Shown here piece after piece: positions 1-64,000 of a stretch of 64,000 nucleotides of DNA (within the stretch, counting starts at the first letter, position 1; each line of letters opens with the position of its first letter). The translations under genes and the position numbers were made by a program. The DNA is from an uncultured Chloroflexia bacterium (GTDB lineage Bacteria > Chloroflexota > Limnocylindria > QHBO01). The notes under the pieces were generated by a model that worked only from the letters and a program-made list of their open reading frames with translations, had not been told where the DNA came from and ran no database searches. The DNA is taken from contig CAWEDO010000002.1 of the NCBI GenBank assembly GCA_963807915.1, positions 297,502 to 361,501 of the forward strand. Direction: 5' to 3'.

Positions 1-225
1 CATTGGGAGGCGTTCTTCGACCAGAGCGGTGCCGACCCGCGGCGCCACGCGCACGTTGCCGCGTCGCTCTTCCACGACATCGAGCCCGGCGGGCGGCTCG
101 GCCTGCGCTGCATATGGATCAACCGGCTTGCCGAACGAAGCGACTTGCCGCGCGCCGGGGAGCTGGTCGACCTGGCCTCGCTTCCCGATACGCTCGAGGG
201 GCTGGTGCCTGACCCTCAGTCTTGA
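1..225 (+). CDS. HAD-family hydrolase, C-terminal fragment (gene starts upstream of window)
   Basis: Frame 1 reads ...WEAFFDQSGADPRRHAHVAASLFHDIEPGGRLGLRCIWINRLAERSD... to TGA at 223-225. The FHDIEPG segment looks like HAD motif III/IV. Confidence 0.45.
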   Translation, partial: HWEAFFDQSGADPRRHAHVAASLFHDIEPGGRLGLRCIWINRLAERSDLPRAGELVDLASLPDTLEGLVPDPQS

Positions 226-872
226 AGTGAGGCCCTGGCGCGGAACGAGATCCAGCCGATGGCCAGGGCGATGACCCCAAGCACGAGGAACAGCTGCCCG
301 GGTCCGAGGAACAACCCGCGGACCGCGAACGCGAGGTGGCCGACGGCAGCCCACAGCGCAACGGTGAGGAGCCGGCGGGTTGGCCGCGCAAGGATCGAGC
401 GCGCGAGGTTGGTCCCGAAAGCCGAGAGAACCCCGAAGCCGAACGCCAACAGCCAGTCCTCCTGCGAGCCGCCGTACGCCAGGGCGTGCGTCAGCAGGTA
501 GATCGCGTAGGCGCCTTCGAGGACGGCAAGGATTCCCCAGCTCCAGCCGGCCACGGAGACTCCCAGCGGTCGGGGCAGTGCCGGAGGCTGAACCGTCGGC
601 AGGGCCGCCTCGGAACCACGAAAGTGGGCAAGCAGCGCGACTCGGCCGCTGACGCCCAGCTTCACGTAGATGCTTGACAGGTGCGACCGCACCGTTGCCT
701 CGCTCAGCGACAGATGGTCTGCGATCTCGCGTGCTGGCACGCCGGTGAGCGCCTGGTCGAGCACCGCCTGCTCGGCCGGCGTGAGCATGGAGAGCCTCGC
801 GATCGTCATCTCGGAGTCATCGGTTTGCATGCCACAAGATTGGCGGGGATGCGCGACCCGCGCATCCGTCAA
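216..872 (-). CDS. LuxR-type HTH protein fused to a C-terminal 4-TM membrane domain
   Basis: N-terminal LTPAEQAVLDQALTGVPAREIADHLSLSEATVRSHLSSIYVKLGV is a LuxR/GerE-type HTH, followed by four hydrophobic helices. Start is uncertain: ATGs at 872, 830 and 809. Confidence 0.6.
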   Translation of the reverse strand: MTDARVAHPRQSCGMQTDDSEMTIARLSMLTPAEQAVLDQALTGVPAREIADHLSLSEATVRSHLSSIYVKLGVSGRVALLAHFRGSEAALPTVQPPALPRPLGVSVAGWSWGILAVLEGAYAIYLLTHALAYGGSQEDWLLAFGFGVLSAFGTNLARSILARPTRRLLTVALWAAVGHLAFAVRGLFLGPGQLFLVLGVIALAIGWISFRARASLQD

Positions 873-970
873 ACATGGGAATCTCGCCCACCAGACAGAT
901 GAATCTGGCTCGACTTGGCATATCCGGAGTGGACTGTCACGATCCGGGCGTGATTTCCGAGCCCCTGCCG

Positions 971-1978
971 ATGCTGCCCCGCGACACGCGCGGTCGCGCG
1001 CTGCACGACCTGCGCATCAGCGTCACCGACCGCTGCAACTTCCGCTGCGTGTACTGCATGCCGCGGGCGGTCTTCGGGCCCGACCACGCCTTCCTGCCGC
1101 GAGCCGAGCTGCTGACCTTCGACGAGATCGCGCGCCTGGTGGCAATCTTCACGAGCCTGGGCGTCGAGAAGGTGCGGCTGACTGGCGGCGAGCCGCTCGT
1201 CCGGCGCGAACTCCCCACCCTGGTCGCGACGCTGGCCGCGATCCCTGGCGTCCGCGACCTGACCCTGACGACCAACGGCGTGCTCCTGCCCGAGCACGCC
1301 ACCGAGCTGCGCGAGGCGGGCCTGCATCGAGTCACGGTCAGCCTTGACGCCGATGACGACGCCACCTTCATGCGCATGAACGACGCCGGCGTGCCGGTCT
1401 CGCGCGTCCTGGCGGGGATCGAGGCAGCCGAAGCGGCTGGCCTTGGACCGATCAAGCTGAACATGGTGGTGAAGCGCGGCTGGAACGAGCACGCCATCCT
1501 CCCCATGGCGCGCCGGTTCCGCGGGACCGGCCGCATCCTGCGGTTCATCGAGTACATGGACGTCGGCCACTCGAACGGCTGGCGCCTGGACGAGGTCATC
1601 GGCGCGGACGAGATCCTGGCCACCATCTCGAGCGAGTTCCCCCTGGAGCCGATGGCCCCCACGAGGCCGGGCGAGGTGGCGGAGCGCTACCGCTACGCCG
1701 ATGGGGGCGGCGAGATCGGCATCATCGCCTCGGTCAGCCGGCCGTTCTGCGGCGACTGCAACCGGGCTCGGCTCTCCGCTGACGGGCAGCTGTACACCTG
1801 CCTCTTCGCCACATCCGGCCACGACCTGCGCGGGCTGCTGCGCGGCGGCGCGTCCGACGCCGCGATCGAAGCCGACCTGCGACGCCTGTGGGAGGCCCGC
1901 GACGACCGCTATTCCGAGATCCGCTCCGAGGAGACGGTGAGGCTGCAGAAGGTGGAGATGAGCTACATCGGCGGCTAG
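971..1978 (+). CDS. moaA: GTP 3',8-cyclase MoaA (radical SAM, molybdenum cofactor biosynthesis)
   Basis: CNFRCVYCMP radical-SAM cluster motif, GGEPL motif and C-terminal CxxCxxxRLSADGQLYTCLF. N-terminus MLPRDTRGRALHDLRISVTDRC aligns with typical MoaA starts, so ATG 971 is preferred over ORF start 875. Confidence 0.85.
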   Translation: MLPRDTRGRALHDLRISVTDRCNFRCVYCMPRAVFGPDHAFLPRAELLTFDEIARLVAIFTSLGVEKVRLTGGEPLVRRELPTLVATLAAIPGVRDLTLTTNGVLLPEHATELREAGLHRVTVSLDADDDATFMRMNDAGVPVSRVLAGIEAAEAAGLGPIKLNMVVKRGWNEHAILPMARRFRGTGRILRFIEYMDVGHSNGWRLDEVIGADEILATISSEFPLEPMAPTRPGEVAERYRYADGGGEIGIIASVSRPFCGDCNRARLSADGQLYTCLFATSGHDLRGLLRGGASDAAIEADLRRLWEARDDRYSEIRSEETVRLQKVEMSYIGG

Positions 1979-2985
1979 CGTCGATCGTGGATCGGGGCGC
2001 TCCGGTCCCGCAGGGGCTCTCCTCGACGGTCGTGAAGAACGGCCAGGATCTCAGCCACAATCGCATGGGCCACTTCCTCGGCCCCTTCCGCGCCGATGTC
2101 CAGCCCGGCCGGTGCGTGGAGCTGGCCGATCGCCTCGGGTGCACCGATCTCGGCCAGCATCTGCTCCGTCCGTGCGCGCGGCCCGAGCACGCCCAGGTAG
2201 GCCAGCGAGCAGCCGAGGAACGAGCGCAGGTAGGCGATGTCGCGCAGGTAGTTGTGGCTCATCAGGATCACCGCGGTCCGCTCATCCGGGACCAGCGACT
2301 CGGCGGCCGAGGCCGGATCTGGGCTCGCGAACTCGGCCGCCCCGGGAAACCGTTCGGGCGTCAGCAGGGCGTGCCGAACGTCGACGACGACAACACGCCA
2401 TCCCAGCTCCGCGGCCAGGCGGACGAGCGGGATCGCGTCGTGGCCCGCCCCGCAGACGAGGAGTCGGAGTGGCGGGAGCAGCGGCTCGTAGTAGATCCGC
2501 TCGCCGTTGGCCTCGAGCACGGTCGGAGAGCCGTCGCGCAGCGCCGCGGCGGCGGCGCCATCGGTCTCGAGCAGGTGCGATCCGGCGTCTGCGCCGGTCA
2601 ATGGGATGACCAGGCAAGTCCCCTCCCCGGTGCGGAGTGCGGCCACGGACTCGAGAGCCCCGGCGGTCGGCTCGACGAAGAGCTCGATCGCGCCGTTGCA
2701 GCCCAGGCCGTAGCCCCACACGGCGTCGTCGTCCGCCGTCATGTCGAATTCAACGAGCCGTGGCTCACCCGCTGCGATCACCTCGCGTCCGATCCGCGCC
2801 ACGTCGCCCTCCAGGCAGCCTCCGCTGATGTTGCCGATCGGCTCGCCCTCAGGCGGAATCAGGAGTCGTGCGCCGGCACGGCGGTAGGTCGAGCCGCGGG
2901 TGGCGACAACCGTGGCCAGGGCCATCGGCTGACCGCGCGCAGCCAACGCCTCGGCCGCGTCGAGCAGGTCGCCCAGCTCGGACAA
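1975..2985 (-). CDS. XdhC/CoxI-family molybdoenzyme maturation (Mo-cofactor insertion) protein
   Basis: N-terminal XdhC_CoxI domain (ALATVVATRGSTYRRAGARLLI) and a C-terminal Rossmann-like domain (LLVCGAGHDAIPLVRLAAELGWRVVVVD). Confidence 0.7.
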   Translation of the reverse strand: MSELGDLLDAAEALAARGQPMALATVVATRGSTYRRAGARLLIPPEGEPIGNISGGCLEGDVARIGREVIAAGEPRLVEFDMTADDDAVWGYGLGCNGAIELFVEPTAGALESVAALRTGEGTCLVIPLTGADAGSHLLETDGAAAAALRDGSPTVLEANGERIYYEPLLPPLRLLVCGAGHDAIPLVRLAAELGWRVVVVDVRHALLTPERFPGAAEFASPDPASAAESLVPDERTAVILMSHNYLRDIAYLRSFLGCSLAYLGVLGPRARTEQMLAEIGAPEAIGQLHAPAGLDIGAEGAEEVAHAIVAEILAVLHDRRGEPLRDRSAPIHDRR

Positions 2986-4233
2986 TCAGGCGTCCCAGCG
3001 TGAGGCAAGGTAGTCGGCGTCTGCCGCGACCCCGACGAAGTTGGCCGAGGCCAGGTTGCGCTGCCACAGCAGCCCCAGGAAGGTGAGCCCCGGCACCTCG
3101 CTGACCCCGCGGACGTGGCGCGGCACGCCGCGCTCGTCCAGCACCGGCAGGTCGAGCCAGCCGTAGTCGGGGGCGTAGCCGGTGGTCCACAGGACCGTCG
3201 AGATGCCCTCCGCCCGCAGGTCGAGCTCGGTCAGCTCCGGCACCTCGTACTCGAACGGGACGCGGTCGTCGGGCGGCAGGTCGAGCCCGGCGCGGTCGCG
3301 GAACTGCTCGATCAGGTCGCGGAAGCGCTCATCAAAGAAGGCATCGGCGAAGGCGAGGTTGGCCGAGAGGTCCGTGGCGAAGCGCGCCCGGTGGGCGTCC
3401 GCACCCTCAAAGCGGCCGACGAGCCGGATCCCCTGTGCGGCGAAGCGCCGAAGGTTCGTGTCATGCCCGCCCCCGTGACCGGACAGATGCGGGTTGCAGG
3501 CGAACTTCGCGCGCGGATCGGGCAGCTGCTCGAGGGTGGGCAGCTCGACCCCAACTCGCGGACCATCGGTCACGAGGTGGCGTATCCACCAGAACATGTC
3601 GCGGTCTCGATAGCGGCGCGGCACACGTCCGCAGTGGCCCACCGCAAGGGTCACGGAGCGGCCAGCCTCATGGAGCTCCTCGGCGAGCTGGACGCCGGTC
3701 TGCCCAGACCCGACGAGCAGGACGCCTCCCGGCGGCAGCTGGGCCTCGTTGCGGTAGTGGTGCGCGTGGAGCTGGTGGATCGCCGGATCGAAGGGGGTCG
3801 GAGGCATGCGCGGCGTGTGGAATGCCCCGGTCGCCACCACCACGCTCTCGGCCCGCAGCAGGCCGCGATTCGTCTCGACCAGGAATCTCCCCGGCGCCTC
3901 GGGATCGGAGGCGAGCCGCTGAACGGTCGTGCGGGGCATCACCGGGGCGTCGATCACGTCCGCGTAGGCCGCGACCCGCCCGGCGACCTCGTCGCGGGTC
4001 ATGTACCCATCCGGGTCGCCGTCTTCGTACGGGAATCCCGGGAGACCGGTGACGAAATTGGGCGTCACCAGCTGGAAGTCATCCCATCGGTCGCGCCAGC
4101 CGCCGCCCAGCTGATCGCGCCGCTCGAGGACAAGGTGCTCGCGGCCGGCCTGGCGCAGGTGGTGGCTCATGATGAGCCCCGCCTGCCCGGCGCCGATCAC
4201 GACCGTGTGCGTTGACGTTGGCAGATCGACCAT
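2986..4233 (-). CDS. NAD(P)/FAD-dependent oxidoreductase, flavin-monooxygenase-like (COG2072 type)
   Basis: Two dinucleotide-binding motifs, VVIGAGQAGL and LLVGSGQTGVQLAEEL. ORF extends to 4284, but MVDLPTSTHTVVIGAG at 4233 is the more plausible start. Confidence 0.7.
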   Translation of the reverse strand: MVDLPTSTHTVVIGAGQAGLIMSHHLRQAGREHLVLERRDQLGGGWRDRWDDFQLVTPNFVTGLPGFPYEDGDPDGYMTRDEVAGRVAAYADVIDAPVMPRTTVQRLASDPEAPGRFLVETNRGLLRAESVVVATGAFHTPRMPPTPFDPAIHQLHAHHYRNEAQLPPGGVLLVGSGQTGVQLAEELHEAGRSVTLAVGHCGRVPRRYRDRDMFWWIRHLVTDGPRVGVELPTLEQLPDPRAKFACNPHLSGHGGGHDTNLRRFAAQGIRLVGRFEGADAHRARFATDLSANLAFADAFFDERFRDLIEQFRDRAGLDLPPDDRVPFEYEVPELTELDLRAEGISTVLWTTGYAPDYGWLDLPVLDERGVPRHVRGVSEVPGLTFLGLLWQRNLASANFVGVAADADYLASRWDA

Positions 4234-4255
4234 GGTCCGTCGAAGGATAAAGCGA

Positions 4256-5476
4256 CTAGCCGGCGCGGAACACCAGCGCGGCATTCATGCCGCCGAAGCC
4301 GAACGAGGTCGACAGGGCCACCGCTGGTGATGTCGTGAGGGGCTCGCGCAGGACATTGAGCTCGCAGCGCTCGTCCAGGTTGACCAGGTTGCAGGTTCCC
4401 GGCAGCAGGCCGTGGCGGAGGGCCATGACGGTGATCGCCGCCTCGATCGCTCCGCTCGCCCCCAGGGCGTGGCCGTAGAGCCCCTTCGTGCCCGAGACGG
4501 GCACCTGCGCCGCGTGCTCGCCCAGCGCCAGGTGGATGGCCTTGGCCTCAGCCAGCTCGTTGAGCTGTGTGCTCGAGGCATGGGCGTTCACGTAGCCGAT
4601 CTCCCCCGCCGCGACACCGGCGTCCGCCAGGCTGGTGGTGATGGCCGCGCCTGCCGCCTCGCCGGAGGGCAGCGGCGCGGTGAGGTGGTAGGCGTCGGTC
4701 GACGCACCAAACCCGACGACCTCACCGAGGATCGTGGCAATGCGCCGCTCCGCAGACTCCCAGGCCTCCAGCACGAGCATGGCCGCGCCCTCGGCCATGA
4801 CGAAGCCGTCCCGGTCGCGGTCGAAGGGGCGGCTCGCGGTGGATGGGTCGTCGTTGCGCTGCGAGAGGACGCGGATCATGGCGAACGCACCGTGGGTCAG
4901 CGGCGCCAGCGGAGCCTCGGCACCGCCGGCGATCGCAACATCCACCGTCCCCGAGCGGACCGCCTGGAACGCCTGCCCGATGGCGACCGCGCCCGATGCA
5001 CATGAGTTGGCGTTGCCCACCGCCGGCCCGCGGCTACCCAGGTCGATCGCGACGTTGCTCGCCCCCGCCCCGCCGAAGACGGCCGTCGCGAGCGTCGGGG
5101 CCACTGCTCGGACGCCGCCGAGGACGTAGGCCGCGTGCTGCTCCTCCCCGAAGGCGACGCCGCCGAGCGCCGATCCGATCCAGACGCCGGTTCGGCCATC
5201 GGAGCGATCGGCATCGGTCAGGCAGGACTGCCCGATGGCCATCCGCGCGGCGGCGACCGACAGCTGGCTGAAGCGATCGAGCCGCCTCGCCCGCTTCGTG
5301 TCGAGGTGATCGGTCGGCACGAAGTCGTTGATCTGGGCGGCGATGCGCGATGGGAAAGGCGACGCGTCGAAGCGGTCGATGGCCTGCACCGCCGAGCGGT
5401 TGGCCAGCACCCCGGCCCACAGCCCATCCGCCCCTGAGCCGATGGGCGTCACCGCGCCGATCCCCGTCACCGCCAC
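4256..5476 (-). CDS. beta-ketoacyl-[ACP] synthase II-like (FabF/KAS family)
   Basis: RVAVTGIGAVTPIG N-terminus, active-site Cys region (GPAVGNANSCASGAVAIG), and the HxxxH and GHxxGAxG motifs of KAS II. The ORF runs to 5659, but the first 60 codons are Arg-rich frame shadow, so GTG at 5476 is the likely start. Confidence 0.8.
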   Translation of the reverse strand: MAVTGIGAVTPIGSGADGLWAGVLANRSAVQAIDRFDASPFPSRIAAQINDFVPTDHLDTKRARRLDRFSQLSVAAARMAIGQSCLTDADRSDGRTGVWIGSALGGVAFGEEQHAAYVLGGVRAVAPTLATAVFGGAGASNVAIDLGSRGPAVGNANSCASGAVAIGQAFQAVRSGTVDVAIAGGAEAPLAPLTHGAFAMIRVLSQRNDDPSTASRPFDRDRDGFVMAEGAAMLVLEAWESAERRIATILGEVVGFGASTDAYHLTAPLPSGEAAGAAITTSLADAGVAAGEIGYVNAHASSTQLNELAEAKAIHLALGEHAAQVPVSGTKGLYGHALGASGAIEAAITVMALRHGLLPGTCNLVNLDERCELNVLREPLTTSPAVALSTSFGFGGMNAALVFRAG

Positions 5477-5481
5477 TCGCC

Positions 5482-5925
5482 TCACGAGCCGGCCTCCGCC
5501 AGCGCCTTCACCCGTCGCAGCGTGCGCCGCGCGATGGCCTCGACGAACTGCGGCCCGATCACGCGCTCCGCGGCAAGGCCGCCGATCATCGGCCAGCCCA
5601 GGTCCAGCTCGTGCTCGATGCTGACATCCCAGCCATGCCCGTTTGGCTCGAAGTGCCACGCGACCTGCATCCCGCGGGTCACCCCACCGGTATGGGTGAA
5701 CTCGATCCGCCGCTCGTCGGGGAGCGGCCGCTGGATCGCCTCCCAGCGCACCGGGATCGGGCCACGGCGAGCGCCCATCGCAAACCGCCGCTCACCATTG
5801 GTTGCCGCCAGGCGCCGCACGTAGCGGTAGTGCGGCAGGCGCTCCGGCCAGCGCTCCACCTCGGCCGCCAGCGGGAAGATCCGCTCCAGCGGCGCGTCGA
5901 TCTGGATCTGCACCCGGCTCTTCAC
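5482..5925 (-). CDS. SRPBCC-family protein (polyketide cyclase/dehydrase or COQ10-like lipid/quinone-binding fold)
   Basis: 147-aa segment VKSRVQIQIDAPLERIFPLAAEVERWPERLPHYRYV... matches the START/Bet v1-like SRPBCC fold. GTG start overlaps the upstream stop by GTGA. The upstream 260 codons of the six-frame ORF are shadow. Confidence 0.65.
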   Translation of the reverse strand: MKSRVQIQIDAPLERIFPLAAEVERWPERLPHYRYVRRLAATNGERRFAMGARRGPIPVRWEAIQRPLPDERRIEFTHTGGVTRGMQVAWHFEPNGHGWDVSIEHELDLGWPMIGGLAAERVIGPQFVEAIARRTLRRVKALAEAGS

Positions 5926-7124
5926 GGTCGGAGGACCTGCGCCAGGAAGAGCGGCGAGAGCGCGTCGCTGGCCGGCCGGCAGTCGCCCAGGGCGCTGCCC
6001 AGCCGCGCCGCCGTCTCGGGGCGTGACGCCAGCCGGCGCAGGGCGTAGCCCATCAGCGGGGGCGAGGCGAGCATCCCCTGCACGAGCCAAGTCAGCGCGT
6101 CCTTCGCCGCGAACGCCTTCCGTCGCGCCGCGAGGTAGCGCGCTGCGGCCCCGTCGTCCAGCTCTCCCAGCGACTCGGCTGCCGCGCGCGCCGAGCGCAG
6201 CGCGCGGTAGATCCCCTCGCCGGTGAACGGGTCGATGAATCCCGCCGCGTCGCCGATGAGCATCCAGCCCGGGCCGGCCGCCCGTCGAACGCGATGGCCG
6301 ATCGGCGACGCCCCGATGATCGGTGTCAGCCGTGCACGGCCGCGGAGACGCTCCGCGACGGCCGGGATGCCATCGATGGCGGCCGCGAAGCGCTCCTCCG
6401 CCGACCGCCGGTCGCCGTTCAACGGCAGCGCCATCCCGACGTTGATCCGGTCGCCGGCCAGCGGCGCGAGCCCCACGTACCAGCCCGGCCCGACGTGCAT
6501 CTCGCCGTGTTCGACGAGGTCTGGCACGCCCTCGTAATGCGCCACCAGGCCCAGCCGACGGGGCAATCCCACGCCGCGCTCCACGGAGATGCGCTGGCTG
6601 ACCCGGGATCGCGCGCCGTCGGCGCCGATCAGCCACCGGCATCGGACGCCGCGCTTGCCATCGGCACTGCGGACCGTCGCCCGCACCACGCGGCCCCCGC
6701 TCCCGTCCTGCCCGCCGGCCCAACTCACGTCATGGAACGAGGTGTGCTCCATCAGGCGCGCACCGCTGGCGGCCGCGTGCGCGGCGAGCATTGCGTCGAA
6801 CCGGGTCCGTTCCAGGCCCCACGCCGTGCGCGGTCCGCTTTGGTCGTGGTAGCGGACGTCCACCGCGTCGTCACCGCGAATGACCCGCATCCCCTCGAGC
6901 GGCAGGGCATCGGCCATCCAGGCGTCGTCAGGCAGTCCGAGCAGGCGGAGCTCCTCGACGATGCGCGGGCTGGCGTACTCGGCGCAGGCCTTTGGCCGCG
7001 GGTGGGCGTGGGTCTCGACCAGCAGGACGTCGCGACCGCTCTTTGCGAGCGAGGCGGCCACGGCCGAGCCGGCCGGCCCCGCGCCAACCACCAGGACATC
7101 GCACTCCAGTGGGGGCGAGGTCAT
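5922..7124 (-). CDS. FAD-dependent oxidoreductase, geranylgeranyl-reductase family
   Basis: CDVLVVGAGPAGSAVAASLAKSGRDVLLVE FAD-binding fingerprint. About 400 aa GGR/MenJ-like architecture. Confidence 0.8.
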   Translation of the reverse strand: MTSPPLECDVLVVGAGPAGSAVAASLAKSGRDVLLVETHAHPRPKACAEYASPRIVEELRLLGLPDDAWMADALPLEGMRVIRGDDAVDVRYHDQSGPRTAWGLERTRFDAMLAAHAAASGARLMEHTSFHDVSWAGGQDGSGGRVVRATVRSADGKRGVRCRWLIGADGARSRVSQRISVERGVGLPRRLGLVAHYEGVPDLVEHGEMHVGPGWYVGLAPLAGDRINVGMALPLNGDRRSAEERFAAAIDGIPAVAERLRGRARLTPIIGASPIGHRVRRAAGPGWMLIGDAAGFIDPFTGEGIYRALRSARAAAESLGELDDGAAARYLAARRKAFAAKDALTWLVQGMLASPPLMGYALRRLASRPETAARLGSALGDCRPASDALSPLFLAQVLRP

Positions 7125-7804
7125 CGGTACACCGTCGTCACGCGCGGCCAGAAGCGCCCGCTGCGCCTGGCGCGCCTCAGCCCGGCCTTCGCAGCCAGGC
7201 TGTCCAGCTCGGAGAGCGTGTAGGCCCGCCGAGCGGAGAGGACGCCGTCATGCCGGGTATACGCGGCACGGCTCAGGGCGAGCACCGCGGCAGCTGTCAT
7301 CGCGAAGGGGATCACCCCACGCCGCAGGTCGTTGATGACCACCCCCAGGCGCGACACCCGCCGCATCTCGGCCAGGGCGACGATCGCATCGTCGGGGTCG
7401 AAGTGGTGCATGAGCAGCGACGCGTGGGCCACGTCGACCTCACGATCGCCCAACGGAATGGCTCGCGCATCGGCCTGCAGCAGGGACACGTTGTTGGTAC
7501 CGGCCAGGTTACGAGTCGCGATCTCGAGCACCTCGCCGCGCACGTCCGATGCGATCACCTCCACGTGCCTCCGGCCCCGCAGCCGCTTCACGAAGTCCCC
7601 CGAGCCGGTCCCCAGGTCCAGCACCGTCGCTTCGGACTGCTCGCCCAGCAGCCATTCCACGGCTCGCACGCTGTCGCCGATGCCACCCGGCAGGCGATTC
7701 AGCATGGCCATCTCACGCAGGTTCTTGCGCAGCTCGATCGCGTCGAGCTGGTCGGCGTCGAGCAGCTCGTGAGCGGTGGAACGGACGTTCAGGAGGCTGG
7801 CCAC
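7121..7804 (-). CDS. class I SAM-dependent methyltransferase
   Basis: Motif I VLDLGTGSGDF, plus an acidic residue after beta2 and motif post-I. Has a 4-nt overlap with the downstream oxidoreductase gene. Confidence 0.8.
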   Translation of the reverse strand: MASLLNVRSTAHELLDADQLDAIELRKNLREMAMLNRLPGGIGDSVRAVEWLLGEQSEATVLDLGTGSGDFVKRLRGRRHVEVIASDVRGEVLEIATRNLAGTNNVSLLQADARAIPLGDREVDVAHASLLMHHFDPDDAIVALAEMRRVSRLGVVINDLRRGVIPFAMTAAAVLALSRAAYTRHDGVLSARRAYTLSELDSLAAKAGLRRARRSGRFWPRVTTVYR

Positions 7805-7860
7805 GAGGCGGTCACTATGCGCGATGTCCCACGGGAGCGCAGGCGTGGCACCATGCCGCC

Positions 7861-8925
7861 ATGCGACTGGACCCGACCATCACCGCCGTCGACGCGCATG
7901 CGGGCGGCGAGCCGGGGCGGGTCATCATCGGCGGTGTCCACGACGTTCCCGGCGCAACGATGCTCGAGAAGCGCGACCACCTGGCCGAGCACGGGGACCA
8001 GCTGCGCCGCCTCATGCTCCGCGAGCCGCGGGGCTACCCGGCCCTCTGCGCGAACGTGATCCTGCCGCCGACAGACCCAAAGGCCGATGCGGGCTTCGTG
8101 ATCATGGAGCAGGCCGAATACCCGGCGATGAGCGGCTCGAACACGATCTGCACCGCCACGGTCCTCATCGCCGAGCGGCTCGTGCCGGTGACGGAGCCGA
8201 TCACCCAGCTGACCCTCGAGGCCCCCGCGGGCCTGATCAAGATCCGTGCCGCGGTGACAGACGGGCGCGCGACCTCGATCACCTTCGAGAACGTGCCCGC
8301 CTTCGCCATCGAGATCAACGCACCGGTCGAGGTGCCGCAGATCGGCCGCGTCAAGGTCGACGTGGCCTGGGGCGGGATGTTCTACGCGATCATCGAGGCA
8401 TCGGCGCTGGGGCTCCGGCTCACCCCCGACGAGGGGCGGGACATCGTGCGGCTGGGCGAGATGGTCAAGGCGGCGGCGCGCGAGCAGATCCCGGTGGCGC
8501 ATCCCGACCATCCGGAGATCCGCGGCATCAGCATCATCGAGCTGACCGCCCGGCCGACCCTCCCTGGCGCGCACGGCAGGAACACGGTGGTCGTGAGCTC
8601 CGGCACGCTGGACTGGTCGCGCCCCGAGTCGTTCACCGGCGTCCTCGACCGCTCGCCGTGCGGCACGGGAACCTGCGCGCGGATGGCCGTGCTGCACGCC
8701 CGCGGCAAGCTCCGGATCGGTGAGGACTACGTCCACGAGGGGATCCTGGGGACCGCCTGGACCGGGCGGTTGCTGCGCGAAACGACCGTGGGTCCGTACC
8801 GGGCGGTGGTGCCGCAGCTGACCGGCAGCGCCTGGATCACCGGGCGTGCTGAGTACGCGCTCGACCCCGACGATCCGTTCCAGGAAGGATTCACGGTCGG
8901 CGACCTGTGGGGACTGGCCGACTAG
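7861..8925 (+). CDS. proline racemase superfamily enzyme (4-hydroxyproline epimerase / trans-3-hydroxy-L-proline dehydratase-like)
   Basis: Motifs MSGSNTICTA and DRSPCGTGTCARMAVL give a Ser/Cys pair at the two catalytic positions. The long ORF starts at 7549, but the conserved N-terminus begins at ATG 7861. Confidence 0.8.
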   Translation: MRLDPTITAVDAHAGGEPGRVIIGGVHDVPGATMLEKRDHLAEHGDQLRRLMLREPRGYPALCANVILPPTDPKADAGFVIMEQAEYPAMSGSNTICTATVLIAERLVPVTEPITQLTLEAPAGLIKIRAAVTDGRATSITFENVPAFAIEINAPVEVPQIGRVKVDVAWGGMFYAIIEASALGLRLTPDEGRDIVRLGEMVKAAAREQIPVAHPDHPEIRGISIIELTARPTLPGAHGRNTVVVSSGTLDWSRPESFTGVLDRSPCGTGTCARMAVLHARGKLRIGEDYVHEGILGTAWTGRLLRETTVGPYRAVVPQLTGSAWITGRAEYALDPDDPFQEGFTVGDLWGLAD

Positions 8926-9034
8926 GTCTTCCCCGCGGCGGCACCGTGTCCTATGATGGCGTTCCCCGCGACTTCGGCGCGGCCCCGTTGACCCGCCCGC
9001 TGGGCGAGCGCAGACCCTTCAAGAGGACGATGGG

Positions 9035-10126
<1,092 letters not shown>

Positions 10127-10152
10127 CCGCGCACAACCAAGTGGAGGGTTTC

Positions 10153-11424
10153 ATGGCGCGACGATTCCGTTGGACCTTGCCGCTCGTGGTCATCGCCCTG
10201 GTGATGGCTGCGTGCGGCACTTCGACCAGCAGCGGTGACAACAAGACCGTCACCATCATCGGTACCTGGACCGATGCCGAGCAGGAGTCCTTCCTCGCGA
10301 TGGTCAAGCCGTGGGAGGACCAGACCGGCAACAAGGTGAAGTACCAAGGCACCCGCTCGATCAATGACATCCTGGCGGCCGGCATCCCGACCGGCGTCCT
10401 GCCTGACCTCGCCGGCCTCCCCGGGCCTGGCCAGATGGCGGACTACGTCGCGGCCGGTGCGCTCCAGCCACTCGACGACGTCCTCGACGTGGCCACATAC
10501 AAGGACGAGACCTCCCCCGCCCTCGTCGACCTCGGCAAGGTGGAAGGGAAGACTTACGGCGTCTTCATCAAGGCCGCTCTCAAGGGCCTGATCTTCTACA
10601 ACCCCACGCTGCACGACTATTCGTCTGGCGCCCCGGCGACCTGGGACGAGCTGATCTCCCAGGGCGAGGCGAACCAGGGGAATGCAGACTCGCTCTGGTG
10701 CCTCGGCATCGAGTCGGGTGACGCATCGGGTTGGCCGGCGACCGACTGGATCGAGAACATCCTCCTCCGCCAGGCAGGCCCTCAGGTCTACAACGACTGG
10801 TGGGCAGGCAAGGTGAAGTGGACCGATCCGGCGATCAAGGCCGCCTTCGACCTGTACATGGACGTGGTCGACAGCTCGTATGGCGGTGGCACGAACGCCG
10901 TCGCGACCGCGTTCCAGACGGCTGGCGACCCGCTCCTGGCGAGCCCTCCCGGCTGCGAGTTCTTCGAGCAGGCCAGCTTCATGAGTGGCCAGGGCGCGTT
11001 CGCGGCCAAGACGGCCGGCACCGACTTCAACGTGTTCCCATTCCCGGCCATCAACCCGGACTACGCGAATGCGGTCGAGGGCGCCGGTGACCTCTTCGGC
11101 ATGTTCCACGCCACCGACGCGGCCAAGTCGCTGATGAAGTACCTCGTCACCGCCGACGCCCAGAACATCTGGGTCCAGCGGGGCGGAGCGCTGTCGGCGA
11201 ACAAGAACGCATCGGACTATCCGGATGCCTTCAGCGCCGCCCAGGGAGCGGCGGTGGCAGCAGCCGAGCAGTTCGTGTTCGATGCTTCGGACCTGATGCC
11301 CTCGGCCATGAATGCCGCCTTCTGGCAGCACATGGTCAGCCTGACGTCGGGCGCGGAATCGGTGTCTGAGGCACTCGCTGCCCTGCAGGTTGTGGCGGAC
11401 GACGCCTACAAGCCCGCTTCGTAG
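10153..11424 (+). CDS. ABC transporter extracellular solute-binding lipoprotein (family 1, trehalose/maltose-type)
   Basis: Lipoprotein signal MARRFRWTLPLVVIALVMAACG. SBP_bac_1-like sequence. GGAGGG ribosome-binding site before ATG 10153 (ORF called from TTG 10123). Confidence 0.8.
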   Translation: MARRFRWTLPLVVIALVMAACGTSTSSGDNKTVTIIGTWTDAEQESFLAMVKPWEDQTGNKVKYQGTRSINDILAAGIPTGVLPDLAGLPGPGQMADYVAAGALQPLDDVLDVATYKDETSPALVDLGKVEGKTYGVFIKAALKGLIFYNPTLHDYSSGAPATWDELISQGEANQGNADSLWCLGIESGDASGWPATDWIENILLRQAGPQVYNDWWAGKVKWTDPAIKAAFDLYMDVVDSSYGGGTNAVATAFQTAGDPLLASPPGCEFFEQASFMSGQGAFAAKTAGTDFNVFPFPAINPDYANAVEGAGDLFGMFHATDAAKSLMKYLVTADAQNIWVQRGGALSANKNASDYPDAFSAAQGAAVAAAEQFVFDASDLMPSAMNAAFWQHMVSLTSGAESVSEALAALQVVADDAYKPAS

Positions 11425-11502
11425 CGGTCGGAAAGCGAACATGGGCCGAGGCGCGGCGATGCCTCGCCTCGGCCCACGACCTCCTGATAGGCAGGGAGGA
11501 GC

Positions 11503-12480
11503 ATGGTCGACAACCTGATCAACGCGGCGATCGTGGTGATCGGCGTGCCCGGCGTCCTGATCGGCTACATCTGGGGCACGGAGCAGGTGCTCCGCGTGCT
11601 TCCGGAGCGACGTAAGCCCCAGGTCCGCCCATGGCTGTGGCTTGCCCCTGCCCTCGCATTCCTGGCCCTCTTCCTGATCTGGCCGATGTTCGGCACGATC
11701 CTGCGCAGTTTCCAGGACAACACGGGCAAGAAGTTCGTGGGCCTCGACAACTTCTTCTGGTTCTTCGGCAGCAACGACGCGCTGTCCGCCCTGAAGAACA
11801 ACCTGCTGTGGCTGGTCTTCCTGACCCTCTTCGTCGTCGGCTTCGGGCTGCTCGTCGCGGTCCTGGTCGACAAGGTTCGATACGAGTCGTTCGCGAAGAG
11901 CGTGATCTTCGTACCGCTCGCGGTCAGCATGGTCGCCGCCGGCGTGATCTGGCTCTACATGTACCAGTACAAGCCGCCCGGGGCGGTCCAGACCGGGACA
12001 CTGAACGCGGTCCTCGGTGTCGCAGGCCTCGGCCCGGTGCCATGGCTGCAGGTCCAGGCGTTCAGCGTGAACACCTTCATGCTGATCATCGTGATGGCCT
12101 GGATGTGGACCGGCTTCGCGATGGTGATCATCTCCGCCGCGCTCAAGGGGATCAACCCGGAGCTGATGGAGGCGGCACGGATGGATGGCGCCACTGAGTG
12201 GCAGGTCTTCCGCGGGATCGTCTTTCCCCTGCTGGTGCCGACGATCGTGGTGGTGTCGACCACGATGATCATCACGGCCCTCAAGGCGTTCGACATCGTC
12301 TTCACCATGACCAGCGGCAATCTGCAGACGAACGTCATCGCCAACCAGATGTACGCGGAGATGTTCAAGTTCGGCCAGTACGGCCGGGCGAGCTCGATTG
12401 CCGTCGTGCTGCTGCTGGCGATCATCCCGATCATGTTCTTCAACATCGGTCGCTTCCGAGCGCAGGAGGCGGTCCGATGA
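11503..12480 (+). CDS. sugar ABC transporter permease (MalF/SugA type)
   Basis: Six TM helices and an EAA loop (AARMDGATEWQVFRGIVFP). Confidence 0.85.
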   Translation: MVDNLINAAIVVIGVPGVLIGYIWGTEQVLRVLPERRKPQVRPWLWLAPALAFLALFLIWPMFGTILRSFQDNTGKKFVGLDNFFWFFGSNDALSALKNNLLWLVFLTLFVVGFGLLVAVLVDKVRYESFAKSVIFVPLAVSMVAAGVIWLYMYQYKPPGAVQTGTLNAVLGVAGLGPVPWLQVQAFSVNTFMLIIVMAWMWTGFAMVIISAALKGINPELMEAARMDGATEWQVFRGIVFPLLVPTIVVVSTTMIITALKAFDIVFTMTSGNLQTNVIANQMYAEMFKFGQYGRASSIAVVLLLAIIPIMFFNIGRFRAQEAVR

Positions 12481-13364
12481 CGGCTGTCGCCCCCGGGCTG
12501 GATCAGGCGGGCCCGAAGCAGGGTTGGTTCGCGCGCCATCACATCGGCCTGAACACCGCTCTCATCGCGCTGATGATCATCTGGGCAATCCCGACGCTCG
12601 GACTGTTCATCAACTCCTTCCGTCCAGCGACCGAGGCATTCGGCACGGGCTGGTGGACGGCGCTCTTTCCACCGTACAACTTCAGCTTCGAGAACTACGC
12701 TCATGTGCTGAGCCAGGCGAACCTCGGCACCAGCTTCGTCAACAGTCTCTTCATCAGCATCCCCGCCACCGTGATCCCCATCTTCGTCGCCGCCTTTGCG
12801 GCATATGCCTTCAGCTGGATGGACTTCCCCGGCCGCAACGTCCTGTTCGTGGTCGTGGTGGGGCTGCTCGTCGTCCCGCTGCAGGCGACCCTGATCCCGG
12901 TGCTCAGCATGTTCGCCAGCTGGGGGATCGCTGGCACCTTCCTGGCCGTCTGGCTGGCGCACACCGCATATGGATTGCCCTTCGCCATCTACCTGCTGCG
13001 CAACTTCATGGGCTCGCTGCCGCGAGAGGTCTTCGAGTCCGCTGCGATCGACGGTGCGAGCTCGGTGACGAGCTTCTTCCGCCTGGCCTTGCCGATGAGC
13101 GTTCCAGCCATCGCGGCCCTGGCCATCTTCCAGTTCCTGTTCGTCTGGAACGACCTCCTGGTGGCGCTCATCTATATCGGGTTGGCCGATTCATCTCGGT
13201 TGCCGATGACGGTGGCCATCGCCAACCTCGTGTCGTCGCAGGGGGCAGGTATCGAGTTCCTGGGAGCCGCGGCCTTCCTGTCGATGGCGCTGCCGCTGAT
13301 CGTGTTCTTCTCGCTGCAGCGCTTCTTCGTGCGCGGCATCGTGGGAGGCTCGGTCAAGGGCTAG
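12477..13364 (+). CDS. sugar ABC transporter permease (MalG/SugB type)
   Basis: ATGA overlap with the upstream permease. Six TM helices and an EAA motif ([20 protein letters not shown]). Confidence 0.85.
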
Positions 13365-13386
13365 CCCCAGCGGGTACTCTCTCGGC

Positions 13387-15040
<1,654 letters not shown>

Positions 15041-15063
<23 letters not shown>

Positions 15064-16387
15064 CCGCCGGCTCCAGCGCCTGGCGTCGGCATTCACCCCC
15101 GAATGGCTGGCGGCGCAGCGCTGGTTTCGCGGCAAGAGCCGAGGTCTGACCGCTGTCGACCTGGCCGATGCGGCCGAGATCCGCGGCAGCTCCGGCTGGC
15201 TCCTTGTGCTCGACGCGACCGGCGAGGATGGCGGCCATGTGCGCTACCTCGTCCCAGCCGTCCTGGCGGGCCACTCCTTCCGCGAGCCTGAAGACGGCGA
15301 TGGCGTGTGGCAGGCGCTGGCCCGGTTGATGCTCGAGGACGGCGAGCTGACCGGCTCAGCCGGTCGCTGGTCGTTCCGCGCGACGGCGGCCGCGACCGAG
15401 CTGGTGCCGGGTGGCGCAGCGGGACTCCCGTCGCTGCCGGAACGACGGCTCGGGGTGCAGCAATCCAACACCTCCGTCGCGCTGGGCGAGGCGCTGATCC
15501 TGAAGGTCTACCGCCTGGTCGAACCGGGGCTCAATCCCGAGGTCGAGGTGAACGCATTCCTCACCGAGGCCGGGTTCCGCCACGCGCCCTCCCTGGCGGG
15601 CTCTGCCACCTACCTCCTGGACGGGAATGTCCATTCCGCTGCCATGCTGCAGCAACTCCTCCACTCCTCTGGTGATGCTTGGAGCTGGATGCTCGCTCGC
15701 CTGGCGAGCGGACCCGACGGTCTGGCCGATGCGCTCCGGGCCGTGGCGCAGATTGGCACGCTGACGGCGGCGATGCACGCCTCGCTGGCGTCGCGTCCTG
15801 ACGCGCCCGGCTTCCCGTTCCGCTCGGCGACCACCGACGAGCTTGCCGCCTGGGCAAGCTCCGCCCAGGACCGGCTCAGGGCGGCCCTGGGGATCCTGGA
15901 AGGTGAAGCGCGGGCTCGATTGGCGGCCGTCGCCCCGCGCATCACGGCCGGGCTGGCTGCGATCGGGGCCGGGGAAGGCGCGATGGTCAGCCGGATCCAT
16001 GGGGACTATCACCTCGGCCAGCTGCTGCGCACGGAGGATGGGTTCGCCGTGATCGACTTCGAGGGCGAGCCGGCCCGTCCCCTGGCCGAGCGCCGCGCGC
16101 CAGCGTCGCCGCTGCGCGACCTGGCCGGCATGCTGCGTTCATTCGACTACGCCGTTCACTCGGCGGGTGAGGCAGGCGCGACGATGGCCGGACGCACCGA
16201 GTGGCTCCGCGAGGCGCGGGGCGCCTTCCTGGACGGCTATGGCGGGATCGGTGCGGAGGAGGGCGCGCTATTGAGCGCCTTCGAGCTCGAGAAGGCGTGC
16301 TACGAGGTCGTCTACGAGGCGAACAACCGCCCCGACTGGACGTGGCTGCCGCTCGAAGCCCTCGAGCGGCAGGTCGGTACCAGTTAG
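15041..16387 (+). CDS. mak: maltokinase (maltose 1-kinase, Pep2/Mak)
   Basis: [15 protein letters not shown]-terminus, [20 protein letters not shown] motif and the aminoglycoside-phosphotransferase-like [17 protein letters not shown] catalytic region, which are collinear with mycobacterial Pep2. Overlaps the treS 3' end by 23 nt. Confidence 0.85.
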
Positions 16388-16968
16388 GCCGCGACCTTCT
16401 CCAGCGCGCCGCTGCGAGCGCGGGCCGCGAGCGAGGCCACGAGCGCGGCGACCTCGGAACGGACCATCGGATCGATCAGATGCAGCTCCGCATCGAAGGC
16501 ATTCGACGCCGATGCGACCGCCACCTGCTCGTCGAGCACATCCGAGCCGGCCCGGCGCAACGAACGCGTGACCGATTCGATCCCCCCGCGGGCGCCGCTC
16601 GGCGTCACCGAGGCCCCCATCACCGCCGCCAGCTTCCCGGCCAGGGAGCGCTGGGGCGGACGCGAGGCCCAGTCGATCGCGTTCTTGAGCACGGCGCTGG
16701 TCCCGTCGTTGTACTCGGGGGTCACCAGCAGGATGGCGTCGGCCGCGTCGATCGCTTCACGGAGCGAGCGAACGGCGACCGGCTCACCGACCGCCTCGAC
16801 GTCGCCGTCGTAAAAGGGCAGTGCGCCGAGCCCGTCGAAGGTCGTGATCTCGACGCCCTGTGGCGCGAGCTCCTGAGCGGCGCGGAGGAGTGCCCGGTTG
16901 AACGAGGCGGCCCGCAGGCTTCCCGCGACGCCGAGCAGGCGAATCGGTTGCTGATTGGTGGTGGTCAT
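16384..16968 (-). CDS. NADPH-dependent FMN reductase family protein
   Basis: IRLLGVAGSLRAASFNRALLRAA..PEYNDGTSAVLKNAIDWASR matches the FMN_red (SsuE/ArsH-like) fold. Confidence 0.8.
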   Translation of the reverse strand: MTTTNQQPIRLLGVAGSLRAASFNRALLRAAQELAPQGVEITTFDGLGALPFYDGDVEAVGEPVAVRSLREAIDAADAILLVTPEYNDGTSAVLKNAIDWASRPPQRSLAGKLAAVMGASVTPSGARGGIESVTRSLRRAGSDVLDEQVAVASASNAFDAELHLIDPMVRSEVAALVASLAARARSGALEKVAA

Positions 16969-17050
16969 GTGATTGCGTCCTCAACTATCTGCCGATATAG
17001 TTGCACGCGCAATCAACTGTGTCAAGGGCGACACGTACACTCTCCGGGCC

Positions 17051-17935
17051 ATGACCACGCACGCCGTGACCGGCGCAACGAGCTACACGGGGCGGTACAT
17101 CGCCGAACGGCTGCGCGGCGCCGGGGACGATGTGCGCCACCTGGGTCGTGCCGAGCTCGGCCACGCGGGTCGCCTGGCGGCCGTGCTGGAAGGGACCGAT
17201 ACCCTGTACAACACCTTCTGGATCCGCTTCGAGCGCGGGCCGGTCACCTATGCCTGGGCGACCGAGCGAAGTCGGCTCCTCTTCGAGACCGCTCGCCGGG
17301 CCGGTGTCCGGCGGATCGTCCACATCAGCGTCATCAACGCCGCACACGACGCACCGACCGCCTACTTCCGTGCCAAGGCGGTGGTCGAGGATGCACTGAG
17401 GGCATCGGGGCTCTCCTACGCCATCGTCCGGCCGACGGTGACGTTCGGCCCTGGCGACGTCCTGCTCAACAACCTGGCCTGGACGCTGCGCCGGCTGCCC
17501 GTCTTCGGCATCCCCGGCGACGGCCGCTATCCGATCCAGCCGGTCCACATCGACGACATCGCCGACATCGCCGTGCGGGCCGCGTCGCTCCCCAGCGGCA
17601 CCATCGTGGATGCCGCCGGGCCGGACACGTACACCTTCCGCGAGTTCGTGGCGCTGGTGCGCGAGGCGATCGGCAGCCACGCGCTGGTGGTGCCAATGCC
17701 CGTCGCCGCGTCGCTCCTCGCGGCGCGGCTCATCGGGGTTGCCGTCCGCGACGTGGTGCTGCGGCGCGACGAGGTGACCGAGCTCCAGGCAGGGCTGATG
17801 CGCTCTGCCGAGCCGCCGACCGGCCGGATTCGGCTCGCGGACTGGCTGGCCGCCCATGCCGACGCGATCGGGCGGCACTGGGCGAACGAACTCGACCGCC
17901 ACTTCCGCGGAACCCGCGACGGCCCGCCAGCCTAG
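17051..17935 (+). CDS. NAD(P)-binding Rossmann-fold oxidoreductase (NmrA/atypical SDR-like)
   Basis: N-terminal HAVTGATSYTGRYIAERL dinucleotide-binding motif. The ORF is called from 16973, but ATG 17051 immediately precedes the Rossmann motif. Confidence 0.7.
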   Translation: MTTHAVTGATSYTGRYIAERLRGAGDDVRHLGRAELGHAGRLAAVLEGTDTLYNTFWIRFERGPVTYAWATERSRLLFETARRAGVRRIVHISVINAAHDAPTAYFRAKAVVEDALRASGLSYAIVRPTVTFGPGDVLLNNLAWTLRRLPVFGIPGDGRYPIQPVHIDDIADIAVRAASLPSGTIVDAAGPDTYTFREFVALVREAIGSHALVVPMPVAASLLAARLIGVAVRDVVLRRDEVTELQAGLMRSAEPPTGRIRLADWLAAHADAIGRHWANELDRHFRGTRDGPPA

Positions 17936-17945
17936 CGGAGGGTGC

Positions 17946-20450
17946 TCAGGCGACCCAGACTCGTCCCGTGCGGCGAAGCAGTTCCGCGGCGATCGCGGGA
18001 GTCAGGGTGATGACCGCCACGATGATCCACTCCTCGGCATCGAGCGGCGACGCATGGAACGCGTCGGCCAGCGGGGGGACGAAGGGGATGGTCACCTGGA
18101 TCGCGGCCCCCAGGAGGCAGGCGAGCGCCAGGAACCCGTTGAGGCGCAGGTTGAATACCGACTGCGACACGCTGCGATTGGCGTAGGCGCGGGCCAGCTG
18201 GCCCATCACCAGCGCGGTGTAGGCCAGCCACCGCACGTGATCGGCGTCGCCGGGGTGCCAACCCATGGCCGCCAGTGCGGTGATGGCGGTGAAGCCGCCG
18301 GCGAGCGCGATGCGCGCCAGGAGCGGGACGGTCAGGAGCGGCACGCCGCGCGGGCGGGGCGGCTGACGCATGGCCCCTGGCTCCTCGGCCTCGCGCTCGA
18401 AGGCCACCGAGGTGGACAGGTCGATGAACAGCTCGAGCCACAGGATCTGGAGCGGCAGGAGAGGTTGTCCATAGCCGACCAGGGTGGCCAGCAGGATGAA
18501 GCCGAGCAGCGCCACGTGCGTCGAGACGAGGAAAACGAGGCCCTTGCGCACGTTCTCGACGATGCGGCGGCCCTCGCGCAGCCCCTCCATGAGGGTCGCG
18601 AACGAGTCGTCGCCGAGGACGAGGTCGGCGGCCTCGCGGGCGACCTGGGTGCCGCTGCCCATGGCCACCGCCACGTCAGCCCGATGGAGCGCCGGGGCGT
18701 CGTTTACGCCATCGCCGGTGACAGCCACCGTGCGCCCGGCGGCGCGAGCGGCCTCGACGATCCGCAGCTTCTGCTCCGGGACCGCGCGCGCCACGATCCG
18801 CATCGACGGCAGCTCGGCGGACAGGCGCGCCTCGTCCCATCCGTCGAGCTCCGCGCCCGTGACCACGTGGTGCGTGTCCATCCCGGCGGCCCGCGCGATG
18901 GAGCTCGCGGTGCGCGGGTGATCGCCGGTCACCAAGATGGTCTGGATCCCCGCCTCGCGAGCCATGGCCATCGCCTCCGCCACATCGCCGCGTAGCTCGT
19001 CGGCGAAGACCAGGATGGCGCGCGGCTGCCACGCCTCCCCGGCAGCGCGGCGACGGGCGAGGAGGAGGAGCCGACCGCCCTCGGCGGTCTCGCGGCTGAC
19101 CGCGGTGTGCCAGGCGGCGATGTCGCCCTCGCATAGCGCCAGGACCGCCTCCGGCGCCCCGAGCGCCAGCTCCTCGTCATCGGTGCGGGTGTGGGAGTAG
19201 GGCTTCGCGTCGCTGGGCGGCTCGGATGACAGCAGCCTGGCAGGATCGAGGTAGGGCGGGTCATCCAGGGCGTCGAGGAGGGCGCGCGCGAACGAGCCGG
19301 CTCGCCCACCGGCGGCGACGCGCCAGGCGTCGTCCTCGGCGCGCAGCGCCTCGGCCAGCAGCGCGTCAGCGGCCGGCCCCTGGATCGGGCCATCCGGTGT
19401 GACGACCCGCGCCAGTGCCAGGCGGTTGTGGGTGAGGGTCCCGGTCTTGTCGGTGAGGATCAGGTCAATCGCGCCGAGCGTCTCCTGGGCGTTGAGGCGC
19501 CGCACCAGCACCCCCTTGCGCAGCAGCCGGAAGGCGCCGAGCCCCAGGATCACCGCCAGCAGTACCGGCGGCTCCTCCGGGATCGCCGCGATGGCGGCGC
19601 TGACGCCGGCCAGCAGGTTGGCGCCAGCGGGCTGGCCCCGGGCGAAGCCGAGGCCGGCGGTGATGGCGATGAGCGCCAGCGCCGCGATGAGCAGGATGCG
19701 GACCAGTCGGTCGAGCTCGCGCTGGAGTGGCGAGCGCCGGCGTTCGAGGACCGCCAGGTTGCCGGCGATCTTGCCGAACTCGGTCGCCTGGCCGCAGGCA
19801 ACGACGAGCCCGACCCCTCGCCCCCCGACGACCGAGGTCCCGGCGTACGCGATCGAGCGGCGGTCCGCCAGCACCGCATCCGCTTCGTCGGGCGCGGTCG
19901 TGCCAGGCTCGGGCAGCGACTCACCGGTCAGGACGCTGCGGTCGAGGAGGAGGGCGTCGGTCTCGAGCAGGCGCAGGTCCGCGGGGACCACGTCGCCGAC
20001 CCGCAGCAGGACGACGTCACCCTGCACCAGGTCCGCCGCCGGAACGTCGTGTGCGACGCCCGCGCGCCGCACCCGCGCCACCGGGGCCGAGGCGGCGTGC
20101 AGCGCCTCGAGCGCGCGCTCGGCGCGGAAGCCGGTCACGACGTCGGCGGCGACGATCGGCACCAGCCCGGCCAGTACCAGCAGCCCGTCGCGCACCTCCC
20201 CAAGGAAGACGGCGAGGCCGCCCGAGGCAAGCAGGACCAGGATGAACGGCTCGGTCGCCGCTTCCCACAGCATCCGCCACAGCGGCGTGGCGGTGCGTTG
20301 GGCCAGGAGGTTGGCCCCAGACCGGGCGAGGCGGCGTGCGGCCTCCTCGTCGGTCAGGCCCGTCGATGGCTGAACGGCGAAGGCGGCGGCCACAGCCGCC
20401 GCTTCCGTCGCGTGGGGCGGGGTGGAGGTCACCGCCCCATCATCGGTCAA
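17946..20450 (-). CDS. P-type (E1-E2) cation-transporting ATPase, P2 (Ca2+/Mg2+-type)
   Basis: DKTGTLT phosphorylation site, TGDHPRTA, VAVTGDGVNDAPALHRADVAVAMG hinge and an IPEEPP (PEGLP-like) TM4 motif. No CPC heavy-metal motif. Confidence 0.85.
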   Translation of the reverse strand: MTDDGAVTSTPPHATEAAAVAAAFAVQPSTGLTDEEAARRLARSGANLLAQRTATPLWRMLWEAATEPFILVLLASGGLAVFLGEVRDGLLVLAGLVPIVAADVVTGFRAERALEALHAASAPVARVRRAGVAHDVPAADLVQGDVVLLRVGDVVPADLRLLETDALLLDRSVLTGESLPEPGTTAPDEADAVLADRRSIAYAGTSVVGGRGVGLVVACGQATEFGKIAGNLAVLERRRSPLQRELDRLVRILLIAALALIAITAGLGFARGQPAGANLLAGVSAAIAAIPEEPPVLLAVILGLGAFRLLRKGVLVRRLNAQETLGAIDLILTDKTGTLTHNRLALARVVTPDGPIQGPAADALLAEALRAEDDAWRVAAGGRAGSFARALLDALDDPPYLDPARLLSSEPPSDAKPYSHTRTDDEELALGAPEAVLALCEGDIAAWHTAVSRETAEGGRLLLLARRRAAGEAWQPRAILVFADELRGDVAEAMAMAREAGIQTILVTGDHPRTASSIARAAGMDTHHVVTGAELDGWDEARLSAELPSMRIVARAVPEQKLRIVEAARAAGRTVAVTGDGVNDAPALHRADVAVAMGSGTQVAREAADLVLGDDSFATLMEGLREGRRIVENVRKGLVFLVSTHVALLGFILLATLVGYGQPLLPLQILWLELFIDLSTSVAFEREAEEPGAMRQPPRPRGVPLLTVPLLARIALAGGFTAITALAAMGWHPGDADHVRWLAYTALVMGQLARAYANRSVSQSVFNLRLNGFLALACLLGAAIQVTIPFVPPLADAFHASPLDAEEWIIVAVITLTPAIAAELLRRTGRVWVA

Positions 20451-20462
20451 TTCTGGCCCCCG

Positions 20463-21668
20463 CTAGACCCGGCCTCGCGGCACGGTGTGCCAGTACGTCT
20501 TGTTGAACACGATCTTGCCCAAGTGCCAGAAGCGGTTCGGCTTCGGTGGCCGCGGCGGGTGGTCGTAGTCGAACTGGAGGAGCGTCCCCTTCCCGTCGCC
20601 GACCTCGAAGAAGCACATCACCTTGCCGGTGTAGCTGGCGTGCTTCCGTTGCGGCTCGCGCTCCTGGATCTCCGACGCGATGAGCTCCGCCACGATCGGC
20701 GCCTCGAAGTGGGCGGTCGAGCCGGCCTTCGAGAGCGGCAGGTCGGTGGCGTCCCCCAGCGCGTAGACGTTGGGACGTCCGCCGACGCGGAGGGTGTGGT
20801 GGTCCGTCGGCAGCCAGCCGCTGGCCGGCGCGAGACCGGAGTCGATGACGAGCTTCGAGCCCCGATGCGGGGGCACCAGGATCAGCAGGTCGTACGGCAG
20901 CTCCTCGCCCTCGAGGCTCTGCACCACCTTGCGCGCCGGGTCGATGGACTCGACGTTGAAGAAGGTGTGGAGCTCGATCCCCTTCTCGGCGAGGATCGGG
21001 GTTGCCATCTCCGAGACGCTCTCGATCGTGAAGGCGCGCCCGATGGGGCTGCAGTAGTCGATCTGGCTCTGTTCACGAAGCCCGCGCTCGCGGAGCTCGG
21101 ACTCGATCAGGAAGGCGACCTCGAGCGGCGCCGGTGGGCACTTGTACGGCATCCCGGCGATGCCGATCACGATCCGGCCGCCGGTGAACGCGTCGAGCGC
21201 GTGCCGCAGCTCGAGCGCGGCGGCCGCGGTGTAGAAGTGCTGCGCCTCCTCGTTGAAGTGCTCGATCTCCTCGGGCACGATCCTCGAACCGGTCGCGATC
21301 ACGAGCTGGTCGTAGCCGATGGAGCTGCCATCGGACATCTCGATCTGGCTCTTGGCCTCGTCGATGCGGACCGCCTTGCCCACCTTGAGCTGCACCTCCT
21401 CGTCGAGGAGGCTGCGCTCCGGCCGCGTCAGCTTCTCTGCCCGTTCGCCTCCCATGGCGATGTACATGAAGCCCGGCTGGTAGACGTGGTTGCCCATCTC
21501 GTCGACGAGCGTCACGCTCGCTTCACTGCGATCGATGTCATGGCGAAGCTTGCGCACCAGCAGGTTGGCGACGAGCGTCCCCCCGACGCCGCCGCCCAGG
21601 ATCACGACGCGGTTCACGGCGAGCCTCCTAGCGCAGCTTCTCGACCACGATCTCGTCGTAGCCATCAC
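20463..21668 (-). CDS. sqr: sulfide:quinone oxidoreductase (SQR) family flavoprotein
   Basis: N-terminal VVILGGGVGGTLVANLL FAD motif, conserved GMPYKCPPAPLE cysteine motif and a second Cys in KVMCFFE. The start may be the GTG at about 21617 (VNRVVILGGG) rather than the ATG at 21668, which overlaps the tusA-like gene. Confidence 0.75.
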   Translation of the reverse strand: MMATTRSWSRSCARRLAVNRVVILGGGVGGTLVANLLVRKLRHDIDRSEASVTLVDEMGNHVYQPGFMYIAMGGERAEKLTRPERSLLDEEVQLKVGKAVRIDEAKSQIEMSDGSSIGYDQLVIATGSRIVPEEIEHFNEEAQHFYTAAAALELRHALDAFTGGRIVIGIAGMPYKCPPAPLEVAFLIESELRERGLREQSQIDYCSPIGRAFTIESVSEMATPILAEKGIELHTFFNVESIDPARKVVQSLEGEELPYDLLILVPPHRGSKLVIDSGLAPASGWLPTDHHTLRVGGRPNVYALGDATDLPLSKAGSTAHFEAPIVAELIASEIQEREPQRKHASYTGKVMCFFEVGDGKGTLLQFDYDHPPRPPKPNRFWHLGKIVFNKTYWHTVPRGRV

Positions 21669-21873
21669 GGGTCTCGACGCCGACCAGGCGGTGGCCGGCC
21701 TTCTCGACCCACTTGGGGATATCCATCTTCGAGCCCGCGTCGCTGGAGTAGACGGCGATCAGGTCGCCGACCTGCCCTTCGCGAATGGCGCGGATCAGCT
21801 CCATCAGCGGTCCGGGGCAGTAGCTGCCGCGGGCGTCGACGGTGCGGGTGACTGGCGTTGTCAGGGTCTGCAC
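21628..21873 (-). CDS. tusA: TusA-family sulfurtransferase
   Basis: 81 aa with the CPGP motif (DARGSYCPGPLMELIRAI), which is the TusA/SirA two-layered alpha/beta fold signature. Confidence 0.8.
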   Translation of the reverse strand: MQTLTTPVTRTVDARGSYCPGPLMELIRAIREGQVGDLIAVYSSDAGSKMDIPKWVEKAGHRLVGVETRDGYDEIVVEKLR

Positions 21874-21901
21874 GGAATACCGTCCTTCTCGAACGTCTCT
21901 T

Positions 21902-22459
21902 CTAGATGAAGAGGCTTGCGTCGGCGTTGGTCATCAGCTCGAGTGCCGCAGCGGCACCAACCGCCGGCTCGACGCCGTCGATGAGCTGGTCGGCGCTGAT
22001 GCCCATCATGTCCATGCTCATCTGGCACGGGATGAGGCGAACGCCGAGTGCCTGCGCCATTTCGAGCAGCTCGCGTGGCTCGGCCACGCCGTACTGCTTG
22101 GCGAGCTTCTTCATCATCCAGGGGCCCATCCCCGCGAAGTTCAGCTTGCTGAGCTTGGCGTGATCGATCCCGGGGCGATTCATCATCGCCAGCATCTTCT
22201 GCATCCAGTTGGTGCCGGTGATCCGGACCTCGGGACGCACGAGCGCGAAGAGGCCCCAGAAGGTGAAGAAGATCGAGACCTTCATCTCCCCCGCGGCGGC
22301 GGTGCTGGCCAGGATGGTGGTGGCCCATGTTCGCTCGAGGTCGCCGCTCTCGGCGACGATCACGAGCTCCTTGGTCTTGACGTCCCCTTCGGTGATGGGG
22401 TCATCCAGCCCTTCGACCAGCGCGGTCGGCAGGGCGGGACGAGTGAGTGTTGCGGTCAT
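21902..22459 (-). CDS. DsrE/DsrF-like (COG2210) sulfur-relay protein, long form
   Basis: 185 aa starting MTATLTRP (verified ATG at 22457-22459). Conserved Cys in LIPCQMSMDMMG and C-terminal ...ASLFI resemble DsrE3-type proteins. The upstream 66 codons of the six-frame ORF are shadow. Confidence 0.65.
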   Translation of the reverse strand: MTATLTRPALPTALVEGLDDPITEGDVKTKELVIVAESGDLERTWATTILASTAAAGEMKVSIFFTFWGLFALVRPEVRITGTNWMQKMLAMMNRPGIDHAKLSKLNFAGMGPWMMKKLAKQYGVAEPRELLEMAQALGVRLIPCQMSMDMMGISADQLIDGVEPAVGAAAALELMTNADASLFI

Positions 22460-22467
22460 TTCAGGCC

Positions 22468-22704
22468 TCACTTCTTGCGGAGCAGGTAGCGGAAGACATT
22501 GCCGTCGACCGATGACTCGACCAGCGTGTGGCCGGTCGTCTTCGACCAGGCGATGAAGTCCTTGGTGGATCCGGGATCGGTGGCGAGTACCTCGACCAGG
22601 TCGCCGGAGGCCAGCTCCTTGATCGCCAGCGCCGTCTTCACGATCGGCAGCGGGCACGACAGGCCACGGGCATCGACGGTCTTTGTGGCGGCGGTAAGGG
22701 TCAT
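22468..22704 (-). CDS. tusA: TusA-family sulfurtransferase
   Basis: 78 aa with the CPLP motif in DARGLSCPLPIVKTALAIKEL. Start ATG verified at 22702-22704. Confidence 0.8.
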   Translation of the reverse strand: MTLTAATKTVDARGLSCPLPIVKTALAIKELASGDLVEVLATDPGSTKDFIAWSKTTGHTLVESSVDGNVFRYLLRKK

Positions 22705-22724
22705 TGCGTGGTTCCCTTCAGGCT

Positions 22725-23138
22725 TCAGATGAAGACGACCTGACCCTCGCCGGCGGCGAGCCAGAAGGCGGTGACGCCCTCCACCCCGTCGACCAGCGGG
22801 TCGAGGTCGGCTTCGGTGATTCGGAGGAGATCCATGGAGAGGGTGCAGGCCTGGATCTCGACCCCGCCGAGCTCCTTCGCCTGCCGCATCGTTTCGTGCC
22901 ACGGTGCCTGCCCTGCGGCTCGCAGCGCCGTGGTGGCCTCGAGGCCCTCGGCGCCGGCCTCGGGAGCGAGCCCATGGTCGTCGGCGATCCGGTCGGCCCG
23001 GAAGGCGTCGAGCGCCCAGTACTGGAGGAAGACGTGCACCGGGCGACCGATCGCGGCCGCGCCGGCGGTCAGCACCGCTGCGGCGTTGAGCTTGTCGTCG
23101 GTGCCGGAGAACATCACGAGTGAGAGGGTCTGGTCCAT
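22725..23138 (-). CDS. DsrE/DsrF-like (COG2210) sulfur-relay protein
   Basis: 137 aa with MFSGTDDKL N-terminus, conserved Cys in EIQACTLSMD and C-terminal GQVVFI. Paralogous to the 40505-40912 protein. Confidence 0.7.
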   Translation of the reverse strand: MDQTLSLVMFSGTDDKLNAAAVLTAGAAAIGRPVHVFLQYWALDAFRADRIADDHGLAPEAGAEGLEATTALRAAGQAPWHETMRQAKELGGVEIQACTLSMDLLRITEADLDPLVDGVEGVTAFWLAAGEGQVVFI

Positions 23139-23144
23139 CGGTTC

Positions 23145-23495
23145 CTACCTGTGGCCGGCCGCGGCCGGGATGGGGACGTCCACCGGTCGCGCCGAGAGCT
23201 CGGCGAGGCGGGCCAGGCGTCGTTGGAGAGCTGCGCGCATGAGGCGGCAGGCGGCGATGATGTCCGGGTCCGCCAGGCGGTACCGGATCTCACGCCCGTC
23301 GCGCTCGGCGAGCACCAGGCCCGCGGCGCGCATCAGCGCCAGGTGCTGGGAGACGTTTGGCTGAGCGAGCGCCATCCGTTCGGCCAGGTGGCCGACCGTC
23401 ATCGGTTCGTCAGCCAGCAGGTGCGCCATCTCCAGGCGCCGAGCATTGCCGAGCATCTTGAGAACGTCGGCCTGGAGCTCGTAGATCGGTTCCAT
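23145..23495 (-). CDS. ArsR/SmtB-family transcriptional regulator
   Basis: Winged HTH (LGNARRLEMAHLLADEPMTVGHLAERMALAQPNVSQHLALMRAAGLV) with a single Cys (IAACRLM) in the C-terminal helix. Paralogous to 40909-41283. Confidence 0.85.
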   Translation of the reverse strand: MEPIYELQADVLKMLGNARRLEMAHLLADEPMTVGHLAERMALAQPNVSQHLALMRAAGLVLAERDGREIRYRLADPDIIAACRLMRAALQRRLARLAELSARPVDVPIPAAAGHR

Positions 23496-23640
23496 GTCGC
23501 AACGATGCGACGCATGCGCATCTGCGCATCAGTGCCGTGGTGCCCGTCATCGGATGACATCCGGCATGGCCACCAATGCCGACCGGCGCCGTGGTGCGGT
23601 AGCTGGCGGACTGGGCGACTCCCGAGGACCGTCCGGGTCG

Positions 23641-25281
23641 TCAGCCGGCGCCGGACAGCTCCTGCAGGGTCCGCCAGTTGGCGAGGCGGTCCTCCTGGGT
23701 CGCCAGGATCTCCGGCGTCGGAGCGCCATCGTCCGGGAAGTGCTGCCGGAAGCGTCCCTCGGTGCGGGCGAACGCGAGGAAGTCGACCACGCTGCCGCCC
23801 GGCACGGTGTACCAGTCCTCCCGCGGGGCGGGGTTGCCCTGGAGGCTGAGCCGTTCGGCGATGGTCGGTCCCTTGCGCGGATCGTAGACGAAGAGCGGGA
23901 AGGCCCGCGAGCTGACGGCCAGCTTGGCCTGCGCGGTCGACGCGTCATCCGCGATGCCATGCTCCGGTTGGCACGGGGTGTAGACGACCACCACGGCGGG
24001 ACCCGGGTACTCGTTGGCCTCCATCACCGCCCGATAGAAGTGGTTGATGTGCGCGGGCGTCGTCTGCGCGACGTACACCTCGCCGTGACTCATCAGGATC
24101 CGGCCCAGCTCCTTGCGACGCTCGGCGCGTCCGTGCAGCTCCTTGCCGAAGGCCGACAGCTTCGTGACCTGGCCGCCGAAGGTCGCGGTCGAGGCCTGGC
24201 CGCCGGTGTTGGAGTAGACCTGCGTGTCGAGGACCATGACCTTGATGTCCGCGCCGGAGGCGACCATGCGCGAGAGCGACTGGAAGCCGATGTCGTACAT
24301 CGCGCCGTCGCCGCCGATCACCCAGAGCTTCCGGTCGGCGTGGCCCGCCTGGTCCCAGCGCGCCCGGATGCCCATCGCATCGGCCGGCGCGTTCTCGAAC
24401 AGCGAGTTGGTCCACGGCACGAGGAAGGGGTTGTACGGGTAGGTGGCGCCGTAGACGGTGTTGCAGCCGGTGGCCGCCACGATCCCCATCGATTCGGGGC
24501 CGTGAACCTGCCGGGTGGCGGCGACGAGCATCCGGATCGCGGACGCTTCGCCACAGCCGGCGCAGCTTCCCGCGCCGCCGACGTAGCCGATGGCGTGCTC
24601 GCCGAGCATCAGGTCCGCGAGCGCCTTCTCGGAGCGGTACTCGGCCGGGGTGGGCGGCAGGGAGCGGAAGAAGGCCATGTCGCGGGCGTATCGGTCCAGG
24701 GTGGACTCGCCCGACGGCTCCTCGGCGACCTTGGTTTGCATGTGGAGCGCGTCGTAGCCGAGGGCGTGGCAGACCTCGACGCACTCGGCGCAGCCCTTGC
24801 AGTGCACCGGGTCGACGAAGATCCCGAAGCCAGCCGGCTCGTGGCCCTTCTTGGCGGGCAGCTCGGCGTATTTCGTGGTCTGCGCGAAGTGGCTCCGCGC
24901 GGTCGTCTCGGCGAGCTCGGGCGCCGCCTGGCTGGCGGCGAAGCTCGGGATGAGCTGGTCGAGCTGACTGTTCGGCAGCGCCACCCCCAGGATCGCGCTG
25001 TCCGGGCAGGCGTTGACGCAGGTCATGCAGCCGACGCAGCGGTCGGCGATCAGCTCGGGGATCTGCGGCGCCAGGTGGCTGAAGTCGCGGACCGCCGCGG
25101 TTCCCGGCGGGATGATGCTGCGCGCGACGCCGGCATCGGCGGGGAGGCCCGCGTCGGCGGTACCCCGTCCGTAGGCGGGAACGATCCCGCGGTTGAAGTC
25201 GTCGACGTAGGCGTGAACGTCGAACAGCGGCAGCGCCGCGGCTGCTCGCGTCTCGGCGACCTCCTTGGGCTCAGTGATCAT
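23641..25281 (-). CDS. pyruvate/2-oxoacid:ferredoxin oxidoreductase, beta-type subunit (di-[4Fe-4S] domain plus TPP-binding domain)
   Basis: Two ferredoxin motifs (CVGCMTCVNACP and CKGCAECVEVCH) followed by the TPP-binding GDGAMYDIGFQSL motif. Collinear with domains V-VI of single-chain PFOR/NifJ. Confidence 0.8.
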   Translation of the reverse strand: MITEPKEVAETRAAAALPLFDVHAYVDDFNRGIVPAYGRGTADAGLPADAGVARSIIPPGTAAVRDFSHLAPQIPELIADRCVGCMTCVNACPDSAILGVALPNSQLDQLIPSFAASQAAPELAETTARSHFAQTTKYAELPAKKGHEPAGFGIFVDPVHCKGCAECVEVCHALGYDALHMQTKVAEEPSGESTLDRYARDMAFFRSLPPTPAEYRSEKALADLMLGEHAIGYVGGAGSCAGCGEASAIRMLVAATRQVHGPESMGIVAATGCNTVYGATYPYNPFLVPWTNSLFENAPADAMGIRARWDQAGHADRKLWVIGGDGAMYDIGFQSLSRMVASGADIKVMVLDTQVYSNTGGQASTATFGGQVTKLSAFGKELHGRAERRKELGRILMSHGEVYVAQTTPAHINHFYRAVMEANEYPGPAVVVVYTPCQPEHGIADDASTAQAKLAVSSRAFPLFVYDPRKGPTIAERLSLQGNPAPREDWYTVPGGSVVDFLAFARTEGRFRQHFPDDGAPTPEILATQEDRLANWRTLQELSGAG

Positions 25282-25702
25282 CGATCTGCTCCAGCAGGTC
25301 GGCCAGCGCGCGGACCAGGTCGGTGGTCGAGATGACGCCCACCGGGTGCTCGCCGTCCGGCGCCACGACCACGAGCCGATGCACGTGATGCTGTTCCATC
25401 AGCCGCGCCGCGGTCAGGAGCGTCTCGTCGAGGCGGATCGTGAGGGCGGGAGATGTCATCAGGTGGCGCACCGTCAGTCGCGGCCAGCTGGCGAGGGGCT
25501 GTCCTGAGGCCAGCGCCCGCACGATGTCGGTCTGGCTGAGGACGCCCTGCAGACGACCCACGCGATCGACGACCGGCAGGCCGGTGATGCCGCGGCCGCT
25601 CATCAGGCGCTCGGCGCGGTCGACCGATTCGTCGATCGAGATCGTGACCGGTTCGATGGTCATCAGCTCGCCCACGGTGGGGCCGGTGGTGTGGGTGGTC
25701 AC
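25271..25702 (-). CDS. CBS-pair domain protein
   Basis: Two CBS motifs (LMTIEPVTISIDESVDRAERLM..GITGLPVVD and HLMTSPALTIRLDETLLTAARLM..HRLVVV). Inserted between the two PFOR subunit genes with overlaps at both ends. Confidence 0.75.
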   Translation of the reverse strand: MTTHTTGPTVGELMTIEPVTISIDESVDRAERLMSGRGITGLPVVDRVGRLQGVLSQTDIVRALASGQPLASWPRLTVRHLMTSPALTIRLDETLLTAARLMEQHHVHRLVVVAPDGEHPVGVISTTDLVRALADLLEQIDDH

Positions 25703-27684
25703 GGAAGCGCCTCCTCCAGAATCGGTGGTGCGGCGACCGTCAGCGACCGGATCGGCCCGTCGACCGACCCGAGCGCCGCGGTGACGTCGATGACGCCGTC
25801 GTACGCATCGGCGATGACGGCCAGGTTTGCATCCACGACCTTCGCGCCGCGCTTGCCGAAGGAGCGCTGCAGGCCAGGCCGGATGCGCTCGAGCAGCGCT
25901 TTGCGATCAAGGCCGGCCTGCTCCGCGAAGGGGGTTACGCGAAGGAAGACGCCAACCAGCGCGACGCCCTGCATCCGCACCTCGAGGTCCGGGCGCGGCG
26001 AGCGGGCGCGGGCCAGCTTGGCGGTGTCGAGCGCGACGAGGCGAATGGAGCGCGCGATCATCTCGGCGCGGGCGGCCGCCGGCAGGGATGCCCAGATCTC
26101 CTCCGCGTCGGTGAGCGCGGTCTGCAGGAAGAGCGTGCCGCCGTCCACCAGTCCGTGCAGCGGCGCGCCGTAGCGGAAGACCGCGCTGTCCTGGACCGGG
26201 ACGAAGTCGACCTCCTGGAGCTCGGCATGCTGGCGGATCGGCTCGTCGGCGATGGTGAGGAAGTAGGTGGTCGGCAGCCCCTTCTTTTCGGAGCCGTAGC
26301 GCGGATAGGCCTGCACGTAGCGGCCGAAGAGGTCAGCCACCACGGTCGCGATGAGCCGGTTCGAGCTGACCGATCCGAAGCCGCCGACCGAGTGCCCGCG
26401 CAGGCTGTAGGCACCCGCCGGGCGAAGGTGGAGCGGCTCTGGTGCGAGCGCGTCCGGATGCGAAACGCCGAGGACGACCCGGCGACGCTGCCGTACGGCA
26501 TCGGCATCGGCCAGCCACTCGAAGACGGCAGCGAGGTCCCCCGCCGACACGTCTCGCGAACCGAGCCCGGCCGACGCGGAGACGACGCGCGGCAGGGGTG
26601 CCCCGTCGACGGCGCGGTCAGCCAGGGCGGCCTTCAGCTCCCGGGTCAGCGGGTTGTCGACCGCGGCGGGCTCGTCGGTGCGCTCGACCACGCCAATGAC
26701 CAGCGCGTTCCGGACGGCATGTGTCAGCTCTTCGGCCGGGAAGGGACGGAAGACGGTCACCGCGGCGCAGCCAACCCTGCGTCCCTGGCGGCGAAGGTGG
26801 TCGACCACGGTGATCGCCGTCTCGGCGATGGTGCCCATCGCGACGAGGATCTCCTCGGCGTCTTCGCAGCGGTAAGCCTGGACGGGGGCGTACGTGCGCC
26901 CGGTCAGCTGCTCCCACTCGGCGAACGCCTCGACGAGCGCGACTCGCTGGCGCTCGACGAAGGCGCGTTGCGCCACGCGACCCTTCATGTAGCTGTCCTG
27001 GTTGGCCACCACGCCGGTCATCAGCGCTTCGGCAGGGTCGAAGAGGTCAAGCAGCCGCGCGCGTGGATCGCCGACGAACGTGCGCAGCAGCTCGTCCTCC
27101 GGCAGCAGGATGTTCTCGAGGGTATGCGTCGTCAGGAACCCGTCCTGGCAGACGAGGATGGGCGTCTCGCTCGCCTCTGCCGCTCGACGGCCGATCGCCG
27201 CCAGGTCTGCCGCTTCCTGAGCATTCCGGGCGAAGACGATCCCCCAGCCGCAGTCGGCGACGCCCATCACGTCGTCGTGTCCGGCGTGGATGTTCAGCGC
27301 CTGGCTGGTCAGCGCCCGCGCGCCAACATGGAAGAGGATTGGCAGTCGCTTGCCGCTGATCGCGTAGAGGACCTCCTTCATGAGGATCAGGCCCTGCCCC
27401 GAGGTGAAGTTGGTGACGCGCCCGCCGGCGAGGGCGAAGCCCTCCGCAGCCGTCGCGGACGAGTGCTCGGACTCTGGCTCCAGGAAGCGCAGCGGCGTCC
27501 CCCACAGGTTCCCCTTGCCGTCTGCTACCGCGGCCTGGAAGATGGCCGCCATGGTCGTCGACGGGGTGATCGGGTAGGCGCAGCAGCCCTCGCTGACGCG
27601 GGTCTCGACGTGGGCAACCGCCTCCGACCCGTCGGCGATGGTGGGGATGCCGGGAAACGGGACAGGGACGGAGGCTCGGCTCAT
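25699..27684 (-). CDS. pyruvate/2-oxoacid:ferredoxin oxidoreductase, alpha-type subunit (PFOR domains I-III)
   Basis: PFOR N-terminal IADGSEAVAHVETRVSEGCCAYPITPST, with downstream domains II-III. Start ATG verified at 27682-27684. The upstream 111 codons of the ORF are shadow. Confidence 0.8.
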   Translation of the reverse strand: MSRASVPVPFPGIPTIADGSEAVAHVETRVSEGCCAYPITPSTTMAAIFQAAVADGKGNLWGTPLRFLEPESEHSSATAAEGFALAGGRVTNFTSGQGLILMKEVLYAISGKRLPILFHVGARALTSQALNIHAGHDDVMGVADCGWGIVFARNAQEAADLAAIGRRAAEASETPILVCQDGFLTTHTLENILLPEDELLRTFVGDPRARLLDLFDPAEALMTGVVANQDSYMKGRVAQRAFVERQRVALVEAFAEWEQLTGRTYAPVQAYRCEDAEEILVAMGTIAETAITVVDHLRRQGRRVGCAAVTVFRPFPAEELTHAVRNALVIGVVERTDEPAAVDNPLTRELKAALADRAVDGAPLPRVVSASAGLGSRDVSAGDLAAVFEWLADADAVRQRRRVVLGVSHPDALAPEPLHLRPAGAYSLRGHSVGGFGSVSSNRLIATVVADLFGRYVQAYPRYGSEKKGLPTTYFLTIADEPIRQHAELQEVDFVPVQDSAVFRYGAPLHGLVDGGTLFLQTALTDAEEIWASLPAAARAEMIARSIRLVALDTAKLARARSPRPDLEVRMQGVALVGVFLRVTPFAEQAGLDRKALLERIRPGLQRSFGKRGAKVVDANLAVIADAYDGVIDVTAALGSVDGPIRSLTVAAPPILEEALP

Positions 27685-27847
27685 CGGGCCTATGGTCTGC
27701 CCCGCGCCCGCGTGCCGATGAGTGCCGCGCGGACCCTCAGGGCATGACCTCCGGCCCCTCTCCGTTGGGACCACCCTGTAACGTCGCCCGTACGGTTTGG
27801 TGAGGGCCATCTGCCCCACCATGCCGATCCGCCCAGGAGAAGAACCG

Positions 27848-28378
27848 ATGCGTCTCGCCACCACCATGGCCGCCGGCGCCCTGCTGCTCGTCGCCTGCAC
27901 CCCGCAGACCGGCGCCGGGAGCGGGGCGCCGAGCACGGAGCCGAGCAGCGCCGCCGCCATCCAGATCACCGTCTCCCACACCGCCGCCGGCGACGCGCTC
28001 GCCGGACCGAACGGCATGACGCTCTACATCCTTGCGAACGACACCAACGGCACGAGCACCTGCAACGAGGGCTGCGCGGCGACGTGGCCGCCGCTGCTGG
28101 GTGACGGCTCGGCCGTCGTCGCGGGTGACGGCGTGGCCGGCACCTTCGGCACCACCATCAGGGATGACGGCACCAAGCAGGTGACCCACAACGGACAGCC
28201 GCTCTACTCCTACGCGAGCGACACGGCCGCCGGCGACTCGACCGGGGATGGAGTCGGGGGCGTGTGGTTCATCGCGCCGGTCGGGGCGGCATCGGCCAGC
28301 CCGCGGGCGAGCAGCGGTGAGCACGAGTCGGAGACGCCGGAGCCCTCGGCGACGCCATACCGAGCGCCCGGCTACTGA
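27848..28378 (+). CDS. secreted lipoprotein with Y-x-aromatic-x-x-D repeats (COG4315-like)
   Basis: Lipobox LLLVACT. Repeated GxTLYxxxxD-like units (GMTLYILAND, GQPLYSYASD). Confidence 0.6.
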   Translation: MRLATTMAAGALLLVACTPQTGAGSGAPSTEPSSAAAIQITVSHTAAGDALAGPNGMTLYILANDTNGTSTCNEGCAATWPPLLGDGSAVVAGDGVAGTFGTTIRDDGTKQVTHNGQPLYSYASDTAAGDSTGDGVGGVWFIAPVGAASASPRASSGEHESETPEPSATPYRAPGY

Positions 28379-28410
28379 GCCGGCGCCGCGGGGCGTAGAC
28401 TCGCCCAACC

Positions 28411-28620
28411 ATGAAGCGCAGACGCGAGCAGGAGCGTGACGAGGAGATCGCCCGCGAGCAGGCCGATGCTCGCCGGGAGGCCCTGCTCGCCGAGCTGAGG
28501 GCACATCAGACAGCCGCCCCGGCACCCGAGCCCCCCGTGCCCGAGGCGCCGGCTGAGCCGACGGCTGATGCCGATGCCGAGTCCGAAGAGCCGACGCCCG
28601 AGGAGCCGGACGAGTCCTAG
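28411..28620 (+). CDS. small acidic, Pro/Glu-rich hypothetical protein
   Basis: 69-codon ORF in the 246-bp gap between flanking genes. GC3-rich codon usage. No recognisable domain. Confidence 0.3.
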   Translation: MKRRREQERDEEIAREQADARREALLAELRAHQTAAPAPEPPVPEAPAEPTADADAESEEPTPEEPDES

Positions 28621-28623
28621 CGG

Positions 28624-29541
28624 CTACCCGGCCACCAGCGCGTCGTGGATCACGCGTGCGTCGTACAGCAGCATCCCATCCAGTGTCTCGGCTGCTGATC
28701 CCGGCGGCCCCAGGGAATCGGTGTAGAGCGGCTGGTCAACCACCCGCGCGTCGGTCTCGTCGGCGATTGCCCTGGCCAGCTTCGGATTCACCGCCGACTC
28801 GCTGAAGATCGCCGTCACGGCCTCCCGCCGGATCGTGTCGGCGAGCGCGGCGAGCTGGGCGGGGTTCGGCTCGGCGGAGACGTCGAGGCTCGGAAAGACC
28901 GACCCCACGAAGCGGAGGCCGTACTCGGCCAGGAAGTAGCCGATCGCGTCGTGGTTGGTCACGATGCCGCGCCGCTCGGCGGGGATCTCCGCCATGAGGC
29001 GACGGATCTCGACGTCGGCTGACTCCAGGCGGGCGACATAGGTGGCCGCACGATCGGCAAACTGAGCCGCGAGCTCGGGCCGAGCGGCCGACAGCGCGGC
29101 TTGCACGTTCTCGACCATGCGGCTGGCGTTCGGGGCGGTCAGCCAATAGTGCGGATCGACCCCGCCGGCGTCCTCGGCATCGTCCGGTGCGCGCAGCGCG
29201 ACGCCCTCGCTCATGTCCCGCAGGCGATCCCTGCCGCCAAGGGTGGCCAGCGCCCCCTCCAGCCAGACCTCCAGCCCGGCTCCGCTCTCGAGGATCAGGT
29301 CGCTGCGCTCGATGGCCGCGGCCACGGCCGTGGTGATCTCGAATTCGTGCGCCTCGGCGCCCGGCTTCAGCAGGACGGTGAGCGCGATGTCGTCGCCGCC
29401 CACCTCGCGCGCCGCCTCGCCCACCTGGGTCGTGGTCGCGACAACCCGCAGGCGGCCGTCGCTCGGGGACGGGGTGCCCGCATCGCAGCCGCCGGCCGCG
29501 ACCAGCAGCCCGCAGGCCAGCAGGAGCAGGAGCCGTCTCAC
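28624..29541 (-). CDS. znuA: metal (Zn/Mn) ABC transporter substrate-binding lipoprotein, ZnuA/TroA family
   Basis: TroA-fold sequence with metal-site residues (EAHEFE, DPHYWL, NHDAIGYF). Signal/lipobox LLLLLACGLLVAAGGC. GTG 29539-29541 forms a GTGA overlap with the zur stop, whereas the ATG at 29589 would overlap zur by 52 nt. Confidence 0.8.
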   Translation of the reverse strand: MRRLLLLLACGLLVAAGGCDAGTPSPSDGRLRVVATTTQVGEAAREVGGDDIALTVLLKPGAEAHEFEITTAVAAAIERSDLILESGAGLEVWLEGALATLGGRDRLRDMSEGVALRAPDDAEDAGGVDPHYWLTAPNASRMVENVQAALSAARPELAAQFADRAATYVARLESADVEIRRLMAEIPAERRGIVTNHDAIGYFLAEYGLRFVGSVFPSLDVSAEPNPAQLAALADTIRREAVTAIFSESAVNPKLARAIADETDARVVDQPLYTDSLGPPGSAAETLDGMLLYDARVIHDALVAG

Positions 29542-29993
29542 CCCGCTCGTGCCGCGGTCGTGGCGTCCTCCGCTCGGCAGGTCGCGCAACGGCCGTAGAA
29601 GTCGAGCCGGGCATCGTCGATCTCGAAGCCCATCTCACTGGCGAGCCGCTCGGCGATGGGGGTCACATAGGCCTCGTCGATCTCCTCGACCCGCCCGCAG
29701 CGCGTGCAGGCGATGTGGTGATGGTGGGCCGGCAGGCAGGCGACATAGGCGTAGACGTGGCCATCGAGCTCGAGGCGCCTCGCGACGCCGGCCTCGACCA
29801 GGGTCTCGAGCGTGCGGAAGACCGTGGCCCGCCCGATCCCCGGCTCGCGTCGCCGGAGGCTGCGGAAGAGCTGCTCGGCCGTCAGGCGGCGACCGCTGGC
29901 GGCCAGCGCGTTGGCGACGAGCAGGCGCTGCCGCGTGACACGCTCGCCTGCGGCCGTGAGGCGATCAGCCGCCCCAAGCCGGATTCGATCCAT
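29538..29993 (-). CDS. zur: Fur-family zinc uptake regulator (Zur-like)
   Basis: Fur HTH (RVTRQRLLVANALAASGRRLTAEQL) with metal-site HHHH and CxxC..CxxC motifs. Genetic linkage to znuACB. Confidence 0.8.
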   Translation of the reverse strand: MDRIRLGAADRLTAAGERVTRQRLLVANALAASGRRLTAEQLFRSLRRREPGIGRATVFRTLETLVEAGVARRLELDGHVYAYVACLPAHHHHIACTRCGRVEEIDEAYVTPIAERLASEMGFEIDDARLDFYGRCATCRAEDATTAARAG

Positions 29994-30026
29994 GGCCAGA
30001 GGCTAGCACAGGCGAGACTGAGTATC

Positions 30027-30839
30027 ATGTCCGCCGTGAGCGGCACCGTAAGCGACGCACCGAGCGGCCTGGTCCTGCGTGGCGTCAGCGCCGGCTACGG
30101 TTCCGGCCTGGTGCTCCAGGACGCCAACCTGGCCATCCCCCCCGGCACCCTGGTCGGCGTGATCGGGCCGAATGGCTCGGGCAAGAGCACCCTCCTCAAG
30201 TCGATCCTGGGCCTCGCCCCGGTGATGACCGGCACCGTCCTCCTCGACGGCCGTCCGATCGCCGAGCAGCGGGACCGACTGGCCTACGTGCCGCAGCGTG
30301 AGGCGGTCGACTGGAGCTTCCCGATCAGCGCGGAGCAGGTGGTCATGATGGGTCGCTACCCGCGGGTCGGCTGGCTCCGCCTCCCCGGCGCGAGCGACGC
30401 CGCCGCGGTCCGCGATGCGCTGGAGCGCGTCGCCATGGCCGACCACGCATCCAACCAGATCGGGGCGCTCTCGGGTGGACAGCAGCAGCGCGTCTTCCTG
30501 GCTCGGGCCCTGGTGCAGGAGGCATCGGTCCTGCTGCTGGACGAGCCGATGACCGGCGTCGACCAGACGACCGAGCAGCTGATCGTCGGCCTTCTGCAGG
30601 AGCTGCGAGACAACGGGACCACGATCCTGCATGCGACCCACGACCTCGAGTCCGCGTCGGAGATCTCCGACGAGCTCTGCTTCGTCAACCGTCGCGTCAT
30701 CGCCTACGGCCCACCCCTGGAGACCTTCACCCCGCCGATCCTGCACGCCACCTTCGGCGGGGAGCTGCTGATCGTCCACGAGGGGGAGCACACGCACGTC
30801 CATGGCGGCGGCCATCATCACGGGCCGGATCACGAATGA
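30027..30839 (+). CDS. znuC: metal ABC transporter ATP-binding protein (ZnuC type)
   Basis: Walker A GPNGSGKST, LSGGQQQRVFLARAL signature and Walker B LLLDEP. ATG 30027 is the first start after the shadow N-terminus of ORF 29715. Confidence 0.85.
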   Translation: MSAVSGTVSDAPSGLVLRGVSAGYGSGLVLQDANLAIPPGTLVGVIGPNGSGKSTLLKSILGLAPVMTGTVLLDGRPIAEQRDRLAYVPQREAVDWSFPISAEQVVMMGRYPRVGWLRLPGASDAAAVRDALERVAMADHASNQIGALSGGQQQRVFLARALVQEASVLLLDEPMTGVDQTTEQLIVGLLQELRDNGTTILHATHDLESASEISDELCFVNRRVIAYGPPLETFTPPILHATFGGELLIVHEGEHTHVHGGGHHHGPDHE

Positions 30840-31744
30840 GCTGGCTCACCGATCCGCTGGGTTACGACTTCGTGCTCCGCGCGCTCGCCGAGGTGGTGGT
30901 GATGGGAGCCACCTGCGGGGCGATCGGGGCGTACGTGATCGTGCGGCGCCTGGCCTTCATCGGCGACGCCATCAGCCACGCCGTCTTCCCCGGCATCGTC
31001 CTCGCCTACCTGGCTGGCCTGAGCATCTTTGGCGGTGCGCTCGTGGCGGGCCTCATGACCGCGTTCGGCATCGCGCTGGTCGCCCGTGGCGGCCGGATCC
31101 GGGAGGACGCCGCCATCGGCATCTTCTTCGCCGCCGCCTTCGCCCTGGGGATCGTGCTGATCAGCACGCGCCAGACGTTCCAGGGCGACCTGACCGGCTT
31201 CCTGATCGGCAACCTGCAGGGCGTCTCCGCCGGTGACATCGCGATCAGCGCGGCAGTGGGGCTGGCGATCATCGTCGTGCTCGCCGCGGTCCACAAGGAG
31301 CTGGTGCTCGTCTCGTTCGACCGCACCCTGGCATCGGCCCTGGGGTACCCGGTCTTCGCGCTTGACGCCTTGCTGCTCGTGATCCTGACCGTGACCATCG
31401 TGGTCAGCATCCAGGCGGTCGGCATCATCCTGGTGCTGGCGATGCTCGTCACGCCCGCGGCGACGGCTCGGCTGCTGGTCGACCGCTTCGTGCCGATGCT
31501 GGCGCTGGGCTCAGTCCTTGGCGCCGCGGTCGGGGTGGCCGGCTACTTCATCTCGTTCCACCTGGGGACCGCCTCCGGCGGCACGATCGTGCTGTTGGCG
31601 ACGGCCCTCTTCGTGGTGGCCTTCGTCGCCAGCCCAACACACGGGCTGCTCGGACACCGGCTGCGTCGCCATCCGCAGCACGCCGGCGTCGCTCCGGCTG
31701 TCGATCCCCCGGCCGGACATGAGCACGGTGCTCAGGACGTCTGA
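30836..31744 (+). CDS. znuB: metal ABC transporter permease (ZnuB type)
   Basis: ATGA overlap with znuC. ABC-3 family TM topology. Confidence 0.85.
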   Translation: MSWLTDPLGYDFVLRALAEVVVMGATCGAIGAYVIVRRLAFIGDAISHAVFPGIVLAYLAGLSIFGGALVAGLMTAFGIALVARGGRIREDAAIGIFFAAAFALGIVLISTRQTFQGDLTGFLIGNLQGVSAGDIAISAAVGLAIIVVLAAVHKELVLVSFDRTLASALGYPVFALDALLLVILTVTIVVSIQAVGIILVLAMLVTPAATARLLVDRFVPMLALGSVLGAAVGVAGYFISFHLGTASGGTIVLLATALFVVAFVASPTHGLLGHRLRRHPQHAGVAPAVDPPAGHEHGAQDV

Positions 31745-31854
31745 CAGGACCCCCTGAAACAGGCTGGACGGCCCTTCCGGGTCACTGACGGAGATTCGCA
31801 GACTCGAGGAAGCCAGCGGGCCAGTTCCCGCTCCGAACCGAGGCATGCCACTCG

Positions 31855-32346
31855 ATGCTGTCACTCCCTGCGACATCCCACGAGCACCACCAGGAGATCG
31901 AGCGGCACCTTGACCGGCTCCCGCAACTCGCCGACATGATCGGTCGTTCGACGCCAGAGGCCTTCTCCAGTGCATTCCAGCAGGAGTGCCGCTTCATCGT
32001 GAGCCAGCTGGTGCCTCACATGGAGGCGATCGAGACGAGCCTGTACGGGCGGCTCGAGCAGATCATGGACGGGCGCCACTCGATGGCCCCAATGCGCCGG
32101 GAACATGAGCAGCTGCGCGGGCTGTTCGCGTCACTCTGCCGGTACCGCGAGCTCGCAGCCGACGAAGGGCTGACAGACGCGGACGAGATCGGCCTGCGGC
32201 GCGTGCTCTTCCGGTTCTACGCGATGATGAAGGTCCACCTGACAGAAGAGGATCTTTACCTCGGCGTGCTGGACCGAAACCTCACCGCCGATGAAAAGGA
32301 TGCGCTCGCCAGGGGCATCGACCATGCCGGTGCGACGCCGCTCTAG
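31855..32346 (+). CDS. hemerythrin HHE cation-binding domain protein
   Basis: His/Glu ligand pattern (HHQEIERHL, HMEAIE, HSMAPMRREHEQL, KVHLTEED). Paralogue of 32877-33371. Confidence 0.7.
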   Translation: MLSLPATSHEHHQEIERHLDRLPQLADMIGRSTPEAFSSAFQQECRFIVSQLVPHMEAIETSLYGRLEQIMDGRHSMAPMRREHEQLRGLFASLCRYRELAADEGLTDADEIGLRRVLFRFYAMMKVHLTEEDLYLGVLDRNLTADEKDALARGIDHAGATPL

Positions 32347-32361
32347 TCCAGGGGGCCTCGA

Positions 32362-32691
32362 TCAGCCTGTGTTCCGGGGCGCGCTGACCGCCTCGAGATA
32401 CCGCGCGTTGAACTCGCCGATGAGCCGGGCTCGCTCCTTCATCACGGCCGCCCACGCGTCGATCGCGGCGTAGCCGGCATCGGTCAGGACGTAGTTGCGA
32501 CGTTGTGGTCCGACCGGTTCCGCCGACCACGACGAGGTGACCTGGCCGGCCGCTTCGAGGTCGCGCAGGGTCCGATAGACCTGACCGATGTCCACCGAGC
32601 CTTCGGTGATGCCCATCTCCTCGAGCTGGGCGGTGATGGCGTAGCCGTGCGCACCCCCGGCCGCGAGGAGGACGAGCACGAACGGCTCCAT
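32362..32691 (-). CDS. PadR-family transcriptional regulator
   Basis: MEPFVLVLLAAGGAHGYAITAQLEEMGITEGSVDIGQVYRTLRDLEAAGQV is a PadR winged helix. ATG 32691 is preferred over ORF start 32865. Confidence 0.75.
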   Translation of the reverse strand: MEPFVLVLLAAGGAHGYAITAQLEEMGITEGSVDIGQVYRTLRDLEAAGQVTSSWSAEPVGPQRRNYVLTDAGYAAIDAWAAVMKERARLIGEFNARYLEAVSAPRNTG

Positions 32692-32876
32692 CCATCGGTG
32701 ACGCCCACCCAGAGGCGCCCAGCCGCGATGGACGGGAATGCCCGCCGCATCGTGATCCGATGCGACGGCGTCCATGTCCGCCACGGCCGGAGTCCCACGG
32801 CCCTCGTTTGGAGCACCCATCTGCCTTGAGAGCATAGGCGCTTCAGACATGCAGATCGGGATCAAGCCGATGCGAG

Positions 32877-33371
32877 TCAGAGCGCCGTGATGCCGCTGTG
32901 GTCCATCGCCGCGGCGAGCTTCTCCGCGCTCTCGGGCGAGGCACCACGTTCGATGATCCTGAGATAGAGCTGCTCCTCCGCGAGGTGGACCTTGAGGATG
33001 CTGTAGAGGCGGAAGATGACGCGGCGCAGTGCGACCGTCTCGTTCGTCTGCAGGGGTCCCACCTCGAGCCGGTGCTGCAACCGGACGAGCTCCGCCACAA
33101 GCAGGCGGATCTCATCGTGCTCGCGGCGCATCGGCGTCATCGAATGGCGGTTCTGGAGCATGCGCTCCAGCTCGGCATACAGGGTCTTCTCGGCCGTCTC
33201 CATGTGCGGAAGGAGCAGGCCTTCGAGAAAGGCGGCCACCTCTGCCAGGTGCGGCCGGAGCTCGGCAACGGGGGCGGAACCGACCAGGTCACCCACCGCA
33301 GGCATCGAGTCCAGGTGGTGGGTCAGCCGTTCGTGGTGTTCCAGGGAAACGTGGGTCAGGCTCGCGGTCAT
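32877..33371 (-). CDS. hemerythrin HHE cation-binding domain protein
   Basis: 164 aa from MTASLTH (ATG verified 33369-33371). Shares the His/Glu ligand pattern with 31855-32346. The upstream 170 codons of the ORF are shadow. Confidence 0.7.
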   Translation of the reverse strand: MTASLTHVSLEHHERLTHHLDSMPAVGDLVGSAPVAELRPHLAEVAAFLEGLLLPHMETAEKTLYAELERMLQNRHSMTPMRREHDEIRLLVAELVRLQHRLEVGPLQTNETVALRRVIFRLYSILKVHLAEEQLYLRIIERGASPESAEKLAAAMDHSGITAL

Positions 33372-33415
33372 TTCAGACCTCCTTGTGAGTCGATGGTGGT
33401 GTGGACGTCGTCCTC

Positions 33416-34609
33416 TCAGCCATTCGCGCCCCCTTCCGTGACCCCGTCGTTCGGGGTGCCCGCCAGCGCCAGGAAGAACAGGGCGACCGGCCGGTAGACC
33501 GCGTGGGCGAGTTTCATGAACGGGGCCAGGATCACGAGCTCCATGGCGATCGCCACGTGGAACAGGAACACCCAGTAGCCCCAGGCCGGAACACCCGGGA
33601 GGTAGAGAGCCAGCTCCAGGCCGAAGCCGGTCACGCCGGTGATCCAGACGAGCGCCAGGAGGGTCCAGTCCGCGCTGGTCGAGTGGCGCACGGAGCGTTC
33701 GATGCCCCGATAGCGCTGCAGGATGAGCATCGTTGCGCCGTACACCAGCAGGATCCCCGCCGCCGTGCCGAGCAGGCGGACGGGATACCAGATCGGGACC
33801 GGCGTACCGGTTGCCTTGATCCCCACGAGCGCGAGTCCGTAGTCGAGGATCGTCGCCGCGAGCAGGCCCAGGAAGCCCCACATCGTGGCCGCGTGGATGA
33901 ACCAGCGGCGAAGGAACCAGGGTTGCTGGATCGCGTCCGCATCGCAGTCCTCGCGATAGCGGCGCTGGCCAAGCGTCTCAACCGCGACTGCGCTCCAGAG
34001 CGCGCGAATCGTGCGGAACAATGCGCTGCGGCCGCCAAGGGTGGAACGCAGCGTCACGCCCCCGGCGCGGCCGACGGCCCTGGCCATGGTGACGACGCCG
34101 ATGAGACCGGCGGCGAAGACGATGACCATGATCCCGATCCCCGCGTTATGGATCAGCTCCTCGGGGATGAAGCCGAAGATGTCGAGCGAGGCCGCACTCT
34201 GCGCGCCGTGGCCCGCATACATGAAGAGGGCGAAGAGCGCCGCCAGGGCGACCGCGATCACGGTCCCGATCACGGGTCGGGTGTACATCGTTCGAGCCAG
34301 CCCGGTCCGGTCGTAGTTGGCGATCGCGTAGCGCCGCGCGGCCGCCATGAACTCGCTCGGCTCCGCCTGGGTCGGGCATGACTCGGAGCACTCCCCGCAG
34401 GCATAGCAGGTCCACAGCTCCTTGCTCGACAGGAGCTGGTCGCGCAGGCCCACCTGTGCGAGGCGGATCAACCGCCGGGGGAAGGTGGCGTCGTCGCTGA
34501 CCAGGGGGCAGGTCGCCGTGCAGGTCCCGCAGCTGAAGCAGGCCGACACGTCCGCCGCGCCGTAGCGCTTGATGTCGGCGAGCAGGCCGAGCTGTACGGT
34601 GGCGGTCAT
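33416..34609 (-). CDS. QmoC-like membrane subunit: HdrC-type di-[4Fe-4S] domain fused to an HdrE/NarI-type heme-b membrane domain
   Basis: Two CxxCxxCxxxCP motifs (CFSCGTCTATCP, CYACGECSESCP), then five or six TM helices with conserved His (HAATMWGF, FHVAIAM, KLAHAVYRP) typical of di-heme b NarI/HdrE/DsrM. Confidence 0.75.
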   Translation of the reverse strand: MTATVQLGLLADIKRYGAADVSACFSCGTCTATCPLVSDDATFPRRLIRLAQVGLRDQLLSSKELWTCYACGECSESCPTQAEPSEFMAAARRYAIANYDRTGLARTMYTRPVIGTVIAVALAALFALFMYAGHGAQSAASLDIFGFIPEELIHNAGIGIMVIVFAAGLIGVVTMARAVGRAGGVTLRSTLGGRSALFRTIRALWSAVAVETLGQRRYREDCDADAIQQPWFLRRWFIHAATMWGFLGLLAATILDYGLALVGIKATGTPVPIWYPVRLLGTAAGILLVYGATMLILQRYRGIERSVRHSTSADWTLLALVWITGVTGFGLELALYLPGVPAWGYWVFLFHVAIAMELVILAPFMKLAHAVYRPVALFFLALAGTPNDGVTEGGANG

Positions 34610-34866
34610 GAGGGCTCCTTCGCAGTCTGCCTGACGATCGCTTCGTAGCGGAAGTAGCCATCGTCGGTGGCGCCCTTGACCTCCTGGACGTGCCCGTAGC
34701 GGCGCATGCCCATCACCCAGAAGACGACCTCGTGGGTGGGCACGGCGAGCTCCGCGGCGATCTCCGGGATGGTCCGCGCTCCTCCGTGCAGGAAGGCCAG
34801 GATCTGGGCGCGCATGACCGGCTCCTCACGGACGATCTCGCGCAGGGCTCGATTCGGGGCATTCAT
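34606..34866 (-). CDS. small winged-helix-like protein (86 aa), function unknown
   Basis: ATGA-coupled between the hdrA-like and qmoC-like genes. MNAPNRALREIVREEPVMRAQILAFLHGGARTIPEIAAELAVPTHEVVFWV suggests a wHTH. Start ATG verified at 34864-34866. Confidence 0.55.
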   Translation of the reverse strand: MNAPNRALREIVREEPVMRAQILAFLHGGARTIPEIAAELAVPTHEVVFWVMGMRRYGHVQEVKGATDDGYFRYEAIVRQTAKEPS

Positions 34867-36605
34867 GCGATCGGCACCTCCAGGAGGCTGTCGATCATGG
34901 AGGTGACCTGGGCGTTGGTGTAGCCGAGCAGGTCGATGGCGCCCTCCGGGCAGACGGGGACGCAGCCACCGCAGCTCTTGCATCCGGTTGCGCTGATGGT
35001 CGCCACCGCCTTGCCATCCACGGTCGCCATCTCGATGGCGGCATAGGGACAGGCGGTGATGCACAGCTCGCAGCCCGTGCAGGTGTCGGTGTCCACGATC
35101 GCCACCAGCGGGTCGAGCTCGGCGAAGCCCTTCTTGAGGATCACCGCGCTCTGCGTGACGGCGGCAAGGCCCGACGCAACGCTCTCGCTCGAGTTCCTGG
35201 GACCCTGGCAGGCGCCGGCGATGTACACCCCGTCGACCATGGTCTCGACCGGGCGCAGCTTGGGATGGATCTCGTTGAAGAAGCCGTCCTTCCCCAGGGG
35301 GAGCTTGAGGAGGCCATTCAGCTCCTCGTTCCTGCGCGGGATCATCCCGGTGACCAGCACCACGAGGTCTGCCGGGATGGCGATCTCCTCCGTTCCGGTC
35401 AGGAGGTCGCGCACGGTGACCACCAGGCGGCCAGAGCCATCCTGGGCGACGGCCGGTGGTGCATCGTCGGCGAACTTGAGGTAGACCGATCCGAGCTCGC
35501 GCGAGGTGGTGTACATCGGCTCGAACTTGCCGTAGGTGCGCATGTCCCGGTAGAGGTGGTACTGGTGCACTTGCGCGTCCCGGGAGGAGACCTGGATCGA
35601 GGCGGCGACGGTCGCCGCGCAGCAGTAGCGCGAGCAGTACTGGTTGCCGTCGGGCTTGTCCGCGGGCTCGCGGCTGCCGACGCAGTAGACGTACACGACG
35701 CTCTCGACCGGCTTGCCGTGGAACTCCAGGCGGCCTGCCGAACGGTCGATCATCTGCTTGAACTCCGGCAGGGTCACCACCCCGTCGATCCCGTAGCCGT
35801 ACTCGCCCACCTCCGGCTGGTAGGCATCGAAGCCGGTGGCGACGATGATCGAGCCAACCTCGACGGTGAGCGTCTCGCCGCCCGGTCCGCCCAGGCGGAT
35901 GCCGGCGGTGTAGTTGCCGAAGCTGCCGGACTTGCTGATCAGCTCGGCTCCGGTGAAGACGTTGATCGCGGGGCGCTGCTCGATGCCCTCGATCAGCTCC
36001 GCGATGAGCGCTCGGCCATTCTTGCCGGTCGGGTACATCTCCTCGAACCCGCCGACCCAGCCGCCGAGCGTGGTCTCGCGCTCGACCAGGAAGACGCCGA
36101 GGCCGATGTCGGCCAGCCCGATGGCCGCGCGCAGCCCTGCGACGCCGCCGCCCACCACCAGCGTCTTCTGCGTCGTCTCGACGACGATCGGCTCCAGTGG
36201 TTCGGTCAGGCGGGTGCGGGCGATGCCGGCCTTGACCAGGCCGATGACCTTGTTGGTGGTGGCCTGCAGGTCATCCGATTGGACCCACGAGGCCTGCTCG
36301 CGCACGTTGACCTGGGTGTATTCGTACGGGTTGAGGCCGGCCCGATTGGCCACCGCCCGGAATGTGACGACGTGGAGCTTCGGCGAGCAGGACGCGACCA
36401 CCATGCCGTCGAGCTGCTGCTGCTCGATGTCGCGCTCCATCTCCCCCTGGCCCGAATCCGAGCAGGCGAACATCATCTGCCGGGCCACCACCACGCCCGG
36501 CTCAGCCTCGGCCGCGGCGACGACCTGGTCGATGTCGACGTGGTCGGAGATGTTGCCGCCGCAGTGGCAGACGTAGACCCCGATCCGGCGCTCGGTCTCG
36601 CTCAT
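34863..36605 (-). CDS. hdrA: heterodisulfide reductase subunit A (HdrA)-like FAD/FeS flavoprotein
   Basis: N-terminal IGVYVCHCGGNIS cluster motif, FAD-binding VVGGGVAGLRAA, Cys-rich inserted domain (CSRYCC) and C-terminal 2x[4Fe-4S] (CTGCELCITACP, CKSCGGCVPVCP). ATG 36605 is ATGA-coupled to the upstream gene, and the remaining 380 codons of ORF 34863-37751 are shadow. Confidence 0.8.
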   Translation of the reverse strand: MSETERRIGVYVCHCGGNISDHVDIDQVVAAAEAEPGVVVARQMMFACSDSGQGEMERDIEQQQLDGMVVASCSPKLHVVTFRAVANRAGLNPYEYTQVNVREQASWVQSDDLQATTNKVIGLVKAGIARTRLTEPLEPIVVETTQKTLVVGGGVAGLRAAIGLADIGLGVFLVERETTLGGWVGGFEEMYPTGKNGRALIAELIEGIEQRPAINVFTGAELISKSGSFGNYTAGIRLGGPGGETLTVEVGSIIVATGFDAYQPEVGEYGYGIDGVVTLPEFKQMIDRSAGRLEFHGKPVESVVYVYCVGSREPADKPDGNQYCSRYCCAATVAASIQVSSRDAQVHQYHLYRDMRTYGKFEPMYTTSRELGSVYLKFADDAPPAVAQDGSGRLVVTVRDLLTGTEEIAIPADLVVLVTGMIPRRNEELNGLLKLPLGKDGFFNEIHPKLRPVETMVDGVYIAGACQGPRNSSESVASGLAAVTQSAVILKKGFAELDPLVAIVDTDTCTGCELCITACPYAAIEMATVDGKAVATISATGCKSCGGCVPVCPEGAIDLLGYTNAQVTSMIDSLLEVPIA

Positions 36606-39310
36606 GCCAGGGCCTTCGCGCGCTCGAGGTAGGCGGCAACCTGGGCGACCGTCGAGCCGGCATGCAGGATCGAATCGGCGATGTCCTTGGCGCCCGATGC
36701 GGCACCGGCGACGTACACGCCGTCGATGCTCGTCTGGCCCGGGTTGGCGTCCTCGTCGGTCTCGGCGACATACGAGTACTCGTCCGTCGAGAGGGCCCCC
36801 ATCGGGAAGAGGGCCTGGGCGTCGCTGTTGGGCTGAACGCCCACCGCGAGCACGACGAGGTCGTACTCCGCTTCGACGATCTGACCGCCGTGCTCGATGT
36901 CCTCGTAGCGCAGGACCAGGTCGCCGTTGTCCTTCTCGGTGATCTTGGCCACGCGTCCCTTGACGTAGTTGGCGCCCATCGCCTTGGCCTGCTCGTAGAA
37001 CTCGTCGTAGCGCTTCCCGGGGGCACGGATGTCCATGTAGTGGACCGTCACGTCGGCCACCGGGAGGGCACCCATGATCAGCTGGTTCTGCTTGATCGAG
37101 TACATGCAGCAGAACCGCGAGCAGAGCGGGTTTCCGACGGTTTCGTCGCGCGATCCGGTGCAGAGGACGTAGGCGATGCGATCGGGCACCTTGCCGTCCC
37201 CCGGCCGCAGGATGGTGTTGAACGGCCGCGTCGGGGCCAGCAGGCGGTCCATCTGCATGCCGGTGATCACGTTCTTGAAGGTGCCGTAGCCGTATTCCGG
37301 CTTCAGGTCGGCGGCGAACAGCTTGAAGCCGGTCGCGACCACGACCGCGCCGACCTCGACATCGAGAACCTCGTCGCGAGCCCGCAGGTCGATGCACTGG
37401 TCCACGGGACAGGCGTCGACGCACTCGCCGCATTCGGAGCAGACGCCGCAGTCCAGGCACAGGCCGGCGCCGCGGTGGGCCTCCTCCTCTGTCATCGGCA
37501 GCTCGACCTCGCGGAAGTCGGTCGGGGCATCGCTCAGCACCTCGCTCGGACCTTCGGCCAGCGCCATGCGGTACGCCTTCTGGCGAGCGAGGACCTCTGT
37601 CTTGTCGACGACCGGGAGCCGCAGGTCGAAGCCATCGAGCTCCAGGCCATTGATCCAGCGATCGATCATGTGGGCTGCGCGCTGGCCCTGCCCCGTTGCC
37701 CGGGTGATGTCCGAGGCGCCCGAGACGACGTCGCCCGCGGCGAAGAGCCACGGCACGGCGCTCTGCAGCGTGCCCGGATCGACAGCGGCTCTTCCGCCGG
37801 CATCGGCCGTGACCTGGGCGCCAAAACCCTCGGTATCGGGCGCCATTCCGATCGCCGCGATGACGACATCGCCGGCGATCTCGAAGTCAAGGCCCGGGAT
37901 CGGCTCTGGCCGGCCGCGGCCGGTCGGCCCCGCGACGGATGGAGCCATGCGGGTGCAGCGAAGGGCGCGAGCCGCCCCGTTGCCGTCATCGAGGACTTCC
38001 GCTGGCGCCGCCTCGAAGACGAAGTGGACGCCTTCCGTCTCGGTGTCATCGGCCTCGACGTGGTGGGCCGGCATCTCGGCGCGGCTGCGCCGATAGACCA
38101 CGGTGACGTCGCGCGCACCCAGCCGGCGGGCGGTCCGTGCGGTGTCCATCGCGACGTTGCCGCCGCCGATGACCAGGACCCTCTTGCCCGCCAGGTCGAC
38201 GGGCTCGCCGAGCTTCACCCCACGCAGGAAGTCGACACCGCTGAGCACGCCATCGAGCTGGTCGCCGGGGATGCCGAGCTTCGTGGAGAGCGGCGTGCCG
38301 GTCGCCAGGAGGACGGCTTCGTAGCCCTCGGCGTGGAGCGCCTCGAGATCCGTCACCGGCGCGCTGGTGGCGATCTCGACGCCGAGCGCAGTGACGTTGG
38401 CGATGTCCTGCTCGACGACCTTCGCGGGCAGGCGATATCCGGGGATGGCCAGCCGCAGGAAGCCGCCGGCCTTCGGCGCGGCCTCGAAGATCTTGACCGC
38501 ATAGCCGCGGCGGGCCAGCTGCCAGGCCGCGGTCAGGCCGGTCGGTCCGGACCCGATGATGGCCACGCGGTGACCGTTCGGCTCCGGGATCGCGACTCCG
38601 GGGCCATCGAACTTCTCGTAGTGGATGTCGGCGATGAATCGCTTGAGGCGGCGGATCGGGATCGGTCCTTCGAGGGATCCTCGGGTGCAGTCGACCTCGC
38701 ACGGCGCGTAGCAGGCGCGACCCAGGGTGCCGACCAGCGGCGTCGCGTCGAGCACCAGCTGGAACGCCTTCTCGTACTCGCCACTGCGGATGAGCGAAAC
38801 GTAGCCGTGGGCCTGGATGCCGGCCGGACAGGCGTAGGAGCAGGGCGAGGACCCGGCTCGGTCGATGACCGCCTTCTTGGGCACCGCCTGGGGGAACGCG
38901 ATGTAGGCGGCTCGGCGCTGGACCATGTCGGCGTTGAACTGGTCGGGAACGGCCACGGTGCAGGCCGTCTCGCACAGCTGGCAGCCGGTGCAGGTCAGCT
39001 CGTTGACGAACCGCGCCTTGCGCGTGACCTTTGCCCGGAAGTGCCCATCGGCACCACGCTTGATCCCGTCGACCTCGCTGTAGGTCATGGTGGTGACGTT
39101 GGGGTGGTGGATCGACGCAGCCATCTTGGGGGTCGAGATGCAGCTGGCGCAGTCGAGGGTGGGGAACACCTTGCTGAGCAGGATCATCTTCCCGCCCACG
39201 CTGGCCTCCTTCTCGACCAGCAGCACCTTGTAGCCCATGTCGCCGAGCTTCAGCGCGGACTCCATCCCGCCGATGCCCGCGCCGACGACCATGACGTCGT
39301 AGTCGGTCAC
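36602..39310 (-). CDS. HdrA-like flavoprotein with inserted GltD/NfnB-type NAD(P)H-binding domain (HdrL-like)
   Basis: HdrA N-terminus (MTDYDVMVVGAGIGGMESALKLG..DCASC), ferredoxin motif (CTGCQLCETAC), GltD-type segment (CSYACPAG..VAIIGSGPTGLTAAWQLARRGYAVKIFE..RVLVIGGGNVAMDTARTARRLGA), second ferredoxin (CLDCGVCSECGECVDACP) and HdrA C-terminal FAD half (NPLCSRFCC..DGVYVAGAASG). Confidence 0.75.
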   Translation of the reverse strand: MTDYDVMVVGAGIGGMESALKLGDMGYKVLLVEKEASVGGKMILLSKVFPTLDCASCISTPKMAASIHHPNVTTMTYSEVDGIKRGADGHFRAKVTRKARFVNELTCTGCQLCETACTVAVPDQFNADMVQRRAAYIAFPQAVPKKAVIDRAGSSPCSYACPAGIQAHGYVSLIRSGEYEKAFQLVLDATPLVGTLGRACYAPCEVDCTRGSLEGPIPIRRLKRFIADIHYEKFDGPGVAIPEPNGHRVAIIGSGPTGLTAAWQLARRGYAVKIFEAAPKAGGFLRLAIPGYRLPAKVVEQDIANVTALGVEIATSAPVTDLEALHAEGYEAVLLATGTPLSTKLGIPGDQLDGVLSGVDFLRGVKLGEPVDLAGKRVLVIGGGNVAMDTARTARRLGARDVTVVYRRSRAEMPAHHVEADDTETEGVHFVFEAAPAEVLDDGNGAARALRCTRMAPSVAGPTGRGRPEPIPGLDFEIAGDVVIAAIGMAPDTEGFGAQVTADAGGRAAVDPGTLQSAVPWLFAAGDVVSGASDITRATGQGQRAAHMIDRWINGLELDGFDLRLPVVDKTEVLARQKAYRMALAEGPSEVLSDAPTDFREVELPMTEEEAHRGAGLCLDCGVCSECGECVDACPVDQCIDLRARDEVLDVEVGAVVVATGFKLFAADLKPEYGYGTFKNVITGMQMDRLLAPTRPFNTILRPGDGKVPDRIAYVLCTGSRDETVGNPLCSRFCCMYSIKQNQLIMGALPVADVTVHYMDIRAPGKRYDEFYEQAKAMGANYVKGRVAKITEKDNGDLVLRYEDIEHGGQIVEAEYDLVVLAVGVQPNSDAQALFPMGALSTDEYSYVAETDEDANPGQTSIDGVYVAGAASGAKDIADSILHAGSTVAQVAAYLERAKALA

Positions 39311-39753
39311 GAGGTCACCGCCGACGGTCCGAGTGCGATGAGCGCCTGGCCGAACTGTTGCACGTGTCGCGTGAACGGCTCGGCGCAGACGGAGCAGATG
39401 GCGGCCATCTTCAGCCGCTGGGGGTCGAGCCCTGCCTGTGTCAGGAGCGCCTGGGCCTGGCCCACGATCTTCGACGCCCGCGTCGAGCAGTCAGACAGGT
39501 AGGCGCACTCGTCGCCGTCCGAAGCGATGAAGACGCCGTCGAATCCGTGCTCGATGGCGTGGAAGATCCAGCTCGGCCGGATTCCGCTGGTGCAGGGCAT
39601 GCTGATGACCACGACACCAGGCGAGTAGCTCATGTGCGAGCTGCCCGCCAGGTCGATCCCGGGGTCCGAGATGTTGTTGGTGGAGAAGACGAGGATCCGC
39701 GGAACGAATGCGCGTTCCGCGCCCTGACGCTCCGCCGGGGCGATCGTGGTCAT
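39307..39753 (-). CDS. MvhD/FlpD-like [2Fe-2S] hydrogenase delta-subunit-type electron-transfer protein
   Basis: ILVFSTNNISDPGIDLAG..VVISMPCTSGIRPSWIFHAIEHGFDGVFIASDGDECAYLSDC..AAICSVCAEP matches PF02662. Has a 4-nt overlap with the HdrL-like gene. Confidence 0.75.
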   Translation of the reverse strand: MTTIAPAERQGAERAFVPRILVFSTNNISDPGIDLAGSSHMSYSPGVVVISMPCTSGIRPSWIFHAIEHGFDGVFIASDGDECAYLSDCSTRASKIVGQAQALLTQAGLDPQRLKMAAICSVCAEPFTRHVQQFGQALIALGPSAVTS

Positions 39754-39766
39754 CAGGCTGTGGCGG

Positions 39767-40042
39767 CTACTTCTGGCGCGTCACGAAGGTGCGCTCGTAG
39801 CCCTCGCCCGGCAGGAAGCCAAGGAAGGTATGGCCGACCTTCGTCGACCAGGCCTCGATGTCGCCCTTGGTGGCGGGGTCGCTGGACCAGATCTCGATGA
39901 CCTGGCCGACCTGGACCGTGCCCATGGCCTTCTTGGCCTCGAGGAGCGGTCCGGGGCATGCGCTGCCGCGCGCGTCGACGACCTTGGCCGTCTCGAGCGC
40001 CGAGAGGTCGGTGTCGCTGAGTGGGGTGGTGATGGTCATCAT
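39767..40042 (-). CDS. tusA: TusA-family sulfurtransferase
   Basis: CPGP motif in DARGSACPGPLLEAKKAM. The ORF starts at 40078, but the ATG at 40042 (MMTITT) gives a typical TusA length. Confidence 0.7.
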   Translation of the reverse strand: MMTITTPLSDTDLSALETAKVVDARGSACPGPLLEAKKAMGTVQVGQVIEIWSSDPATKGDIEAWSTKVGHTFLGFLPGEGYERTFVTRQK

Positions 40043-40108
40043 CGGGGTGTCTCCTTGGTGTGTGCCTGGCCCTGGCAAGCGCCCGGCCAGCCTGTACGGC
40101 GTTGGGGC

Positions 40109-40474
40109 TCAGTAGACGAGGGTGTTCGTGGCCGAAGTCACCTCCGCGACGAAGCGAGCCGCCGCCACGATCTCGGCGCCGGGAATGAGCGAGTCCGCGA
40201 TGCCACGGCTCTTCACGCAGGGCCCGCAGGCCAGCAGGGTGCCGCCGAGCTCGCGGAAGTCATCGAGCAGCTTCGTCAGCGGGGGGAACTCGCGCGCCTG
40301 GACCGTCTCTGCCTCCCCCTGGTGAACCAGGCAGACGCCGTCGGCCTGGAGTCCGATGACGACAGCGACGTCCGACGCCAGGGCGGCGCAGGCCATGACG
40401 AACGGGATGGTCGCTCGCTCCGGGTCTTCTGGTCCGTGGGTCGCCATGATCACGAGCCTCTGCTGCTCGGCCAT
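40109..40474 (-). CDS. DsrE/DsrF-family sulfur-relay protein
   Basis: 121 aa, LVIMATHGPEDPERATIPFVMA..LLACGPCVKSRGI with a conserved Cys, matching the DsrE-like (COG1553/2210) fold. Confidence 0.65.
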   Translation of the reverse strand: MAEQQRLVIMATHGPEDPERATIPFVMACAALASDVAVVIGLQADGVCLVHQGEAETVQAREFPPLTKLLDDFRELGGTLLACGPCVKSRGIADSLIPGAEIVAAARFVAEVTSATNTLVY

Positions 40475-40504
40475 TTCGGGCTCCTTCCGATATCCAGTGC
40501 GCGT

Positions 40505-40912
40505 TCAGATGAAGAGGATCTGGCCGTCGTCCGCGGCCGCGAGGAAGGCGGCGATGCCGCCGGCGTCGTCGACGATTGGATCAAGGTGCTCGGCGTTCAG
40601 GCCGAGGGTGCTGAGCGATCCTGAGCAGGCGCGAATGGTCACCTCGCCGAGCTCCTTCGCCGTTCGCAGGGTCTCGAGCCACTGGGTCTCCCCAACGTGG
40701 CCGACCGGCTCGTTGAACCTGGGGCGTGCCGCGTCATAGGCGAGGCCGTGATCATTTGTGATGCGGTCGGCGCGGAAGGCGTCCAGGGCCCAGTACATCA
40801 GCAGGATGCTGACCGGCGTGCCCATGGCAGCCGCACCGGAAGCGATCGTCGCCGCCGCATGGAGCTTGTCGTCGGTCCCCGAGAAGAGGACGATTGAGAG
40901 TCCGTTGCTCAC
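40505..40912 (-). CDS. DsrE/DsrF-like (COG2210) sulfur-relay protein
   Basis: Paralogue of 22725-23138 (LFSGTDDKLHAA..IRACSGSLS..GQILFI). GTG 40910-40912 forms a GTGA overlap with the upstream arsR-family stop, and the ORF extends to 40993. Confidence 0.65.
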   Translation of the reverse strand: MSNGLSIVLFSGTDDKLHAAATIASGAAAMGTPVSILLMYWALDAFRADRITNDHGLAYDAARPRFNEPVGHVGETQWLETLRTAKELGEVTIRACSGSLSTLGLNAEHLDPIVDDAGGIAAFLAAADDGQILFI

Positions 40913-41283
40913 CGATGACCTTCCTGACTGGAGACGAGCGGGAGGGGTGCAGGGTCGTGAAATGCGGCCGCCAGTTCGCCCAACCTCGACCATCGGCGAA
41001 CGAGGACTTCACGCATGAGAGCGCACGCGGCCAGGATCTGCGGGTCGCTGAGCTGATAGCTCACCGTTCTGCCGTCGCGGACTGCATCGACAAGGCCGAC
41101 CGCCCGCATGGCTCCGAGATGCTGGGAGGCAGCCGCCTGGGTAAGCCCCAGGGCACGTGCCACCTCATTGACCTCGCGCGGTCGCTCGCCCAGGAGATGG
41201 AGGATCCGCAGGCGATGCGCGCTGGCCAACGACCGGAGCAGCGACGTTTCGAGCTCGTCGATATCGAGAGTGGCGTCTGGCAT
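40909..41283 (-). CDS. ArsR/SmtB-family transcriptional regulator
   Basis: HTH LASAHRLRILHLLGERPREVNEVARALGLTQAAASQHLGAMRAVGLV with a single Cys (ILAACALM). Paralogue of 23145-23495. Preceded by an AT-rich inverted repeat. Confidence 0.85.
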   Translation of the reverse strand: MPDATLDIDELETSLLRSLASAHRLRILHLLGERPREVNEVARALGLTQAAASQHLGAMRAVGLVDAVRDGRTVSYQLSDPQILAACALMREVLVRRWSRLGELAAAFHDPAPLPLVSSQEGHR

Positions 41284-41295
41284 ATCTGCTCCTCG

Positions 41296-41345
41296 CCTGG
41301 TCTATTCGTTCTAGGCGAATATATGCTTAAAGCGTATATAGGCCT
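41296..41345. promoter_or_regulatory. AT-rich imperfect inverted repeat (ATATATGC-TTAAA-GCGTATAT) in the divergent arsR/DUF2892 intergenic region; candidate ArsR operator
   Basis: Local GC drops sharply relative to the ~70% background. The 8-5-8 dyad sits 20-40 nt upstream of the arsR-family start. Confidence 0.4.
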
Positions 41346-41463
41346 TGGGCCATTAGTAATCAGAACGAGGGCCGACCGGACCCCTGGGTATCCATCCCGG
41401 CCCGGCTCTCGTCCCTATGAGTAGGAACGGGCACCAGCCCGTCGACACCACGAGGACATTCAG

Positions 41464-41676
41464 ATGAATCTCGCCACCAATGAATCGCCGACCGACCGGG
41501 TCATCAGAATCGCGCTAGGAATTAGCCTTGCCGGCGTCGCTCTCGCTGGCGTGGCGACTGCCCCCGTGCTCTACGTCGTCTGGGTCATCGCCGCGATCGC
41601 GCTCGTCACGGGTATCGTTGGCTTCTGCCCGCTGTACGCGCTGATCCGCGTCAGCACAAAGCGAGCCAGCCACTGA
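41464..41676 (+). CDS. DUF2892-type small membrane protein (YgaP C-terminal-like, GFCPLY motif)
   Basis: Two TM helices plus the conserved IVGFCPLYALIRVST motif typical of DUF2892, a family often linked to rhodanese/sulfur loci. Confidence 0.6.
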   Translation: MNLATNESPTDRVIRIALGISLAGVALAGVATAPVLYVVWVIAAIALVTGIVGFCPLYALIRVSTKRASH

Positions 41677-41788
41677 TTGGCAGGGAGCGACGGCATCGGT
41701 ACAGGAGGTTGACCTGATCGAATCCCCGGTCGATGACCGTTCCGCCGGTGATGAGTTCGCCGACGCGCTGGTCGGTGAGCTGCCGCGA

Positions 41789-42517
41789 TTGGTGCGGCTG
41801 GCGACGCGGCTCGTCCGGGACCCAGACCAGGCCGAGGATTGTGCGCAGGAGACGATCGTGGGCGCCTGGCGTCGCCGGGATCAGCTTCGAGATCCCGCGG
41901 CGCTCTCGGCCTGGCTGCGGCGCAGCATCGTCAACCGGATCATCGATCGGTCGCGTGTCCATCACGACGAGCTCGACATCGAAGCCATCGAGGTGGACTG
42001 GCGCGACGATCGCTACTCGGTGGCTCCCGACCGAGTGCTGGAGCGGGTCGAGCTTCGGGACGAGCTGGAGGACGCGCTTGCGCGCCTGCCGGTCATCTAC
42101 CGGGTGCCGGTCGTCCTCCACGACGTCGTGGGATGGACGGCAGCGGAGATCGGCCGTGCGATGGAGGCCGGGTTGCCGGCCACTAAACAGCGTCTCCGCA
42201 GGGGCCGGATGATGCTCGTCAGTGCGCTCGCGGGGGACGACGAACGCCGCCAGGCAAGCCTCGCCCAGCCGCTCCGTTGCTGGCGAGCACGTCGGCATGT
42301 CTCGGCGTTCCTAGATGCCGAACTCGATCAGAGCACCCGCTCCGCGGTCCAGGCTCACCTCGCAACCTGCCCAACGTGCCCGCCGTTGTATGCCGGTCTT
42401 GTCGGCGTGAAGGCAAGCCTGGGCGGTCTGCGTGATCCCGATTCGGTCGTCGAGGATGCGATCGCCGGGCGGATCCGGGGGCAGCTCGATGGTCAGCGTG
42501 GCCGGTCCAGGTCGTGA
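41789..42517 (+). CDS. ECF sigma-70 factor fused in frame to a zf-HC2 (ZAS) anti-sigma domain
   Basis: Sigma region 2 (ETIVGAWRRRDQL, SAWLRRSIVNRIIDRSR), region 4 (YRVPVVLHDVVGWTAAEIGRAMEAGLPATKQRLRRGRMML), then HLATCPTCP HxxxCxxC zinc-binding anti-sigma N-domain with no intervening stop. The called start is TTG 41789. Conserved region 2.1 residues (DEFADALVGELPRL) are encoded in frame upstream without a canonical start codon. Confidence 0.65.
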   Translation: MVRLATRLVRDPDQAEDCAQETIVGAWRRRDQLRDPAALSAWLRRSIVNRIIDRSRVHHDELDIEAIEVDWRDDRYSVAPDRVLERVELRDELEDALARLPVIYRVPVVLHDVVGWTAAEIGRAMEAGLPATKQRLRRGRMMLVSALAGDDERRQASLAQPLRCWRARRHVSAFLDAELDQSTRSAVQAHLATCPTCPPLYAGLVGVKASLGGLRDPDSVVEDAIAGRIRGQLDGQRGRSRS

Positions 42518-43149
42518 GCCAACGGACGCCTGGACCGGCCGGGTCAGGCCCGAGCCGGGTGCAGCTCTGGGATGAGCGACATGCGGCCCGGGACCCGGTC
42601 GAGTCGCCAGACCCCGATCCGACACTGGTCGAGGAGATCACGGCGATGACGCCCGGGACGGCGCTCGACCTCGGCGCCGGGGACGGCCGCAACGCCGTGT
42701 GGCTTGCTGAGCGCGGATGGCACGTGACGGCGGTCGACTTCTCGGCGGTCGCCGTGGAACGTGGTCGGGCGCTCGCTGCGACGCGCGGCGTCGATCTCGA
42801 GTGGCGACTCGAGGACTTCCTCGAATGGACGCCCCCAGCTGAGTCGTTCGACCTGGTCGCCCTCTTCTTCATCCATCTGCCGCCCGACCAGCGCCAGCTC
42901 GTCTACGCGAGGGCCGCCGCCGCAGTCCAGCGAGGCGGGACGCTGCTCGTGGTCGGCCATGACCGATCGAATCTGACTCACGGGTCGGGCGGACCGCAGG
43001 ATGCGGACGTCCTGTTCTCGCCAGGCGACATCGTGCGTGACCTGCCGGCCGGATTCATGGTCGAGCGCGCGGATGTCGTCCGCCGTCCCTCGGGCGCAGC
43101 GCCGGCGCCGCTCGACGCGGTGGTCCGTGCGGTGAGGAGAGACGCCTGA
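42514..43149 (+). CDS. class I SAM-dependent methyltransferase (TehB/TPMT-like)
   Basis: ALDLGAGDGRNAVWLAERGWHVTAVDFS motif I. GTG start forms a GTGA overlap with the sigma gene. Confidence 0.7.
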   Translation: MSQRTPGPAGSGPSRVQLWDERHAARDPVESPDPDPTLVEEITAMTPGTALDLGAGDGRNAVWLAERGWHVTAVDFSAVAVERGRALAATRGVDLEWRLEDFLEWTPPAESFDLVALFFIHLPPDQRQLVYARAAAAVQRGGTLLVVGHDRSNLTHGSGGPQDADVLFSPGDIVRDLPAGFMVERADVVRRPSGAAPAPLDAVVRAVRRDA

Positions 43150-43270
43150 ACGAGGCCGCTCGCCGGGGCCGGCCGGCATCTCCGAGAATGCCCAAGCCAA
43201 TCCGACGCCGACCGCGGCGGCCACCAGAGGGTCCTATGATTCGCCTCTAGGCCCCATCAGGAGGAGTCCC

Positions 43271-43663
43271 ATGAGCGACCATCCCAACGCCGTCATCGTG
43301 CGCAAGTACCTGGAGACCATGGACAGCGGCGACATGCAGGCCGCGTCGGACCTGATGACCGACGACATCGAATGGCACGAGATCGGCCGGGCCGACGCGA
43401 TCCAGGGCAAGGCAGCACTGGCAGAGCGCTTCGGCATGGGCAGTGGCACCGCGCCGAGCTACGAGATCACGGGTGAGACGCATGACGTCATCGGCGGCGA
43501 CGATCACACCGTCGCCCTGCTGAGCGCGCACGCCACCCGCGGCGGCCAGACCCTCGACTACAGGGTGGCCGAGATCTATCACGTCCGGGACGGCAAGATC
43601 TCCGGGCGCTGGGCCTTCTCCGACGACACCAAAGCCATCAACGACTTCTTCCAGGGCGAATGA
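43271..43663 (+). CDS. SnoaL-like / NTF2-fold (ketosteroid isomerase-like) protein
   Basis: 130 aa. IVRKYLETMDSGDMQAASDLMTDDIEWHE..YRVAEIYHVRDGKISGRW is an NTF2-like signature. Confidence 0.6.
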   Translation: MSDHPNAVIVRKYLETMDSGDMQAASDLMTDDIEWHEIGRADAIQGKAALAERFGMGSGTAPSYEITGETHDVIGGDDHTVALLSAHATRGGQTLDYRVAEIYHVRDGKISGRWAFSDDTKAINDFFQGE

Positions 43664-44286
43664 CCGTCACGCCGGGGCGCGGCCTGACCTGGGCCGCGCT
43701 CTCCGTCGTCTTCTTCCTGGCCGCCCTCTTCGCGATCCCGCCGCTCCTCGCCGCAGTACGGCTGGTGTGGGATGCGCCACACCTCGCCGAGATGGCGATC
43801 TGGTCGCCCGTCTGGGGAATCCTGGCGGTGCTTGGCGTCCTGGTGGCGGCGCGGCTGGCGCTCGGCACCTGGCTCAGGCCGCCGACGGTCGCCGTCGGCA
43901 TCGCGGCGGTCGGGATCGCGCTCTCCGCGGTCGTGAACGTCGTTCTCCAGCAGTGGGAGATGACGCGGTTCGGGATCACCGAGCCGGAGCTGGTCGGTCC
44001 GACCGCCGGCCTCTTCGCGGTCCTCATCGCCCTCGCGGTGGCGGGTTTCGGCGCACTCCTGGCGCCGAGACGGCTGATCGGTTGGCCGCTGGCGATGGTT
44101 TGCCTCGGATTCGTCGGAGTGGCGATGATCGTGGTCGGAAACCTGCCCGGGCTCGCGGATGGCATCGCCGCCGAGAGCTGGCCGCTGGCAATCTGGGTCG
44201 GCCTGTCCGGTGTCTATGCCCTGGTCGTGACCACGCTGGTCGGTCTTCGAGCGCTGGGGCGTCTCGTGTACGCGGAGCGTACATAA
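43660..44286 (+). CDS. hypothetical integral membrane protein (5-6 TM)
   Basis: ATGA overlap with the upstream gene. Hydrophobic helices throughout. Confidence 0.5.
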   Translation: MTVTPGRGLTWAALSVVFFLAALFAIPPLLAAVRLVWDAPHLAEMAIWSPVWGILAVLGVLVAARLALGTWLRPPTVAVGIAAVGIALSAVVNVVLQQWEMTRFGITEPELVGPTAGLFAVLIALAVAGFGALLAPRRLIGWPLAMVCLGFVGVAMIVVGNLPGLADGIAAESWPLAIWVGLSGVYALVVTTLVGLRALGRLVYAERT

Positions 44287-44480
44287 CTGCCAAGTTCCCC
44301 TACCTGTGAGCCCGATGCGGGGCGTTGGCGCGCCCCGCTGAGCACGAATCGGACCGTCCGCTGGCGCGTTCGCGTGAGTTCGGGCGCCCGGCGGGCATTT
44401 TTCAGCCGATACCTGGCCGTTATGTACGCTGGGCGTAAGGCGCCCTCGGAACCACGGTCCCGAGTGACCCCGCGTCGGAT

Positions 44481-45140
44481 CTAGACCAGGCGGCGGTCCG
44501 AGGCCCAGCGGGTCAGCTCGTATCGGTTCGAGAGCTGGAGCTTGCGAAGCACGGCTGAGACATGCGTCTCGACGGTCTTGACGCTGATGTGGAGCTCCGA
44601 GGCGACCTCCTTGTAGGTGTAGCCGCGCGCGATGAAGCGCAGCGTCTCGCGCTCGCGCGCGGTCAGGAGGTCGAGCTCGGGGTCGATCGGCTGGTCCGAC
44701 TCGCTCGCGAACGCGTCGAGCACGAAGCCGGCCAGGCGCGGCGAGAAGACGACGTCTCCGTCGTGGATGCGCTGCACGGCGCCCACCAGCTCGTCAGCCG
44801 AGATGGACTTCGTCACGTAGCCGCGCGCGCCAGCGCGAATGATGCCGATCACGTCCTCCGCAGCGTCCGACACCGAGAGGGCCAGGAACTGCGCCTTCGA
44901 GCCGGCTGCGCGCACCCCCTCGATCACGCCGCGCCCGCCGCCGGCCGGCATGTGCACGTCCAGCAAGACCACATCCGGCTCGGCCTGGAGAATCCCCGCC
45001 ACCGCCTCCTCGACCGTTCCGGCATCGCCCACGATCCGGCAGCTGCGGCTCAGCTCGGAGCGGACGCCTGAGCGAAAGAGCTCGTGGTCGTCGACCACGA
45101 AGACGCTGACGCCTGAGGCGACGCGGGTCGGCGCGGTCAT
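44481..45140 (-). CDS. two-component response regulator, NarL/LuxR family
   Basis: REC domain (VFVVDDHELFRSGV..D..K) and C-terminal LuxR HTH (LTARERETLRFIARGYTYKEVASELHISVKTVETHVSAVLRKL). Confidence 0.9.
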   Translation of the reverse strand: MTAPTRVASGVSVFVVDDHELFRSGVRSELSRSCRIVGDAGTVEEAVAGILQAEPDVVLLDVHMPAGGGRGVIEGVRAAGSKAQFLALSVSDAAEDVIGIIRAGARGYVTKSISADELVGAVQRIHDGDVVFSPRLAGFVLDAFASESDQPIDPELDLLTARERETLRFIARGYTYKEVASELHISVKTVETHVSAVLRKLQLSNRYELTRWASDRRLV

Positions 45141-46363
45141 GGGGCCCTCCTCGGAAGCCGCATCACGATCTCGGTCCCTGCACCCGGCCGACTGTTGACC
45201 ACGGCGCTGCCGCCGTGCCGCTCCATGCGGCCGACGATCGAGTCGGCGATCCCCCGCCGGTCGGCCGCGACAGCCCCCGGGTCAAAGCCGGGACCGAGGT
45301 CGCGGACATACGCGCTGATCGCCTCGTCCTCGACCTCGACGTAGACCGACACCTCGGTCGCGCCCGAATGCCGCGCGGCGTTGAGGGTGGCCTCGCCGAG
45401 CGCGGCGACGAGGGCGGTGGCGTGGTCGTCGAGGTCGGCGTCACCGACCACGATCGCCTCGACCTTCACCTGCTGCTCCCGCTCGACCCGCCCGGCCATG
45501 GCATCCACCGCGTCGCGCAGTCGTGCCCCGGCGAGCGCGGGCGCTCGCCCGTACAGCCACGCGCGCAGTTCGCGCTCCTGGGTGCGGGCCAGGCTCGCCA
45601 TCTCCCGCTGCTCCGGCGAGCGCTGGATGAGTGCCAGCGTCTGCAGGACCGAGTCATGCAGGTGAGCCGCCATCTCGGCGCGCGCCTCTGTCCGGACCCG
45701 TTGGCTCCGCTCCTCGATGAGGTCGCGCCCCATGCTCCACGCCCATGGCGCGACGATCAGCGCCAGCCCGCCGATCGCCACGAAGACTGCCAGGAGGGTG
45801 CTGCCCGCCGCCCGCAGCGAGGTGTTGGCGAGCAGGAAGACGATCATTGCGGCGAGGATGAGCAGCGACCCGACCAGCATCCGCGAGCTGAAGACGCGAC
45901 CGGTGAGGACCGCATCAAGCGGCCAACGCGCGCCGCGCTCCTCTCCGGATCGGGCCCAGAGGATGGCGAAGCCGATGCCGGCGAGGGTGACCGGCCAGGC
46001 GAGCTCCTCTCCAAACCAGAAGCCGGTGACGAACAGCAGGAGCATGACCCCCGCCAGGATCAGCGCCGCACCGAGCGCCTGGCCCAACGTCGGTCGGATC
46101 AGGATCCGCGCACGAGGCCGGGTCGCTCCCTCGAGCGCCTCCTGTGGCGCGAGGAGCCAGGCCAGAAGGTAGACAACAAGGCCGAACCCTGCTGCCAGGG
46201 CCAGGACCACGAACGCAATGCGCACCACGATCGGCTCGATGCCGAGGTGGTGGCCGATCCCGGCAGCCACGCCACCGATGACGCGGTCGCTCCGGCTGCG
46301 TTCGAGCCGCGGGCGCGCGGCATTGGCCACCTCGCGGCCGCGTCGAACGCCAACCTGCGCCAT
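45137..46363 (-). CDS. PspC-domain sensor histidine kinase (HisKA_3/HATPase_c)
   Basis: N-terminal PspC motif (RSRSDRVIGGVAAGIGHHLGIEPIVVRIAFVVL), TM segments, H-box (AAHLHDSVLQTLALIQ) and ATPase G-boxes. ATG 46363 is preferred over ORF start 46495. Confidence 0.85.
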   Translation of the reverse strand: MAQVGVRRGREVANAARPRLERSRSDRVIGGVAAGIGHHLGIEPIVVRIAFVVLALAAGFGLVVYLLAWLLAPQEALEGATRPRARILIRPTLGQALGAALILAGVMLLLFVTGFWFGEELAWPVTLAGIGFAILWARSGEERGARWPLDAVLTGRVFSSRMLVGSLLILAAMIVFLLANTSLRAAGSTLLAVFVAIGGLALIVAPWAWSMGRDLIEERSQRVRTEARAEMAAHLHDSVLQTLALIQRSPEQREMASLARTQERELRAWLYGRAPALAGARLRDAVDAMAGRVEREQQVKVEAIVVGDADLDDHATALVAALGEATLNAARHSGATEVSVYVEVEDEAISAYVRDLGPGFDPGAVAADRRGIADSIVGRMERHGGSAVVNSRPGAGTEIVMRLPRRAP

Positions 46364-46493
46364 GCCCGCATGTTCGCACACGCCTGAGCAGGCGACGATC
46401 AGGGATGACCCTGAGCCGATGTCTGAGGGGATCAGGGTTGTTGCAGGGTGCTCCCCGATGGGCAGGCCGCTGCCTGCGGTCGAAGATGGCGGC

Positions 46494-47606
46494 ATGACAG
46501 CTCAGGGATCAGAAGGCACGGGGGCCACGCAGCGCAACCTCCGACGACGCACGAACGATCGAGTGCTGGGTGGGGTGGCCGGTGGCCTCGGGGACTACTT
46601 CAACGTCGATCCGCTATTGATCCGGATCGGTTTCGTGGGGCTCATGATCTTCGGCGGCGCCGGGCTGGTCCTGTACGTCGCAGCGTGGCTGCTGATCCCC
46701 GCGGAAGGGCACGACGCCTCCCCGGTCGAAGCCTTCATTCGACGGTTGGGCCTCACGCCAGGTCGCCTCGCCTGGGTCGCCCTGGCGCTTGTCGTATTCA
46801 TCCTGTTCGTTAACTCGTGGAACGTTGGAATCGGTTACTCCGATGGCCCGCTCGGGATTCCCGGTCCGGTCTGGGCACTGGCGATCGTGGTGGTCGGCGT
46901 CATGCTGGTCCGTCGGCGCGAGGTGGCGGCGGCACCTGGCATGGTTGCGGCCAAACCGGCGCCCGCGCTGCCGGTCGCGCCGGCCGTGAGTGCACCACCC
47001 CGCCCGCGATCGCCCCTTGCCTGGTACGCCATCGGGGGGCTCCTGCTCACCGTTGGACTGCTCGCCGCCGCGAGCCAGATCGGCGACATCACCGTCGCGC
47101 CCGGGCAGTTCTTCGGCACCGCCCTGGTGGTGCTGGGAATCGGCCTCGTCATTGGCGCGTGGTGGGGACGAGCCAGGATCCTGATCCTGCTGGTGATCCT
47201 GCTGGCGCCGATGGGGGTCGCGGGTAGCTTTCTCACCGCCCCGCTTGAGGGCGGGGTTGGCGACCACAGGTACGCGCCGGTCACCGCTGCCGAGGTCCAG
47301 GATGCATACCGGTCGCTCGGCGGCCGGCTGACGCTCGACCTGACGCAGCTCACCACCAGTCCACGGGACATTCATATCGCCGCCAGCGTGGCGGTCGGGC
47401 AGCTCATGGTTATCCTCCCCGAGGGGGCATCGATCGAGCTCCACACGCAGGTCGGCGCGGGGGACGTGATCGTCCTCGGATCCCAGGACGTGGGCACGAG
47501 CCTAGACAGCACCTTCATTCGCCGGCACCTGAATCGGACCACTTACATCCTCGACCTCGAGGCGGGAATCGGCGAGGTCTACGTCCGCACAGCGGGAGGC
47601 TTCTGA
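46494..47606 (+). CDS. PspC-domain membrane protein with LiaF-like C-terminal domain
   Basis: PspC motif (NDRVLGGVAGGLGDYFNVDPLLIRIGFVGL), several TM helices and a C-terminal beta-rich DUF2154/toast-rack-like domain. Divergent from the kinase/regulator pair. Confidence 0.7.
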   Translation: MTAQGSEGTGATQRNLRRRTNDRVLGGVAGGLGDYFNVDPLLIRIGFVGLMIFGGAGLVLYVAAWLLIPAEGHDASPVEAFIRRLGLTPGRLAWVALALVVFILFVNSWNVGIGYSDGPLGIPGPVWALAIVVVGVMLVRRREVAAAPGMVAAKPAPALPVAPAVSAPPRPRSPLAWYAIGGLLLTVGLLAAASQIGDITVAPGQFFGTALVVLGIGLVIGAWWGRARILILLVILLAPMGVAGSFLTAPLEGGVGDHRYAPVTAAEVQDAYRSLGGRLTLDLTQLTTSPRDIHIAASVAVGQLMVILPEGASIELHTQVGAGDVIVLGSQDVGTSLDSTFIRRHLNRTTYILDLEAGIGEVYVRTAGGF

Positions 47607-47818
47607 TGGAACGACATCCTGCGGATCTGTTCTCGCTCCTTGCCGGGCTGCTGACCTTGGGGCTCGGCCTGCTGCTCCTCTCTGTCGGCGTCAGCGATGT
47701 GCCGATGGAGTGGGTCGGTCCAGCCGTGGCGATCGGCATCGGCATCCTGATCGTGGTTGCCGCCCGGCCGGGCCGCGACGCCGACGCGGATCCTACCCTC
47801 ACGGCGGACGAGCCATGA
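47606..47818 (+). CDS. small membrane protein (2 TM)
   Basis: ATGA-coupled at both ends, lying between the PspC/LiaF-like gene and the ABC ATPase gene. Confidence 0.45.
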   Translation: MERHPADLFSLLAGLLTLGLGLLLLSVGVSDVPMEWVGPAVAIGIGILIVVAARPGRDADADPTLTADEP

Positions 47819-48687
47819 GCGACGCGCCGATCCTCGAGACCCACGATCTCGCGAAGCGCTACGGGCGGCGGACCTGGGCGCTGACCGGGATCGACCTCGC
47901 GATCCCACAGGGGGGAATCACAGCGCTGGTCGGGCCGAACGCCGCCGGAAAGTCGACGCTCATCAAGACCTGGGTCGGATTCGAGCGGCCGACGCGCGGA
48001 AGCGTCACGGTCGGCGGCATCGATCCATGGAAGGACCGCTCGCGGGTGCTGGGGCTGGTCGGCTACGTTCCGCAGACACCGTCGCTGTACGACGGACTCA
48101 GCGTCGAGGACCACCTCGACCTGGCGGTCCTGCTGCGGCCCGATTTCGACCGGCCCTACGCCCGCCAACGCCTGGATCAGCTCGGCATCCCCGCTGGCCA
48201 CGGAGCGAAGTCCCTCTCGGGCGGTCAGCAGGCCCAGGTTGCGCTGGCGCTCGCACTCGGCACCCGCGCCCGGATCCTGCTGCTCGACGAGCCGCTGGCG
48301 AGCCTCGACCCGCTGGCACGCCGCGAGTTCCTGCACGTCCTGACCGATGCCGTCCGCAGCGACGGCGCCACGGCGCTCCTTTCCAGCCATATCGTCACGG
48401 ACGTCGAGCAGGCTTGCGACCGGCTGGTGGTGCTGGGTGTCGGACGAATCCTTCTCCACGACACGGTCGCGGACGCCCTGGCGAGCCATTGGATGTCGAC
48501 TGATGGTGCCAGGTCGGAGGAAGGCACGGCGATCGGCTCGTTCGGTGGTCCCGGCGGCGAGCGCCTGACGCTTCTCCGCACCGATTCTCCGACAGCTGGA
48601 CCCGCCCTCCGCCCGGCCACGCTGGAGGAGGTCGTGCTCGGCTACCTGGCTTCCGGCCGCGGCCTTCCCGGTGAGGCCGCTGCGTGA
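47815..48687 (+). CDS. ABC transporter ATP-binding protein (ABC-2/bacitracin-type exporter)
   Basis: Walker A GPNAAGKSTL, LSGGQQAQVALALAL signature and Walker B LLLDEP. Confidence 0.85.
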   Translation: MSDAPILETHDLAKRYGRRTWALTGIDLAIPQGGITALVGPNAAGKSTLIKTWVGFERPTRGSVTVGGIDPWKDRSRVLGLVGYVPQTPSLYDGLSVEDHLDLAVLLRPDFDRPYARQRLDQLGIPAGHGAKSLSGGQQAQVALALALGTRARILLLDEPLASLDPLARREFLHVLTDAVRSDGATALLSSHIVTDVEQACDRLVVLGVGRILLHDTVADALASHWMSTDGARSEEGTAIGSFGGPGGERLTLLRTDSPTAGPALRPATLEEVVLGYLASGRGLPGEAAA

Positions 48688-49664
48688 GCAGGATCGGCTC
48701 GTGGCTGATCCTCTCGTTCAGGCTCCACCGCTGGGAAGTCCTCGCCTCGGCTGCCGGGGTGGCAATCTTGTCCGCTGCCATGCTCTGGTTCGCCTGGCAG
48801 CTGCTGACGCTCGCGGCGACCAATCCCGGCTGCGTGGACCCCACGACGTACGCGCCCGGCTGCACGCAGCTCGGGCAACGCTTCTACGAGCTGAGCAGCA
48901 AGGCTCTGTGGCTCTCCTATCTCAGCTGGCTGGCTCCGTTCGCCATGGGGCTGGTCCTAGGGGTCCCGCTGGTGTCGCGCGAGATCGAGCACCGCACTGC
49001 AGGCCTGGCCTGGACGATGAGCCGATCGCGGACCCGGTGGCTGGCCGGCCGCATTGCGTTCCTGGTCCTCGTCATGGTTGTGCTCCTGATTGTCGTGGCG
49101 CTGGTCGGCGAGGCGCTGGCCTCCGCGACGATGCCCGCCCAGCACCTGGACCGTGACTTCGAGTGGTACGGGCGGCGCGGAGCGGTGGTCGTGGTGCGCG
49201 GGATCGCGTCGCTGGGCATCGGCGTCCTCGTCGGGGCATGGCTCGGCAGGGTCCTGCCGGCCCTGCTGGTGGCGGTCTTCGCATCGGTCCTGATCTTCAG
49301 CGCCATCAGCCTGGGCATGGACCGATGGATGGAGGGTGATGCCGTCCTCCAGAAGTTCGACGCGGATCGAGCCGGGGGGCGCCAGCTCGGCGAGCGGATC
49401 CTGCTGCCGAGTGGCGAGCTGGTCGACTACGGGGAGCTCCAGCGCCGCGGTCTGGCGTACGAGGCGATCGTGGACGACCTGCTCTACGCCAAGCCAGAGG
49501 ATATCGGCCACCCGGAGAAGGTCATCGGCTACGACCGGTACCTCGTGGTGCCAGGGTCGCGCTATCCGCAGATCGTGCTGCGCGAGTCGGCCGTGCTGGG
49601 TGGCACCGCCGCGCTGATCGCCCTCGCCACCGTCCTCCTCGTCGCTCGCCGGAGGCCAGGATGA
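48684..49664 (+). CDS. ABC-2 type transporter permease (6 TM)
   Basis: ATGA overlap with the ATPase. Paralogous to the next gene. Confidence 0.65.
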   Translation: MSRIGSWLILSFRLHRWEVLASAAGVAILSAAMLWFAWQLLTLAATNPGCVDPTTYAPGCTQLGQRFYELSSKALWLSYLSWLAPFAMGLVLGVPLVSREIEHRTAGLAWTMSRSRTRWLAGRIAFLVLVMVVLLIVVALVGEALASATMPAQHLDRDFEWYGRRGAVVVVRGIASLGIGVLVGAWLGRVLPALLVAVFASVLIFSAISLGMDRWMEGDAVLQKFDADRAGGRQLGERILLPSGELVDYGELQRRGLAYEAIVDDLLYAKPEDIGHPEKVIGYDRYLVVPGSRYPQIVLRESAVLGGTAALIALATVLLVARRRPG

Positions 49665-50617
49665 GTTTCCGCGCCTGGCGGCTGGCGTTCAAGATGCAGC
49701 GCCTCGAGCTGTTGATCTTCGTCGCGGCAGCAGTACTGATCACGGTCGTCTCGTTGCTGATCGCTCGCGGAGCGAGCGAGGCGCGTGCGTCCTTCGATGC
49801 CTGCTTCCAGGCGGCCGGCACGGACGCTGGTTGCGCCACCTCCCCCAGCCTGAATGACTTCTCGATGTGGGGCGGCTTCGCCCGGATCAGCGCGTTCCTC
49901 GCTCCGTTCGCGCTCGGCCTGTTCCTGGGGGTCCCGGTGGTCGCACGCGAAATCGAGGGGCGCACGGCGGGGATCGCCTGGACGCTGAGCCGCTCCCGCA
50001 CGCGATGGCTAGTTCAGCGCGTCCTGCCGCTGGGGGGCGCAGTAATCGTCCTGGCCGCGGCGGTTGGCATCGGCAGCGAGTTCGTGACACGGACGAACCC
50101 GTACGCGGATTTCGCGGCGAACCCTGGCTTCGCGGACTACACCGCCAGGGGCTGGATCCTGCCGGTGCGCGCGATTGCCGTGCTGCTGTTGGCGATCGCG
50201 GTCGGCGCGATAGTGCCACGGCAGCTGGCGGCGCTCCTGCTGGCCGGCGCATGCACGCTGGCGCTGTTCGTGGGGTTGTCGATTGGCATGGACACCTGGA
50301 TGAGGGCCGAGGCCAGGCCGATCCCCTTCGAGGAAAGTCGATTTGGGCCCTTCAGTGGCGGACCGCAGATCTTCGACGTTGCCTACCAGGAGGATGCCAC
50401 CGGCAAGGTCATCAGCATGAACGACTTCTACAACCAGTACGGCGACGTGGCCCTGCCGGACGGTGAGTCGGATCCGCCGGGGTTCACGCAGGTCGCCATC
50501 GGCATTCCGGGCAGCCAGTACGCAACCTGGGTCCTCCGCGAGTCGGCCATTCTCGGTGGGCTGGCGGTGGTCGCTGGTGGGCTGGCGACGCTCGTGGTGG
50601 CGCGGAGGCGGCCTTAG
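49661..50617 (+). CDS. ABC-2 type transporter permease (6 TM), paralogue
   Basis: Architecture similar to 48684-49664 (REIEHRTAGLAWTMSRSRTRWL vs REIEGRTAGIAWTLSRSRTRWL). Confidence 0.65.
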   Translation: MSFRAWRLAFKMQRLELLIFVAAAVLITVVSLLIARGASEARASFDACFQAAGTDAGCATSPSLNDFSMWGGFARISAFLAPFALGLFLGVPVVAREIEGRTAGIAWTLSRSRTRWLVQRVLPLGGAVIVLAAAVGIGSEFVTRTNPYADFAANPGFADYTARGWILPVRAIAVLLLAIAVGAIVPRQLAALLLAGACTLALFVGLSIGMDTWMRAEARPIPFEESRFGPFSGGPQIFDVAYQEDATGKVISMNDFYNQYGDVALPDGESDPPGFTQVAIGIPGSQYATWVLRESAILGGLAVVAGGLATLVVARRRP

Positions 50618-50641
50618 CACCCAAGCGGGTAGAGTCCCCGC

Positions 50642-51931
50642 ATGACGCCGGCGCCTGAACGCAACCACCCGGCGCGAGCGGTCGAGCGGACCTACCTGAC
50701 CCTCACCCTGCTGACCACCCTCGCGTCGTCGTTCATCTGGGGGATCAACACGATCTTCCTGCTCGACGCCGGGCTGAGCAACGTCGAGGCCTTCGCGGCC
50801 AACGCCTTCTTCACGGTCGGGATGGTCATCTTCGAGATCCCCACCGGAGTGATCGCCGATACGCGCGGACGGCAGCTCTCCTACGTGCTGGGTGCCGGCA
50901 CTCTGCTCTTCTCCACGCTCCTCTACTTCGTGATGTGGCAGGTCCACGCGCCGCTGTGGGGCTGGGCGATCGCCTCGATCCTGCTGGGCCTGGGCTTCAC
51001 CTTCTTCTCCGGCGCCACCGAAGCCTGGCTGGTCGACGCGCTGACCGCGACCGGCTTCCAGGGCCACCTCGACCACGTCTTCGGGCGAGCGCAGACGGTC
51101 GGCGGCATCGCCATGCTGGGCGGCACGGTCGCCGGCGGCTTCATCGCCCAGGCCACGAACCTCGGCGTCCCATACCTCATCCGCGCGGCGATGCTGGGCG
51201 TGACGCTCCTCGTGGCGCTGCGCTTCATGCGCGACATCGGCTTCTCGCCCGACCGCGATGCGAGTCCGGTGAAGGCGGTGCGGAACGTCCTCAAGGGCTC
51301 GATCGACGGCGGGCTGCGCAACCCACCGGTCCGATGGCTGATGCTCGCCGCTCCGTTCACGGCCGGCACCGGGATCTACATCTTCTACGCCGCCCAGCCG
51401 TACCTGCTCGAGCTGTTCGGTGACCCGAACGCGTACAGCATCGCCGGCCTGGCGGCCGCGATCTTCGCCGGGGTGCAGATCGGCGGTGGCCTGGTGGTGC
51501 CATACGTGCGGCGCCTCTTCGGGCGTCGGACCGACGCGCTGCTCATCGGCGGCGTGCTCGGCGTCGCCATCCTCGCGATCCTGGGACTCAAGCCGGGCTT
51601 CGTGGTGGCCCTCACGCTGCTGGCGGTCTGGGCCGCGATTGGTGCCGTGACGAGGCCATTGCGCCAGACGTTCCTGAACGGCGTGATCCCGTCAGAGCAA
51701 CGAGCCACCGTGCTCTCGTTCGACTCGCTGATGGGATCCGCCGGTGGCGTCTTCGCGCAGCCGGTCCTCGGCCGGGTGGCGGACGTCAGTGGTTATGCGG
51801 CGTCATACCTCGTCTCGGCCGCGATCCAGGTCGTGGCCGTGCCGCTCGTGTTCCTCGCGCGCCGCGAGCACTCCCCTTCGGACCCGATCACCGACGAGGC
51901 AGACGGGGCCGAGCCGGCCCCCGACGCCTAG
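50642..51931 (+). CDS. MFS transporter
   Basis: 12 TM helices, with a D-R/K-x-G-R motif between TM2-3 (ADTRGRQ) and between TM8-9. Confidence 0.8.
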   Translation: MTPAPERNHPARAVERTYLTLTLLTTLASSFIWGINTIFLLDAGLSNVEAFAANAFFTVGMVIFEIPTGVIADTRGRQLSYVLGAGTLLFSTLLYFVMWQVHAPLWGWAIASILLGLGFTFFSGATEAWLVDALTATGFQGHLDHVFGRAQTVGGIAMLGGTVAGGFIAQATNLGVPYLIRAAMLGVTLLVALRFMRDIGFSPDRDASPVKAVRNVLKGSIDGGLRNPPVRWLMLAAPFTAGTGIYIFYAAQPYLLELFGDPNAYSIAGLAAAIFAGVQIGGGLVVPYVRRLFGRRTDALLIGGVLGVAILAILGLKPGFVVALTLLAVWAAIGAVTRPLRQTFLNGVIPSEQRATVLSFDSLMGSAGGVFAQPVLGRVADVSGYAASYLVSAAIQVVAVPLVFLARREHSPSDPITDEADGAEPAPDA

Positions 51932-52497
51932 GAGAGCGGGATCTCGTAGGTCGTGGTCAGGAAGCTTGGCGCGTAGACCAGGGTGAGATCGGTGTCCATG
52001 TCCGCGGGGACCTCGAACGTGACAAACCCGGCGTAGTAGGTGTTGGGGGTCAAGCCGTTCTGGAACGACAGGCGCGGCGACCGTCCAAGGATCTCGGAGT
52101 AGACGGTGCCGTCTGCGTCCTTCAGCGTGAAATCGGCGGAGGTGAAGTCCGTGGTCGTGATGGCGTCGATCCGGATGTTGACGGTGACGAAGACATTCCC
52201 CGTCGCCGGCTTCAGGCTGTCGGTGCCTGCCCACTGCTCGGCGAGCGTGACGGTCACGTACTGCTGGTCGCCCACAAGCACCTGCACGCCAACTCCAGGC
52301 GTCGGCTCGGGAGTATTGGTCGGCTCGGGGGTGGCGGTTGGCGCGGAGCTGGCCGCGACGGACGCTGGGACGCTGGCGGCCTCGGTCGGGGTGGGTGACG
52401 AGCTCCCGCCGGAGCTGCACGCTGCGAGGACGGTGAGGATGGCGACGAGGGTCGCGGCAGGCGCAATAGATCGGCCTGCGAGGGGGAATCGGTTCAT
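51928..52497 (-). CDS. DUF4352-type secreted lipoprotein with Pro/Thr-rich linker
   Basis: Lipobox LTVLAACSS, a PT-rich spacer, then a beta-sandwich-like domain (YVTVTLAEQW..GNVFVTVNIRIDA). ATG verified at 52495-52497, and the upstream ORF portion is shadow. Confidence 0.6.
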   Translation of the reverse strand: MNRFPLAGRSIAPAATLVAILTVLAACSSGGSSSPTPTEAASVPASVAASSAPTATPEPTNTPEPTPGVGVQVLVGDQQYVTVTLAEQWAGTDSLKPATGNVFVTVNIRIDAITTTDFTSADFTLKDADGTVYSEILGRSPRLSFQNGLTPNTYYAGFVTFEVPADMDTDLTLVYAPSFLTTTYEIPLS

Positions 52498-52792
52498 AAC
52501 GAGCCTCTGAAAGGGGCTCCACGGTAACAGGTCGGAGCGGCGAACCGTACCGCCGCGCCAGCCGCGGGGGTATGGAAAGGCCTTGCGGCGGGAAGCCACG
52601 AAAGCGCATAGTTCCGGCAGCAGCTCGCGTCCGCGAGCGCCACACGAGAGGAGGAACGAGTAGTGCAGATCGGCATTGCTGTCCCTCCCGGCCGCTCGGA
52701 GTAGACGCCGGCCACTTCTGAACGAAGCCTGCCAGCGCTCCTGACCCGGCCGGGACCACCCATTCCCGACCCTGTTCTCAGGAGCGCTGTTC

Positions 52793-53557
52793 GTGCAACC
52801 CACGACCTTGGCGACGCGGGCGTCCCCCGCCTGGCCTCACGACGAGTCATACGAGGACGTCCCCCGCGGGACCCTCAAGTCCGGCAAGGAGGCCGAGATC
52901 TTCCTGGTGGAGCGTCGCTGCGCCAGCGGCACGCGGCTGCTCGCCCACAAGCGTTACCGCCCGCGCTACCCGCGCAAGGGCCAGCTGCGCGCCGAGGGCT
53001 TCTCCAACTCCACGGCGTACCGCGGCGACTCCATCTACAAGGCGGGCTGGTTCCTCCCGACCCGCGACAAGAAGGCGTTGATGGGCGGCAGCCGGTTCGG
53101 ACATGAGCTCGCCGGTCGCCTCTGGCCGATGCAGGAGTGGGCGATGCTGTCTCGCGCCTGGGAGGCCGGTGCGGCGGTTCCCTACCCGGTCGAGCAGACC
53201 GACCACGGGCTGATGATGGAGTTCATCGGCGATGACGCACAGGCGGCACCCAAGCTGGGCCAGGCCCGGCTGTCGCCGTCCGAGCTGTCATCTGCCTGGG
53301 ATCAGCTGCTGGCAAGCCTGCGTGCCTTGACGGAGGCGGGGCTGGTGCACGCCGATCTATCGGCCTACAACTTGCTCTGGTGGGAGGGGCGGCTGGTCCT
53401 CATCGACCTGCCGCAGGCCGTCGAGTTCACCACCAACACCGATGCGTACGACCTGCTGCATCGGGACCTTGCCAACGTCGGGGAGTGGTTCAACCGGCAC
53501 GGCGCCGCCGTGGACATCGAGGCGGTCTACGCCGAACTGCTCGCGCTGGCCTGGTGA
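52793..53557 (+). CDS. RIO1-family atypical serine protein kinase
   Basis: LKSGKEAEIFLVER (STGKEA-like ATP loop), catalytic LVHADLSAYNLLW and metal-binding IDLPQAVE. Confidence 0.7.
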   Translation: MQPTTLATRASPAWPHDESYEDVPRGTLKSGKEAEIFLVERRCASGTRLLAHKRYRPRYPRKGQLRAEGFSNSTAYRGDSIYKAGWFLPTRDKKALMGGSRFGHELAGRLWPMQEWAMLSRAWEAGAAVPYPVEQTDHGLMMEFIGDDAQAAPKLGQARLSPSELSSAWDQLLASLRALTEAGLVHADLSAYNLLWWEGRLVLIDLPQAVEFTTNTDAYDLLHRDLANVGEWFNRHGAAVDIEAVYAELLALAW

Positions 53558-53998
53558 GGCCACAGCACGGTCGCAGCGGCGGCCAGCAGGAGGGTGGCCA
53601 AGCCGGAGGCCGCGAGCGTCCACGAGGCGCCCAGGCCGCCGACAAGCGGACCACCGAATCGCCGTCCCAGGAGCGTTGAGACCATCACCGATGGCACTCC
53701 GCGCCGCGAGCACGAAGGGCAGGTTCGCAGACGTCGTGGAGGACTGGAAGAGTGTCCTCGCCCTCCAGGACCAAGCTGAAGGTCGTTTCAAACGCGCAAG
53801 GGACGGATAGGCGCTGCTGGGCCCTGGAGGGGCCCGGCGCCGAACGGAATCGCTGTTGCGCGCAGGGCGAGGTTGGTGCCGGGGGCACGGACCTGTATGT
53901 CGTACGGGTTGGCGCCATCGCTCGGGAGAGCCATCTCTACGTACGCAGCGCCGCCCATCCAAACAGGGACGTGGATCCCGTTCGGCCCGCGCACCCTC

Positions 53999-56782
53999 TC
54001 AGCTGGACTTGCGCGCCATTGCCGCCATGGTCGCGCCCAGTTCTGCGCGCGAGGTGATCCCGAGCTTGCGATAGACCCGACCCAGCACGTTGTCGACCGT
54101 CTTTGGCGAAAGGAAGGCCAGCTCCGCCACCTGGCGTGTGGTGCGGCCCTCAGCCACCAGCTGTGCGACGCGCAGTTCCGCCTCTGTCAGCCCCCCCGAT
54201 GCCCGAGGACGCAGCCCCACCCGCGCCAGCTCATGGCGGGCCCGTGCCACCCAGGCACGAGCGCCCGTCCCCTCGAAGAGGGCGACCGCCTGGGCAAGCG
54301 CCTGCTGCGCCAGCCGCTTCTCCCTGCGTCGCCGATGGACCTGCCCCTTGGCAAGCAGCGTCCGCGCCAACTCGAACGGCATGTCCAGCCTCGCGTGGTG
54401 CTCGATGGCAGCGTCGAGCTCGCGCAGGGCGAGGTCCGGGTCGGTGGCCGCGGCGAGCAGGCCGCGACCGCGGGCGGCAACGGCCATGGCCCAGGGACGG
54501 TCGAGGGGCCGGCCTCGCGCATCGAGCCACGCGAGATAGCGCTCCGCGCGCGACCGCTCGCCCAATGCCACGAGCGCCTCGATCTCCTCGGGGAGGACAA
54601 TTCCCAGCACGGGATCGGCGGCGGGCAAGCTGGCGATTCCGTCCGCCAGCGGGGTCAGCACGGCGTCCACCTGCGCAGGCCGGTTGAGGGACAGCTCCAC
54701 GAGCCCCATGGCCCACAGGGGCCAGGTGGCGTAGATCGCCCACTGGCTCTCCTGGAACGTGGCTGCGGCCTCGCCGGCAGCCTCGCGAGCCGACGCCACG
54801 TTGCCGGCACGGGCCTCGACCAGCGCCTGCGCAGCTCGAGCCAGCGCCAGCGGTACCGGCTCTCCATTGAGTGCCGCGGTGGCGTGTGCCTCCGTGGCGA
54901 CGTCCCCTGCGGATGCCAGGTCGCCGTGATACAGATGGCCGATCACGAGGAACAGCGACAGGAAGGGCAGGGCCGTCTCTTGCCCCCGATCGACGAGCTC
55001 GCGGCGAAGCGTCTCCAGCTCCGCAACCGCCTCGGCGCTGCAGCCGGTCCATAGGAGCAGGAGTGCGCCCACGAACCGGGGCTGCATCTCGAGAGGCCCG
55101 GTCCGATGAGGATCCTCGTCCCGGATCGCCTGGGCGATCGCTTCTTCGCGGTACCCGTTTCCCAGCCAGAACGAGGCCATCGTGACGCAGGCCAGCGCGT
55201 CGGCCCGCAGGCCCTTGAGGCCGGCTGCGGTGGCCTGCGCGAGTGCTGCGCGGGCGTGAGGCAGCGTGGAGGGCAGATCGCCAAGGCAGAAGGCATAGAA
55301 GGCGATATCGAGCTCGATTGCCGCCACCGCGCCAATGTCGCCCTCCGCCTCCCTGAGCGCCCGCTCGGCCAGGCCGAGCGCGTCCGCAATGCTCATCGAG
55401 CGAGCCCGGACCTGGCCTAGGAGCTGAAGCGCACGCGCGCGCCGGAGGCCGGCGGGAAGCTCATGGACGAGCTGCTCGAGCAGGACGCCCGCGCGCTGCG
55501 CCTCACCGCCGGCGAAGTACCACTCGGCAGCCTGATGCATGCGGTGCGCTGCGTCGGCCTCGCGCGTGGGCGGCGTGAGCGCAACCGCGGCCTCCAGGAG
55601 CTCTCCGCCCGCGATCGGCGCACCGCGCTCCCGGATCCGTGCTCCGGCCTGCGCCAGACCTGCGGCCACCCGCTCGTCCGGACCGCTCGCCGCCTGGGCA
55701 GCATGCCGAGCGCGCAGGTCCGCGGAGTCGGCGACGCGAGCCAGCGCGGCGTGAGCGCCCTGGATATCGGCGCGATCCACCCCGGCGAGGGCACCGGCGG
55801 CGAGCAGCGGATGCGCAAAACGAACCTCGCTGCCGGCGCTGACGATGCCGTCACGCACGGCCGGGCGCAGCGCCTTGTGAGGGTCATCGATGCCCGCCGC
55901 GGCGAGCGTGGCAAGCGAGGGAGGCTCCAGCGCAACGGCGGCCATGACCAACGCCCGCCGCGTTCGGGCGGGCAGTCGCGCAATACGGTCACTTGTCAGC
56001 GTGGCCAGGCTCTCAGGGACCGGGAGCGGTCGCCCGGGCGTCACGGATGCCTGTGTCCGGATGAGGTCGCGGGCAATCTCCAGCGCGTAGAACGGGTTGC
56101 CGGCGCACTCCGCGTGGATCCGGACCATGGCGAGACGCGAGAAGGAGGTTGCGAGGCGCGAGGACAGGATCTGGTGGAGGGCGGCAACGGACAACGAATG
56201 GAGCGTCAGGTCCTCGACACCACTCCGCTCGCTCCAGGCGTCGATGCCCAGCGGCGGTGAGCCACTGGAGCCGAGAATCGTGACCACCACACCCACCGGC
56301 CGGTCTGCGACGCGGCGCAGAGCGTATGCCAGCAGCCGTGCCGAGCTGTCATCGAACCACTGCGCGTCGTCGATTGCGACGAGGAGCGGTGCCGCGGCGC
56401 TGAGCGTGCGAAGCAGGCTCGTGGTGGCGACAGCCAGGGTTCGCTGGTCGGCCGGACGGTCCGCCGGCTCGGCGCGGAGCAGCGCGACATCGAGCGCGTG
56501 CTGCTGCGGAGGCGGCAGTCGAGCGGAGACATCATCTGGCAGCTGGAGGAACAGGTCCCCGAAACCGCTGAGGGGCAGCGGCGCCTCGCTCTGGATCGGA
56601 CGTGCGCTGAGGACCTGAACGGAGCGCCCGCGCGCCGCATCGATGGCGGCCTGCCAGATGGTGCTCTTGCCAATGCCGGGGCCGCCGCGGACGACGAGGG
56701 CGGCGCGCTGAGACTGCGCCAGGTCGAGCACGCGATCGACCGTGGCCAGCTCAGTGGCGCGCCCAATGAGGACTGGCAGCAT
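53999..56782 (-). CDS. large ATP-binding LuxR-family transcriptional regulator (AAA/STAND NTPase, TPR-like repeats and LuxR HTH; LAL/MalT-like)
   Basis: N-terminal Walker A GGPGIGKST, a long helical repeat region and a C-terminal LuxR HTH (LTEAELRVAQLVAEGRTTRQVAELAFLSPKTVDNVLGRVYRKLGI). Confidence 0.85.
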   Translation of the reverse strand: MLPVLIGRATELATVDRVLDLAQSQRAALVVRGGPGIGKSTIWQAAIDAARGRSVQVLSARPIQSEAPLPLSGFGDLFLQLPDDVSARLPPPQQHALDVALLRAEPADRPADQRTLAVATTSLLRTLSAAAPLLVAIDDAQWFDDSSARLLAYALRRVADRPVGVVVTILGSSGSPPLGIDAWSERSGVEDLTLHSLSVAALHQILSSRLATSFSRLAMVRIHAECAGNPFYALEIARDLIRTQASVTPGRPLPVPESLATLTSDRIARLPARTRRALVMAAVALEPPSLATLAAAGIDDPHKALRPAVRDGIVSAGSEVRFAHPLLAAGALAGVDRADIQGAHAALARVADSADLRARHAAQAASGPDERVAAGLAQAGARIRERGAPIAGGELLEAAVALTPPTREADAAHRMHQAAEWYFAGGEAQRAGVLLEQLVHELPAGLRRARALQLLGQVRARSMSIADALGLAERALREAEGDIGAVAAIELDIAFYAFCLGDLPSTLPHARAALAQATAAGLKGLRADALACVTMASFWLGNGYREEAIAQAIRDEDPHRTGPLEMQPRFVGALLLLWTGCSAEAVAELETLRRELVDRGQETALPFLSLFLVIGHLYHGDLASAGDVATEAHATAALNGEPVPLALARAAQALVEARAGNVASAREAAGEAAATFQESQWAIYATWPLWAMGLVELSLNRPAQVDAVLTPLADGIASLPAADPVLGIVLPEEIEALVALGERSRAERYLAWLDARGRPLDRPWAMAVAARGRGLLAAATDPDLALRELDAAIEHHARLDMPFELARTLLAKGQVHRRRREKRLAQQALAQAVALFEGTGARAWVARARHELARVGLRPRASGGLTEAELRVAQLVAEGRTTRQVAELAFLSPKTVDNVLGRVYRKLGITSRAELGATMAAMARKSS

Positions 56783-56967
56783 GGTGCCCCCGCAGCGAAT
56801 CCGACGCGGATGGCGGCGGTTGAGGGGCGCTCGTCCGCGACGAGCGCAGGATAGGCGATGTCACCCCATCGTGGAATGGCCGTCGCCCAGCATGCTCCGG
56901 AGCGCGGCCACAGATAGGGGGAAACTCCTCTTACGTCGCGCTGGCCGGCGCGCGCACCCTGCCGTCT

Positions 56968-57255
56968 GTGGAAACCATCCCGCGGTTCTCGGCCTTCGTG
57001 GCCGAGTGTTATTGGACCGGCGTCACCGATGCCGATGTCCGGCAGCTCGACGCGCGTGCGGATGCCGCGGCCGTCGCCGTCTCGCGCGAGGGCCAGCGGG
57101 TGACCTACCTGGGCTCGATCCTGATGCCCGCCGACGAGGTGGTCTTCTGCCTCTTCGAGGGGTCGGCGGACGCCGTCCGCCGTGCGGTCGTACGCGCCCA
57201 GATTCCCTCCGAGCGCCTGGCCGAGGGCATCCACTCCCGGATCCATCGGCCGTGA
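56968..57255 (+). CDS. DUF4242-family small protein
   Basis: 95 aa. The FVAECYWTGVTD..EVVFCLFEGSADAVRRAVVRAQIPSERL pattern matches DUF4242. Confidence 0.5.
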   Translation: METIPRFSAFVAECYWTGVTDADVRQLDARADAAAVAVSREGQRVTYLGSILMPADEVVFCLFEGSADAVRRAVVRAQIPSERLAEGIHSRIHRP

Positions 57256-57281
57256 ACCAAGCCGCGTCAAGGAGGAAGGCC

Positions 57282-57947
57282 ATGTGGCCCACGACAGCAA
57301 CATCCAGCATCCATCCCGGACGGCCGCTGCTGGCCCTCCTGATCCTCCCGTTACTCGCCGCCTGCAGCACCTCGGGGAGCGTTGGATCGGCGAGCCCCGG
57401 TTCAGCTGCCTCCGAGACGAGCGTGGCGACGGCAATCGAGACGACCGCCGCGAGCGAGGCCGCATCGGCATCCGAGACAGAACTGCCCACCGCGGTGCCC
57501 ACCGCGGTCGATCCGTGCGACCTGGTCACCAGCCAGGAGGCATCGCAGCTGGCCGGGACGACGTTCGGCGAGGGCACATCCCAGACGACCGCAACCAACG
57601 TGCGGCAGTGCATCTACGGCTCCCAGACCGCGGACGTCTTCTCCGTCAGCGAGGTGGAGGCACCCGATGACGCCACGCTCGAGGCCGCCAAGGCCCAGGT
57701 TCTCTCGGCGCTCCAAGCGGCCGCGAACGGCAGCGAGATCACTGTCCAGCCGGTGGTGCTCGGCGACGCCGCCGCGATCCTTTCGGGGAGCTACTCCGGA
57801 GCGGGGCACACGATCAGCATCAGCGGGATCTACGTGCTCAAGGGCCGCATCTTCTTCAGCTTCGCCAACGTCGCAGTGGACCACGCGGTTCCGACGGCGG
57901 ACCTGCTGAAGACGCAGGCACAGACGTCGCTCGACCGCCTGCCATGA
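57282..57947 (+). CDS. DUF3558-like secreted lipoprotein
   Basis: Lipobox LLAACST and a Ser/Ala/Thr-rich linker, with conserved DPCDLVTSQEASQLAG..RQCIY typical of actinobacterial DUF3558. Confidence 0.6.
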   Translation: MWPTTATSSIHPGRPLLALLILPLLAACSTSGSVGSASPGSAASETSVATAIETTAASEAASASETELPTAVPTAVDPCDLVTSQEASQLAGTTFGEGTSQTTATNVRQCIYGSQTADVFSVSEVEAPDDATLEAAKAQVLSALQAAANGSEITVQPVVLGDAAAILSGSYSGAGHTISISGIYVLKGRIFFSFANVAVDHAVPTADLLKTQAQTSLDRLP

Positions 57948-58107
57948 GCGACGGCGCACGGTAGCCGGGCTGTGGCGGCCGGCCGCGCCCGGCTGTCGCG
58001 AGCAGGGTAGCTAGGCCCGCGGCACCAGTTTCCGAACGACTTCAGCCCGCGGAGGTAGCCGGCCACCGAGATCGCGACCACAAGATGTGGTGTACCGGAA
58101 CCGGGTT

Positions 58108-58145
58108 TGGCTGGGGCGGAAGGATTCGAACCTTCGATCTCCTGA
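58108..58145 (-). other. tRNA 3'-half-like fragment (T-arm, acceptor 3' strand, CCA), no matching 5' half found
   Basis: Minus strand reads GAAGGTTCGAATCCTTCCGCCCCAGCCA, with a canonical T-stem/loop (GAAGG-TTCGAAT-CCTTC), 7-nt acceptor strand, discriminator G and CCA. The complementary 5' acceptor strand (TGGGGCG) is absent from the upstream 150 nt. Confidence 0.4.
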
Positions 58146-58246
58146 TCCAGAGTCAAGCGCCGCCCGGAGGCCGGCAGCGGCCGTCCTCAGCCAAGATTCG
58201 TGCTCAGACTCGGCCCACGCCTCGTCCTCGCGTGTTCGGTTTTCCG

Positions 58247-58324
58247 GGGAGTCAGGTACCCATCCCGGAAGGGAGTCAGGTGCCCACGCGCGAAACTAAA
58301 AGAATCAGGTGCCCACACGCGGGC
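58247..58324. repeat. three direct repeats of GAGTCAGGTGCCCAC(G/A)CGCG-like units (GGGGAGTCAGGTACCCA, GGGAGTCAGGTGCCCACGCGCG, GAATCAGGTGCCCACACGCGGG)
   Basis: Read directly from sequence. Spacing is about 24-32 bp, in a locally lower-GC stretch between the tRNA fragment and the frameshifted P-loop gene. Confidence 0.6.
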
Positions 58325-58383
58325 GGCTCCGTGGAAAGATTGTACCGGACGGGCGGTAAGGGGGCGCCCGACGGCTGTCCCTG

Positions 58384-58735
58384 AGGCATCACTCAGACGA
58401 TGCCGGTTCGAGGCGCCATTCGCCGTCCTCCATCCAGCGGACGACCTCATCAGCCGTTTGGGCCGCGTCGCCGCCAGCCGTGTCGACCACCAAGTGCGGG
58501 ACCTGGATCGTGAAGGCGTCGGTGGCGGCGCGAGCGTAGAACGCCTCCACGCGCTCCCACTCCGTAGTGTGGCACCGATCTCGTCGGGCAGCAGATCGCG
58601 AACGTCATCCTTGTCAATGATTGGCCAGCGGAGTCGGCGCGCCAGTTCGCGTGCGACTGTGCTCTTGCCACTGCCGGGCGGTCCCTTCATCAACAGGAGC
58701 CAAGGTGCTGTGTCCGGTCTCGAGTCCAGCGTCAT
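58384..58735 (-). pseudogene. frameshifted P-loop NTPase/kinase-like gene (AAA_33-like), likely pseudogene or assembly indel
   Basis: N-terminus MTLDSRPDTAPWLLLMKGPPGSGKSTVARELARRLRWPIIDKDDVRDLLPDEIGATL in one frame. Continuation ..TEWERVEAFYARAATDAFTIQVPHLVVDTAGGDAAQTADEVVRWMEDGEWRLEPASSE* is in the -1 frame, with the junction near 58560-58575 (minus-strand GCCACACTACGGAG). Confidence 0.5.
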
Positions 58736-58786
58736 TAGCCGCTACGTTGCACGCCCGGACGATGGCTGGTCAAACTGCTAACCCTA

Positions 58787-59965
58787 ATGGACGAGAGCGT
58801 CGAGGCGAAGGCCCGCTACTACGCATCCTTGGCGACCAAGCGGCTCGGCGCCGGGCTGGTCTGCCGGGATCCGGCGGGCCGCGTCCTGTTGGTGCGCCCG
58901 ACCTACAAGCCGACTTGGGAGGTCCCGGGCGGCGCGGTCGAAGCCGATGAGTCACCGGCAGCGGCCGTGGCTCGCGAGGTCCGCGAGGAGCTAGGGTTCT
59001 CGCTCTCTATCGGTCGCCTGCTGGTGGTCGACTGGCTCCCTCCCCGATATCCGAAGACCGAGGGGCTGATGCTGCTGTTCGACGGCGGCGTACTCGACGA
59101 CAGCCTGACCCAGCAGTTCGATCTTCCTGCCGATGAGTTGGGCGAATGGGACTTCGTTGAGGCGGATCGGCTGGACGCCTACGTGACCGAACACATGGCA
59201 CGCCGGCTCCGAGCTGCACTCGGTGTCCTCGAACTCGGTGGCATGCGGTATCTGGAATCTGGCTCGGCGGCGTCCGCCGTTGGGACAACTAGCACCGACC
59301 CGTACGCCTCGCTCAAGGACAACGCTTGGCGCGCCGCGGCGGAGCTGGACGCCCGTCTCGAACGAGGCGGGATCGACGAGGTGGAGTGGCATGCCGAGAT
59401 GAGACGGCTCATTACGCCGGCGTACCTCGCGGCTCAGACGCCCTGGGAGGGCTCGGGCAAGACCGGCAGCGCCCAGGACTGGGAATACGCGCGTAGCCAC
59501 ATCGCCCACGCCATTGATCGCCCCGGTTCGTTCCTGGACGTCGGGTGCGCCAACGGCTACCTGCTCGAGTGTCTGCCGCGCTGGACACCCTACGAGCTCG
59601 ATCGATACGGCGTGGACATCGCCCCCGACCTGGTCGATCGAGCCCGAACTCGTCTTCCCGACCTCGCCGACCACCTGTTCGTCGGCAATGCGCTGACCTG
59701 GGAGCCCACGCGTCGCTTTACGTACATCCGCACCGGGCTGGAGTACGTTCCGCCCCGCCGTCGGCCCGAGCTGGCCAAGCACTTGCTCGGCTTCTGCGAG
59801 CGGCTCGTCATCGGCGTTTTCAACGAGGAGGCCGGCGGACGCCCGACCGAGGAGCGGCTGAGGTCGTGGGGATTCCAGATCGCCGGGCGCAGTGAGCGCA
59901 TGCACCCGCACAAGCCTGGCATGGAATACCGGGTCCTGTGGATCGACCGGCAGAGGAATGCCTGA
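58787..59965 (+). CDS. NUDIX hydrolase fused to a C-terminal class I methyltransferase-like domain
   Basis: NUDIX box GGAVEADESPAAAVAREVREELGF in the N-terminal ~150 aa. C-terminal half has LDVGCANGYLLECL (motif I-like) and a methyltransferase-like fold. Confidence 0.65.
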   Translation: MDESVEAKARYYASLATKRLGAGLVCRDPAGRVLLVRPTYKPTWEVPGGAVEADESPAAAVAREVREELGFSLSIGRLLVVDWLPPRYPKTEGLMLLFDGGVLDDSLTQQFDLPADELGEWDFVEADRLDAYVTEHMARRLRAALGVLELGGMRYLESGSAASAVGTTSTDPYASLKDNAWRAAAELDARLERGGIDEVEWHAEMRRLITPAYLAAQTPWEGSGKTGSAQDWEYARSHIAHAIDRPGSFLDVGCANGYLLECLPRWTPYELDRYGVDIAPDLVDRARTRLPDLADHLFVGNALTWEPTRRFTYIRTGLEYVPPRRRPELAKHLLGFCERLVIGVFNEEAGGRPTEERLRSWGFQIAGRSERMHPHKPGMEYRVLWIDRQRNA

Positions 59966-60391
59966 TGGTGCCTCGACTTTCAAACATCCTCACGGCTCCA
60001 TGGCTTGGCGAACCCATCCGATCATTCGCGGTCGCCGAGATCATTCTGATCGTGGGTCAGAACGCCGAACGCCGATAAAGCGGGCGAAGCCGGATCCGTC
60101 GGCGGATGGATGTGGACCCTTCGGCAATCCGGAAGCCATCGCGGTCGCGTCAGATCAGCAAGGGGACTCATAAGTCTCTGAACGCAAGCCCTGTGCCACG
60201 AGCGTGGGAACGCGAGCGAAACAGCCAAAGTTATCGACTGCAAATTCGGCGGGCCCGTGCGCTGTGCTAACCGGCCATTCATGCTCACCTGACGCGAGCG
60301 TGGATCGTTCACCTATTCCAGTGTTCCGATGGCGCCAGGCGTCGCTCGATCGGAGGCGATGGCGGCCGCGTAGCTACGCCGAGCGTGACGC

Positions 60392-61906
60392 CTACTCGAT
60401 GGCCAGCAGAGCCATCATGCGGTCCAGCACCGCCTTGTTCAGCGCGTAGTCGCCGAAGTCCTCCTCTGTCGTGACTGCGACCAGGGTCGGGCCGTCCGTG
60501 GGTGTCTCGCCAAGCGCCACCTGGTAGACGAGCGCGGGAAGGCCATCACCGTAGCCGGACGTGCCGCCCAGTTCCTCGACGCGAATCCCTTCTCGGTCTG
60601 CGATGGTCACGTCCGCGGTCAAGGCCGGCGTGCCCCACGAGCCAAAGGGTCCCCCGGCCGAACCAAACGTGATGGCCACGCCTGCCGGTCGGGTGGTTAG
60701 GGGCACAGGCAGGACTAGTGGTTGGGGTGCGAACCAGAGGCAGGAGGGGGGGGAATCGGCGCTCGCCTCGTTCGTCCACCACGTCACCGGATAGGTGATG
60801 GTGACCGTGTGCCCGGCCAGCTCCACGCGGCACTCGGTCGTGTCGGCGAACAGGCGGTCCACCGCCTTGTCCAGTTCGTTGGGCGACGCGACGGGCGCCG
60901 TGACGCGCTCGAGGATTACGTCGGCGGCGTCGAGATCCTGGGACAGATGCAGGGTGAGCGGATGGGCAATGCCGATCGTCTCGCATGGCGGCGACTCGCG
61001 GAGGACCAGCCGGACGCCGTCACCCTGGTTGGCGAGTGTCAGCCGCGGTCCGACCGCGCAATGGCCATAGCCAAAGACCACGGAGAGCCGGCGTCTATCA
61101 CCATCGGGGTTCGCGACAACCATTTTGGCCTGTCCCGCCCAGAGTCGAGCGATCAGCTCATCGGGCGCGCCGAAGACAACTTGATCCACTGAGCCCGTCT
61201 CATCGACCAGCGTCACCGGATCGGGCTGCTCAGGCACATTCACCGTGAACTCGCGCGGTTCGGGGATATCGGCGGTCGTCGGTCCGACCACGCTGATCGT
61301 GGCCGTTCCAACTTCGGCTTCGCCGATCGCTGCGGTCAGCCGCCAGCAGCCGCCGAGTGGCAGACGCTGTTCGAAGAGGTACCAGCCGCCTGGGAGCGGT
61401 GGCGCCGTGTCTTCGAAGCGGCCGATGCCCTCAGGCGTCATCGGACTGTTGTAGACCCCGTCGATCCGCATCCCATCCTCCACGCGCTCGGCCCACACCG
61501 CCACCTGTCCGTCACCCTCAGCATCGGGATCGAAGCGCACGATCAGCAGATGGGTGGTCGATCCGGGCGACGCGGCCAGGGTCGTGGTGTCCAGGTGGAA
61601 GAACGCGCTGGGGCCGCCCGCCTCCTTCCACCAGCTGCCATGCCGGGTCAGCTCGCTGGTCTCGCAGGCGGCCGGCGAGGGCGAGGATGGGGTGAGGCTG
61701 GGTACGAGCCGCGGTCCGAGGGTGACTGCCAGGACCGCAAGCCCGGCCAGGACGGCGGCGACCGGCAACAGGCGCGAAGCCGGCCGCTGCCGCCCGGGGT
61801 CCGCCAGGCGTTCGCGGAGGGTTGCGGAATCCAACTGCAGCGGTGGCCGGTACGCCTCTCGATGCAGGGCTTCGCGTAGCCGCTGCTCGAACAGGTCGCT
61901 ACTCAT
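60392..61906 (-). CDS. anti-sigma factor-like membrane protein with large extracytoplasmic domain
   Basis: Short cytoplasmic N-terminus, single TM (LLPVAAVLAGLAVLAVTL), then a ~430-aa secreted domain. Has an 8-nt overlap with the upstream ECF sigma gene. Confidence 0.55.
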   Translation of the reverse strand: MSSDLFEQRLREALHREAYRPPLQLDSATLRERLADPGRQRPASRLLPVAAVLAGLAVLAVTLGPRLVPSLTPSSPSPAACETSELTRHGSWWKEAGGPSAFFHLDTTTLAASPGSTTHLLIVRFDPDAEGDGQVAVWAERVEDGMRIDGVYNSPMTPEGIGRFEDTAPPLPGGWYLFEQRLPLGGCWRLTAAIGEAEVGTATISVVGPTTADIPEPREFTVNVPEQPDPVTLVDETGSVDQVVFGAPDELIARLWAGQAKMVVANPDGDRRRLSVVFGYGHCAVGPRLTLANQGDGVRLVLRESPPCETIGIAHPLTLHLSQDLDAADVILERVTAPVASPNELDKAVDRLFADTTECRVELAGHTVTITYPVTWWTNEASADSPPSCLWFAPQPLVLPVPLTTRPAGVAITFGSAGGPFGSWGTPALTADVTIADREGIRVEELGGTSGYGDGLPALVYQVALGETPTDGPTLVAVTTEEDFGDYALNKAVLDRMMALLAIE

Positions 61907-62471
61907 GCACGCCTCCTTCCGCCGTCCGGTCCGACGCGAAGCCTTCGTCTGCGAGCGCCGCTCGAAGCCGAGCGAGCGCCTCGCGGAGTTGCGACTTCAC
62001 GGTATTCCGGCTCCGGCCGGTCGCCGCGCTGACCTCGTCGACGGTGAGGTCAGCCACGTAGTGGAGGGTCACGACGGCACGCATCCGCGGCGGCAGGCCA
62101 TCGATGGCGCTACTGAGCGCAAGGCGGTCGGTCGAATCCGGGCCCTCCGCTGGTCGGCGAGCGATCATGTCTGGGAGGAGAGGCATGACCTCACGGGAGC
62201 GCTTCTGCCGCCGGAGGGCCAGTCGTGTAGCGATCGTCAGCAGCCAGCTCCGGAGGCGCCTCGCATCGCGAAGCGTGCCGATCTTGCGCCAGGCGGTCAG
62301 GAGGGTGTCCGAGGTCACCTCCTCGGCGTCGGCTTGGTTGCGAACGATCATGTACGCCACCGCATGGATCTCCGGTCCGTACCGATGCAGCAGCTGATCC
62401 AGCGCGGCTGGATCGCGGTCGCGAAGCTGGGTAACCAGGTCCTCGCTCACCGCCTCAGTTTGGCTTCGCAT
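61899..62471 (-). CDS. ECF-family RNA polymerase sigma factor
   Basis: Region 2 (HAVAYMIVRNQADAEEVTSDTLLTAWRKIGTLRD) and region 4 HTH (LHYVADLTVDEVSAATGRSRNTVKSQLREALARLR). Confidence 0.85.
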   Translation of the reverse strand: MRSQTEAVSEDLVTQLRDRDPAALDQLLHRYGPEIHAVAYMIVRNQADAEEVTSDTLLTAWRKIGTLRDARRLRSWLLTIATRLALRRQKRSREVMPLLPDMIARRPAEGPDSTDRLALSSAIDGLPPRMRAVVTLHYVADLTVDEVSAATGRSRNTVKSQLREALARLRAALADEGFASDRTAEGGVHE

Positions 62472-62724
62472 CAGACATGCACTAATAGGAGGCCGCTAGG
62501 AACGAGTTTCGGGTGAGTTGGAACGCGGTGCGGCAGGCTGCTCCGCACGGCTCGAGTATCTTGCGTCGCTGAGTTGCCGGTGGCGGCGGCCTACCTCCCC
62601 AAGTCCGGCTCACGGTTTCCGCGCGATAGCCATCGCGATCGTCCGGGGCCCAACACTCCCTCCGGCGTGTTAGGTGCGGGAAGGCTGAGTGTCTTAGCCA
62701 CCTGATTGCCTGTCAGGCACCCTA

Positions 62725-64000
62725 TCAACGGGCGAGGTCGCGGAAAGCAGACCAACTGGGGATTGGTCGGCTTAGGACCAGCGCACCCAGCATGGCAAGC
62801 ACTGGGAGGGCAACGACCGCCGCAAGCACCTCCGGGACGGGGACAACCAGTGGAGACTCGCGGCTCGCGAGTAATCCCCAAACCGGGAGCAGCCCCGCCG
62901 GTACGGCGAGCAACCCGGCGACGAGCGCGATGGCGCCAGCTCGAGCGGAGGCGATGCGGCGGCGCAGCTGCGGGTGCGCGCCGAGGGCGAGCAGGGTCCG
63001 CTGCTCGGGACGCGATTCGGCCTCCCCCAAGGCCACTGCGATCCCGGTCACGCTCAAGGCGAGGACCAGGCTCGCGGCGATCATAACCAGCCGGTAACCC
63101 TCGTCGGGCAACCGCGGCGGGAGCGCGGCGTCAGCGAACGTGTCTGGGTATGCGCCCGCGATGTCAGCCGCGGCTGCTAGATCCGCGTCGGTAGCATCCC
63201 GGCCTAGCCGGATGAGGTAGCGGTGGTTCGCCGGACTCTGGAGGTTGAGTTGGCGCGCGGTGTCCGCTGAGACCACCGCTTCCGGTACATTGCCCATGCC
63301 CGGCGCGAGGCCGCCGATGACGTTGGCGACAGGTAGCGTCATGCTTTTGGTGACCGTTCCCTGCGCATCAGTCACGGCAAGGGTGGCGGTCGGGGCATCG
63401 ACACGATCCTGGGTGATCAGGACCACCGATCCCGCATGCAGCTCCGACACCGCGTCTTCCGCATGCAGGACCTTGAGCAATTCTGCGTCCCCGATGCTGA
63501 TGTTCAGGTACTCCCGCCGGCTCGCTCCGCTGCCCGTGCTGAGCACCGGGTACTCATCGTCCTTGCCCGCGATGCCCGGAACAGGGGCTGCGGCGATGGC
63601 GCCGAGCTGTCGTGCGATCTCGGGTCCGGGCTCGTCCACGTTGCCCTGCAGGTAAATCTGATCCGGTTGCATGTACGGCTGGAAGTGGGCGAGCGCTGAC
63701 GCCTGTAAGCTCGCGGAGAAGGCCGCCACGGACACCGTCGCCGCGAAACTGGCCAGGATGGCCGTGATGATGGGGCCGCTGCGTGAGCGAGCGCGGGCCG
63801 TGTCACGCAGCGCGATGCGGCTGGCGAGCGGAAGGTGACGCGCCGGGCGTTCGAGCCGCTCCACGAGCCACGGGCTGCACGCCCCGAAGCCGAGCGTTCC
63901 GAGAACGGCGCCGAGCAACAGCATGGGGATGCTCAGCGGGCTGTCGCCATCCTGCAGACGTAGGGCTGCTCCGCCAAGCGTCAGGCCCAACGCGAGGGCC
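62725..64000 (-). CDS. FtsX-like ABC transporter permease (MacB/DevC-type), partial; N-terminus beyond window end
   Basis: Open to the window edge. C-terminal FtsX TM bundle (LVMIAASLVLALSVTGIAVALGEAESRPEQRTLLALGA..) with a large periplasmic domain. Confidence 0.6.
   Translation of the reverse strand, partial: ALALGLTLGGAALRLQDGDSPLSIPMLLLGAVLGTLGFGACSPWLVERLERPARHLPLASRIALRDTARARSRSGPIITAILASFAATVSVAAFSASLQASALAHFQPYMQPDQIYLQGNVDEPGPEIARQLGAIAAAPVPGIAGKDDEYPVLSTGSGASRREYLNISIGDAELLKVLHAEDAVSELHAGSVVLITQDRVDAPTATLAVTDAQGTVTKSMTLPVANVIGGLAPGMGNVPEAVVSADTARQLNLQSPANHRYLIRLGRDATDADLAAAADIAGAYPDTFADAALPPRLPDEGYRLVMIAASLVLALSVTGIAVALGEAESRPEQRTLLALGAHPQLRRRIASARAGAIALVAGLLAVPAGLLPVWGLLASRESPLVVPVPEVLAAVVALPVLAMLGALVLSRPIPSWSAFRDLAR

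Follow-up and report, generated by a model that had tools for sequence, protein, structure and literature searches.

Several operons are known in which sulfide oxidation is linked to small sulfur-carrier proteins. In Methylacidiphilum fumariolicum SolV, the genes MFUM_v2_0219-0221, coding for a sulfide:quinone oxidoreductase (SQR) of type III, TusA and DsrE2, are co-transcribed and more highly expressed in cells adapted to sulfide; sulfide oxidation has been proposed as the role of the SQR (PMC10205796). In the cst operon of Staphylococcus aureus and in yrkD-yrkJ / sqr-pdo of Bacillus, a reactive-sulfur-responsive repressor controls TusA/DsrE carriers and an SQR (PMC9918477). Single-Cys TusA and DsrE2 carriers are likewise found beside a sulfur-oxidising machine in the rhd-tusA-dsrE2 and dsrE3A-dsrE2B-tusA clusters of sulfur oxidisers (Allochromatium, Metallosphaera, and sHdr-associated sets), where the enzyme is rDsr or sHdr (PMC11094781, PMC4175335). 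Finally, the ArsR/SmtB repressors SqrR, BigR, SoxR, sHdrR, HlyU and YgaV are encoded with, and presumably control, sulfide/sulfur oxidation genes; these proteins are autoregulatory, act at a palindromic site at the promoter, and carry two cysteines that sulfur bridges (PMC10451225).

The stretch of DNA analysed here, 64 kb in all and called the window below, contains a cassette that resembles these operons. Its gene content points to an operon under repressor control that would join a sulfide-oxidising membrane flavoenzyme to four small sulfur-carrier proteins. The minus-strand order is arsR, a short DsrE2B-like gene, tusA, a long DsrE2-like gene, a second tusA and sqr, followed by a gene for a P2-type ATPase, and Pfam and NCBIfam matches bear out all seven assignments of the initial annotation (Table 1). 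The intergenic gaps from arsR to the ATPase gene are 6, 20, 8, 28, 10 and 12 nt, the last having previously been given as 13 nt, and a Shine-Dalgarno-like motif precedes every gene after arsR.

Table 1. Coordinates of the cassette, its upstream region and the paralogous genes, numbered from the first base of the window.
Feature	Position	Strand	Basis
P2-type cation ATPase, 834 aa	17946..20450	-	E1-E2_ATPase, Cation_ATPase_N, Cation_ATPase_C
Type III-like SQR, 384 aa	20463..21617	-	NF049943, SQOR alignment, Foldseek
TusA_b (SQR-adjacent TusA), 81 aa	21628..21873	-	PF01206, 74.6 bits
Long DsrE2-like sulfur carrier, 185 aa, start ATG at 22459	21902..22459	-	PF13686, 148 bits, full profile
TusA_a, 78 aa	22468..22704	-	PF01206, 80 bits
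Short DsrE2B-like sulfur carrier, 137 aa	22725..23138	-	PF13686, 56 bits
ArsR/SmtB-family repressor, 116 aa	23145..23495	-	Pfam, NCBIfam, PDB alignments
Intergenic promoter/operator region between PorB-like gene and arsR	23496..23640	-	sequence reading
Perfect 7-2-7 palindrome ATGCGCA-NN-TGCGCAT, candidate ArsR operator	23514..23529	.	inverted repeat I2
Short DsrE2B-like carrier paralogue in Qmo/Hdr-like operon	40505..40912	-	53% identity
ArsR2, ArsR paralogue heading Qmo/Hdr-like operon	40909..41283	-	47% identity; same His and Cys kept

Of the 67 loci that could be evaluated, taken from different genomes, 55 have the same six-gene order from arsR to sqr, so the arrangement is not due to chance. 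Nearly all of these loci belong to the class Limnocylindria, soil and freshwater Chloroflexota across which the cassette is conserved. A minimal form, ArsR-DsrE2B-TusA_b-SQR, is seen in locus L019; the order DsrE2B-TusA_b-SQR recurs in L028, where a contig edge cuts off the arsR end.

The Methylacidiphilum operon is similar in combining a type III SQR with TusA and a DsrE2-family carrier. The cassette differs from it in having two TusA and two DsrE2-type genes upstream of sqr, in its ArsR gene and conserved candidate operator, and in belonging to another phylum. The cst and yrk clusters have a CsoR-family repressor (CstR/YrkD), a type II SQR, a rhodanese, a persulfide dioxygenase and TauE, and the S. 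aureus carriers are fused into CstA, whereas the cassette has an ArsR, a type III-like SQR and separate carriers; no rhodanese, MBL-fold persulfide dioxygenase or sulfite exporter/TauE was found in the cassette or elsewhere in the window. With neither CstR nor a type II SQR, rhodanese or dioxygenase, the cassette is not a cst-type operon, and any likeness to cst would be one of working only. Unlike the rhd-tusA-dsrE2 and dsrE3A clusters, it contains an SQR as its enzyme and lacks a rhodanese and a DsrE3; a PF02635 DsrE is encoded instead in a second operon of the window, described below.

The initial annotation had assigned the flavoprotein with the KCPPAP motif to the SQR family and had named NDH-2 as the grouping that would contradict this. 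The best matches by sequence and by fold are SQRs and flavocytochrome c sulfide dehydrogenase (FCSD). In phmmer searches against the PDB, the E values are 2e-33 for SQOR, 4e-26 for FCSD and 7e-19 for Aquifex SQR, versus about 1e-8 (8e-9), with partial alignments, for NDH-2-like proteins. Foldseek hits 1 to 23 of the model are SQR or FCSD, except hit 19, a mitochondrial ATP-synthase-associated chain, and NDH-2 appears from hit 24; the TM score against human SQOR is 0.74. This ranking and the presence of both redox cysteines place the protein in the SQR family and not with NDH-2. These cysteines, Cys160 (KCPPAP) and Cys335 (VMCFFE), align to the human SQOR motifs and are invariant (80/80); the redox pair of type III SQR has been given as Cys159/Cys339 (PMC13047784). 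The true start is the GTG at 21617, which yields 384 aa as in all homologues. The FAD motif GGGVGG (residues 8-13), of the Rossmann form GxGxxG, is invariant in 22 homologues, and so is the aromatic and basic C-terminus PKPNRFWHLGKIVFNKTYWHTVPRGRV; residues 331-384, presumed to form a membrane anchor, are modelled with pLDDT below 50. The type III profile NF049943, which was built for a selenoprotein subtype, matches over its whole length at 348 bits (E 7.5e-104, positions 2-391 of 406), below its cut-off of 525.

The two TusA and two DsrE2-family carriers said to precede the SQR are present as well, each with its active-site Cys unsubstituted, and none of the 74-80 aligned orthologues replaces a cysteine of the SQR or of a carrier. 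In the short DsrE2B-like protein, Cys98 lies in the motif ACTLSMD (Cys in 74/75 orthologue alignments). The long protein, whose N-terminal ~28 aa are poorly conserved and whose middle has an insertion that the short form lacks, carries it in PCQMSMD (77/77). Both exceed the PF13686 threshold of 25 bits (56 and 148 bits) and have a single conserved Cys; against the DsrE2 equivalog NF047629 they score 25 (short) and 83 bits (long), below the cut-off of 210. The best solved relative of the long form is 3PNX, with 2QS7 also among its nearest structures, and that of the short form is 2QS7 (E 1e-18), named as an archaeal DsrE2B structure (PMC11094781). TusA_a has the motif Cys17-Pro-Leu-Pro (Cys in 75/77 orthologue alignments) and TusA_b has Cys19-Pro-Gly-Pro (77/78). 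Their PF01206 scores, 80 and 74.6 bits, are well over the gathering threshold of 28.6. Because both fall below the cut-off of 78 for the E. coli-type equivalog NF001423 (54.4 and 39.2 bits, respectively), they are better called TusA-family proteins than TusA orthologues.

The putative repressor matches HTH_5 at 42 bits and NF033788 at 83.5 bits (cut-off 55), and its AF2 model (pLDDT 86) shows helices α1-α5 and a β-wing in the ArsR/SmtB winged helix-turn-helix arrangement. It aligns in the PDB with Rv0081 and HlyU. Among solved relatives Rv0081 is the nearest, and it is not known to have an established role in sulfur sensing. Both positions of the sensing Cys pair of SqrR/BigR-type repressors were looked for, and neither holds a Cys. 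At the first, His25 of helix α2 aligns with the HlyU Cys (EMAHLL versus QILCML) and is invariant in 59/59 orthologues and in ArsR2. The sole Cys, Cys83, also invariant, sits within two turns of the start of α5, a helix of residues 78-102 in the AF2 model. When the ungapped HlyU alignment is extended with the HlyU residue numbering, the canonical second Cys falls at about Gln91, so that Cys83 is displaced by ~8 residues upstream. The BigR equivalog profile scores 50.5 bits, below its cut-off of 155. With an invariant His in place of the first Cys and a single Cys early in α5, a SqrR/BigR-like sensor is ruled out, and any mechanism of repressor release must therefore differ from that of SqrR/BigR.

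As in the SqrR/BigR group, autoregulation through a palindromic promoter site is predicted for this ArsR. Some 60 orthologous upstream regions share the conserved block GCACTGATGCGCAnnTGCGCAT ahead of arsR, and the candidate operator (Table 1) is the sole exact match in the window. The exact palindrome occurs once each in 31 loci, every time just upstream of arsR. When up to two mismatches are allowed, 47 of the 58 loci that bear an ArsR gene have it, and its distance to the arsR start codon is fixed at 18-20 nt. These arsR-linked copies make up nearly all of the ~53 such sites in 1.3 Mb of loci. Since no Shine-Dalgarno motif was seen upstream of the arsR ATG, the arsR transcript may be leaderless.

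On balance, we favor the view that the cassette is an autoregulated operon for sulfide oxidation at the membrane, with the zero-valent (sulfane) sulfur taken up by dedicated cytoplasmic carriers. An ArsR-family dimer would bind the 7-2-7 palindrome upstream of its own gene and repress arsR-dsrE2B-tusA-dsrE2-tusA-sqr, being released as reactive sulfur rises. The type III SQR would then oxidise HS- at the membrane's cytoplasmic side, sending two electrons via FAD to quinone while a persulfide is built on Cys160/Cys335. Sulfane sulfur may pass from SQR to the adjacent TusA_b and then, in the form of protein persulfides, among TusA_a and the two DsrE2-family carriers, a relay that would keep free polysulfide low. 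The carriers would hand the sulfur on to a consumer, for which the Qmo/Hdr-like operon, with its paralogous organisation, is the most plausible candidate.

A possible, if rather doubtful, alternative is detoxification with indirect coupling, in which SQR, like other SQRs, releases polysulfide or a low-molecular-weight persulfide and the TusA/DsrE proteins only scavenge or buffer reactive sulfur species, as in a cst-like system, neither taking sulfur directly from SQR nor feeding an energy-conserving pathway. Such a role would agree with the elemental sulfur formed by the Methylacidiphilum type III SQR and the modest, 1.7-fold induction of its operon (PMC10205796), and it has yet to be defined what YrkE, YrkI and CstA do in the cst/yrk clusters (PMC9918477). 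Some SQR homologues also have no adjacent tusA: the Natrialba locus reads sqr-DUF1641-cydAB, so the tusA-sqr adjacency is not universal, and no tusA was found beside the SQR homologue on a Mycobacterium plasmid. Against this, the persulfide dioxygenase needed to complete such a route is missing from the cassette, and a TusA_b-type gene is kept immediately upstream of sqr from Limnocylindria to haloarchaea, often overlapping or a few nt apart. Because of this retention, TusA_b is better explained as a cognate partner than as a general buffer.

The distant pairs deserve description. In Chlorohelix, a TusA_b-like gene (48%) lies directly upstream of an SQR homologue (45% identity), and the same is true of two of the three haloarchaeal plasmids examined, those of Halopiger and Haloarcula (36-37% for TusA_b, ~40% for SQR). 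In each case the TusA directly upstream is more similar to TusA_b than to TusA_a. TusA/DsrE pairs, a rhodanese, an MBL-fold hydrolase and YeeE occur near these pairs, and in Haloarcula marismortui a long-type DsrE has a TusA_a-like gene (44% identity) as its partner. The haloarchaeal megaplasmid and Ca. Chlorohelix TusA-SQR(-DUF1641) loci thus share with the cassette the TusA_b-like gene upstream of SQR and the nearby TusA-DsrE. Unlike the cassette, they lack ArsR and the palindrome, and they add DUF1641, an MBL-fold hydrolase, YeeE/YedE, thioredoxin and rhodanese; they are annotated generically only, and we found no paper on these TusA-SQR pairs. The logic of carriers plus SQR put forward in the initial annotation recurs both in distant taxa and in published operons (PMC10205796, PMC9918477).

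The ATPase had been singled out as an unexpected partner of sqr. It has the DKTGT phosphorylation motif and TGDGVNDAPAL hinge of a P2-type enzyme. Its best equivalog is of the PMR1 type, at 447 bits, below 798, and the Ca2+-site residues of SPCA1 are altered, M4 reading PEEPP rather than PEGLP and M6 LWLELFID, with E for the N of N..D. We think it unlikely that the ATPase is a working member of the system, handling, for instance, a cation whose homeostasis sulfide disturbs. The unusual ion-site residues would be compatible with this, as would the 12-nt gap, with an SD-like G-run and no terminator found in it, from which the gene is probably co-transcribed with sqr in this genome. A spacing of 15-17 nt is kept in 11 relatives, with 93 nt in one more, and 15 loci have an orthologue within 10 kb. 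However, the gene is absent beside sqr in 62 of 74 loci, including the close relatives L003 and L012 (SQR identity 86-87%), and the position downstream of sqr is otherwise filled by varying, unrelated genes, e.g., an aminotransferase or opposite-strand genes. Because it adjoins sqr in 12/74 loci only, the ATPase is a lineage-specific passenger neighbour and not a conserved part of the cassette, and a functional partnership with sqr is unsupported.

More improbable still is that the flavoprotein acts in vivo on carrier-bound sulfur and not on sulfide, e.g., by reducing TusA/DsrE persulfides with quinol or NAD(P)H, in which case the operon would serve sulfur reduction or persulfide turnover. CoA-persulfide reductase and CoADR-RHD are indeed among the more distant fold matches, but SQRs and FCSD stand above all reductases by sequence and fold, the sequence at the second nucleotide-binding region, IGIAGMPYKCPPAP, is of the SQR kind and not a GxGxxG NAD(P)H site, and characterised type III enzymes, in work cited in PMC10205796, use sulfide to reduce quinone.

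TusA has roles in molybdenum cofactor synthesis and tRNA thiolation in E. coli, and the window contains moaA and xdhC at 0.8-3 kb, but biosynthetic sulfur mobilisation for these products, with SQR as the sulfur source, is hardly credible, since TusA_a and TusA_b both stay under the cut-off of the equivalog for E. coli TusA (54 and 39 versus 78 bits), the molybdenum cofactor genes are at least 17 kb away in unrelated transcription units, and the partners of the cassette in other taxa are sulfur-oxidation genes.

To return to the proposed consumer, the Qmo/Hdr-like operon lies 17 kb from the cassette within the window, and its genes are ordered ArsR, short DsrE, PF02635 DsrE, TusA. A duplication of an ArsR-DsrE-TusA module had been suggested for the two operons. 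The alignments uphold this for ArsR (47%) and the short DsrE (53%) and not for the third gene: because a PF02635 DsrE precedes TusA in the second operon, the third genes do not correspond. Counting against the proposed role, just 1 of the 80 loci has an operon of this type less than 10 kb from the cassette; in its favor, the two are neighbours in locus L064, with the Qmo/Hdr-like operon 2 kb downstream of sqr and its carriers. The GTG start of the DsrE2B-like paralogue overlaps the ArsR2 stop codon (GTGA).

On the minus strand, seven genes follow one another head to tail from 23495 to 17946, beginning with a gene for an ArsR/SmtB-family regulator (ArsR1) and ending with one for a P2-type cation ATPase. 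They are separated by only 6, 20, 8, 28, 10 and 12 nt, and each gene downstream of arsR is preceded by a Shine-Dalgarno-like motif. The initial annotation had placed a sulfur-relay operon with a sulfide:quinone oxidoreductase (SQR) here; all its genes were found, and the operon is real and coherent, with the amendment that the spacing between sqr and the ATPase gene is 12 nt, not 13. The true start of sqr is the GTG at 21617, with GGAGG in front of it; the resulting 384 residues match the length of essentially all homologues, the listed open reading frame being longer than the gene. Consensus promoter and terminator scans found nothing, as is expected for a non-model organism of 70% GC, and an Rfam scan of 17.5–24.5 kb for structured RNA gave one sub-threshold chance match only. 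The GC content of the cassette (0.68–0.69, against a window average near 0.69) gives no sign of horizontal transfer.

Features of the SQR cassette, the second operon and their surroundings, with positions in the window
Feature	Position	Strand	Remarks
ArsR/SmtB-family regulator (ArsR1)	23145-23495	-	116 aa
Short DrsE_2 protein	22725-23138	-	137 aa
TusA_a	22468-22704	-	78 aa
Long DrsE_2 protein	21902-22459	-	185 aa
TusA_b	21628-21873	-	81 aa
SQR-like flavoprotein	20463-21617	-	384 aa
P2-type ATPase	17946-20450	-	834 aa
Palindrome upstream of arsR1 (candidate operator)	23514-23529		ATGCGCA-NN-TGCGCAT
2-Oxoacid:ferredoxin oxidoreductase set	23641-28017	-	three genes, below
PorB-like gene	23641-25281	-	N-terminal ferredoxin domain
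CBS-pair protein	25271-25702	-	
PorA-like gene	25699-28017	-	α+γ fusion
Hemerythrin (HHE) domain protein	31855-32346	+	
Hemerythrin (HHE) domain protein	32877-33881	-	
Qmo/Hdr-like operon	33416-41283	-	
PF02635 DsrE	40109-40474	-	
Second short DsrE (DsrE2B-like)	40505-40912	-	GTG start overlaps ArsR2 stop
ArsR2	40909-41283	-	
Imperfect palindrome upstream of ArsR2	41319-41339		ATATACGCTT-T-AAGCATATAT
YgaP-like transmembrane (DUF2892) protein	41464-41676	+	70 aa
ECF sigma-70 regions 2 and 4, then zf-HC2 motif	41789-42517	+	242 aa
Two PspC-domain proteins and LuxR-type regulator	44481-47606		

The NCBIfam model for type III SQRs matches the flavoprotein end to end (E 7.5e-104), with 348 bits against 61 for the next-best NCBIfam family, a score below the 525-bit cut-off of this model, which is selenoprotein-specific. 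In a sequence ranking of PDB entries, human SQR (SQOR) comes first (E 2e-33), followed by flavocytochrome c sulfide dehydrogenases and the SQRs of Aquifex, Acidianus and Acidithiobacillus; flavoproteins of the NDH-2 type appear only at about 1e-8, with partial alignments. Of the two catalytic cysteines of SQOR, the one in KCAGAP aligns with KC160PPAP and the second with VMC335FFE, and both Cys160 and Cys335 are invariant in 80 of 80 homologous loci. An AlphaFold model (pLDDT 72, pTM 0.72), in which the C-terminus, a presumed membrane anchor with conserved aromatic and basic residues, is poorly modelled, retrieves SQRs at the top of a Foldseek search (TM 0.74 to SQOR) and NDH-2 from rank 24 on. 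A grouping with NDH-2 was the outcome that would have spoken against the original assignment; neither the sequence nor the fold ranking shows it, and the flavoprotein is, judged by sequence and fold, an SQR.

The closest relatives of the window are Chloroflexota MAGs of the class Candidatus Limnocylindria, and a genome scan with the SQR gave 80 loci at 73–93% identity, onto which all window proteins were mapped. Among the 67 loci with enough upstream sequence for gene order to be counted, 55 have the full order arsR-dsrE(short)-tusA-dsrE(long)-tusA-sqr, and in another 11 the five structural genes are present with arsR undetected. One locus (L019) has a minimal form, arsR-dsrE(short)-tusA_b-sqr, and another (L028) shows its dsrE(short)-tusA_b-sqr part up to where the contig ends upstream. 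Members of this abundant soil and freshwater class, most of them uncultured, are marked by the cassette as probable sulfide oxidisers. Four cassettes of 76–93% identity (L001, L013, L015, L043) come from MAGs labelled Methylomirabilota, Steroidobacteraceae, Zixibacteria or Polarisedimenticolia; these are likely mis-binned Limnocylindria contigs, recent transfer being the less likely alternative.

The position after sqr differs between loci: 18 have a class III aminotransferase gene there, a minority the ATPase gene, and the rest genes of the opposite strand. Since the ATPase gene adjoins sqr in just 12 of 74 evaluable loci and is absent even in the close relatives L003 and L012, it falls outside the conserved unit and was rejected as a core member, and it is probably co-transcribed with the cassette in the sub-lineage of the window. 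Its M4 carries PEEPP where Ca2+-ATPases have PEGLP, and its M6 carries E..D where SPCA1 has N..D, which suggests an ion specificity different from that of characterised Ca2+ pumps. On the other side of the cassette, a CBS gene is wedged between PorA-like and PorB-like genes. This trio often lies within 10 kb upstream in Limnocylindria loci, at variable distance; it was rejected as part of the operon because variable, unrelated genes, e.g., for an EamA-type membrane protein or hypothetical proteins, intervene.

The protein homologues listed for SQR and ArsR were relatives of at least 68% identity, and distant contexts were taken from a plasmid collection. There, tblastn matched the SQR to homologues in Ca. 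Chlorohelix (45% identity) and in haloarchaea (37–42%). A tusA gene, nearest to TusA_b, lies immediately upstream of the SQR homologue at three of these loci (Chlorohelix, Halopiger, Haloarcula marismortui), each of which also has genes for thioredoxin or its reductase. In H. marismortui a pair resembling TusA_a and the long DsrE is found just upstream as well; Chlorohelix has a pair resembling the short DsrE and TusA nearby, plus rhodaneses; and an MBL-fold hydrolase and YeeE/YedE are encoded at both haloarchaeal loci. Natrialba has sqr-DUF1641-cydAB in place of tusA-sqr, and at the SQR locus of a Mycobacterium plasmid the regulator is CsoR-like and tusA is missing. With three cases against these exceptions, the pairing is recurrent, not universal. 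The Natrialba locus (N. magadii pNMAG02, 3905-8235) encodes the SQR homologue, a DUF1641 protein and subunits I and II of cytochrome bd oxidase, an association that fits a route of sulfide electrons to a sulfide-tolerant oxidase.

The in vivo sulfane-sulfur acceptor of bacterial and archaeal SQRs is poorly defined, above all for type III, the least studied class. In loci of Limnocylindria, Chlorohelix and haloarchaea, tusA keeps its place immediately in front of sqr, which raises a concrete question: does SQR load its cognate TusA? Among the papers searched, none was found to deal with tusA-sqr pairs as such, with TusA and SQR together in haloarchaea, or with this cassette in Limnocylindria. 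There are two published precedents: the Methylacidiphilum operon, which likewise combines a type III SQR with TusA and DsrE2 and is 1.7-fold up with sulfide (PMC10205796), and the cst/yrk clusters (PMC9918477). The cassette extends a known theme and does not overturn current ideas.

TusA_a and TusA_b both exceed the Pfam threshold and both contain Cys-Pro-x-Pro; neither reaches the equivalog cut-off of E. coli TusA. The nearest solved structure to the short DsrE is 2QS7 (E 1e-18), an archaeal DsrE2B (PMC11094781), and those nearest to the long DsrE are 3PNX and 2QS7; compared with the short form, the long one has a central insertion and about 28 poorly conserved N-terminal residues. One Cys in each of the four carriers shows no substitution among 74–77 aligned orthologues. 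In their sequences no signal peptide or hydrophobic N-terminus is found, and the SQR opens straight into its Rossmann fold; therefore, the system is predicted to reside in the cytoplasm or at the cytoplasmic face of the membrane.

ArsR1 passes the ArsR/SmtB subfamily model, and its best solved relative is Rv0081 of M. tuberculosis. In genomic logic it is like the SqrR/BigR-type regulators, but it fails the residue test that defines them. SqrR, BigR, SoxR, sHdrR, HlyU and YgaV, the ArsR proteins known to sense sulfide or persulfide, have two common cysteines bridged by sulfur (PMC10451225), whereas ArsR1 has a single one, Cys83. In the alignment with HlyU, His25 occupies the first sensing Cys position, and extending this ungapped alignment puts the canonical second Cys near Gln91. 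In an AF2 model (pLDDT 86), His25 lies in α2 (residues 18–29) and Cys83 near the start of α5 (residues 78–102), within its first turns. Both residues are invariant in about 60 ArsR1 orthologues and are also kept in ArsR2, encoded first in a second operon about 17 kb away. SqrR/BigR-type sensing was thus rejected, and, judging from these residues, the sensing chemistry cannot be the same. The first two α5 metal ligands of the SmtB/CzrA type are matched in the alignment by Asp76 and Asp78, but Gln and Arg stand at the partner positions, which makes such a metal site unlikely.

Upstream of arsR1 lies a perfect palindrome whose sole exact match in the window is this site; allowing up to three mismatches gives six matches, no more than expected by chance. 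An exact match occurs once each in 31 loci, and a match with at most two mismatches in 47 of 58 ArsR-bearing loci, always 18–20 nt from the start codon. These arsR-upstream palindromes make up essentially all of the approximately 53 such sites in 1.3 Mb of loci. Where no ArsR match had been scored (13 loci), the palindrome was found within 600 nt of dsrE in two: L044, which has an exact copy and does carry arsR, and L003, whose copy has two mismatches and whose upstream part is cut off. Comparative evidence that this is the arsR operator is strong, and ArsR1 would be the protein that binds it. The cassette supplies an ArsR-type regulator with a well-defined candidate operator and a sensing chemistry other than that of SqrR/BigR. 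In several cassettes without arsR (L022, L047, L049, L074, L077), the divergent gene upstream of dsrE looks hemerythrin-like by eye.

The best-supported reading builds on the gene identities, residues, operon structure, conservation and operator, and what it proposes beyond them is the sulfur flux and the regulatory signal. ArsR would repress the operon; SQR would convert sulfide to an enzyme-bound persulfide while reducing quinone; the adjacent TusA_b would accept the sulfane sulfur and distribute it among TusA_a and the two DsrE2 proteins; and the sulfur would then pass to a sink, possibly the second, Qmo/Hdr-like operon. The main rival to such a relay has the carriers do no more than buffer reactive sulfur set free by SQR. 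It is tempting to take the relay reading further and propose, as a doubtful extension, that a protein, the upstream-encoded TusA, is the physiological sulfane-sulfur acceptor of type III SQRs and that the ArsR of this operon, with its one Cys and one His, represents a new class of sulfur sensor. TusA would then dock on SQR and depart as TusA-persulfide, with the DsrE2 proteins relaying the sulfur further, and the switch of ArsR would be either an inter-subunit Cys83-Sn-Cys83' bridge or sulfur handed over directly by the relay, each of which differs from the intramolecular Cys-Cys bridge of SqrR/BigR.

The second operon encodes, in order, ArsR2, a short DsrE, a PF02635 DsrE, TusA_c, MvhD/FlpD, an HdrA-like protein of 902 aa fused to a GltD/NAD(P)-binding module, and QmoB-like and QmoC-like proteins, the last at 203 bits where the cut-off is 300. 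This is a Qmo/Hdr-like complex linked to sulfur carriers, non-canonical as an sHdr set. A duplication of an ArsR-DsrE-TusA module had been proposed from the resemblance of the two operons. Pairwise alignment bears this out for ArsR (47% identity) and the short DsrE (53%), but the third position differs; TusA_c is 42% identical to TusA_b and 38% to TusA_a. One operator for both ArsR paralogues was rejected, as the only exact palindrome is that of arsR1. The region upstream of ArsR2 is unusually AT-rich and contains an imperfect palindrome only partly kept in L064, and the candidate operators of the two operons are unrelated. In L064, the SQR cassette is followed after 2 kb by a Qmo/Hdr-like operon, the sole direct hint that the two might be functionally linked.

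Two hemerythrin-domain proteins flank the Qmo/Hdr-like operon. Beyond it, two PspC-domain proteins, one a histidine kinase, adjoin a LuxR-type response regulator in what looks like an envelope-stress two-component set unrelated to the cassette, and the reading frame with ECF sigma-70 regions and an anti-sigma zinc-finger motif could be either a sigma/anti-sigma fusion or a pair of genes. The DUF2892 gene is divergent from ArsR2 and shares its intergenic region; in Haloarcula and on the plasmid from Mycobacterium, the SQR locus likewise has a DUF2892 gene next to it.

Follow-up and report, generated by a model that had tools for sequence, protein, structure and literature searches.

Neukirchen et al. 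(2023; PMC10504309) described type II Qmo complexes, with HdrA-like QmoA and QmoB, from organisms that may or may not have Apr/Dsr, and left their function open. Pairs of HdrL and MvhD occur in Desulfobacterium and Syntrophobacter (PMC2702500; PMC5947623), and HdrL has been proposed to be the entry point for NADH together with MvhD (PMC2702500). Linkage of dsrE and tusA to Hdr-like genes is a hallmark of sHdr loci (PMC11094781) and is also seen in a Thermomicrobium cluster (PMC6776052). EtfABCX provides a precedent for electron transfer from NADH to both ferredoxin and menaquinone (PMC10734219).

The DNA analysed here (a stretch of 64 kb, referred to as the window) comes from an uncultured soil/freshwater Chloroflexota lineage. 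It contains a real and strongly conserved operon in which genes for sulfur carriers stand together with those for a heterodisulfide-reductase-like flavoprotein complex that has a membrane anchor and an integral NAD(P)H module (Table 1). The core of the operon fits the type II Qmo of Neukirchen et al. (2023). A preliminary description of the same DNA had called the system undescribed; this holds for the combination and for the sulfur-carrier link, but not for the building blocks, since type II Qmo and HdrL–MvhD pairs have been published. No description of this combination or of its substrate was found in the searchable literature.

Operon organization

The operon comprises 11 genes on the minus strand (32362–41283) in the order arsR-dsrE-dsrE-tusA-mvhD-hdrL-hdrA-86-aa wHTH-qmoC-hemerythrin-padR. 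The open reading frames, their strand and their order match the preliminary description, and the searches with Pfam and NCBIfam models that it had proposed upheld all of its domain calls, including the homology to HdrA, MvhD, GltD and QmoC; the 86-residue protein has no family match. Overlaps of 4 nt were found at five of the ten junctions (arsR/dsrE, mvhD/hdrL, hdrL/hdrA, hdrA/p86 and p86/qmoC, where p86 is the 86-residue protein), and the remaining junctions have gaps of 13–66 nt.

Table 1. Positions of the operon genes and neighbouring features within the window
Feature	Position	Strand	Evidence and remarks
Second sulfur cluster: arsR, DrsE_2, tusA, DsrE2-like, tusA, type III SQR-like flavoprotein	20463..23495	-	
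PadR-family regulator, last gene	32362..32820	-	PF03551 57 bits; start codon uncertain (32775-32865)
Hemerythrin-like di-iron protein	32877..33371	-	PF01814
QmoC-like membrane anchor	33416..34609	-	NF038018; PF13183, PF02665
86-aa winged-helix protein (p86), Cys-free	34606..34866	-	AF2 fold
Long HdrA	34863..36605	-	NCBIfam HdrA2 479 bits; 5ODC_A 398 bits
HdrL (HdrA core plus GltD/NfnB-type module)	36602..39310	-	Pfam, NCBIfam, PDB alignments
MvhD/FlpD-type [2Fe-2S] electron-transfer subunit, separate gene	39307..39753	-	PF02662 99 bits
TusA sulfur carrier	39767..40042	-	PF01206 64 bits; active-site Cys29 in CPGP motif
DsrE-like	40109..40474	-	PF02635; invariant C83-G-P-C86
DsrE family, DrsE_2 type	40505..40912	-	PF13686; GTG start; invariant Cys96
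ArsR/SmtB-family regulator, first gene	40909..41283	-	PF01022 45 bits; NF033788 71.6 bits
Putative operator/promoter, 5' of arsR	41304..41340	-	Sequence read, palindrome
YgaP-like TM/DUF2892, 70 aa, GFCPLY motif	41464..41676	+	PF11127 59.5 bits

Redox subunits

The gene for MvhD was present in all 82 related loci that were compared, and five Cys residues of its product are invariant. The preliminary assignment of a GltD-type NAD(P)H module to one of the two HdrA proteins was borne out by Pfam and NCBIfam and by alignment of HdrL residues 155–630 to NfnB/GltD-like modules in the PDB (9BOV, 8OH5 and 4YLF). Residues 6–151 and 622–893 of HdrL align to residues 146–290 and 291–563 of M. wolfeii HdrA (5ODC_A), so that the insertion point lies exactly between residues 290 and 291 of the methanogen protein; the NAD(P)H–FAD–2×[4Fe-4S] module itself (approximately residues 165–618) sits inside the 'inserted ferredoxin' domain. 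The HdrL core is thioredoxin-reductase-like, and its CxGSRDx8CSxxCC motif and every ferredoxin Cys are invariant.

The long HdrA consists of an N-terminal [4Fe-4S] domain, an FAD domain with the HdrA signature cluster and a C-terminal 2×[4Fe-4S] ferredoxin domain, all with a conserved Cys pattern. It aligns to 5ODC_A in two stretches, the better of which pairs residues 244–573 with 315–648. The match thus skips the inserted ferredoxin domain (residues 237–314 of 5ODC), which the long HdrA lacks. Both flavoproteins are closest to methanogen HdrA among the NCBIfam models and score 336–398 bits against 5ODC versus 126–137 bits against 6TJR; they belong to the complete methanogen type, which carries additional clusters, and not to the single-cluster sHdrA type.

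The QmoC-like protein aligns over its full length to the qmoC model NF038018 at 203 bits, the cutoff of this model being 300. It combines an HdrC-like 2×[4Fe-4S] domain, of which residues 12–97 align to HdrC of 8RVV and 5ODC, with about six transmembrane helices recognized as hydrophobic segments. Eight Cys residues and H154, H239, H351 and H369 are conserved, and the four invariant His were read as ligands of two hemes b. The short HdrA/HdrL corresponds to QmoA, the long HdrA plus the separate MvhD to QmoB, and QmoC to HdrC plus HdrE; this mapping and the parts list behind it had been put forward earlier and agree with the domain calls. The operon differs from canonical QmoABC in its separate mvhD gene, additional NAD(P)H module and winged-helix subunit.

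No Pfam, NCBIfam or PDB sequence match was obtained for p86. Its AlphaFold2 model (pLDDT 87) has a winged helix-turn-helix fold, for which Foldseek returned ArsR, MarR and Zalpha folds with E values of about 2e-3. Its gene is translationally coupled to both neighbours: an overlap of 4 nt or 1 nt with hdrA persists in 71 of 77 loci, and one with qmoC in 51 of 75. A homologue of 93–108 residues (30–43% identity) occupies the same position in four distant modules (L083–L086), as does an unannotated gene for 96–105 residues in L088–L090. The protein more likely belongs to the complex, as a subunit or as a factor in its assembly, than acts as a free regulator.

Sulfur carriers and regulation

The active-site Cys of TusA is invariant among orthologues. 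The DsrE protein of the PF02635 type has 3MC3, a DsrE/DsrF-like protein, as its nearest PDB entry, and its CxPC motif is also found in orthologues of the distant modules L083 and L085.

The gene arsR was present in 67 of the 82 loci, and its 4-nt overlap with dsrE is kept in 44 of 53. Persulfide sensors of the SqrR/BigR/sHdrR type have a Cys pair. Unlike these, the operon ArsR has Cys87 as its sole conserved Cys (in 100% of the loci with the gene), a point against the function favoured below. An AT-rich imperfect palindrome, TATATACGCTTTAAGCATATAT, was read at 41319–41340 upstream of arsR, and ATTCG-N7-CGAAT at 41304–41320 matches a search for ATTC-N9-GAAT. The half-site [AG]CATA[TC]A occurs 5' of arsR in 54 of 66 related loci versus 1% of background 200-nt windows. 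The AT-rich element may serve as an operator or promoter.

A sulfide:quinone reductase (SQR) cluster, identified by matches to the SQR_III (348 bits) and DsrE2 (85 bits) models, lies 17 kb from the operon and is headed by a paralogous arsR–dsrE pair. The two ArsR proteins are 48% identical, and the DrsE_2 of the operon is 52% identical to that encoded at 22725–23138. The window also encodes a 2-oxoacid:ferredoxin oxidoreductase.

Conservation across lineages

The order tusA-mvhD-hdrL-hdrA-wHTH-qmoC recurs in 77–82 of the 82 related loci (50–95% identity), as the synteny comparison suggested in the preliminary description revealed; nearly all of these loci are labelled Limnocylindria/Chloroflexota, and stop/start overlaps are usual. 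Since the order is kept so widely, the grouping is far beyond chance. The tight linkage of TusA and DsrE to the redox module was likewise confirmed, tusA adjoining mvhD in 81 of 82 loci. The Fe–S Cys, the four heme His and the Cys of TusA and DsrE are invariant (59–82 orthologues). Genes for the hemerythrin follow qmoC on its 3' side in 62 of the 82 loci (with a 4-nt overlap in 13 of these), and padR was present in 61. TauE-type sulfite exporters are encoded near the module in some loci.

The combination, earlier called unusual, is not confined to a single genome. It is characteristic of Limnocylindria-type Chloroflexota, and distant lineages, a Planctomycetes MAG among them, have a version in which the HdrL counterpart has no GltD insert (tusA-mvhD-short hdrA-long hdrA-small wHTH-qmoC plus dsrE); this makes the core an old and widespread Qmo-like module. 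Six distant bacterial contexts (L083–L086, L089 and L090) contain the insert-free module together with TusA and DsrE, and either ArsR precedes it or a sigma-54/PAS activator lies alongside. TusA, 55–63% identical to its distant counterparts, is the best conserved component; for the long HdrA, full-length identity is about 40%. In the Limnocylindria form the core is extended by the NAD(P)H module, hemerythrin and PadR; the hemerythrin, whose gene was not seen in the distant modules examined, is a lineage-specific addition. In an Asgard archaeal relative the redox genes adjoin HdrB/C and no TusA/DsrE was visible, so the sulfur-carrier link is not universal.

No HdrB/CCG, AprAB or DsrAB domains were found in the open reading frames annotated across the window, and the regions flanking the 82 loci contain no recurrent apr, dsr, hdrB or lbpA family; the absence of these partners noted earlier holds over this range. 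Neither aprAB nor sat was seen within 10 kb in the 82 loci or in the distant contexts, and no family of CCG-domain proteins, LbpA or lipoate ligase recurs in the 82 loci or the bacterial distant contexts.

Proposed function

The reading that we favour, and to which we give about an even chance, is that the operon encodes a complex that responds to sulfide or sulfane sulfur and connects NAD(P)H and menaquinone with sulfur bound to TusA/DsrE. HdrL, the long HdrA, MvhD, the small winged-helix subunit and QmoC would form a membrane-bound type II Qmo-like flavo-iron-sulfur complex in which, by homology with HdrABC–MvhAGD, the HdrA paralogues would pair as an asymmetric heterodimer. The HdrC-like domain of QmoC would replace HdrC, and electrons would pass through the two hemes b to or from the menaquinone pool at the place of HdrB. 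The inserted-ferredoxin branch, which serves ferredoxin in methanogens, would here be wired to the fused GltD/NfnB-type FAD module and exchange hydride with NAD(P)H, while MvhD and the C-terminal ferredoxin domain would provide the third port. Its redox partner would be sulfane sulfur, bound as persulfide (or thiosulfonate) to TusA and DsrE from the same operon. The two-electron couple of this sulfur lies between those of NAD(P)H and menaquinone. The complex would therefore connect the interconversion of persulfide and sulfide, in either direction, with the quinone pool and NAD(P)(H), and flavin-based bifurcation or confurcation may be involved; both this mechanism and action on TusA/DsrE-bound sulfane sulfur can reasonably be inferred from homology and gene linkage. 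Transcription would start upstream of arsR, and sulfide or reactive sulfur species would probably lift its repression together with that of the SQR cluster; hemerythrin and the use of NAD(P)H in place of ferredoxin may be adaptations to an oxic lifestyle. Against the favoured reading, TusA and DsrE are without a redox cofactor and offer no evident electron route to or from their bound sulfur. No site for sulfur chemistry was recognizable in the complex subunits (no HdrB/DsrK CCG domain, siroheme, molybdopterin or SQR-type Cys pair).

It is unlikely that the complex works without sulfur as an NAD(P)H:menaquinone (plus ferredoxin) oxidoreductase, an HdrA-based counterpart of FixABCX/EtfABCX. Electrons from NAD(P)H would enter via GltD and be bifurcated to menaquinone (QmoC) and ferredoxin (MvhD or the C-terminal ferredoxin domain), and TusA/DsrE would be accessory, for example in regulation or Fe–S/thio-cofactor supply. 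All three ports required are present, no sulfur-catalytic subunit was found in the complex, the 2-oxoacid:ferredoxin oxidoreductase shows use of ferredoxin, the archaeal relative manages without TusA and DsrE, and EtfABCX is a precedent (PMC10734219). The constancy of tusA beside mvhD, including the six distant bacterial lineages, the strong conservation of TusA and the paralogy of the first two operon genes to the head of the SQR cluster nevertheless count against it. Moreover, an NAD(P)H-driven reaction cannot be ancestral because the insert-free lineages have no NAD(P)H port.

The complex might also be an NAD(P)H- and quinol-dependent persulfide/polysulfide reductase that serves solely to detoxify reactive sulfur species, with neither energy coupling nor bifurcation, which we regard as distinctly improbable. 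GltD/NfnB-type proteins such as Pyrococcus SudA reduce polysulfide in vitro, the CxPC motif of one DsrE could form a disulfide, and both the ArsR-type regulator and the operon head shared with the SQR cluster suit such a role. However, around a dozen clusters, two hemes and three flavins are elaborate for simple detoxification, and a membrane anchor at the quinone pool suggests a respiratory link. Detoxification overlaps with the favoured reading, coupling being the sole difference.

Very improbable is an sHdr system with its catalytic HdrB/HdrC and lipoate-binding LbpA encoded elsewhere, in which TusA/DsrE would deliver sulfane sulfur for oxidation to sulfite and electrons would flow to menaquinone and NAD(P)+. 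The dsrE-tusA-Hdr-like linkage is as expected of sHdr loci (PMC11094781; PMC6776052) and sulfite exporters do lie close to some modules, but the missing CCG-domain, LbpA and lipoate ligase families, the methanogen-type HdrAs and a small protein without NCBIfam or Pfam match all speak against it. Less probable still is a canonical QmoABC that works with an APS reductase encoded at another site, whether for dissimilatory sulfate reduction or for the oxidation of sulfite: the subunit logic is QmoA/QmoB/QmoC-like, JGI labels some relatives QmoC and NF038018 aligns end to end, but at a score below its equivalog cutoff, and the methanogen-like flavoproteins, the separate mvhD, the extra NAD(P)H module, the winged-helix subunit and the lack of aprAB and sat in the ranges given above all depart from it.

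Divergent neighbour

The preliminary description had placed a divergent DUF2892 gene upstream of the operon. The gene is present, but it is not part of the unit, since only 12 of the 82 loci have a PF11127 gene within 9 kb of hdrL; the two are adjacent in the closest relatives only.

Gene organization and recurrence of the operon

The operon comprises eleven co-directional genes, the codon-position GC pattern of which is that expected for real genes. Five of the internal junctions are 4 nt overlaps, among them that between mvhD and hdrL, and the remaining gaps measure 13–66 nt. The genes, their order and their strand had been given correctly in the preliminary description, and each domain named there was upheld by Pfam and NCBIfam searches; its observation is confirmed and its interpretation, a bifurcating or confurcating complex acting on carrier-bound sulfane sulfur, is partly supported. 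The coordinates of all features are collected in the table.

Features of the window and of distant loci, with the number of related loci (out of 82) in which a gene was found; the order of the operon genes was kept
Feature	Position	Strand	Loci (of 82)	Remarks
tRNA-Leu(CAG)	20360-20448	+		ARAGORN call
SQR cluster	20463-23495	-		17 kb from the operon
2-Oxoacid:ferredoxin oxidoreductase	23641-28023	-		two genes
Zn/Mn-type ABC uptake system	28624-31744			immediately downstream of the operon region
Second hemerythrin gene	31855-32346	+		convergent with padR at the operon end
padR	32362-32820	-	61	
hemerythrin	32877-33371	-	62	
qmoC	33416-34609	-	77	
p86 gene	34606-34866	-	77	86-aa winged-helix protein
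hdrA	34863-36605	-	82	second, long HdrA
hdrL	36602-39310	-	82	HdrA with GltD insert
mvhD	39307-39753	-	82	separate gene, 148 aa
tusA	39767-40042	-	81	
dsrE	40109-40474	-	60-61	
dsrE, DrsE_2 type	40505-40912	-	60-61	
arsR	40909-41283	-	67	
Upstream element	41304-41340			
Imperfect AT-rich palindrome	41319-41340			within the upstream element
DUF2892 gene	41464-41676		12	YgaP-like transmembrane domain, 70 aa; divergent from the operon
ORF with ECF sigma regions 2 and 4	41789-42517	+		just past the DUF2892 gene
Cys-rich protein gene, locus L083	11008-11712			after dsrE
Cys-rich protein gene, locus L085	10874-11596			after dsrE
Module of Asgard locus L088	774-8477			GCA_054388035.1

Relatives of HdrL fall into more than 120 clusters at an identity of at least 74%. 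The best 80 genome hits, nearly all of them labelled as Limnocylindria/Chloroflexota MAGs and derived from soil, peat, aquifer and lake samples, were combined with the loci L001 and L002 to give a set of 82. Gene-neighbourhood comparison showed that the synteny recurs, with mvhD–hdrL–hdrA in every locus and tusA in all except one; where operon genes were missing, these were mostly contig-end cases. The DUF2892 gene was rejected as a member of the operon owing to its low recurrence. Clustering of all ORFs from 81 of the loci (one near-duplicate was left out) yielded no recurrent family beyond the operon, and TauE, rhodanese and OsmC-like genes were found near it in subsets of the loci only. Four loci (L053, L044, L059 and L079) carry the Limnocylindria-type operon under other labels (Steroidobacteraceae, Anaerolineaceae), probably through faulty binning or labelling and not through transfer. 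The arrangement of hemerythrin, PadR and an opposed hemerythrin is common to L001, L002 and the window.

Stop/start overlaps are conserved between hdrA and p86 (71 of 77 loci), p86 and qmoC (51 of 75), hdrL and hdrA (50 of 81) and arsR and dsrE (44 of 53), which argues for co-translation of the operon genes. Upstream of arsR an AT-rich half-site, [AG]CATA[TC]A, was present in 54 of 66 loci compared with 1% of background windows, and this conserved element places the start of the transcription unit at arsR. The palindrome of the window is followed by ATTCG-N7-CGAAT, a type of motif that occurred in only eight of 67 loci and that we take to resemble the ATTC-N8-GAAT box of SqrR/BigR-type repressors. 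A scan for sigma-70 consensus sequences and terminators was uninformative in this DNA of 68% GC, and no Rfam family was matched in the RNA search.

Redox subunits

HdrL aligned with the methanogen bifurcating HdrA (PDB entry 5ODC_A) in two blocks, residues 6–151 corresponding to 146–290 and residues 622–893 to 291–563, while its residues 155–630 matched NfnB/GltD-type NAD(P)H–FAD–di-cluster modules. The insert maps between residues 290 and 291 of 5ODC_A; the two-block alignment thus shows that it is precisely the 'inserted ferredoxin' domain that houses the NAD(P)H module. In methanogen HdrA this domain serves as the exit towards ferredoxin, as reportedly described by Wagner and co-workers in 2017. 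A VYRRS motif suggests that NADPH is the preferred nucleotide. HdrL was found to combine an HdrA core with a glutamate-synthase-small-subunit-type NAD(P)H/FAD/2×[4Fe–4S] module and to adjoin mvhD, which is a separate gene upstream of hdrL in all of the related loci as well as in the distant modules. The second HdrA (398 bits against 5ODC_A) retains the N-terminal cluster, FAD and C-terminal di-cluster domains and is devoid of the inserted ferredoxin domain, so that the domains of one methanogen HdrA are divided between two paralogues, as in QmoA/QmoB. The [4Fe–4S] motif CxGSR(D/E)xnCSxxCC is invariant in both HdrL (C717, C730, C734, C735) and the second HdrA (C308, C324, C328, C329), and in NCBIfam and the PDB both flavoproteins matched methanogen HdrA/HdrA2 best.

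QmoC covered the NCBIfam qmoC model NF038018 from end to end and scored 203 bits against a cutoff of 300, the QmoC of the distant locus L083 likewise remaining below the cutoff at 230 bits. Its N-terminus aligned with HdrC, and matches to PF13183 and PF02665 identified an HdrC-like 2×[4Fe–4S] domain fused to an HdrE/NarI-like di-heme b domain with approximately six hydrophobic segments; eight Cys and four transmembrane His residues are invariant. Across the 59–82 orthologues available per protein, all Fe–S Cys residues and five Cys residues of MvhD are also invariant.

Sulfur carriers and small proteins

The adjacent sulfur transferases (matches to PF01206, PF02635 and PF13686) possess active-site Cys residues, of which Cys29 of TusA, the CGPC motif of DsrE (C83/C86) and Cys96 of the DrsE_2 protein are invariant among 59–82 orthologues. 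A second sulfur cluster of the window encodes an ArsR, a DrsE_2 protein, TusA, a DsrE2-like protein, a further TusA and a type III SQR-like flavoprotein. Its ArsR and DrsE_2 proteins are 48 and 52% identical, respectively, to the first two proteins of the operon, and this duplicated regulatory head ties the operon to sulfide/sulfane-sulfur metabolism. Persulfide sensors of the SqrR/BigR type have two conserved Cys residues that form an intramolecular di- or tetrasulfide; sensing of this kind was rejected for the operon ArsR, in which a single Cys (C87) is conserved among 66 orthologues and which scored 34.6 bits against the BigR model NF040642 (cutoff 155).

Sequence and profile searches with p86 against Pfam, NCBIfam and the PDB gave no relatives. 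The protein contains no Cys and its predicted structure is a confident minimal winged helix, for which a fold search returned generic winged-helix matches only. DsrD, a small winged-helix protein of sulfur operons, was absent from these results, and a relationship to it is a lead. The conserved stop/start overlaps of its gene suggest for p86 the role of a stoichiometric partner, not that of a free regulator.

Distant modules

A full HMMER scan with QmoC gave 186 clusters at the 50% identity level (E ≤ 1e-30), and the gene context was inspected for eight distant members with approximately 34–47% identity to the window QmoC. Six bacterial contigs, including a Planctomycetes MAG and a contig on which the module lies beside DsrMKJOP/Tmc-like genes, carry dsrE, tusA, mvhD, a short HdrA (∼450 aa), a long HdrA (635–686 aa), qmoC and an unannotated gene for 93–108 aa; an ArsR precedes the module or a sigma-54/PAS activator flanks it, and the HdrB CCG domain is absent from the bacterial modules themselves. 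The seventh contig breaks off at the module and has dsrE after qmoC. In the Asgard locus L088 (a Kariarchaeaceae MAG) a small gene, qmoC, two hdrA and mvhD are present in a different order, with HdrB (CCG), HdrC and an HdrA-like gene divergent upstream and no TusA/DsrE in view.

Pairwise comparison of four of the six contigs (L083–L086) with the window showed every part to be orthologous. HdrL equals the short HdrA of these modules plus the insert, with residues 2–164 and 619–899 matching; the small genes encode homologues of p86 (30–43% identity) and TusA is the best conserved member (55–63% identity). Shared parts in such distant lineages mark the core as an old and widespread module, which, judged from the sequences compared, consists of TusA, DsrE, MvhD, two HdrA paralogues, a small winged-helix protein and QmoC; the Limnocylindria form is derived, having acquired the NAD(P)H module, hemerythrin and PadR. 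The loci L083 and L085 additionally encode a Cys-rich protein of 234–240 aa (55% mutual identity), without a family match and absent from the window and the other loci, which could be an extra lineage-specific component.

Comparison with known systems

The operon fits type II Qmo, an assignment made from the published description alone. The type II QmoABC of Ammonifex degensii and 'Ca. Vulcanisaeta moutnovskia' likewise has two flavoproteins nearer to methanogen HdrA than to canonical QmoA/B together with a QmoC-type anchor, and the scores of the window and L083 QmoC proteins below the threshold of the canonical qmoC model compare with it. Neukirchen et al. (2023; PMC10504309), in the portion drawn on here, report type II Qmo from organisms that possess Apr/Dsr as well as from others that do not, and leave its function open. 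That portion of the text mentions neither a GltD insert for NAD(P)H, nor MvhD as a gene of its own, nor a small conserved winged-helix gene, nor constant TusA/DsrE neighbours; all four distinguish the operon from type II Qmo as published.

Canonical QmoABC–AprAB of sulfate reducers and green sulfur bacteria shares with the operon the subunit logic of a quinone-interacting membrane complex, in which QmoA corresponds to the short HdrA, QmoB to HdrA plus MvhD and QmoC to the HdrC-like domain plus the di-heme b anchor. The operon differs in that its partner is not APS reductase, in that MvhD is unfused rather than located at the QmoB C-terminus and in the addition of the NAD(P)H module, the wHTH subunit and hemerythrin. 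A canonical Qmo was rejected on the missed qmoC equivalog cutoff, the unfused MvhD and the missing apr link (aprBA–qmoABC) at the locus: no Apr-like family was found among the annotated window ORFs or as a recurrent family in the flanks of the 82 loci. The same holds for HdrB/CCG, AprAB, DsrAB and LbpA, in agreement with the preliminary description, which had reported no HdrB, AprAB or DsrAB.

The sHdr systems have an ArsR-type regulator, sHdrR, as does the operon. The link of dsrE and tusA to Hdr-like genes is known from these systems (PMC11094781, PMC6776052); in the sHdr–LbpA loci of Hyphomicrobium and of Thermomicrobium type II both genes also stand immediately beside Hdr-like genes, and a small hypothetical gene follows hdrA, as in the operon. 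In contrast to sHdr, the operon has no HdrB1/B2, HdrC1/C2, LbpA or Etf, its HdrA proteins are of the multi-cluster methanogen type, and it possesses a membrane anchor as well as an NAD(P)H module. Of sHdr-type components only dsrE, tusA and HdrA-like genes occur locally, the 82 loci being without any recurrent HdrB/C pair, LbpA or Etf family; an sHdr system was rejected on the lack of HdrB/C pairs and LbpA.

HdrABC–MvhAGD (PDB entry 5ODC) has in common with the operon the HdrA FAD domain, the CxGSRDxnCSxxCC cluster, the N-terminal, inserted and C-terminal ferredoxin domains, the MvhD [2Fe–2S] subunit and the HdrC-type di-cluster domain. In the operon, however, the HdrA domains are spread over two paralogues, a heme-b membrane anchor forms one protein with the HdrC-like domain, the GltD module sits at the ferredoxin port, and hydrogenase and HdrB with its catalytic non-cubane clusters are lacking. 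HdrABC was rejected because of this lack of HdrB, no PF02754 match having been obtained in the operon proteins or the other annotated window ORFs.

The fusion of HdrA to a glutamate-synthase small subunit beside mvhD has been described in Desulfobacterium autotrophicum and Syntrophobacter fumaroxidans, where NAD(P)H was proposed to enter through it (PMC2702500, PMC5947623). Fusion and neighbour are the same in the operon, but the HdrL–MvhD of these strict anaerobes is soluble, often a selenoprotein and tied to dsrABC, fdh or hdrABC, whereas that of the operon is accompanied by a second HdrA, QmoC and TusA/DsrE partners in an apparently aerobic Chloroflexota lineage. FixABCX/EtfABCX, in which pyridine-nucleotide, quinone and low-potential ports are united in one membrane-associated flavoenzyme (PMC10734219), possibly offers a functional analogue; its proteins belong to unrelated families, so that the resemblance is one of function only.

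The building blocks (HdrL–MvhD, type II Qmo and the dsrE–tusA–Hdr link) are known. A full-text literature search, the coverage of which did not extend to the HdrA review of Appel et al. (2021; BBA 1862:148379), found no description of a tusA–mvhD–hdrA–hdrA–qmoC–dsrE cluster, and the cluster is not described in the literature that it retrieved as naming both QmoC and TusA.

Proposed mechanism

When the complex is mapped onto HdrABC–MvhAGD, the HdrC-like clusters and hemes b of QmoC would form the high-potential branch to menaquinone, replacing HdrB, the inserted-ferredoxin branch would lead through the GltD flavin to NAD(P)(H), and MvhD together with the C-terminal ferredoxin domain would provide a third port. 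Since TusA and DsrE are the only conserved candidates for the third partner, we propose that the complex may interconvert persulfide and sulfide bound to the carriers, with coupling to both NAD(P)(H) and the quinone pool and perhaps with bifurcation or confurcation. This mechanism is weakened chiefly by the absence of a site for sulfur chemistry from all subunits, and the operon ArsR, which is without the second Cys of known persulfide sensors, also counts against it. The principal alternative, a sulfur-independent NAD(P)H:quinone/ferredoxin enzyme, leaves the constant presence of TusA unexplained; moreover, such a reaction cannot be the ancestral function, as the relatives without an NAD(P)H port indicate.

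Bifurcation is suggested by homology to bifurcating HdrA, and sequence is insufficient to establish coupling; the HdrA homologue 6TJR (sHdrA) is not known to bifurcate. It is rather unlikely, in our estimation, that the complex represents a new class of HdrA-based bifurcating enzyme with sulfide or a protein persulfide on TusA/DsrE as the mid-potential two-electron donor, the electrons being split between menaquinone (via QmoC) and NAD(P)+ (via the GltD module, or ferredoxin where the insert is lacking). If true, NAD(P)H or reduced ferredoxin would be obtained straight from reduced sulfur without reverse electron flow or, in the opposite direction, sulfane sulfur would be respired by confurcation; flavin-based electron bifurcation would acquire a new class of donor, and the reaction would be common both among the Limnocylindria that abound in soil and fresh water and in several anaerobic phyla.

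Little is known of the energy metabolism of the Limnocylindria (Ellin6529/RIF-CHLX), uncultured bacteria that abound in soils, aquifers and lakes. The conserved and clearly functional complex, in which five or more redox subunits are associated with sulfur carriers, suggests sulfide/sulfane-sulfur processing outside the SQR/PDO, Sox, Dsr and sHdr schemes. The core module, as outlined by the comparison with distant lineages, supplies the 'type II Qmo' complexes, the role of which is acknowledged as open, with a candidate partner. The replacement of ferredoxin by NAD(P)H and the presence of hemerythrin suggest how an anaerobic Hdr-type machine might adapt to oxic life. For work on sulfur metabolism and on electron bifurcation the operon is clearly of specialist interest, its biochemical role being a proposal.

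Other features of the window

The tRNA-Leu(CAG) call lies between the SQR-like gene and a P-type ATPase ORF, the annotated N-terminus of which it overlaps, and is doubtful because no tRNA reached the Rfam gathering score. The ORF with ECF sigma regions also contains a zf-HC2 anti-sigma motif and may represent two genes or a mis-set start codon. The ABC uptake system comprises a ZnuA-like binding protein, an ATPase and an ABC-3 permease. Directly upstream of the SQR cluster, the 2-oxoacid:ferredoxin oxidoreductase consists of a POR_N/PFOR_II/POR fusion and a TPP-binding subunit with a ferredoxin domain, and its presence indicates that this apparently aerobic lineage uses ferredoxin.

Follow-up and report, generated by a model that had tools for sequence, protein, structure and literature searches.

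A candidate NADPH-linked, split HdrL-type flavoprotein encoded beside a QmoC-like membrane subunit in a Limnocylindria-type Chloroflexota bacterium

Flavin-based electron bifurcation is known from only four families of complexes, of which those built on HdrA are one. The layout in which HdrA is combined with a GltD-type unit is already published: as HdrL (2009), as the HdrA of Moorella, and as the archaeal 'type III HdrA' (2025). HdrL was defined as a 'heterodisulfide reductase/glutamate synthase fusion' (PMC2702500), and the HdrL of Desulfobacterium autotrophicum and Syntrophobacter fumaroxidans, like the ~1,490-aa HdrA of Moorella thermoacetica, has the same GltD-interrupted FAD domain as the protein described here (PMC2702500, PMC5947623, PMC9430772). 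Moorella HdrA belongs, with this layout, to an NADH-dependent MetFV-HdrABC-MvhD complex (PMC9430772). For the type III HdrA of methane-metabolising archaea, the GltD domain has been proposed to block the access of ferredoxin and to put the clusters of the inserted-ferredoxin domain to new use, in carrying electrons from NAD(P)H to the flavin (PMC12054007). In StnC and NfnABC the GltD domain is likewise inserted, as a non-bifurcating NADPH input that feeds a chain of clusters (PMC10482914, PMC11829005). For Qmo, finally, it has been proposed that there is a third redox partner and that a cytoplasmic reductant takes part in confurcation, NADH dehydrogenase being a candidate (PMC3333476). Since the protein layout is established, the headline of the initial annotation of this DNA, an HdrA homologue split by a GltD-type unit, adds no new protein type. 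What sets the present case apart is a combination of features: HdrL is split into two genes, a QmoC-like putative cytochrome b stands in place of HdrBC, the genes are linked to tusA and dsrE, and the host is a soil Chloroflexota.

The window, a stretch of 64,000 nucleotides with a GC content of ~69%, encodes this protein in a single ORF of 902 codons (36602..39310, reverse strand) that opens with GTG and is not interrupted by any stop; the worry that two ORFs might be separated by a stop is not borne out. The start codon shares 4 bp with the stop of the MvhD gene, and the stop shares 4 bp with the ATG of the next gene. Spurious long ORFs do arise at high GC here, and the longer ones that overlap this gene, 36662..39502 on the forward strand (946 aa) and the 5′ part of 34863..37751 on the reverse strand, translate into Arg/Gly/Asp-rich nonsense. 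A pseudogene, a chance ORF in high-GC DNA or a false joining of two genes is nevertheless refuted as an account of the 902-codon ORF, and we give it practically no weight: besides the absence of stops, its codon-position GC (0.70/0.48/0.88) is normal for real genes in this DNA, public data hold a 100% identical protein of 902 aa, full-length orthologues (900-950 aa) number more than 100, and diverse proteins are co-linear with it across residues 6-898. The E-values of its profile matches (Pfam, NCBIfam) are far beyond chance; NCBIfam NF040770 matches the whole protein at 2.2e-136, with the best stretch at residues 618-897.

Both ends of the 902-aa protein derive from HdrA. Residues 1-151 (38858..39310, reverse strand) comprise the first part of the thioredoxin-reductase-like FAD domain and the first motif of the inserted-ferredoxin domain, while residues 622-902 and the stop (36602..37447, reverse strand) comprise the second ferredoxin motif and the remainder of the FAD domain. 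When aligned to the HdrA of M. thermolithotrophicus (5odc_A), residues 6-151 correspond to positions 146-290 (E 7.7e-40) and residues 622-893 to positions 291-563 (E 3.4e-60), with the insert sitting between the consecutive positions 290 and 291. Because one ferredoxin motif (CxxCxxCxxxC, C107-C117) also precedes the insert, the other being C624/627/630/634, the insert splits the inserted-ferredoxin domain mid-way. The HdrA FAD segment and the DCASC motif reported earlier are in place (GAGIGG at residues 10-15; D-C54-A-S-C57, with Cys and not selenocysteine at 54 and 57), as are the Cys-rich ferredoxin motif after the insert (618-634) and the HdrA C-terminal half that follows it. The FAD domain also holds D688, K740 and a cluster motif, C717-x12-C730-x3-C734-C735, that is conserved among homologues. 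Among 43 diverse homologues, C107/110/113/117 are invariant, and positions 54 and 57 are each Cys in 40. The 902-aa protein does not have the make-up of a canonical (type I) HdrA: both the N-terminal 4-Cys domain and the C-terminal 2x[4Fe-4S] ferredoxin domain are missing, with no counterpart of 5odc_A 1-145 or 568-654, and the NCBIfam HdrA models score it at 317-456 bits, far under their cut-offs of 1100-1400.

The insert itself (residues 152-621, 470 residues; 37448..38857, reverse strand) is a FAD and NAD(P)H module of the GltD/NfnB fold. Domain mapping with Pfam and NCBIfam and a Foldseek search bear out the GltD/NfnB-like reading of this central segment, and with it the claim that HdrA is split by such a unit; Pfam, NCBIfam and PDB matches to the insert range from 1e-17 to 1e-136. 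They include Fer4_20 (PF14691; residues 154-232, 6.6e-17), Pyr_redox_2 (PF07992; 248-542, 8e-46) and PRK12771 (128-647, 3e-136). The best solved relatives are 9bov_A, the NfnA of NfnABC (7e-105), and 8oh5_C, StnC (2e-94), each over its residues 102-574; others are 4ylf_B (4e-74), 5jca_L (6e-63) and 2vdc_G (2e-49). Foldseek ranks these relatives as the sequence search does, with a target-normalised TM of ~0.73 to NfnB/GltD. The query was an AlphaFold2 model built from a 35-sequence alignment (74-95% identity; pLDDT 69.9, pTM 0.53), which is poor in every Fe-S loop (<50) and was used for fold search only. The two Rossmann motifs expected of the insert are GSGPTG (253-258) for FAD and GGGNVA (382-387) for NAD(P)H, the latter accompanied by a V-Y-R-R-S-R loop (405-410). 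Two [4Fe-4S] sites are predicted, one at C157/C161 with C618/C621 and the other at C200/C204/C208 with K223. Over the whole 902-aa protein, 15 of the 19 cluster-ligating cysteines are invariant across the 43 homologues (30-48% identity) and the least conserved is kept in 37; K223, which corresponds to the ligand K170 of StnC, is kept in 36.

The closest likeness of the insert is to StnC of the Sporomusa ovata StnABC (8oh5) and to NfnA of NfnABC/Bfu (9bov, 9n5u), to which it is ~40% identical over ~475 residues. In all of them the module starts with 'PCxxACP' and ends with 'CLxCG', that is, it sits within a host domain and its segments follow the same permuted order, and the YRR(S/T)R loop for NADPH is held in common; the Lys as fourth ligand of the flavin-proximal cluster is shared with StnC. 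In contrast, the host domain is NuoG/Fdh-like in StnC and NfnA but HdrA here, C114 of StnC is Ala167 here, and the bifurcating centre that lies downstream of StnC and NfnA is housed in HydBC-like subunits, as an FMN/cluster site. The NfnB/GltD small-subunit family has in common with the insert Fer4_20 and a two-Rossmann FAD/NADPH fold with two [4Fe-4S] motifs. The N-terminus of NfnB is co-linear, however, with CxxC...CxxxCP contiguous, whereas its counterpart here has moved to the C-terminal end of the insert, where the NfnB N-terminal segment ('DFxEV...CLxCP') aligns to residues 590-635; moreover, the proximal-cluster ligand is Glu in NfnB and Lys223 at the same position here. No NfnA- or GltB-like gene is present among the operon genes. 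The VYRRSR loop and GGGNVA motif are as in the NADPH-using StnC and NfnA, and from these the nucleotide of the insert is predicted to be NADPH. The closest outgroup protein (P0121) has a C-L-E loop of the NADH type, and thus nucleotide preference is not fixed within the clade.

Immediately downstream, with a 4-bp overlap on each side, lies a gene for an HdrA-like protein of 580 aa (34863..36605, reverse strand), which has an N-terminal 4-Cys domain, a FAD domain with C-x17-C-x3-CC, and a C-terminal 2x[4Fe-4S] ferredoxin domain, and aligns to 5odc_A 3-233 and 315-648. The initial annotation had described it as a second, canonical HdrA. It is an HdrA homologue, but not a canonical one: it is devoid of the inserted ferredoxin domain and of DCxxC, carries K and A at the positions of E356 and K409 of the methanogen protein (Mt-HdrA), and has no CxxC. 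Both proteins find their match in a 1,495-aa HdrL-type protein of Syntrophaceae (P0126), in which residues 8-913 correspond to the 902-aa protein (42% identity) and residues 934-1487 to its 580-aa neighbour (38% identity, 2e-117). As P0126 aligns end to end with the two, the pair is to be read as one split HdrL and not as an HdrL with a separate HdrA, and the two proteins most likely pair with each other as the halves of a fused HdrL do, the 580-aa protein being the second. What is a single polypeptide of ~1,480-1,530 aa in Syntrophaceae HdrL and Moorella HdrA is here divided between two translationally coupled genes (902 + 580 aa); stand-alone forms of ~900 aa exist in other lineages too.

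As in HdrL and Moorella HdrA, MvhD is adjacent, and the second HdrA unit carries a C-terminal ferredoxin domain and, at its N-terminus, an MvhD-like domain, but not the inserted ferredoxin domain. Apart from the split, the differences concern the partner, which is a QmoC-like membrane protein here and HdrBC there; the gene context, ArsR/DsrE/TusA here and MetFV, formate dehydrogenase or DsrAB there; and the host, a high-GC Limnocylindria-type Chloroflexota here and strict anaerobes (Desulfobacterota, Firmicutes) there. The nine archaeal type III HdrA sequences are alike in having the GltD domain in or next to the inserted-ferredoxin domain. However, each of them is one undivided protein, descended from type I HdrA; they occur with mvhADG or multiple hdr genes and are predicted to be NAD-specific, whereas the 902-aa protein is bacterial, does not have the N- and C-terminal HdrA domains, and has an NADPH-type loop with a GxGxxA motif.

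The operon begins ArsR-DsrE-DsrE-TusA and ends in a QmoC-like membrane protein, predicted to be of the FeS/dihaem type. Its first gene encodes an ArsR-family regulator (40909..41283, reverse strand; Pfam HTH_5, 9.8e-12) and overlaps by 4 bp the gene for a DsrE_2-family protein of 135 aa (40505..40912, reverse strand; Pfam DrsE_2, 1.2e-11), which is present at 61 of 80 loci. There follow, all on the reverse strand, a DsrE-family protein of 121 aa (40109..40474; Pfam DsrE, 1.1e-14; 57/80 loci), a TusA sulfur carrier with a CPGP active-site motif (39767..40042; Pfam TusA, 1.5e-17) and a 148-aa MvhD, the [2Fe-2S] electron connector (39307..39753; Pfam FlpD, 2.5e-28; 79/80 loci), which also matches NCBIfam VhuD and the HdrA2 C-terminal region. 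The free-standing MvhD that had been noted beside the HdrA gene is thus confirmed, directly upstream of it. Beyond the two HdrA-type genes there is a small conserved ORF of 86 aa (34606..34866, reverse strand) with no Pfam, NCBIfam or PDB match; L083, the locus of a 95%-identical orthologue that was annotated over ±10 kb, likewise has an ORF of 86 aa in this place, and the ArsR gene at the same position too, while the two nearest outgroup loci have an ORF of 78 aa (L081) and 94 aa (L089) there. The QmoC-like gene (33416..34609, reverse strand; 397 aa) is followed by two conserved downstream neighbours, a hemerythrin-domain protein (32877..33371, reverse strand; Pfam; 60/80 loci) and PadR (32362-32865; Pfam; 58/80 loci). 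A promoter and terminator scan of 31.5-42.5 kb gave nothing above chance level, and Rfam has no match in the window.

The QmoC-like subunit consists of an HdrC-like 2x[4Fe-4S] domain and ~6 TM helices. NCBIfam qmoC (NF038018) covers it over positions 4-360 of 360 (6.9e-60), with a score of 203 bits against a cut-off of 300; the four TM His H154/H239/H351/H369 and the four Cys of C68-C78 are invariant, and the four Cys of C24-C34 are kept in 69 of 70 rows (this protein and 69 orthologues). The likeness to QmoABC extends to the whole set of two HdrA-like flavoproteins, an MvhD module and a subunit that joins an HdrC-like FeS domain to a putative dihaem cytochrome b. In some Qmo lineages HdrBC-type proteins take the place of QmoC, and this too has its parallel here. 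On the other hand, the QmoA-like subunit contains an NADPH module, and MvhD is free-standing where in Qmo it is fused to QmoB. The system is not an orthodox Qmo, given the score of 203 bits against 300 and the lack of aprAB and sat, neither of which was found among the scanned window ORFs or within ±10 kb around the L083 orthologue; on these grounds and for its free-standing MvhD, identity with QmoABC was rejected.

One could also consider a soluble HdrABC-type reductase that bifurcates electrons from NAD(P)H to ferredoxin and a disulfide, in the manner of Moorella MetFV-HdrABC-MvhD or HdrABC/HdrL. The protein architecture is shared with those systems, HdrC and HdrB are encoded downstream in a relative of 49% identity, and a two-subunit 2-oxoacid:ferredoxin oxidoreductase is encoded 5-9 kb away in the window. 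This reading is nevertheless very improbable, as the operon and the scanned window ORFs include neither an HdrB/CCG-domain protein nor MetF/MetV nor formate dehydrogenase, and as the QmoC-like membrane protein occupies the place of HdrBC at 74 of 80 loci.

TusA is encoded at all 80 loci and also at L081 and L089, which keep the order TusA-MvhD-HdrL-HdrA-small ORF and end in HdrC+HdrB or an HdrD-like protein; CCG domains (HdrB or HdrD) are present in both outgroups, none was found in the window operon, and one of the two outgroups has a 557-aa rhodanese in place of DsrE. The order of sHdr genes, dsrE-tusA-hdrC1B1A-hyp-hdrC2B2, resembles that of L081 (dsrE-tusA, hdr genes, small ORF, hdrC, hdrB). 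The sHdr systems are not known to include MvhD. They have HdrB1/B2 and lipoate-binding proteins, none of which was found in the window, and no GltD insert. Identity with sHdr was therefore rejected, on the absence of HdrB and LbpA and on a match to sHdrA (6tjr_A, 6e-39) that is much weaker than that of the HdrA parts to methanogen HdrA (4e-99).

A dedicated sulfur enzyme, related to sHdr or SudAB/NSR by function and not by sequence, might still reduce or oxidise the sulfane sulfur of TusA/DsrE with NADPH and the quinone pool, downstream of a nearby sulfide:quinone reductase (SQR). The constancy of TusA and the CCG domains of the outgroups would agree with this, as would a paralogous ArsR-DsrE2-TusA cassette ~13 kb off in the window, which ends in a type III SQR-like gene. 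A further point in favour is that TusA and DsrE hand sulfur to sHdr (PMC11094781). The ArsR of the operon has a single Cys, unlike the two-Cys persulfide sensors of the SqrR/BigR type; this argues against the sulfur enzyme, and a role of the ArsR as such a sensor is not supported. Moreover, the version in the window has no CCG domain, no lipoate-binding protein or lipoyl carrier (no such ORF was found in the operon) and no other recognisable sulfur-reacting site, and its HdrA parts are nearer to methanogen HdrA than to sHdrA. We consider a dedicated sulfur enzyme a possible but rather unlikely reading.

We favour, with somewhat more confidence than doubt, the reading that the 902-aa protein is the NADPH-binding half of a split HdrL-type flavoprotein within a membrane-anchored Qmo-like complex. 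C157/C161 and C618/C621, the two halves of the distal cluster motif of the insert, directly abut the motifs C107-117 and C624-634, and hence a wire of four clusters would connect the flavin of the GltD module with that of HdrA. That NAD(P)H would feed this HdrA flavin directly, as suggested by the initial annotation, agrees with this wiring drawn from the Cys motifs and with the proposal for archaeal type III HdrA (PMC12054007). The 580-aa protein would supply the N-terminal cluster and C-terminal ferredoxin domains that the 902-aa protein does not have, and the two would assemble with MvhD, the 86-aa protein and the QmoC-like FeS/dihaem-b subunit into a complex anchored in the membrane. Electrons from NADPH would pass via the GltD flavin and the four clusters to the HdrA flavin; one branch would then reach menaquinone by way of the cluster next to that flavin and of the QmoC-like subunit with its HdrC-like domain, while the second HdrA half and MvhD may serve a third partner. 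The sequences show that the ORF is intact, how its domains are arranged, where the insert sits, that the cluster ligands and the operon are conserved, and how the split and fused forms correspond; from these we infer the occupancy of the cofactors, the heterodimer, the preference for NADPH, the direction of electron flow, bifurcation or confurcation by the complex, and the link to sulfur.

E356, K409 and the Cys197 region of Mt-HdrA have been used as markers of a bifurcating flavin (PMC9430772), a criterion whose diagnostic weight beyond methanogens is uncertain. The 902-aa protein has K740 at the position of K409, D688 at that of E356, and C54/C57; at the E356 position 37 of the 43 homologues have E and three have D, and at the K409 position 40 have K. 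The Asp, the loss of the markers from the second HdrA half, the lack of a gene for a third-partner enzyme in the operon and the non-bifurcating GltD-type flavin of the closest solved relatives (PMC10482914) would all suit a plain NADPH:menaquinone oxidoreductase, or a pmf-driven quinol:NADP+ reductase, in which electrons flow linearly between the GltD flavin, the clusters, the HdrA flavin(s) and the QmoC-like haems, and in which MvhD and the second HdrA half are structural or vestigial. A conserved operon of 11 genes, three flavin sites (there are three GxGxx(G/A) sites across the two HdrA-type proteins) and ~nine [4Fe-4S] clusters with a [2Fe-2S] cluster exceed the needs of such an enzyme, however; C54/C57 and K740 are retained, MvhD is encoded at nearly every locus, and fused homologues act in bifurcation-type complexes. 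We hold linear transfer to be unlikely.

For the branched complex that we favour, the co-transcribed genes for ArsR, TusA and two DsrE proteins, and the paralogous SQR cassette, suggest carrier-bound sulfane sulfur as the third partner or as its setting, and the third port is probably tied to carrier-bound sulfur. Against this link, the operon has no CCG/HdrB subunit and with it no evident site of sulfur chemistry, and TusA/DsrE could be co-regulated without being the substrate. The boldest form of the proposal is that of an undescribed respiratory module of soil Chloroflexota, a Qmo/Hdr hybrid with an integral NADPH site for the cytoplasmic co-reductant; by confurcation or bifurcation it would link the sulfane sulfur of TusA/DsrE with NADP(H) and the quinone pool, in tandem with the SQR cassette. 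We put this forward as a doubtful possibility. If true, it would provide a natural, tractable case of the three-partner mechanism long proposed, and never demonstrated, for QmoABC. Should the favoured complex work as described, it would offer a direct experimental handle on the coupling of quinol oxidation to a cytoplasmic co-reductant in Qmo-type complexes, and Hdr-type chemistry would reach organisms that are not counted as strict anaerobes.

We found no description in the literature of the operon combination of HdrA-GltD with TusA/MvhD, in searches that also covered heterodisulfide reductases of Limnocylindria. The cluster is conserved in at least 80 Limnocylindria-type genomes at 70-95% identity. 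The earlier view that such proteins are known mainly from anaerobic Deltaproteobacteria is outdated, the layout being found as well in Moorella, Dehalogenimonas, Caldisericota, archaea and hundreds of Chloroflexota genomes. The Chloroflexota copies are annotated merely as 'FAD-dependent oxidoreductase' or 'ferredoxin', and belong to an abundant and largely uncultured lineage of soil and freshwater.

The 902-aa ORF at 36602..39310 (minus strand) starts with GTG and is uninterrupted by a stop codon, and its GC content at the three codon positions (0.70/0.48/0.88) is in line with that of genuine genes in this window of ~69% GC. Longer ORFs that overlap it in other frames translate into Arg/Gly-rich nonsense; given that two very long spurious ORFs (946 aa, 36662-39502, +; 962 aa, 34863-37751, -) overlap real genes as products of the high GC, ORF length alone is no proof of a gene here. 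Public data contain a 902-aa protein 100% identical to the target and more than 100 full-length orthologues; hence, the idea that the gene might be two ORFs falls. Domain mapping bears out the initial annotation's description of an HdrA interrupted by a GltD-type unit. An HdrA-type FAD start (residues 1 to about 125; Pfam/NCBIfam) is followed by a GltD/DPD-type unit (PRK12771 at 128-647, 3e-136, NCBIfam) that includes Fer4_20 (154-232, 6.6e-17) and Pyr_redox_2 (248-542, 8e-46; both Pfam), and then by the C-terminal half of HdrA (NF040770, best stretch 618-897, 2.2e-136 for the whole protein).

The insertion point was located by alignment to 5odc_A, the solved Methanothermococcus thermolithotrophicus HdrA (Mt-HdrA). 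Target residues 6-151 correspond to HdrA 146-290 and residues 622-893 to HdrA 291-563, so that ~470 residues (152-621) are inserted between two consecutive HdrA residues. This point falls between the two CxxCxxCxxxC motifs of the HdrA inserted-ferredoxin domain (target C107-C117 and C624-C634), while the HdrA N-terminal domain (1-145) and C-terminal ferredoxin domain (568-654) have no counterpart in the target in this alignment. The closest solved relatives of the insert are two GltD-like domains, one embedded in NfnA of NfnABC (9bov_A, 7e-105) and one in StnC (8oh5_C, about 1e-94), with residues 102-574 of each protein covered by the alignment; free NfnB/GltD proteins score lower (4ylf_B, 4e-74; 5jca_L, 6e-63; 2vdc_G, 2e-49). 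Foldseek with an AF2 model of the target ranks the GltD relatives in the same way. As in StnC, the module starts with 'PCxxACP' and ends with 'CLxCG'. Furthermore, the stretch with which free NfnB begins ('DFxEV...CLQCP') has its counterpart at the C-terminal end of the insert (target 590-635), so that relative to NfnB the insert is circularly permuted. Judging from these alignments, the permutation would join the two ends of the module, as the insertion demands.

The gene next to the target (34863-36605, -) was initially taken for a canonical HdrA, which it proved not to be. Its 580-aa product aligns to HdrA 3-233 and 315-648 and carries the N-terminal 4-Cys, FAD and C-terminal ferredoxin domains, but it has neither an inserted-ferredoxin domain nor a DCxxC motif. 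The domain content of the two proteins is complementary. A 1,495-aa Syntrophaceae protein (P0126) spans both: the target aligns with its residues 8-913 at 42% identity, the neighbour with its residues 934-1487 at 38% identity. The same two-part layout is found in the ~1,490-aa HdrA of Moorella thermoacetica (PMC9430772), part of an NADH-dependent MetFV-HdrABC-MvhD complex (PMC5861303). The target and its neighbour are thus the two halves of a split HdrL. A ~900 plus ~570-680 aa gene pair recurs in unrelated contexts, and this recurrence, the Rosetta-stone relationship and the 4-bp gene overlaps all speak for the two proteins working as a single unit.

All cofactor assignments in the target are predictions from motifs. 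These comprise two ferredoxin-domain clusters (C107/110/113/117 and C624/627/630/634), a distal GltD cluster (C157/C161 with C618/C621), a flavin-proximal cluster (C200/204/208 with K223) and an HdrA FAD-domain cluster (C717/730/734/735). K223 corresponds to K170 of StnC, which ligates a cluster and whose place is taken by Glu in NfnB (PMC10482914); K223 is kept in 36 of 43 co-linear homologues (30-48% identity). Among the same homologues 15 of the 19 cluster cysteines are invariant, the least conserved being C734 (37/43). For the complex as a whole, the predicted content is 3 FAD, about 9 [4Fe-4S] in the two HdrA-like proteins, one [2Fe-2S] and 2 haem b. Given that C621 and C624 are 3 residues apart, the distal GltD cluster and a ferredoxin-domain cluster are probably neighbours, and we infer from the motifs a wire of four clusters that connects the GltD flavin with the HdrA flavin; in the Fe-S loops that carry this proposed wire, the AF2 model cannot be relied on (pLDDT <50). 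In its dinucleotide loop (V-Y406-R-R-S-R) and its GGGNVA motif, the target agrees with the NADPH-using StnC and NfnA, on which grounds NADPH is its predicted nucleotide. An NADH-type C-L-E loop is present in 14-16 of the 43 homologues, the nearest outgroup included. As for the HdrA flavin, the positions of Mt-HdrA E356 and K409 have been used to separate bifurcating from non-bifurcating flavins (PMC9430772). They are occupied by D688 and K740 in the target, by E (37/43) or D (3/43) and by K (40/43) in the homologues, and by K and A in the 580-aa neighbour.

The operon (all on the minus strand) begins with genes for ArsR (40909-41283), DsrE_2 (40505-40912), DsrE (40109-40474), TusA (39767-40042) and MvhD (39307-39753), continues with the target and the HdrA-like neighbour, and ends with an 86-aa ORF (34606-34866), a QmoC-like gene (33416-34609), a hemerythrin (32877-33371) and PadR (32362-32865). 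Overlaps of 4 bp join ArsR to DsrE_2 and run unbroken from MvhD through to the QmoC-like gene, so that the 86-aa ORF is translationally coupled on both sides. No match to this ORF exists in Pfam, NCBIfam or PDB, and a counterpart of 78 aa in L081 and of 94 aa in L089, both distant relatives, is called in the same place. Its position recalls that of the 'hyp' gene of sHdr operons. No CCG/HdrB gene is found in the operon, and the ORFs scanned in the window include no apr, sat or hdrB gene. For the QmoC-like protein the match to NCBIfam qmoC is full-length (6.9e-60) but, at 203 bits, below the 300-bit cut-off; the protein has about six hydrophobic helices. Across 70 sequences (the window's protein and 69 orthologues), its four transmembrane His and C68-C78 never vary, and 69 keep C24-C34, a pattern that corresponds to the HdrC plus HdrE/NarI-type arrangement described for QmoC (PMC3333476). 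Just downstream of the QmoC-like gene, PadR is flanked by this hemerythrin-domain gene and a second one (31855-32346, +). The hemerythrins and PadR may sense O2/NO or iron on behalf of an oxygen-sensitive Fe-S complex.

Conservation was assessed over the 64-kb window and ±8-10 kb around relatives. At least 569 candidate related loci were confirmed, and the best 80 of these (70-95% identity) were compared; all bear Chloroflexota-type labels (Limnocylindria/-ales, 'Chloroflexia', Chloroflexi and a few Anaerolineaceae) but one, which is labelled Steroidobacteraceae. TusA is retained in 80/80, MvhD in 79/80, the HdrA-like gene in 75/80 and the QmoC-like gene in 74/80, while the hemerythrin and PadR queries matched 60 and 58 of the 80, respectively. 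The two nearest outgroups share TusA-MvhD-HdrL-HdrA-small ORF and differ in the operon end, which is HdrC plus HdrB for P0121 (49% identity, locus L081) and a soluble HdrD-like Fer4+CCG protein, with a 557-aa rhodanese upstream, for P0124 (46% identity, locus L089). Among distant members, those of Syntrophaceae have HdrCB and MetF/MetV as partners, one of Dehalogenimonas has an HdrD-like protein near CdhD, and others lie beside tungsten-type aldehyde oxidoreductases. Evidently, the HdrL-like module serves very different enzyme systems as an NAD(P)H plug-in. In L087 and L091 (~39-41% identity), the HdrL-like protein of ~900 aa follows a tungsten-type aldehyde:ferredoxin oxidoreductase and a polyferredoxin, in a cluster with a ThiS-like protein; in L087 it precedes a ~570-aa HdrA partner, MvhD and an NfnA/PyrK-like subunit.

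In the mechanism that we infer, NADPH would reduce the GltD flavin, and single electrons would pass through the four clusters to the target's HdrA flavin, along a path that is the ferredoxin exit in type I HdrA and would be re-purposed here; the same re-purposing has been proposed for archaeal type III HdrA (PMC12054007). Since the GltD flavin of the closest solved relatives is not the bifurcating site (PMC10482914), any bifurcation is expected at the HdrA flavin. Two branches would start there. In one, electrons would pass via the C717 cluster into the QmoC-like subunit, whose HdrC-like domain and haems would relay them to menaquinone; in the other, the second HdrA half and MvhD would hand them to a third partner. 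If this partner were ferredoxin, the complex could be an NADPH-driven, quinone-pulled ferredoxin reductase, a logic analogous to that of FixABCX/EtfABCX. A main rival is a linear NADPH:quinone reductase, which would share the predicted NADPH entry and the QmoC-like exit; the residues D688 and K740 bear on the choice between it and the bifurcating scheme. The third partner could alternatively be carrier-bound sulfur, and here the bifurcating scheme overlaps with the other main rival, a dedicated TusA/DsrE-sulfur oxidoreductase.

Relevant to the sulfur option is a second cassette ~13 kb from the Hdr operon on the same strand (20463-23495, -). It encodes ArsR (23145-23495), DsrE_2 (22725-23138), TusA (22468-22704), a 185-aa DsrE-family protein (21902-22459), a second TusA (21628-21873) and a type III sulfide:quinone reductase-like (SQR-like) flavoprotein (20463-21668; NF049943, 1e-103), whose 347 bits lie below the 525 cut-off of that selenoprotein subtype. 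The heads of this cassette and of the Hdr operon are paralogous (ArsR 48%, DsrE_2 53%, TusA 40% identity). This is circumstantial evidence that links the Hdr/Qmo-like operon with the quinone pool and with the metabolism of sulfide or sulfane sulfur.

The architecture of the target protein is already known: HdrL was described as a 'heterodisulfide reductase/glutamate synthase fusion' (PMC2702500, 2009), HdrABC/HdrL is known in S. fumaroxidans (PMC5947623), and the Moorella HdrA (PMC9430772) and type III HdrA (PMC12054007, 2025) are published examples. In the literature searched, we found no description of the split form, of a QmoC-like anchor in place of HdrBC, of an obligatory TusA/DsrE head, or of an occurrence in Limnocylindria-type Chloroflexota. 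Public annotation of the operon's genes goes no further than 'FAD-dependent oxidoreductase', 'heterodisulfide reductase subunit A' or 'ferredoxin'.

A two-gene 2-oxoacid/pyruvate:ferredoxin oxidoreductase, located between the two sulfur cassettes, consists of a delta-beta subunit that includes a Fer4 domain (23641-25398, -) and a subunit in which alpha and gamma are fused (25699-28023, -); other genes of the organism are aerobic-looking, and Limnocylindria are not regarded as strict anaerobes. A Zn/Mn uptake set comprises ZnuA (28624-29634, -), an ABC ATPase (within 29382-30839, +) and a putative ABC-3 permease (30836-31744, +), the last assigned only by position relative to L083, the locus of a 95%-identical orthologue. 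L083 has Fur in the corresponding neighbourhood and CopC/CopD on the operon's other side, and the operon is thus set among metal-homeostasis genes. A PspC-domain histidine kinase (45137-46495, -), a LuxR-type response regulator (44481-45140, -) and a divergent second PspC-domain protein (46173-47606, +) look like an envelope-stress two-component module. No Rfam family scored above threshold in the whole window. Its sole tRNA, tRNA-Leu(CAG) (20360-20448, +), lies between a P-type cation ATPase gene (17946-20462, stop-to-stop frame, -) and the SQR-like gene.
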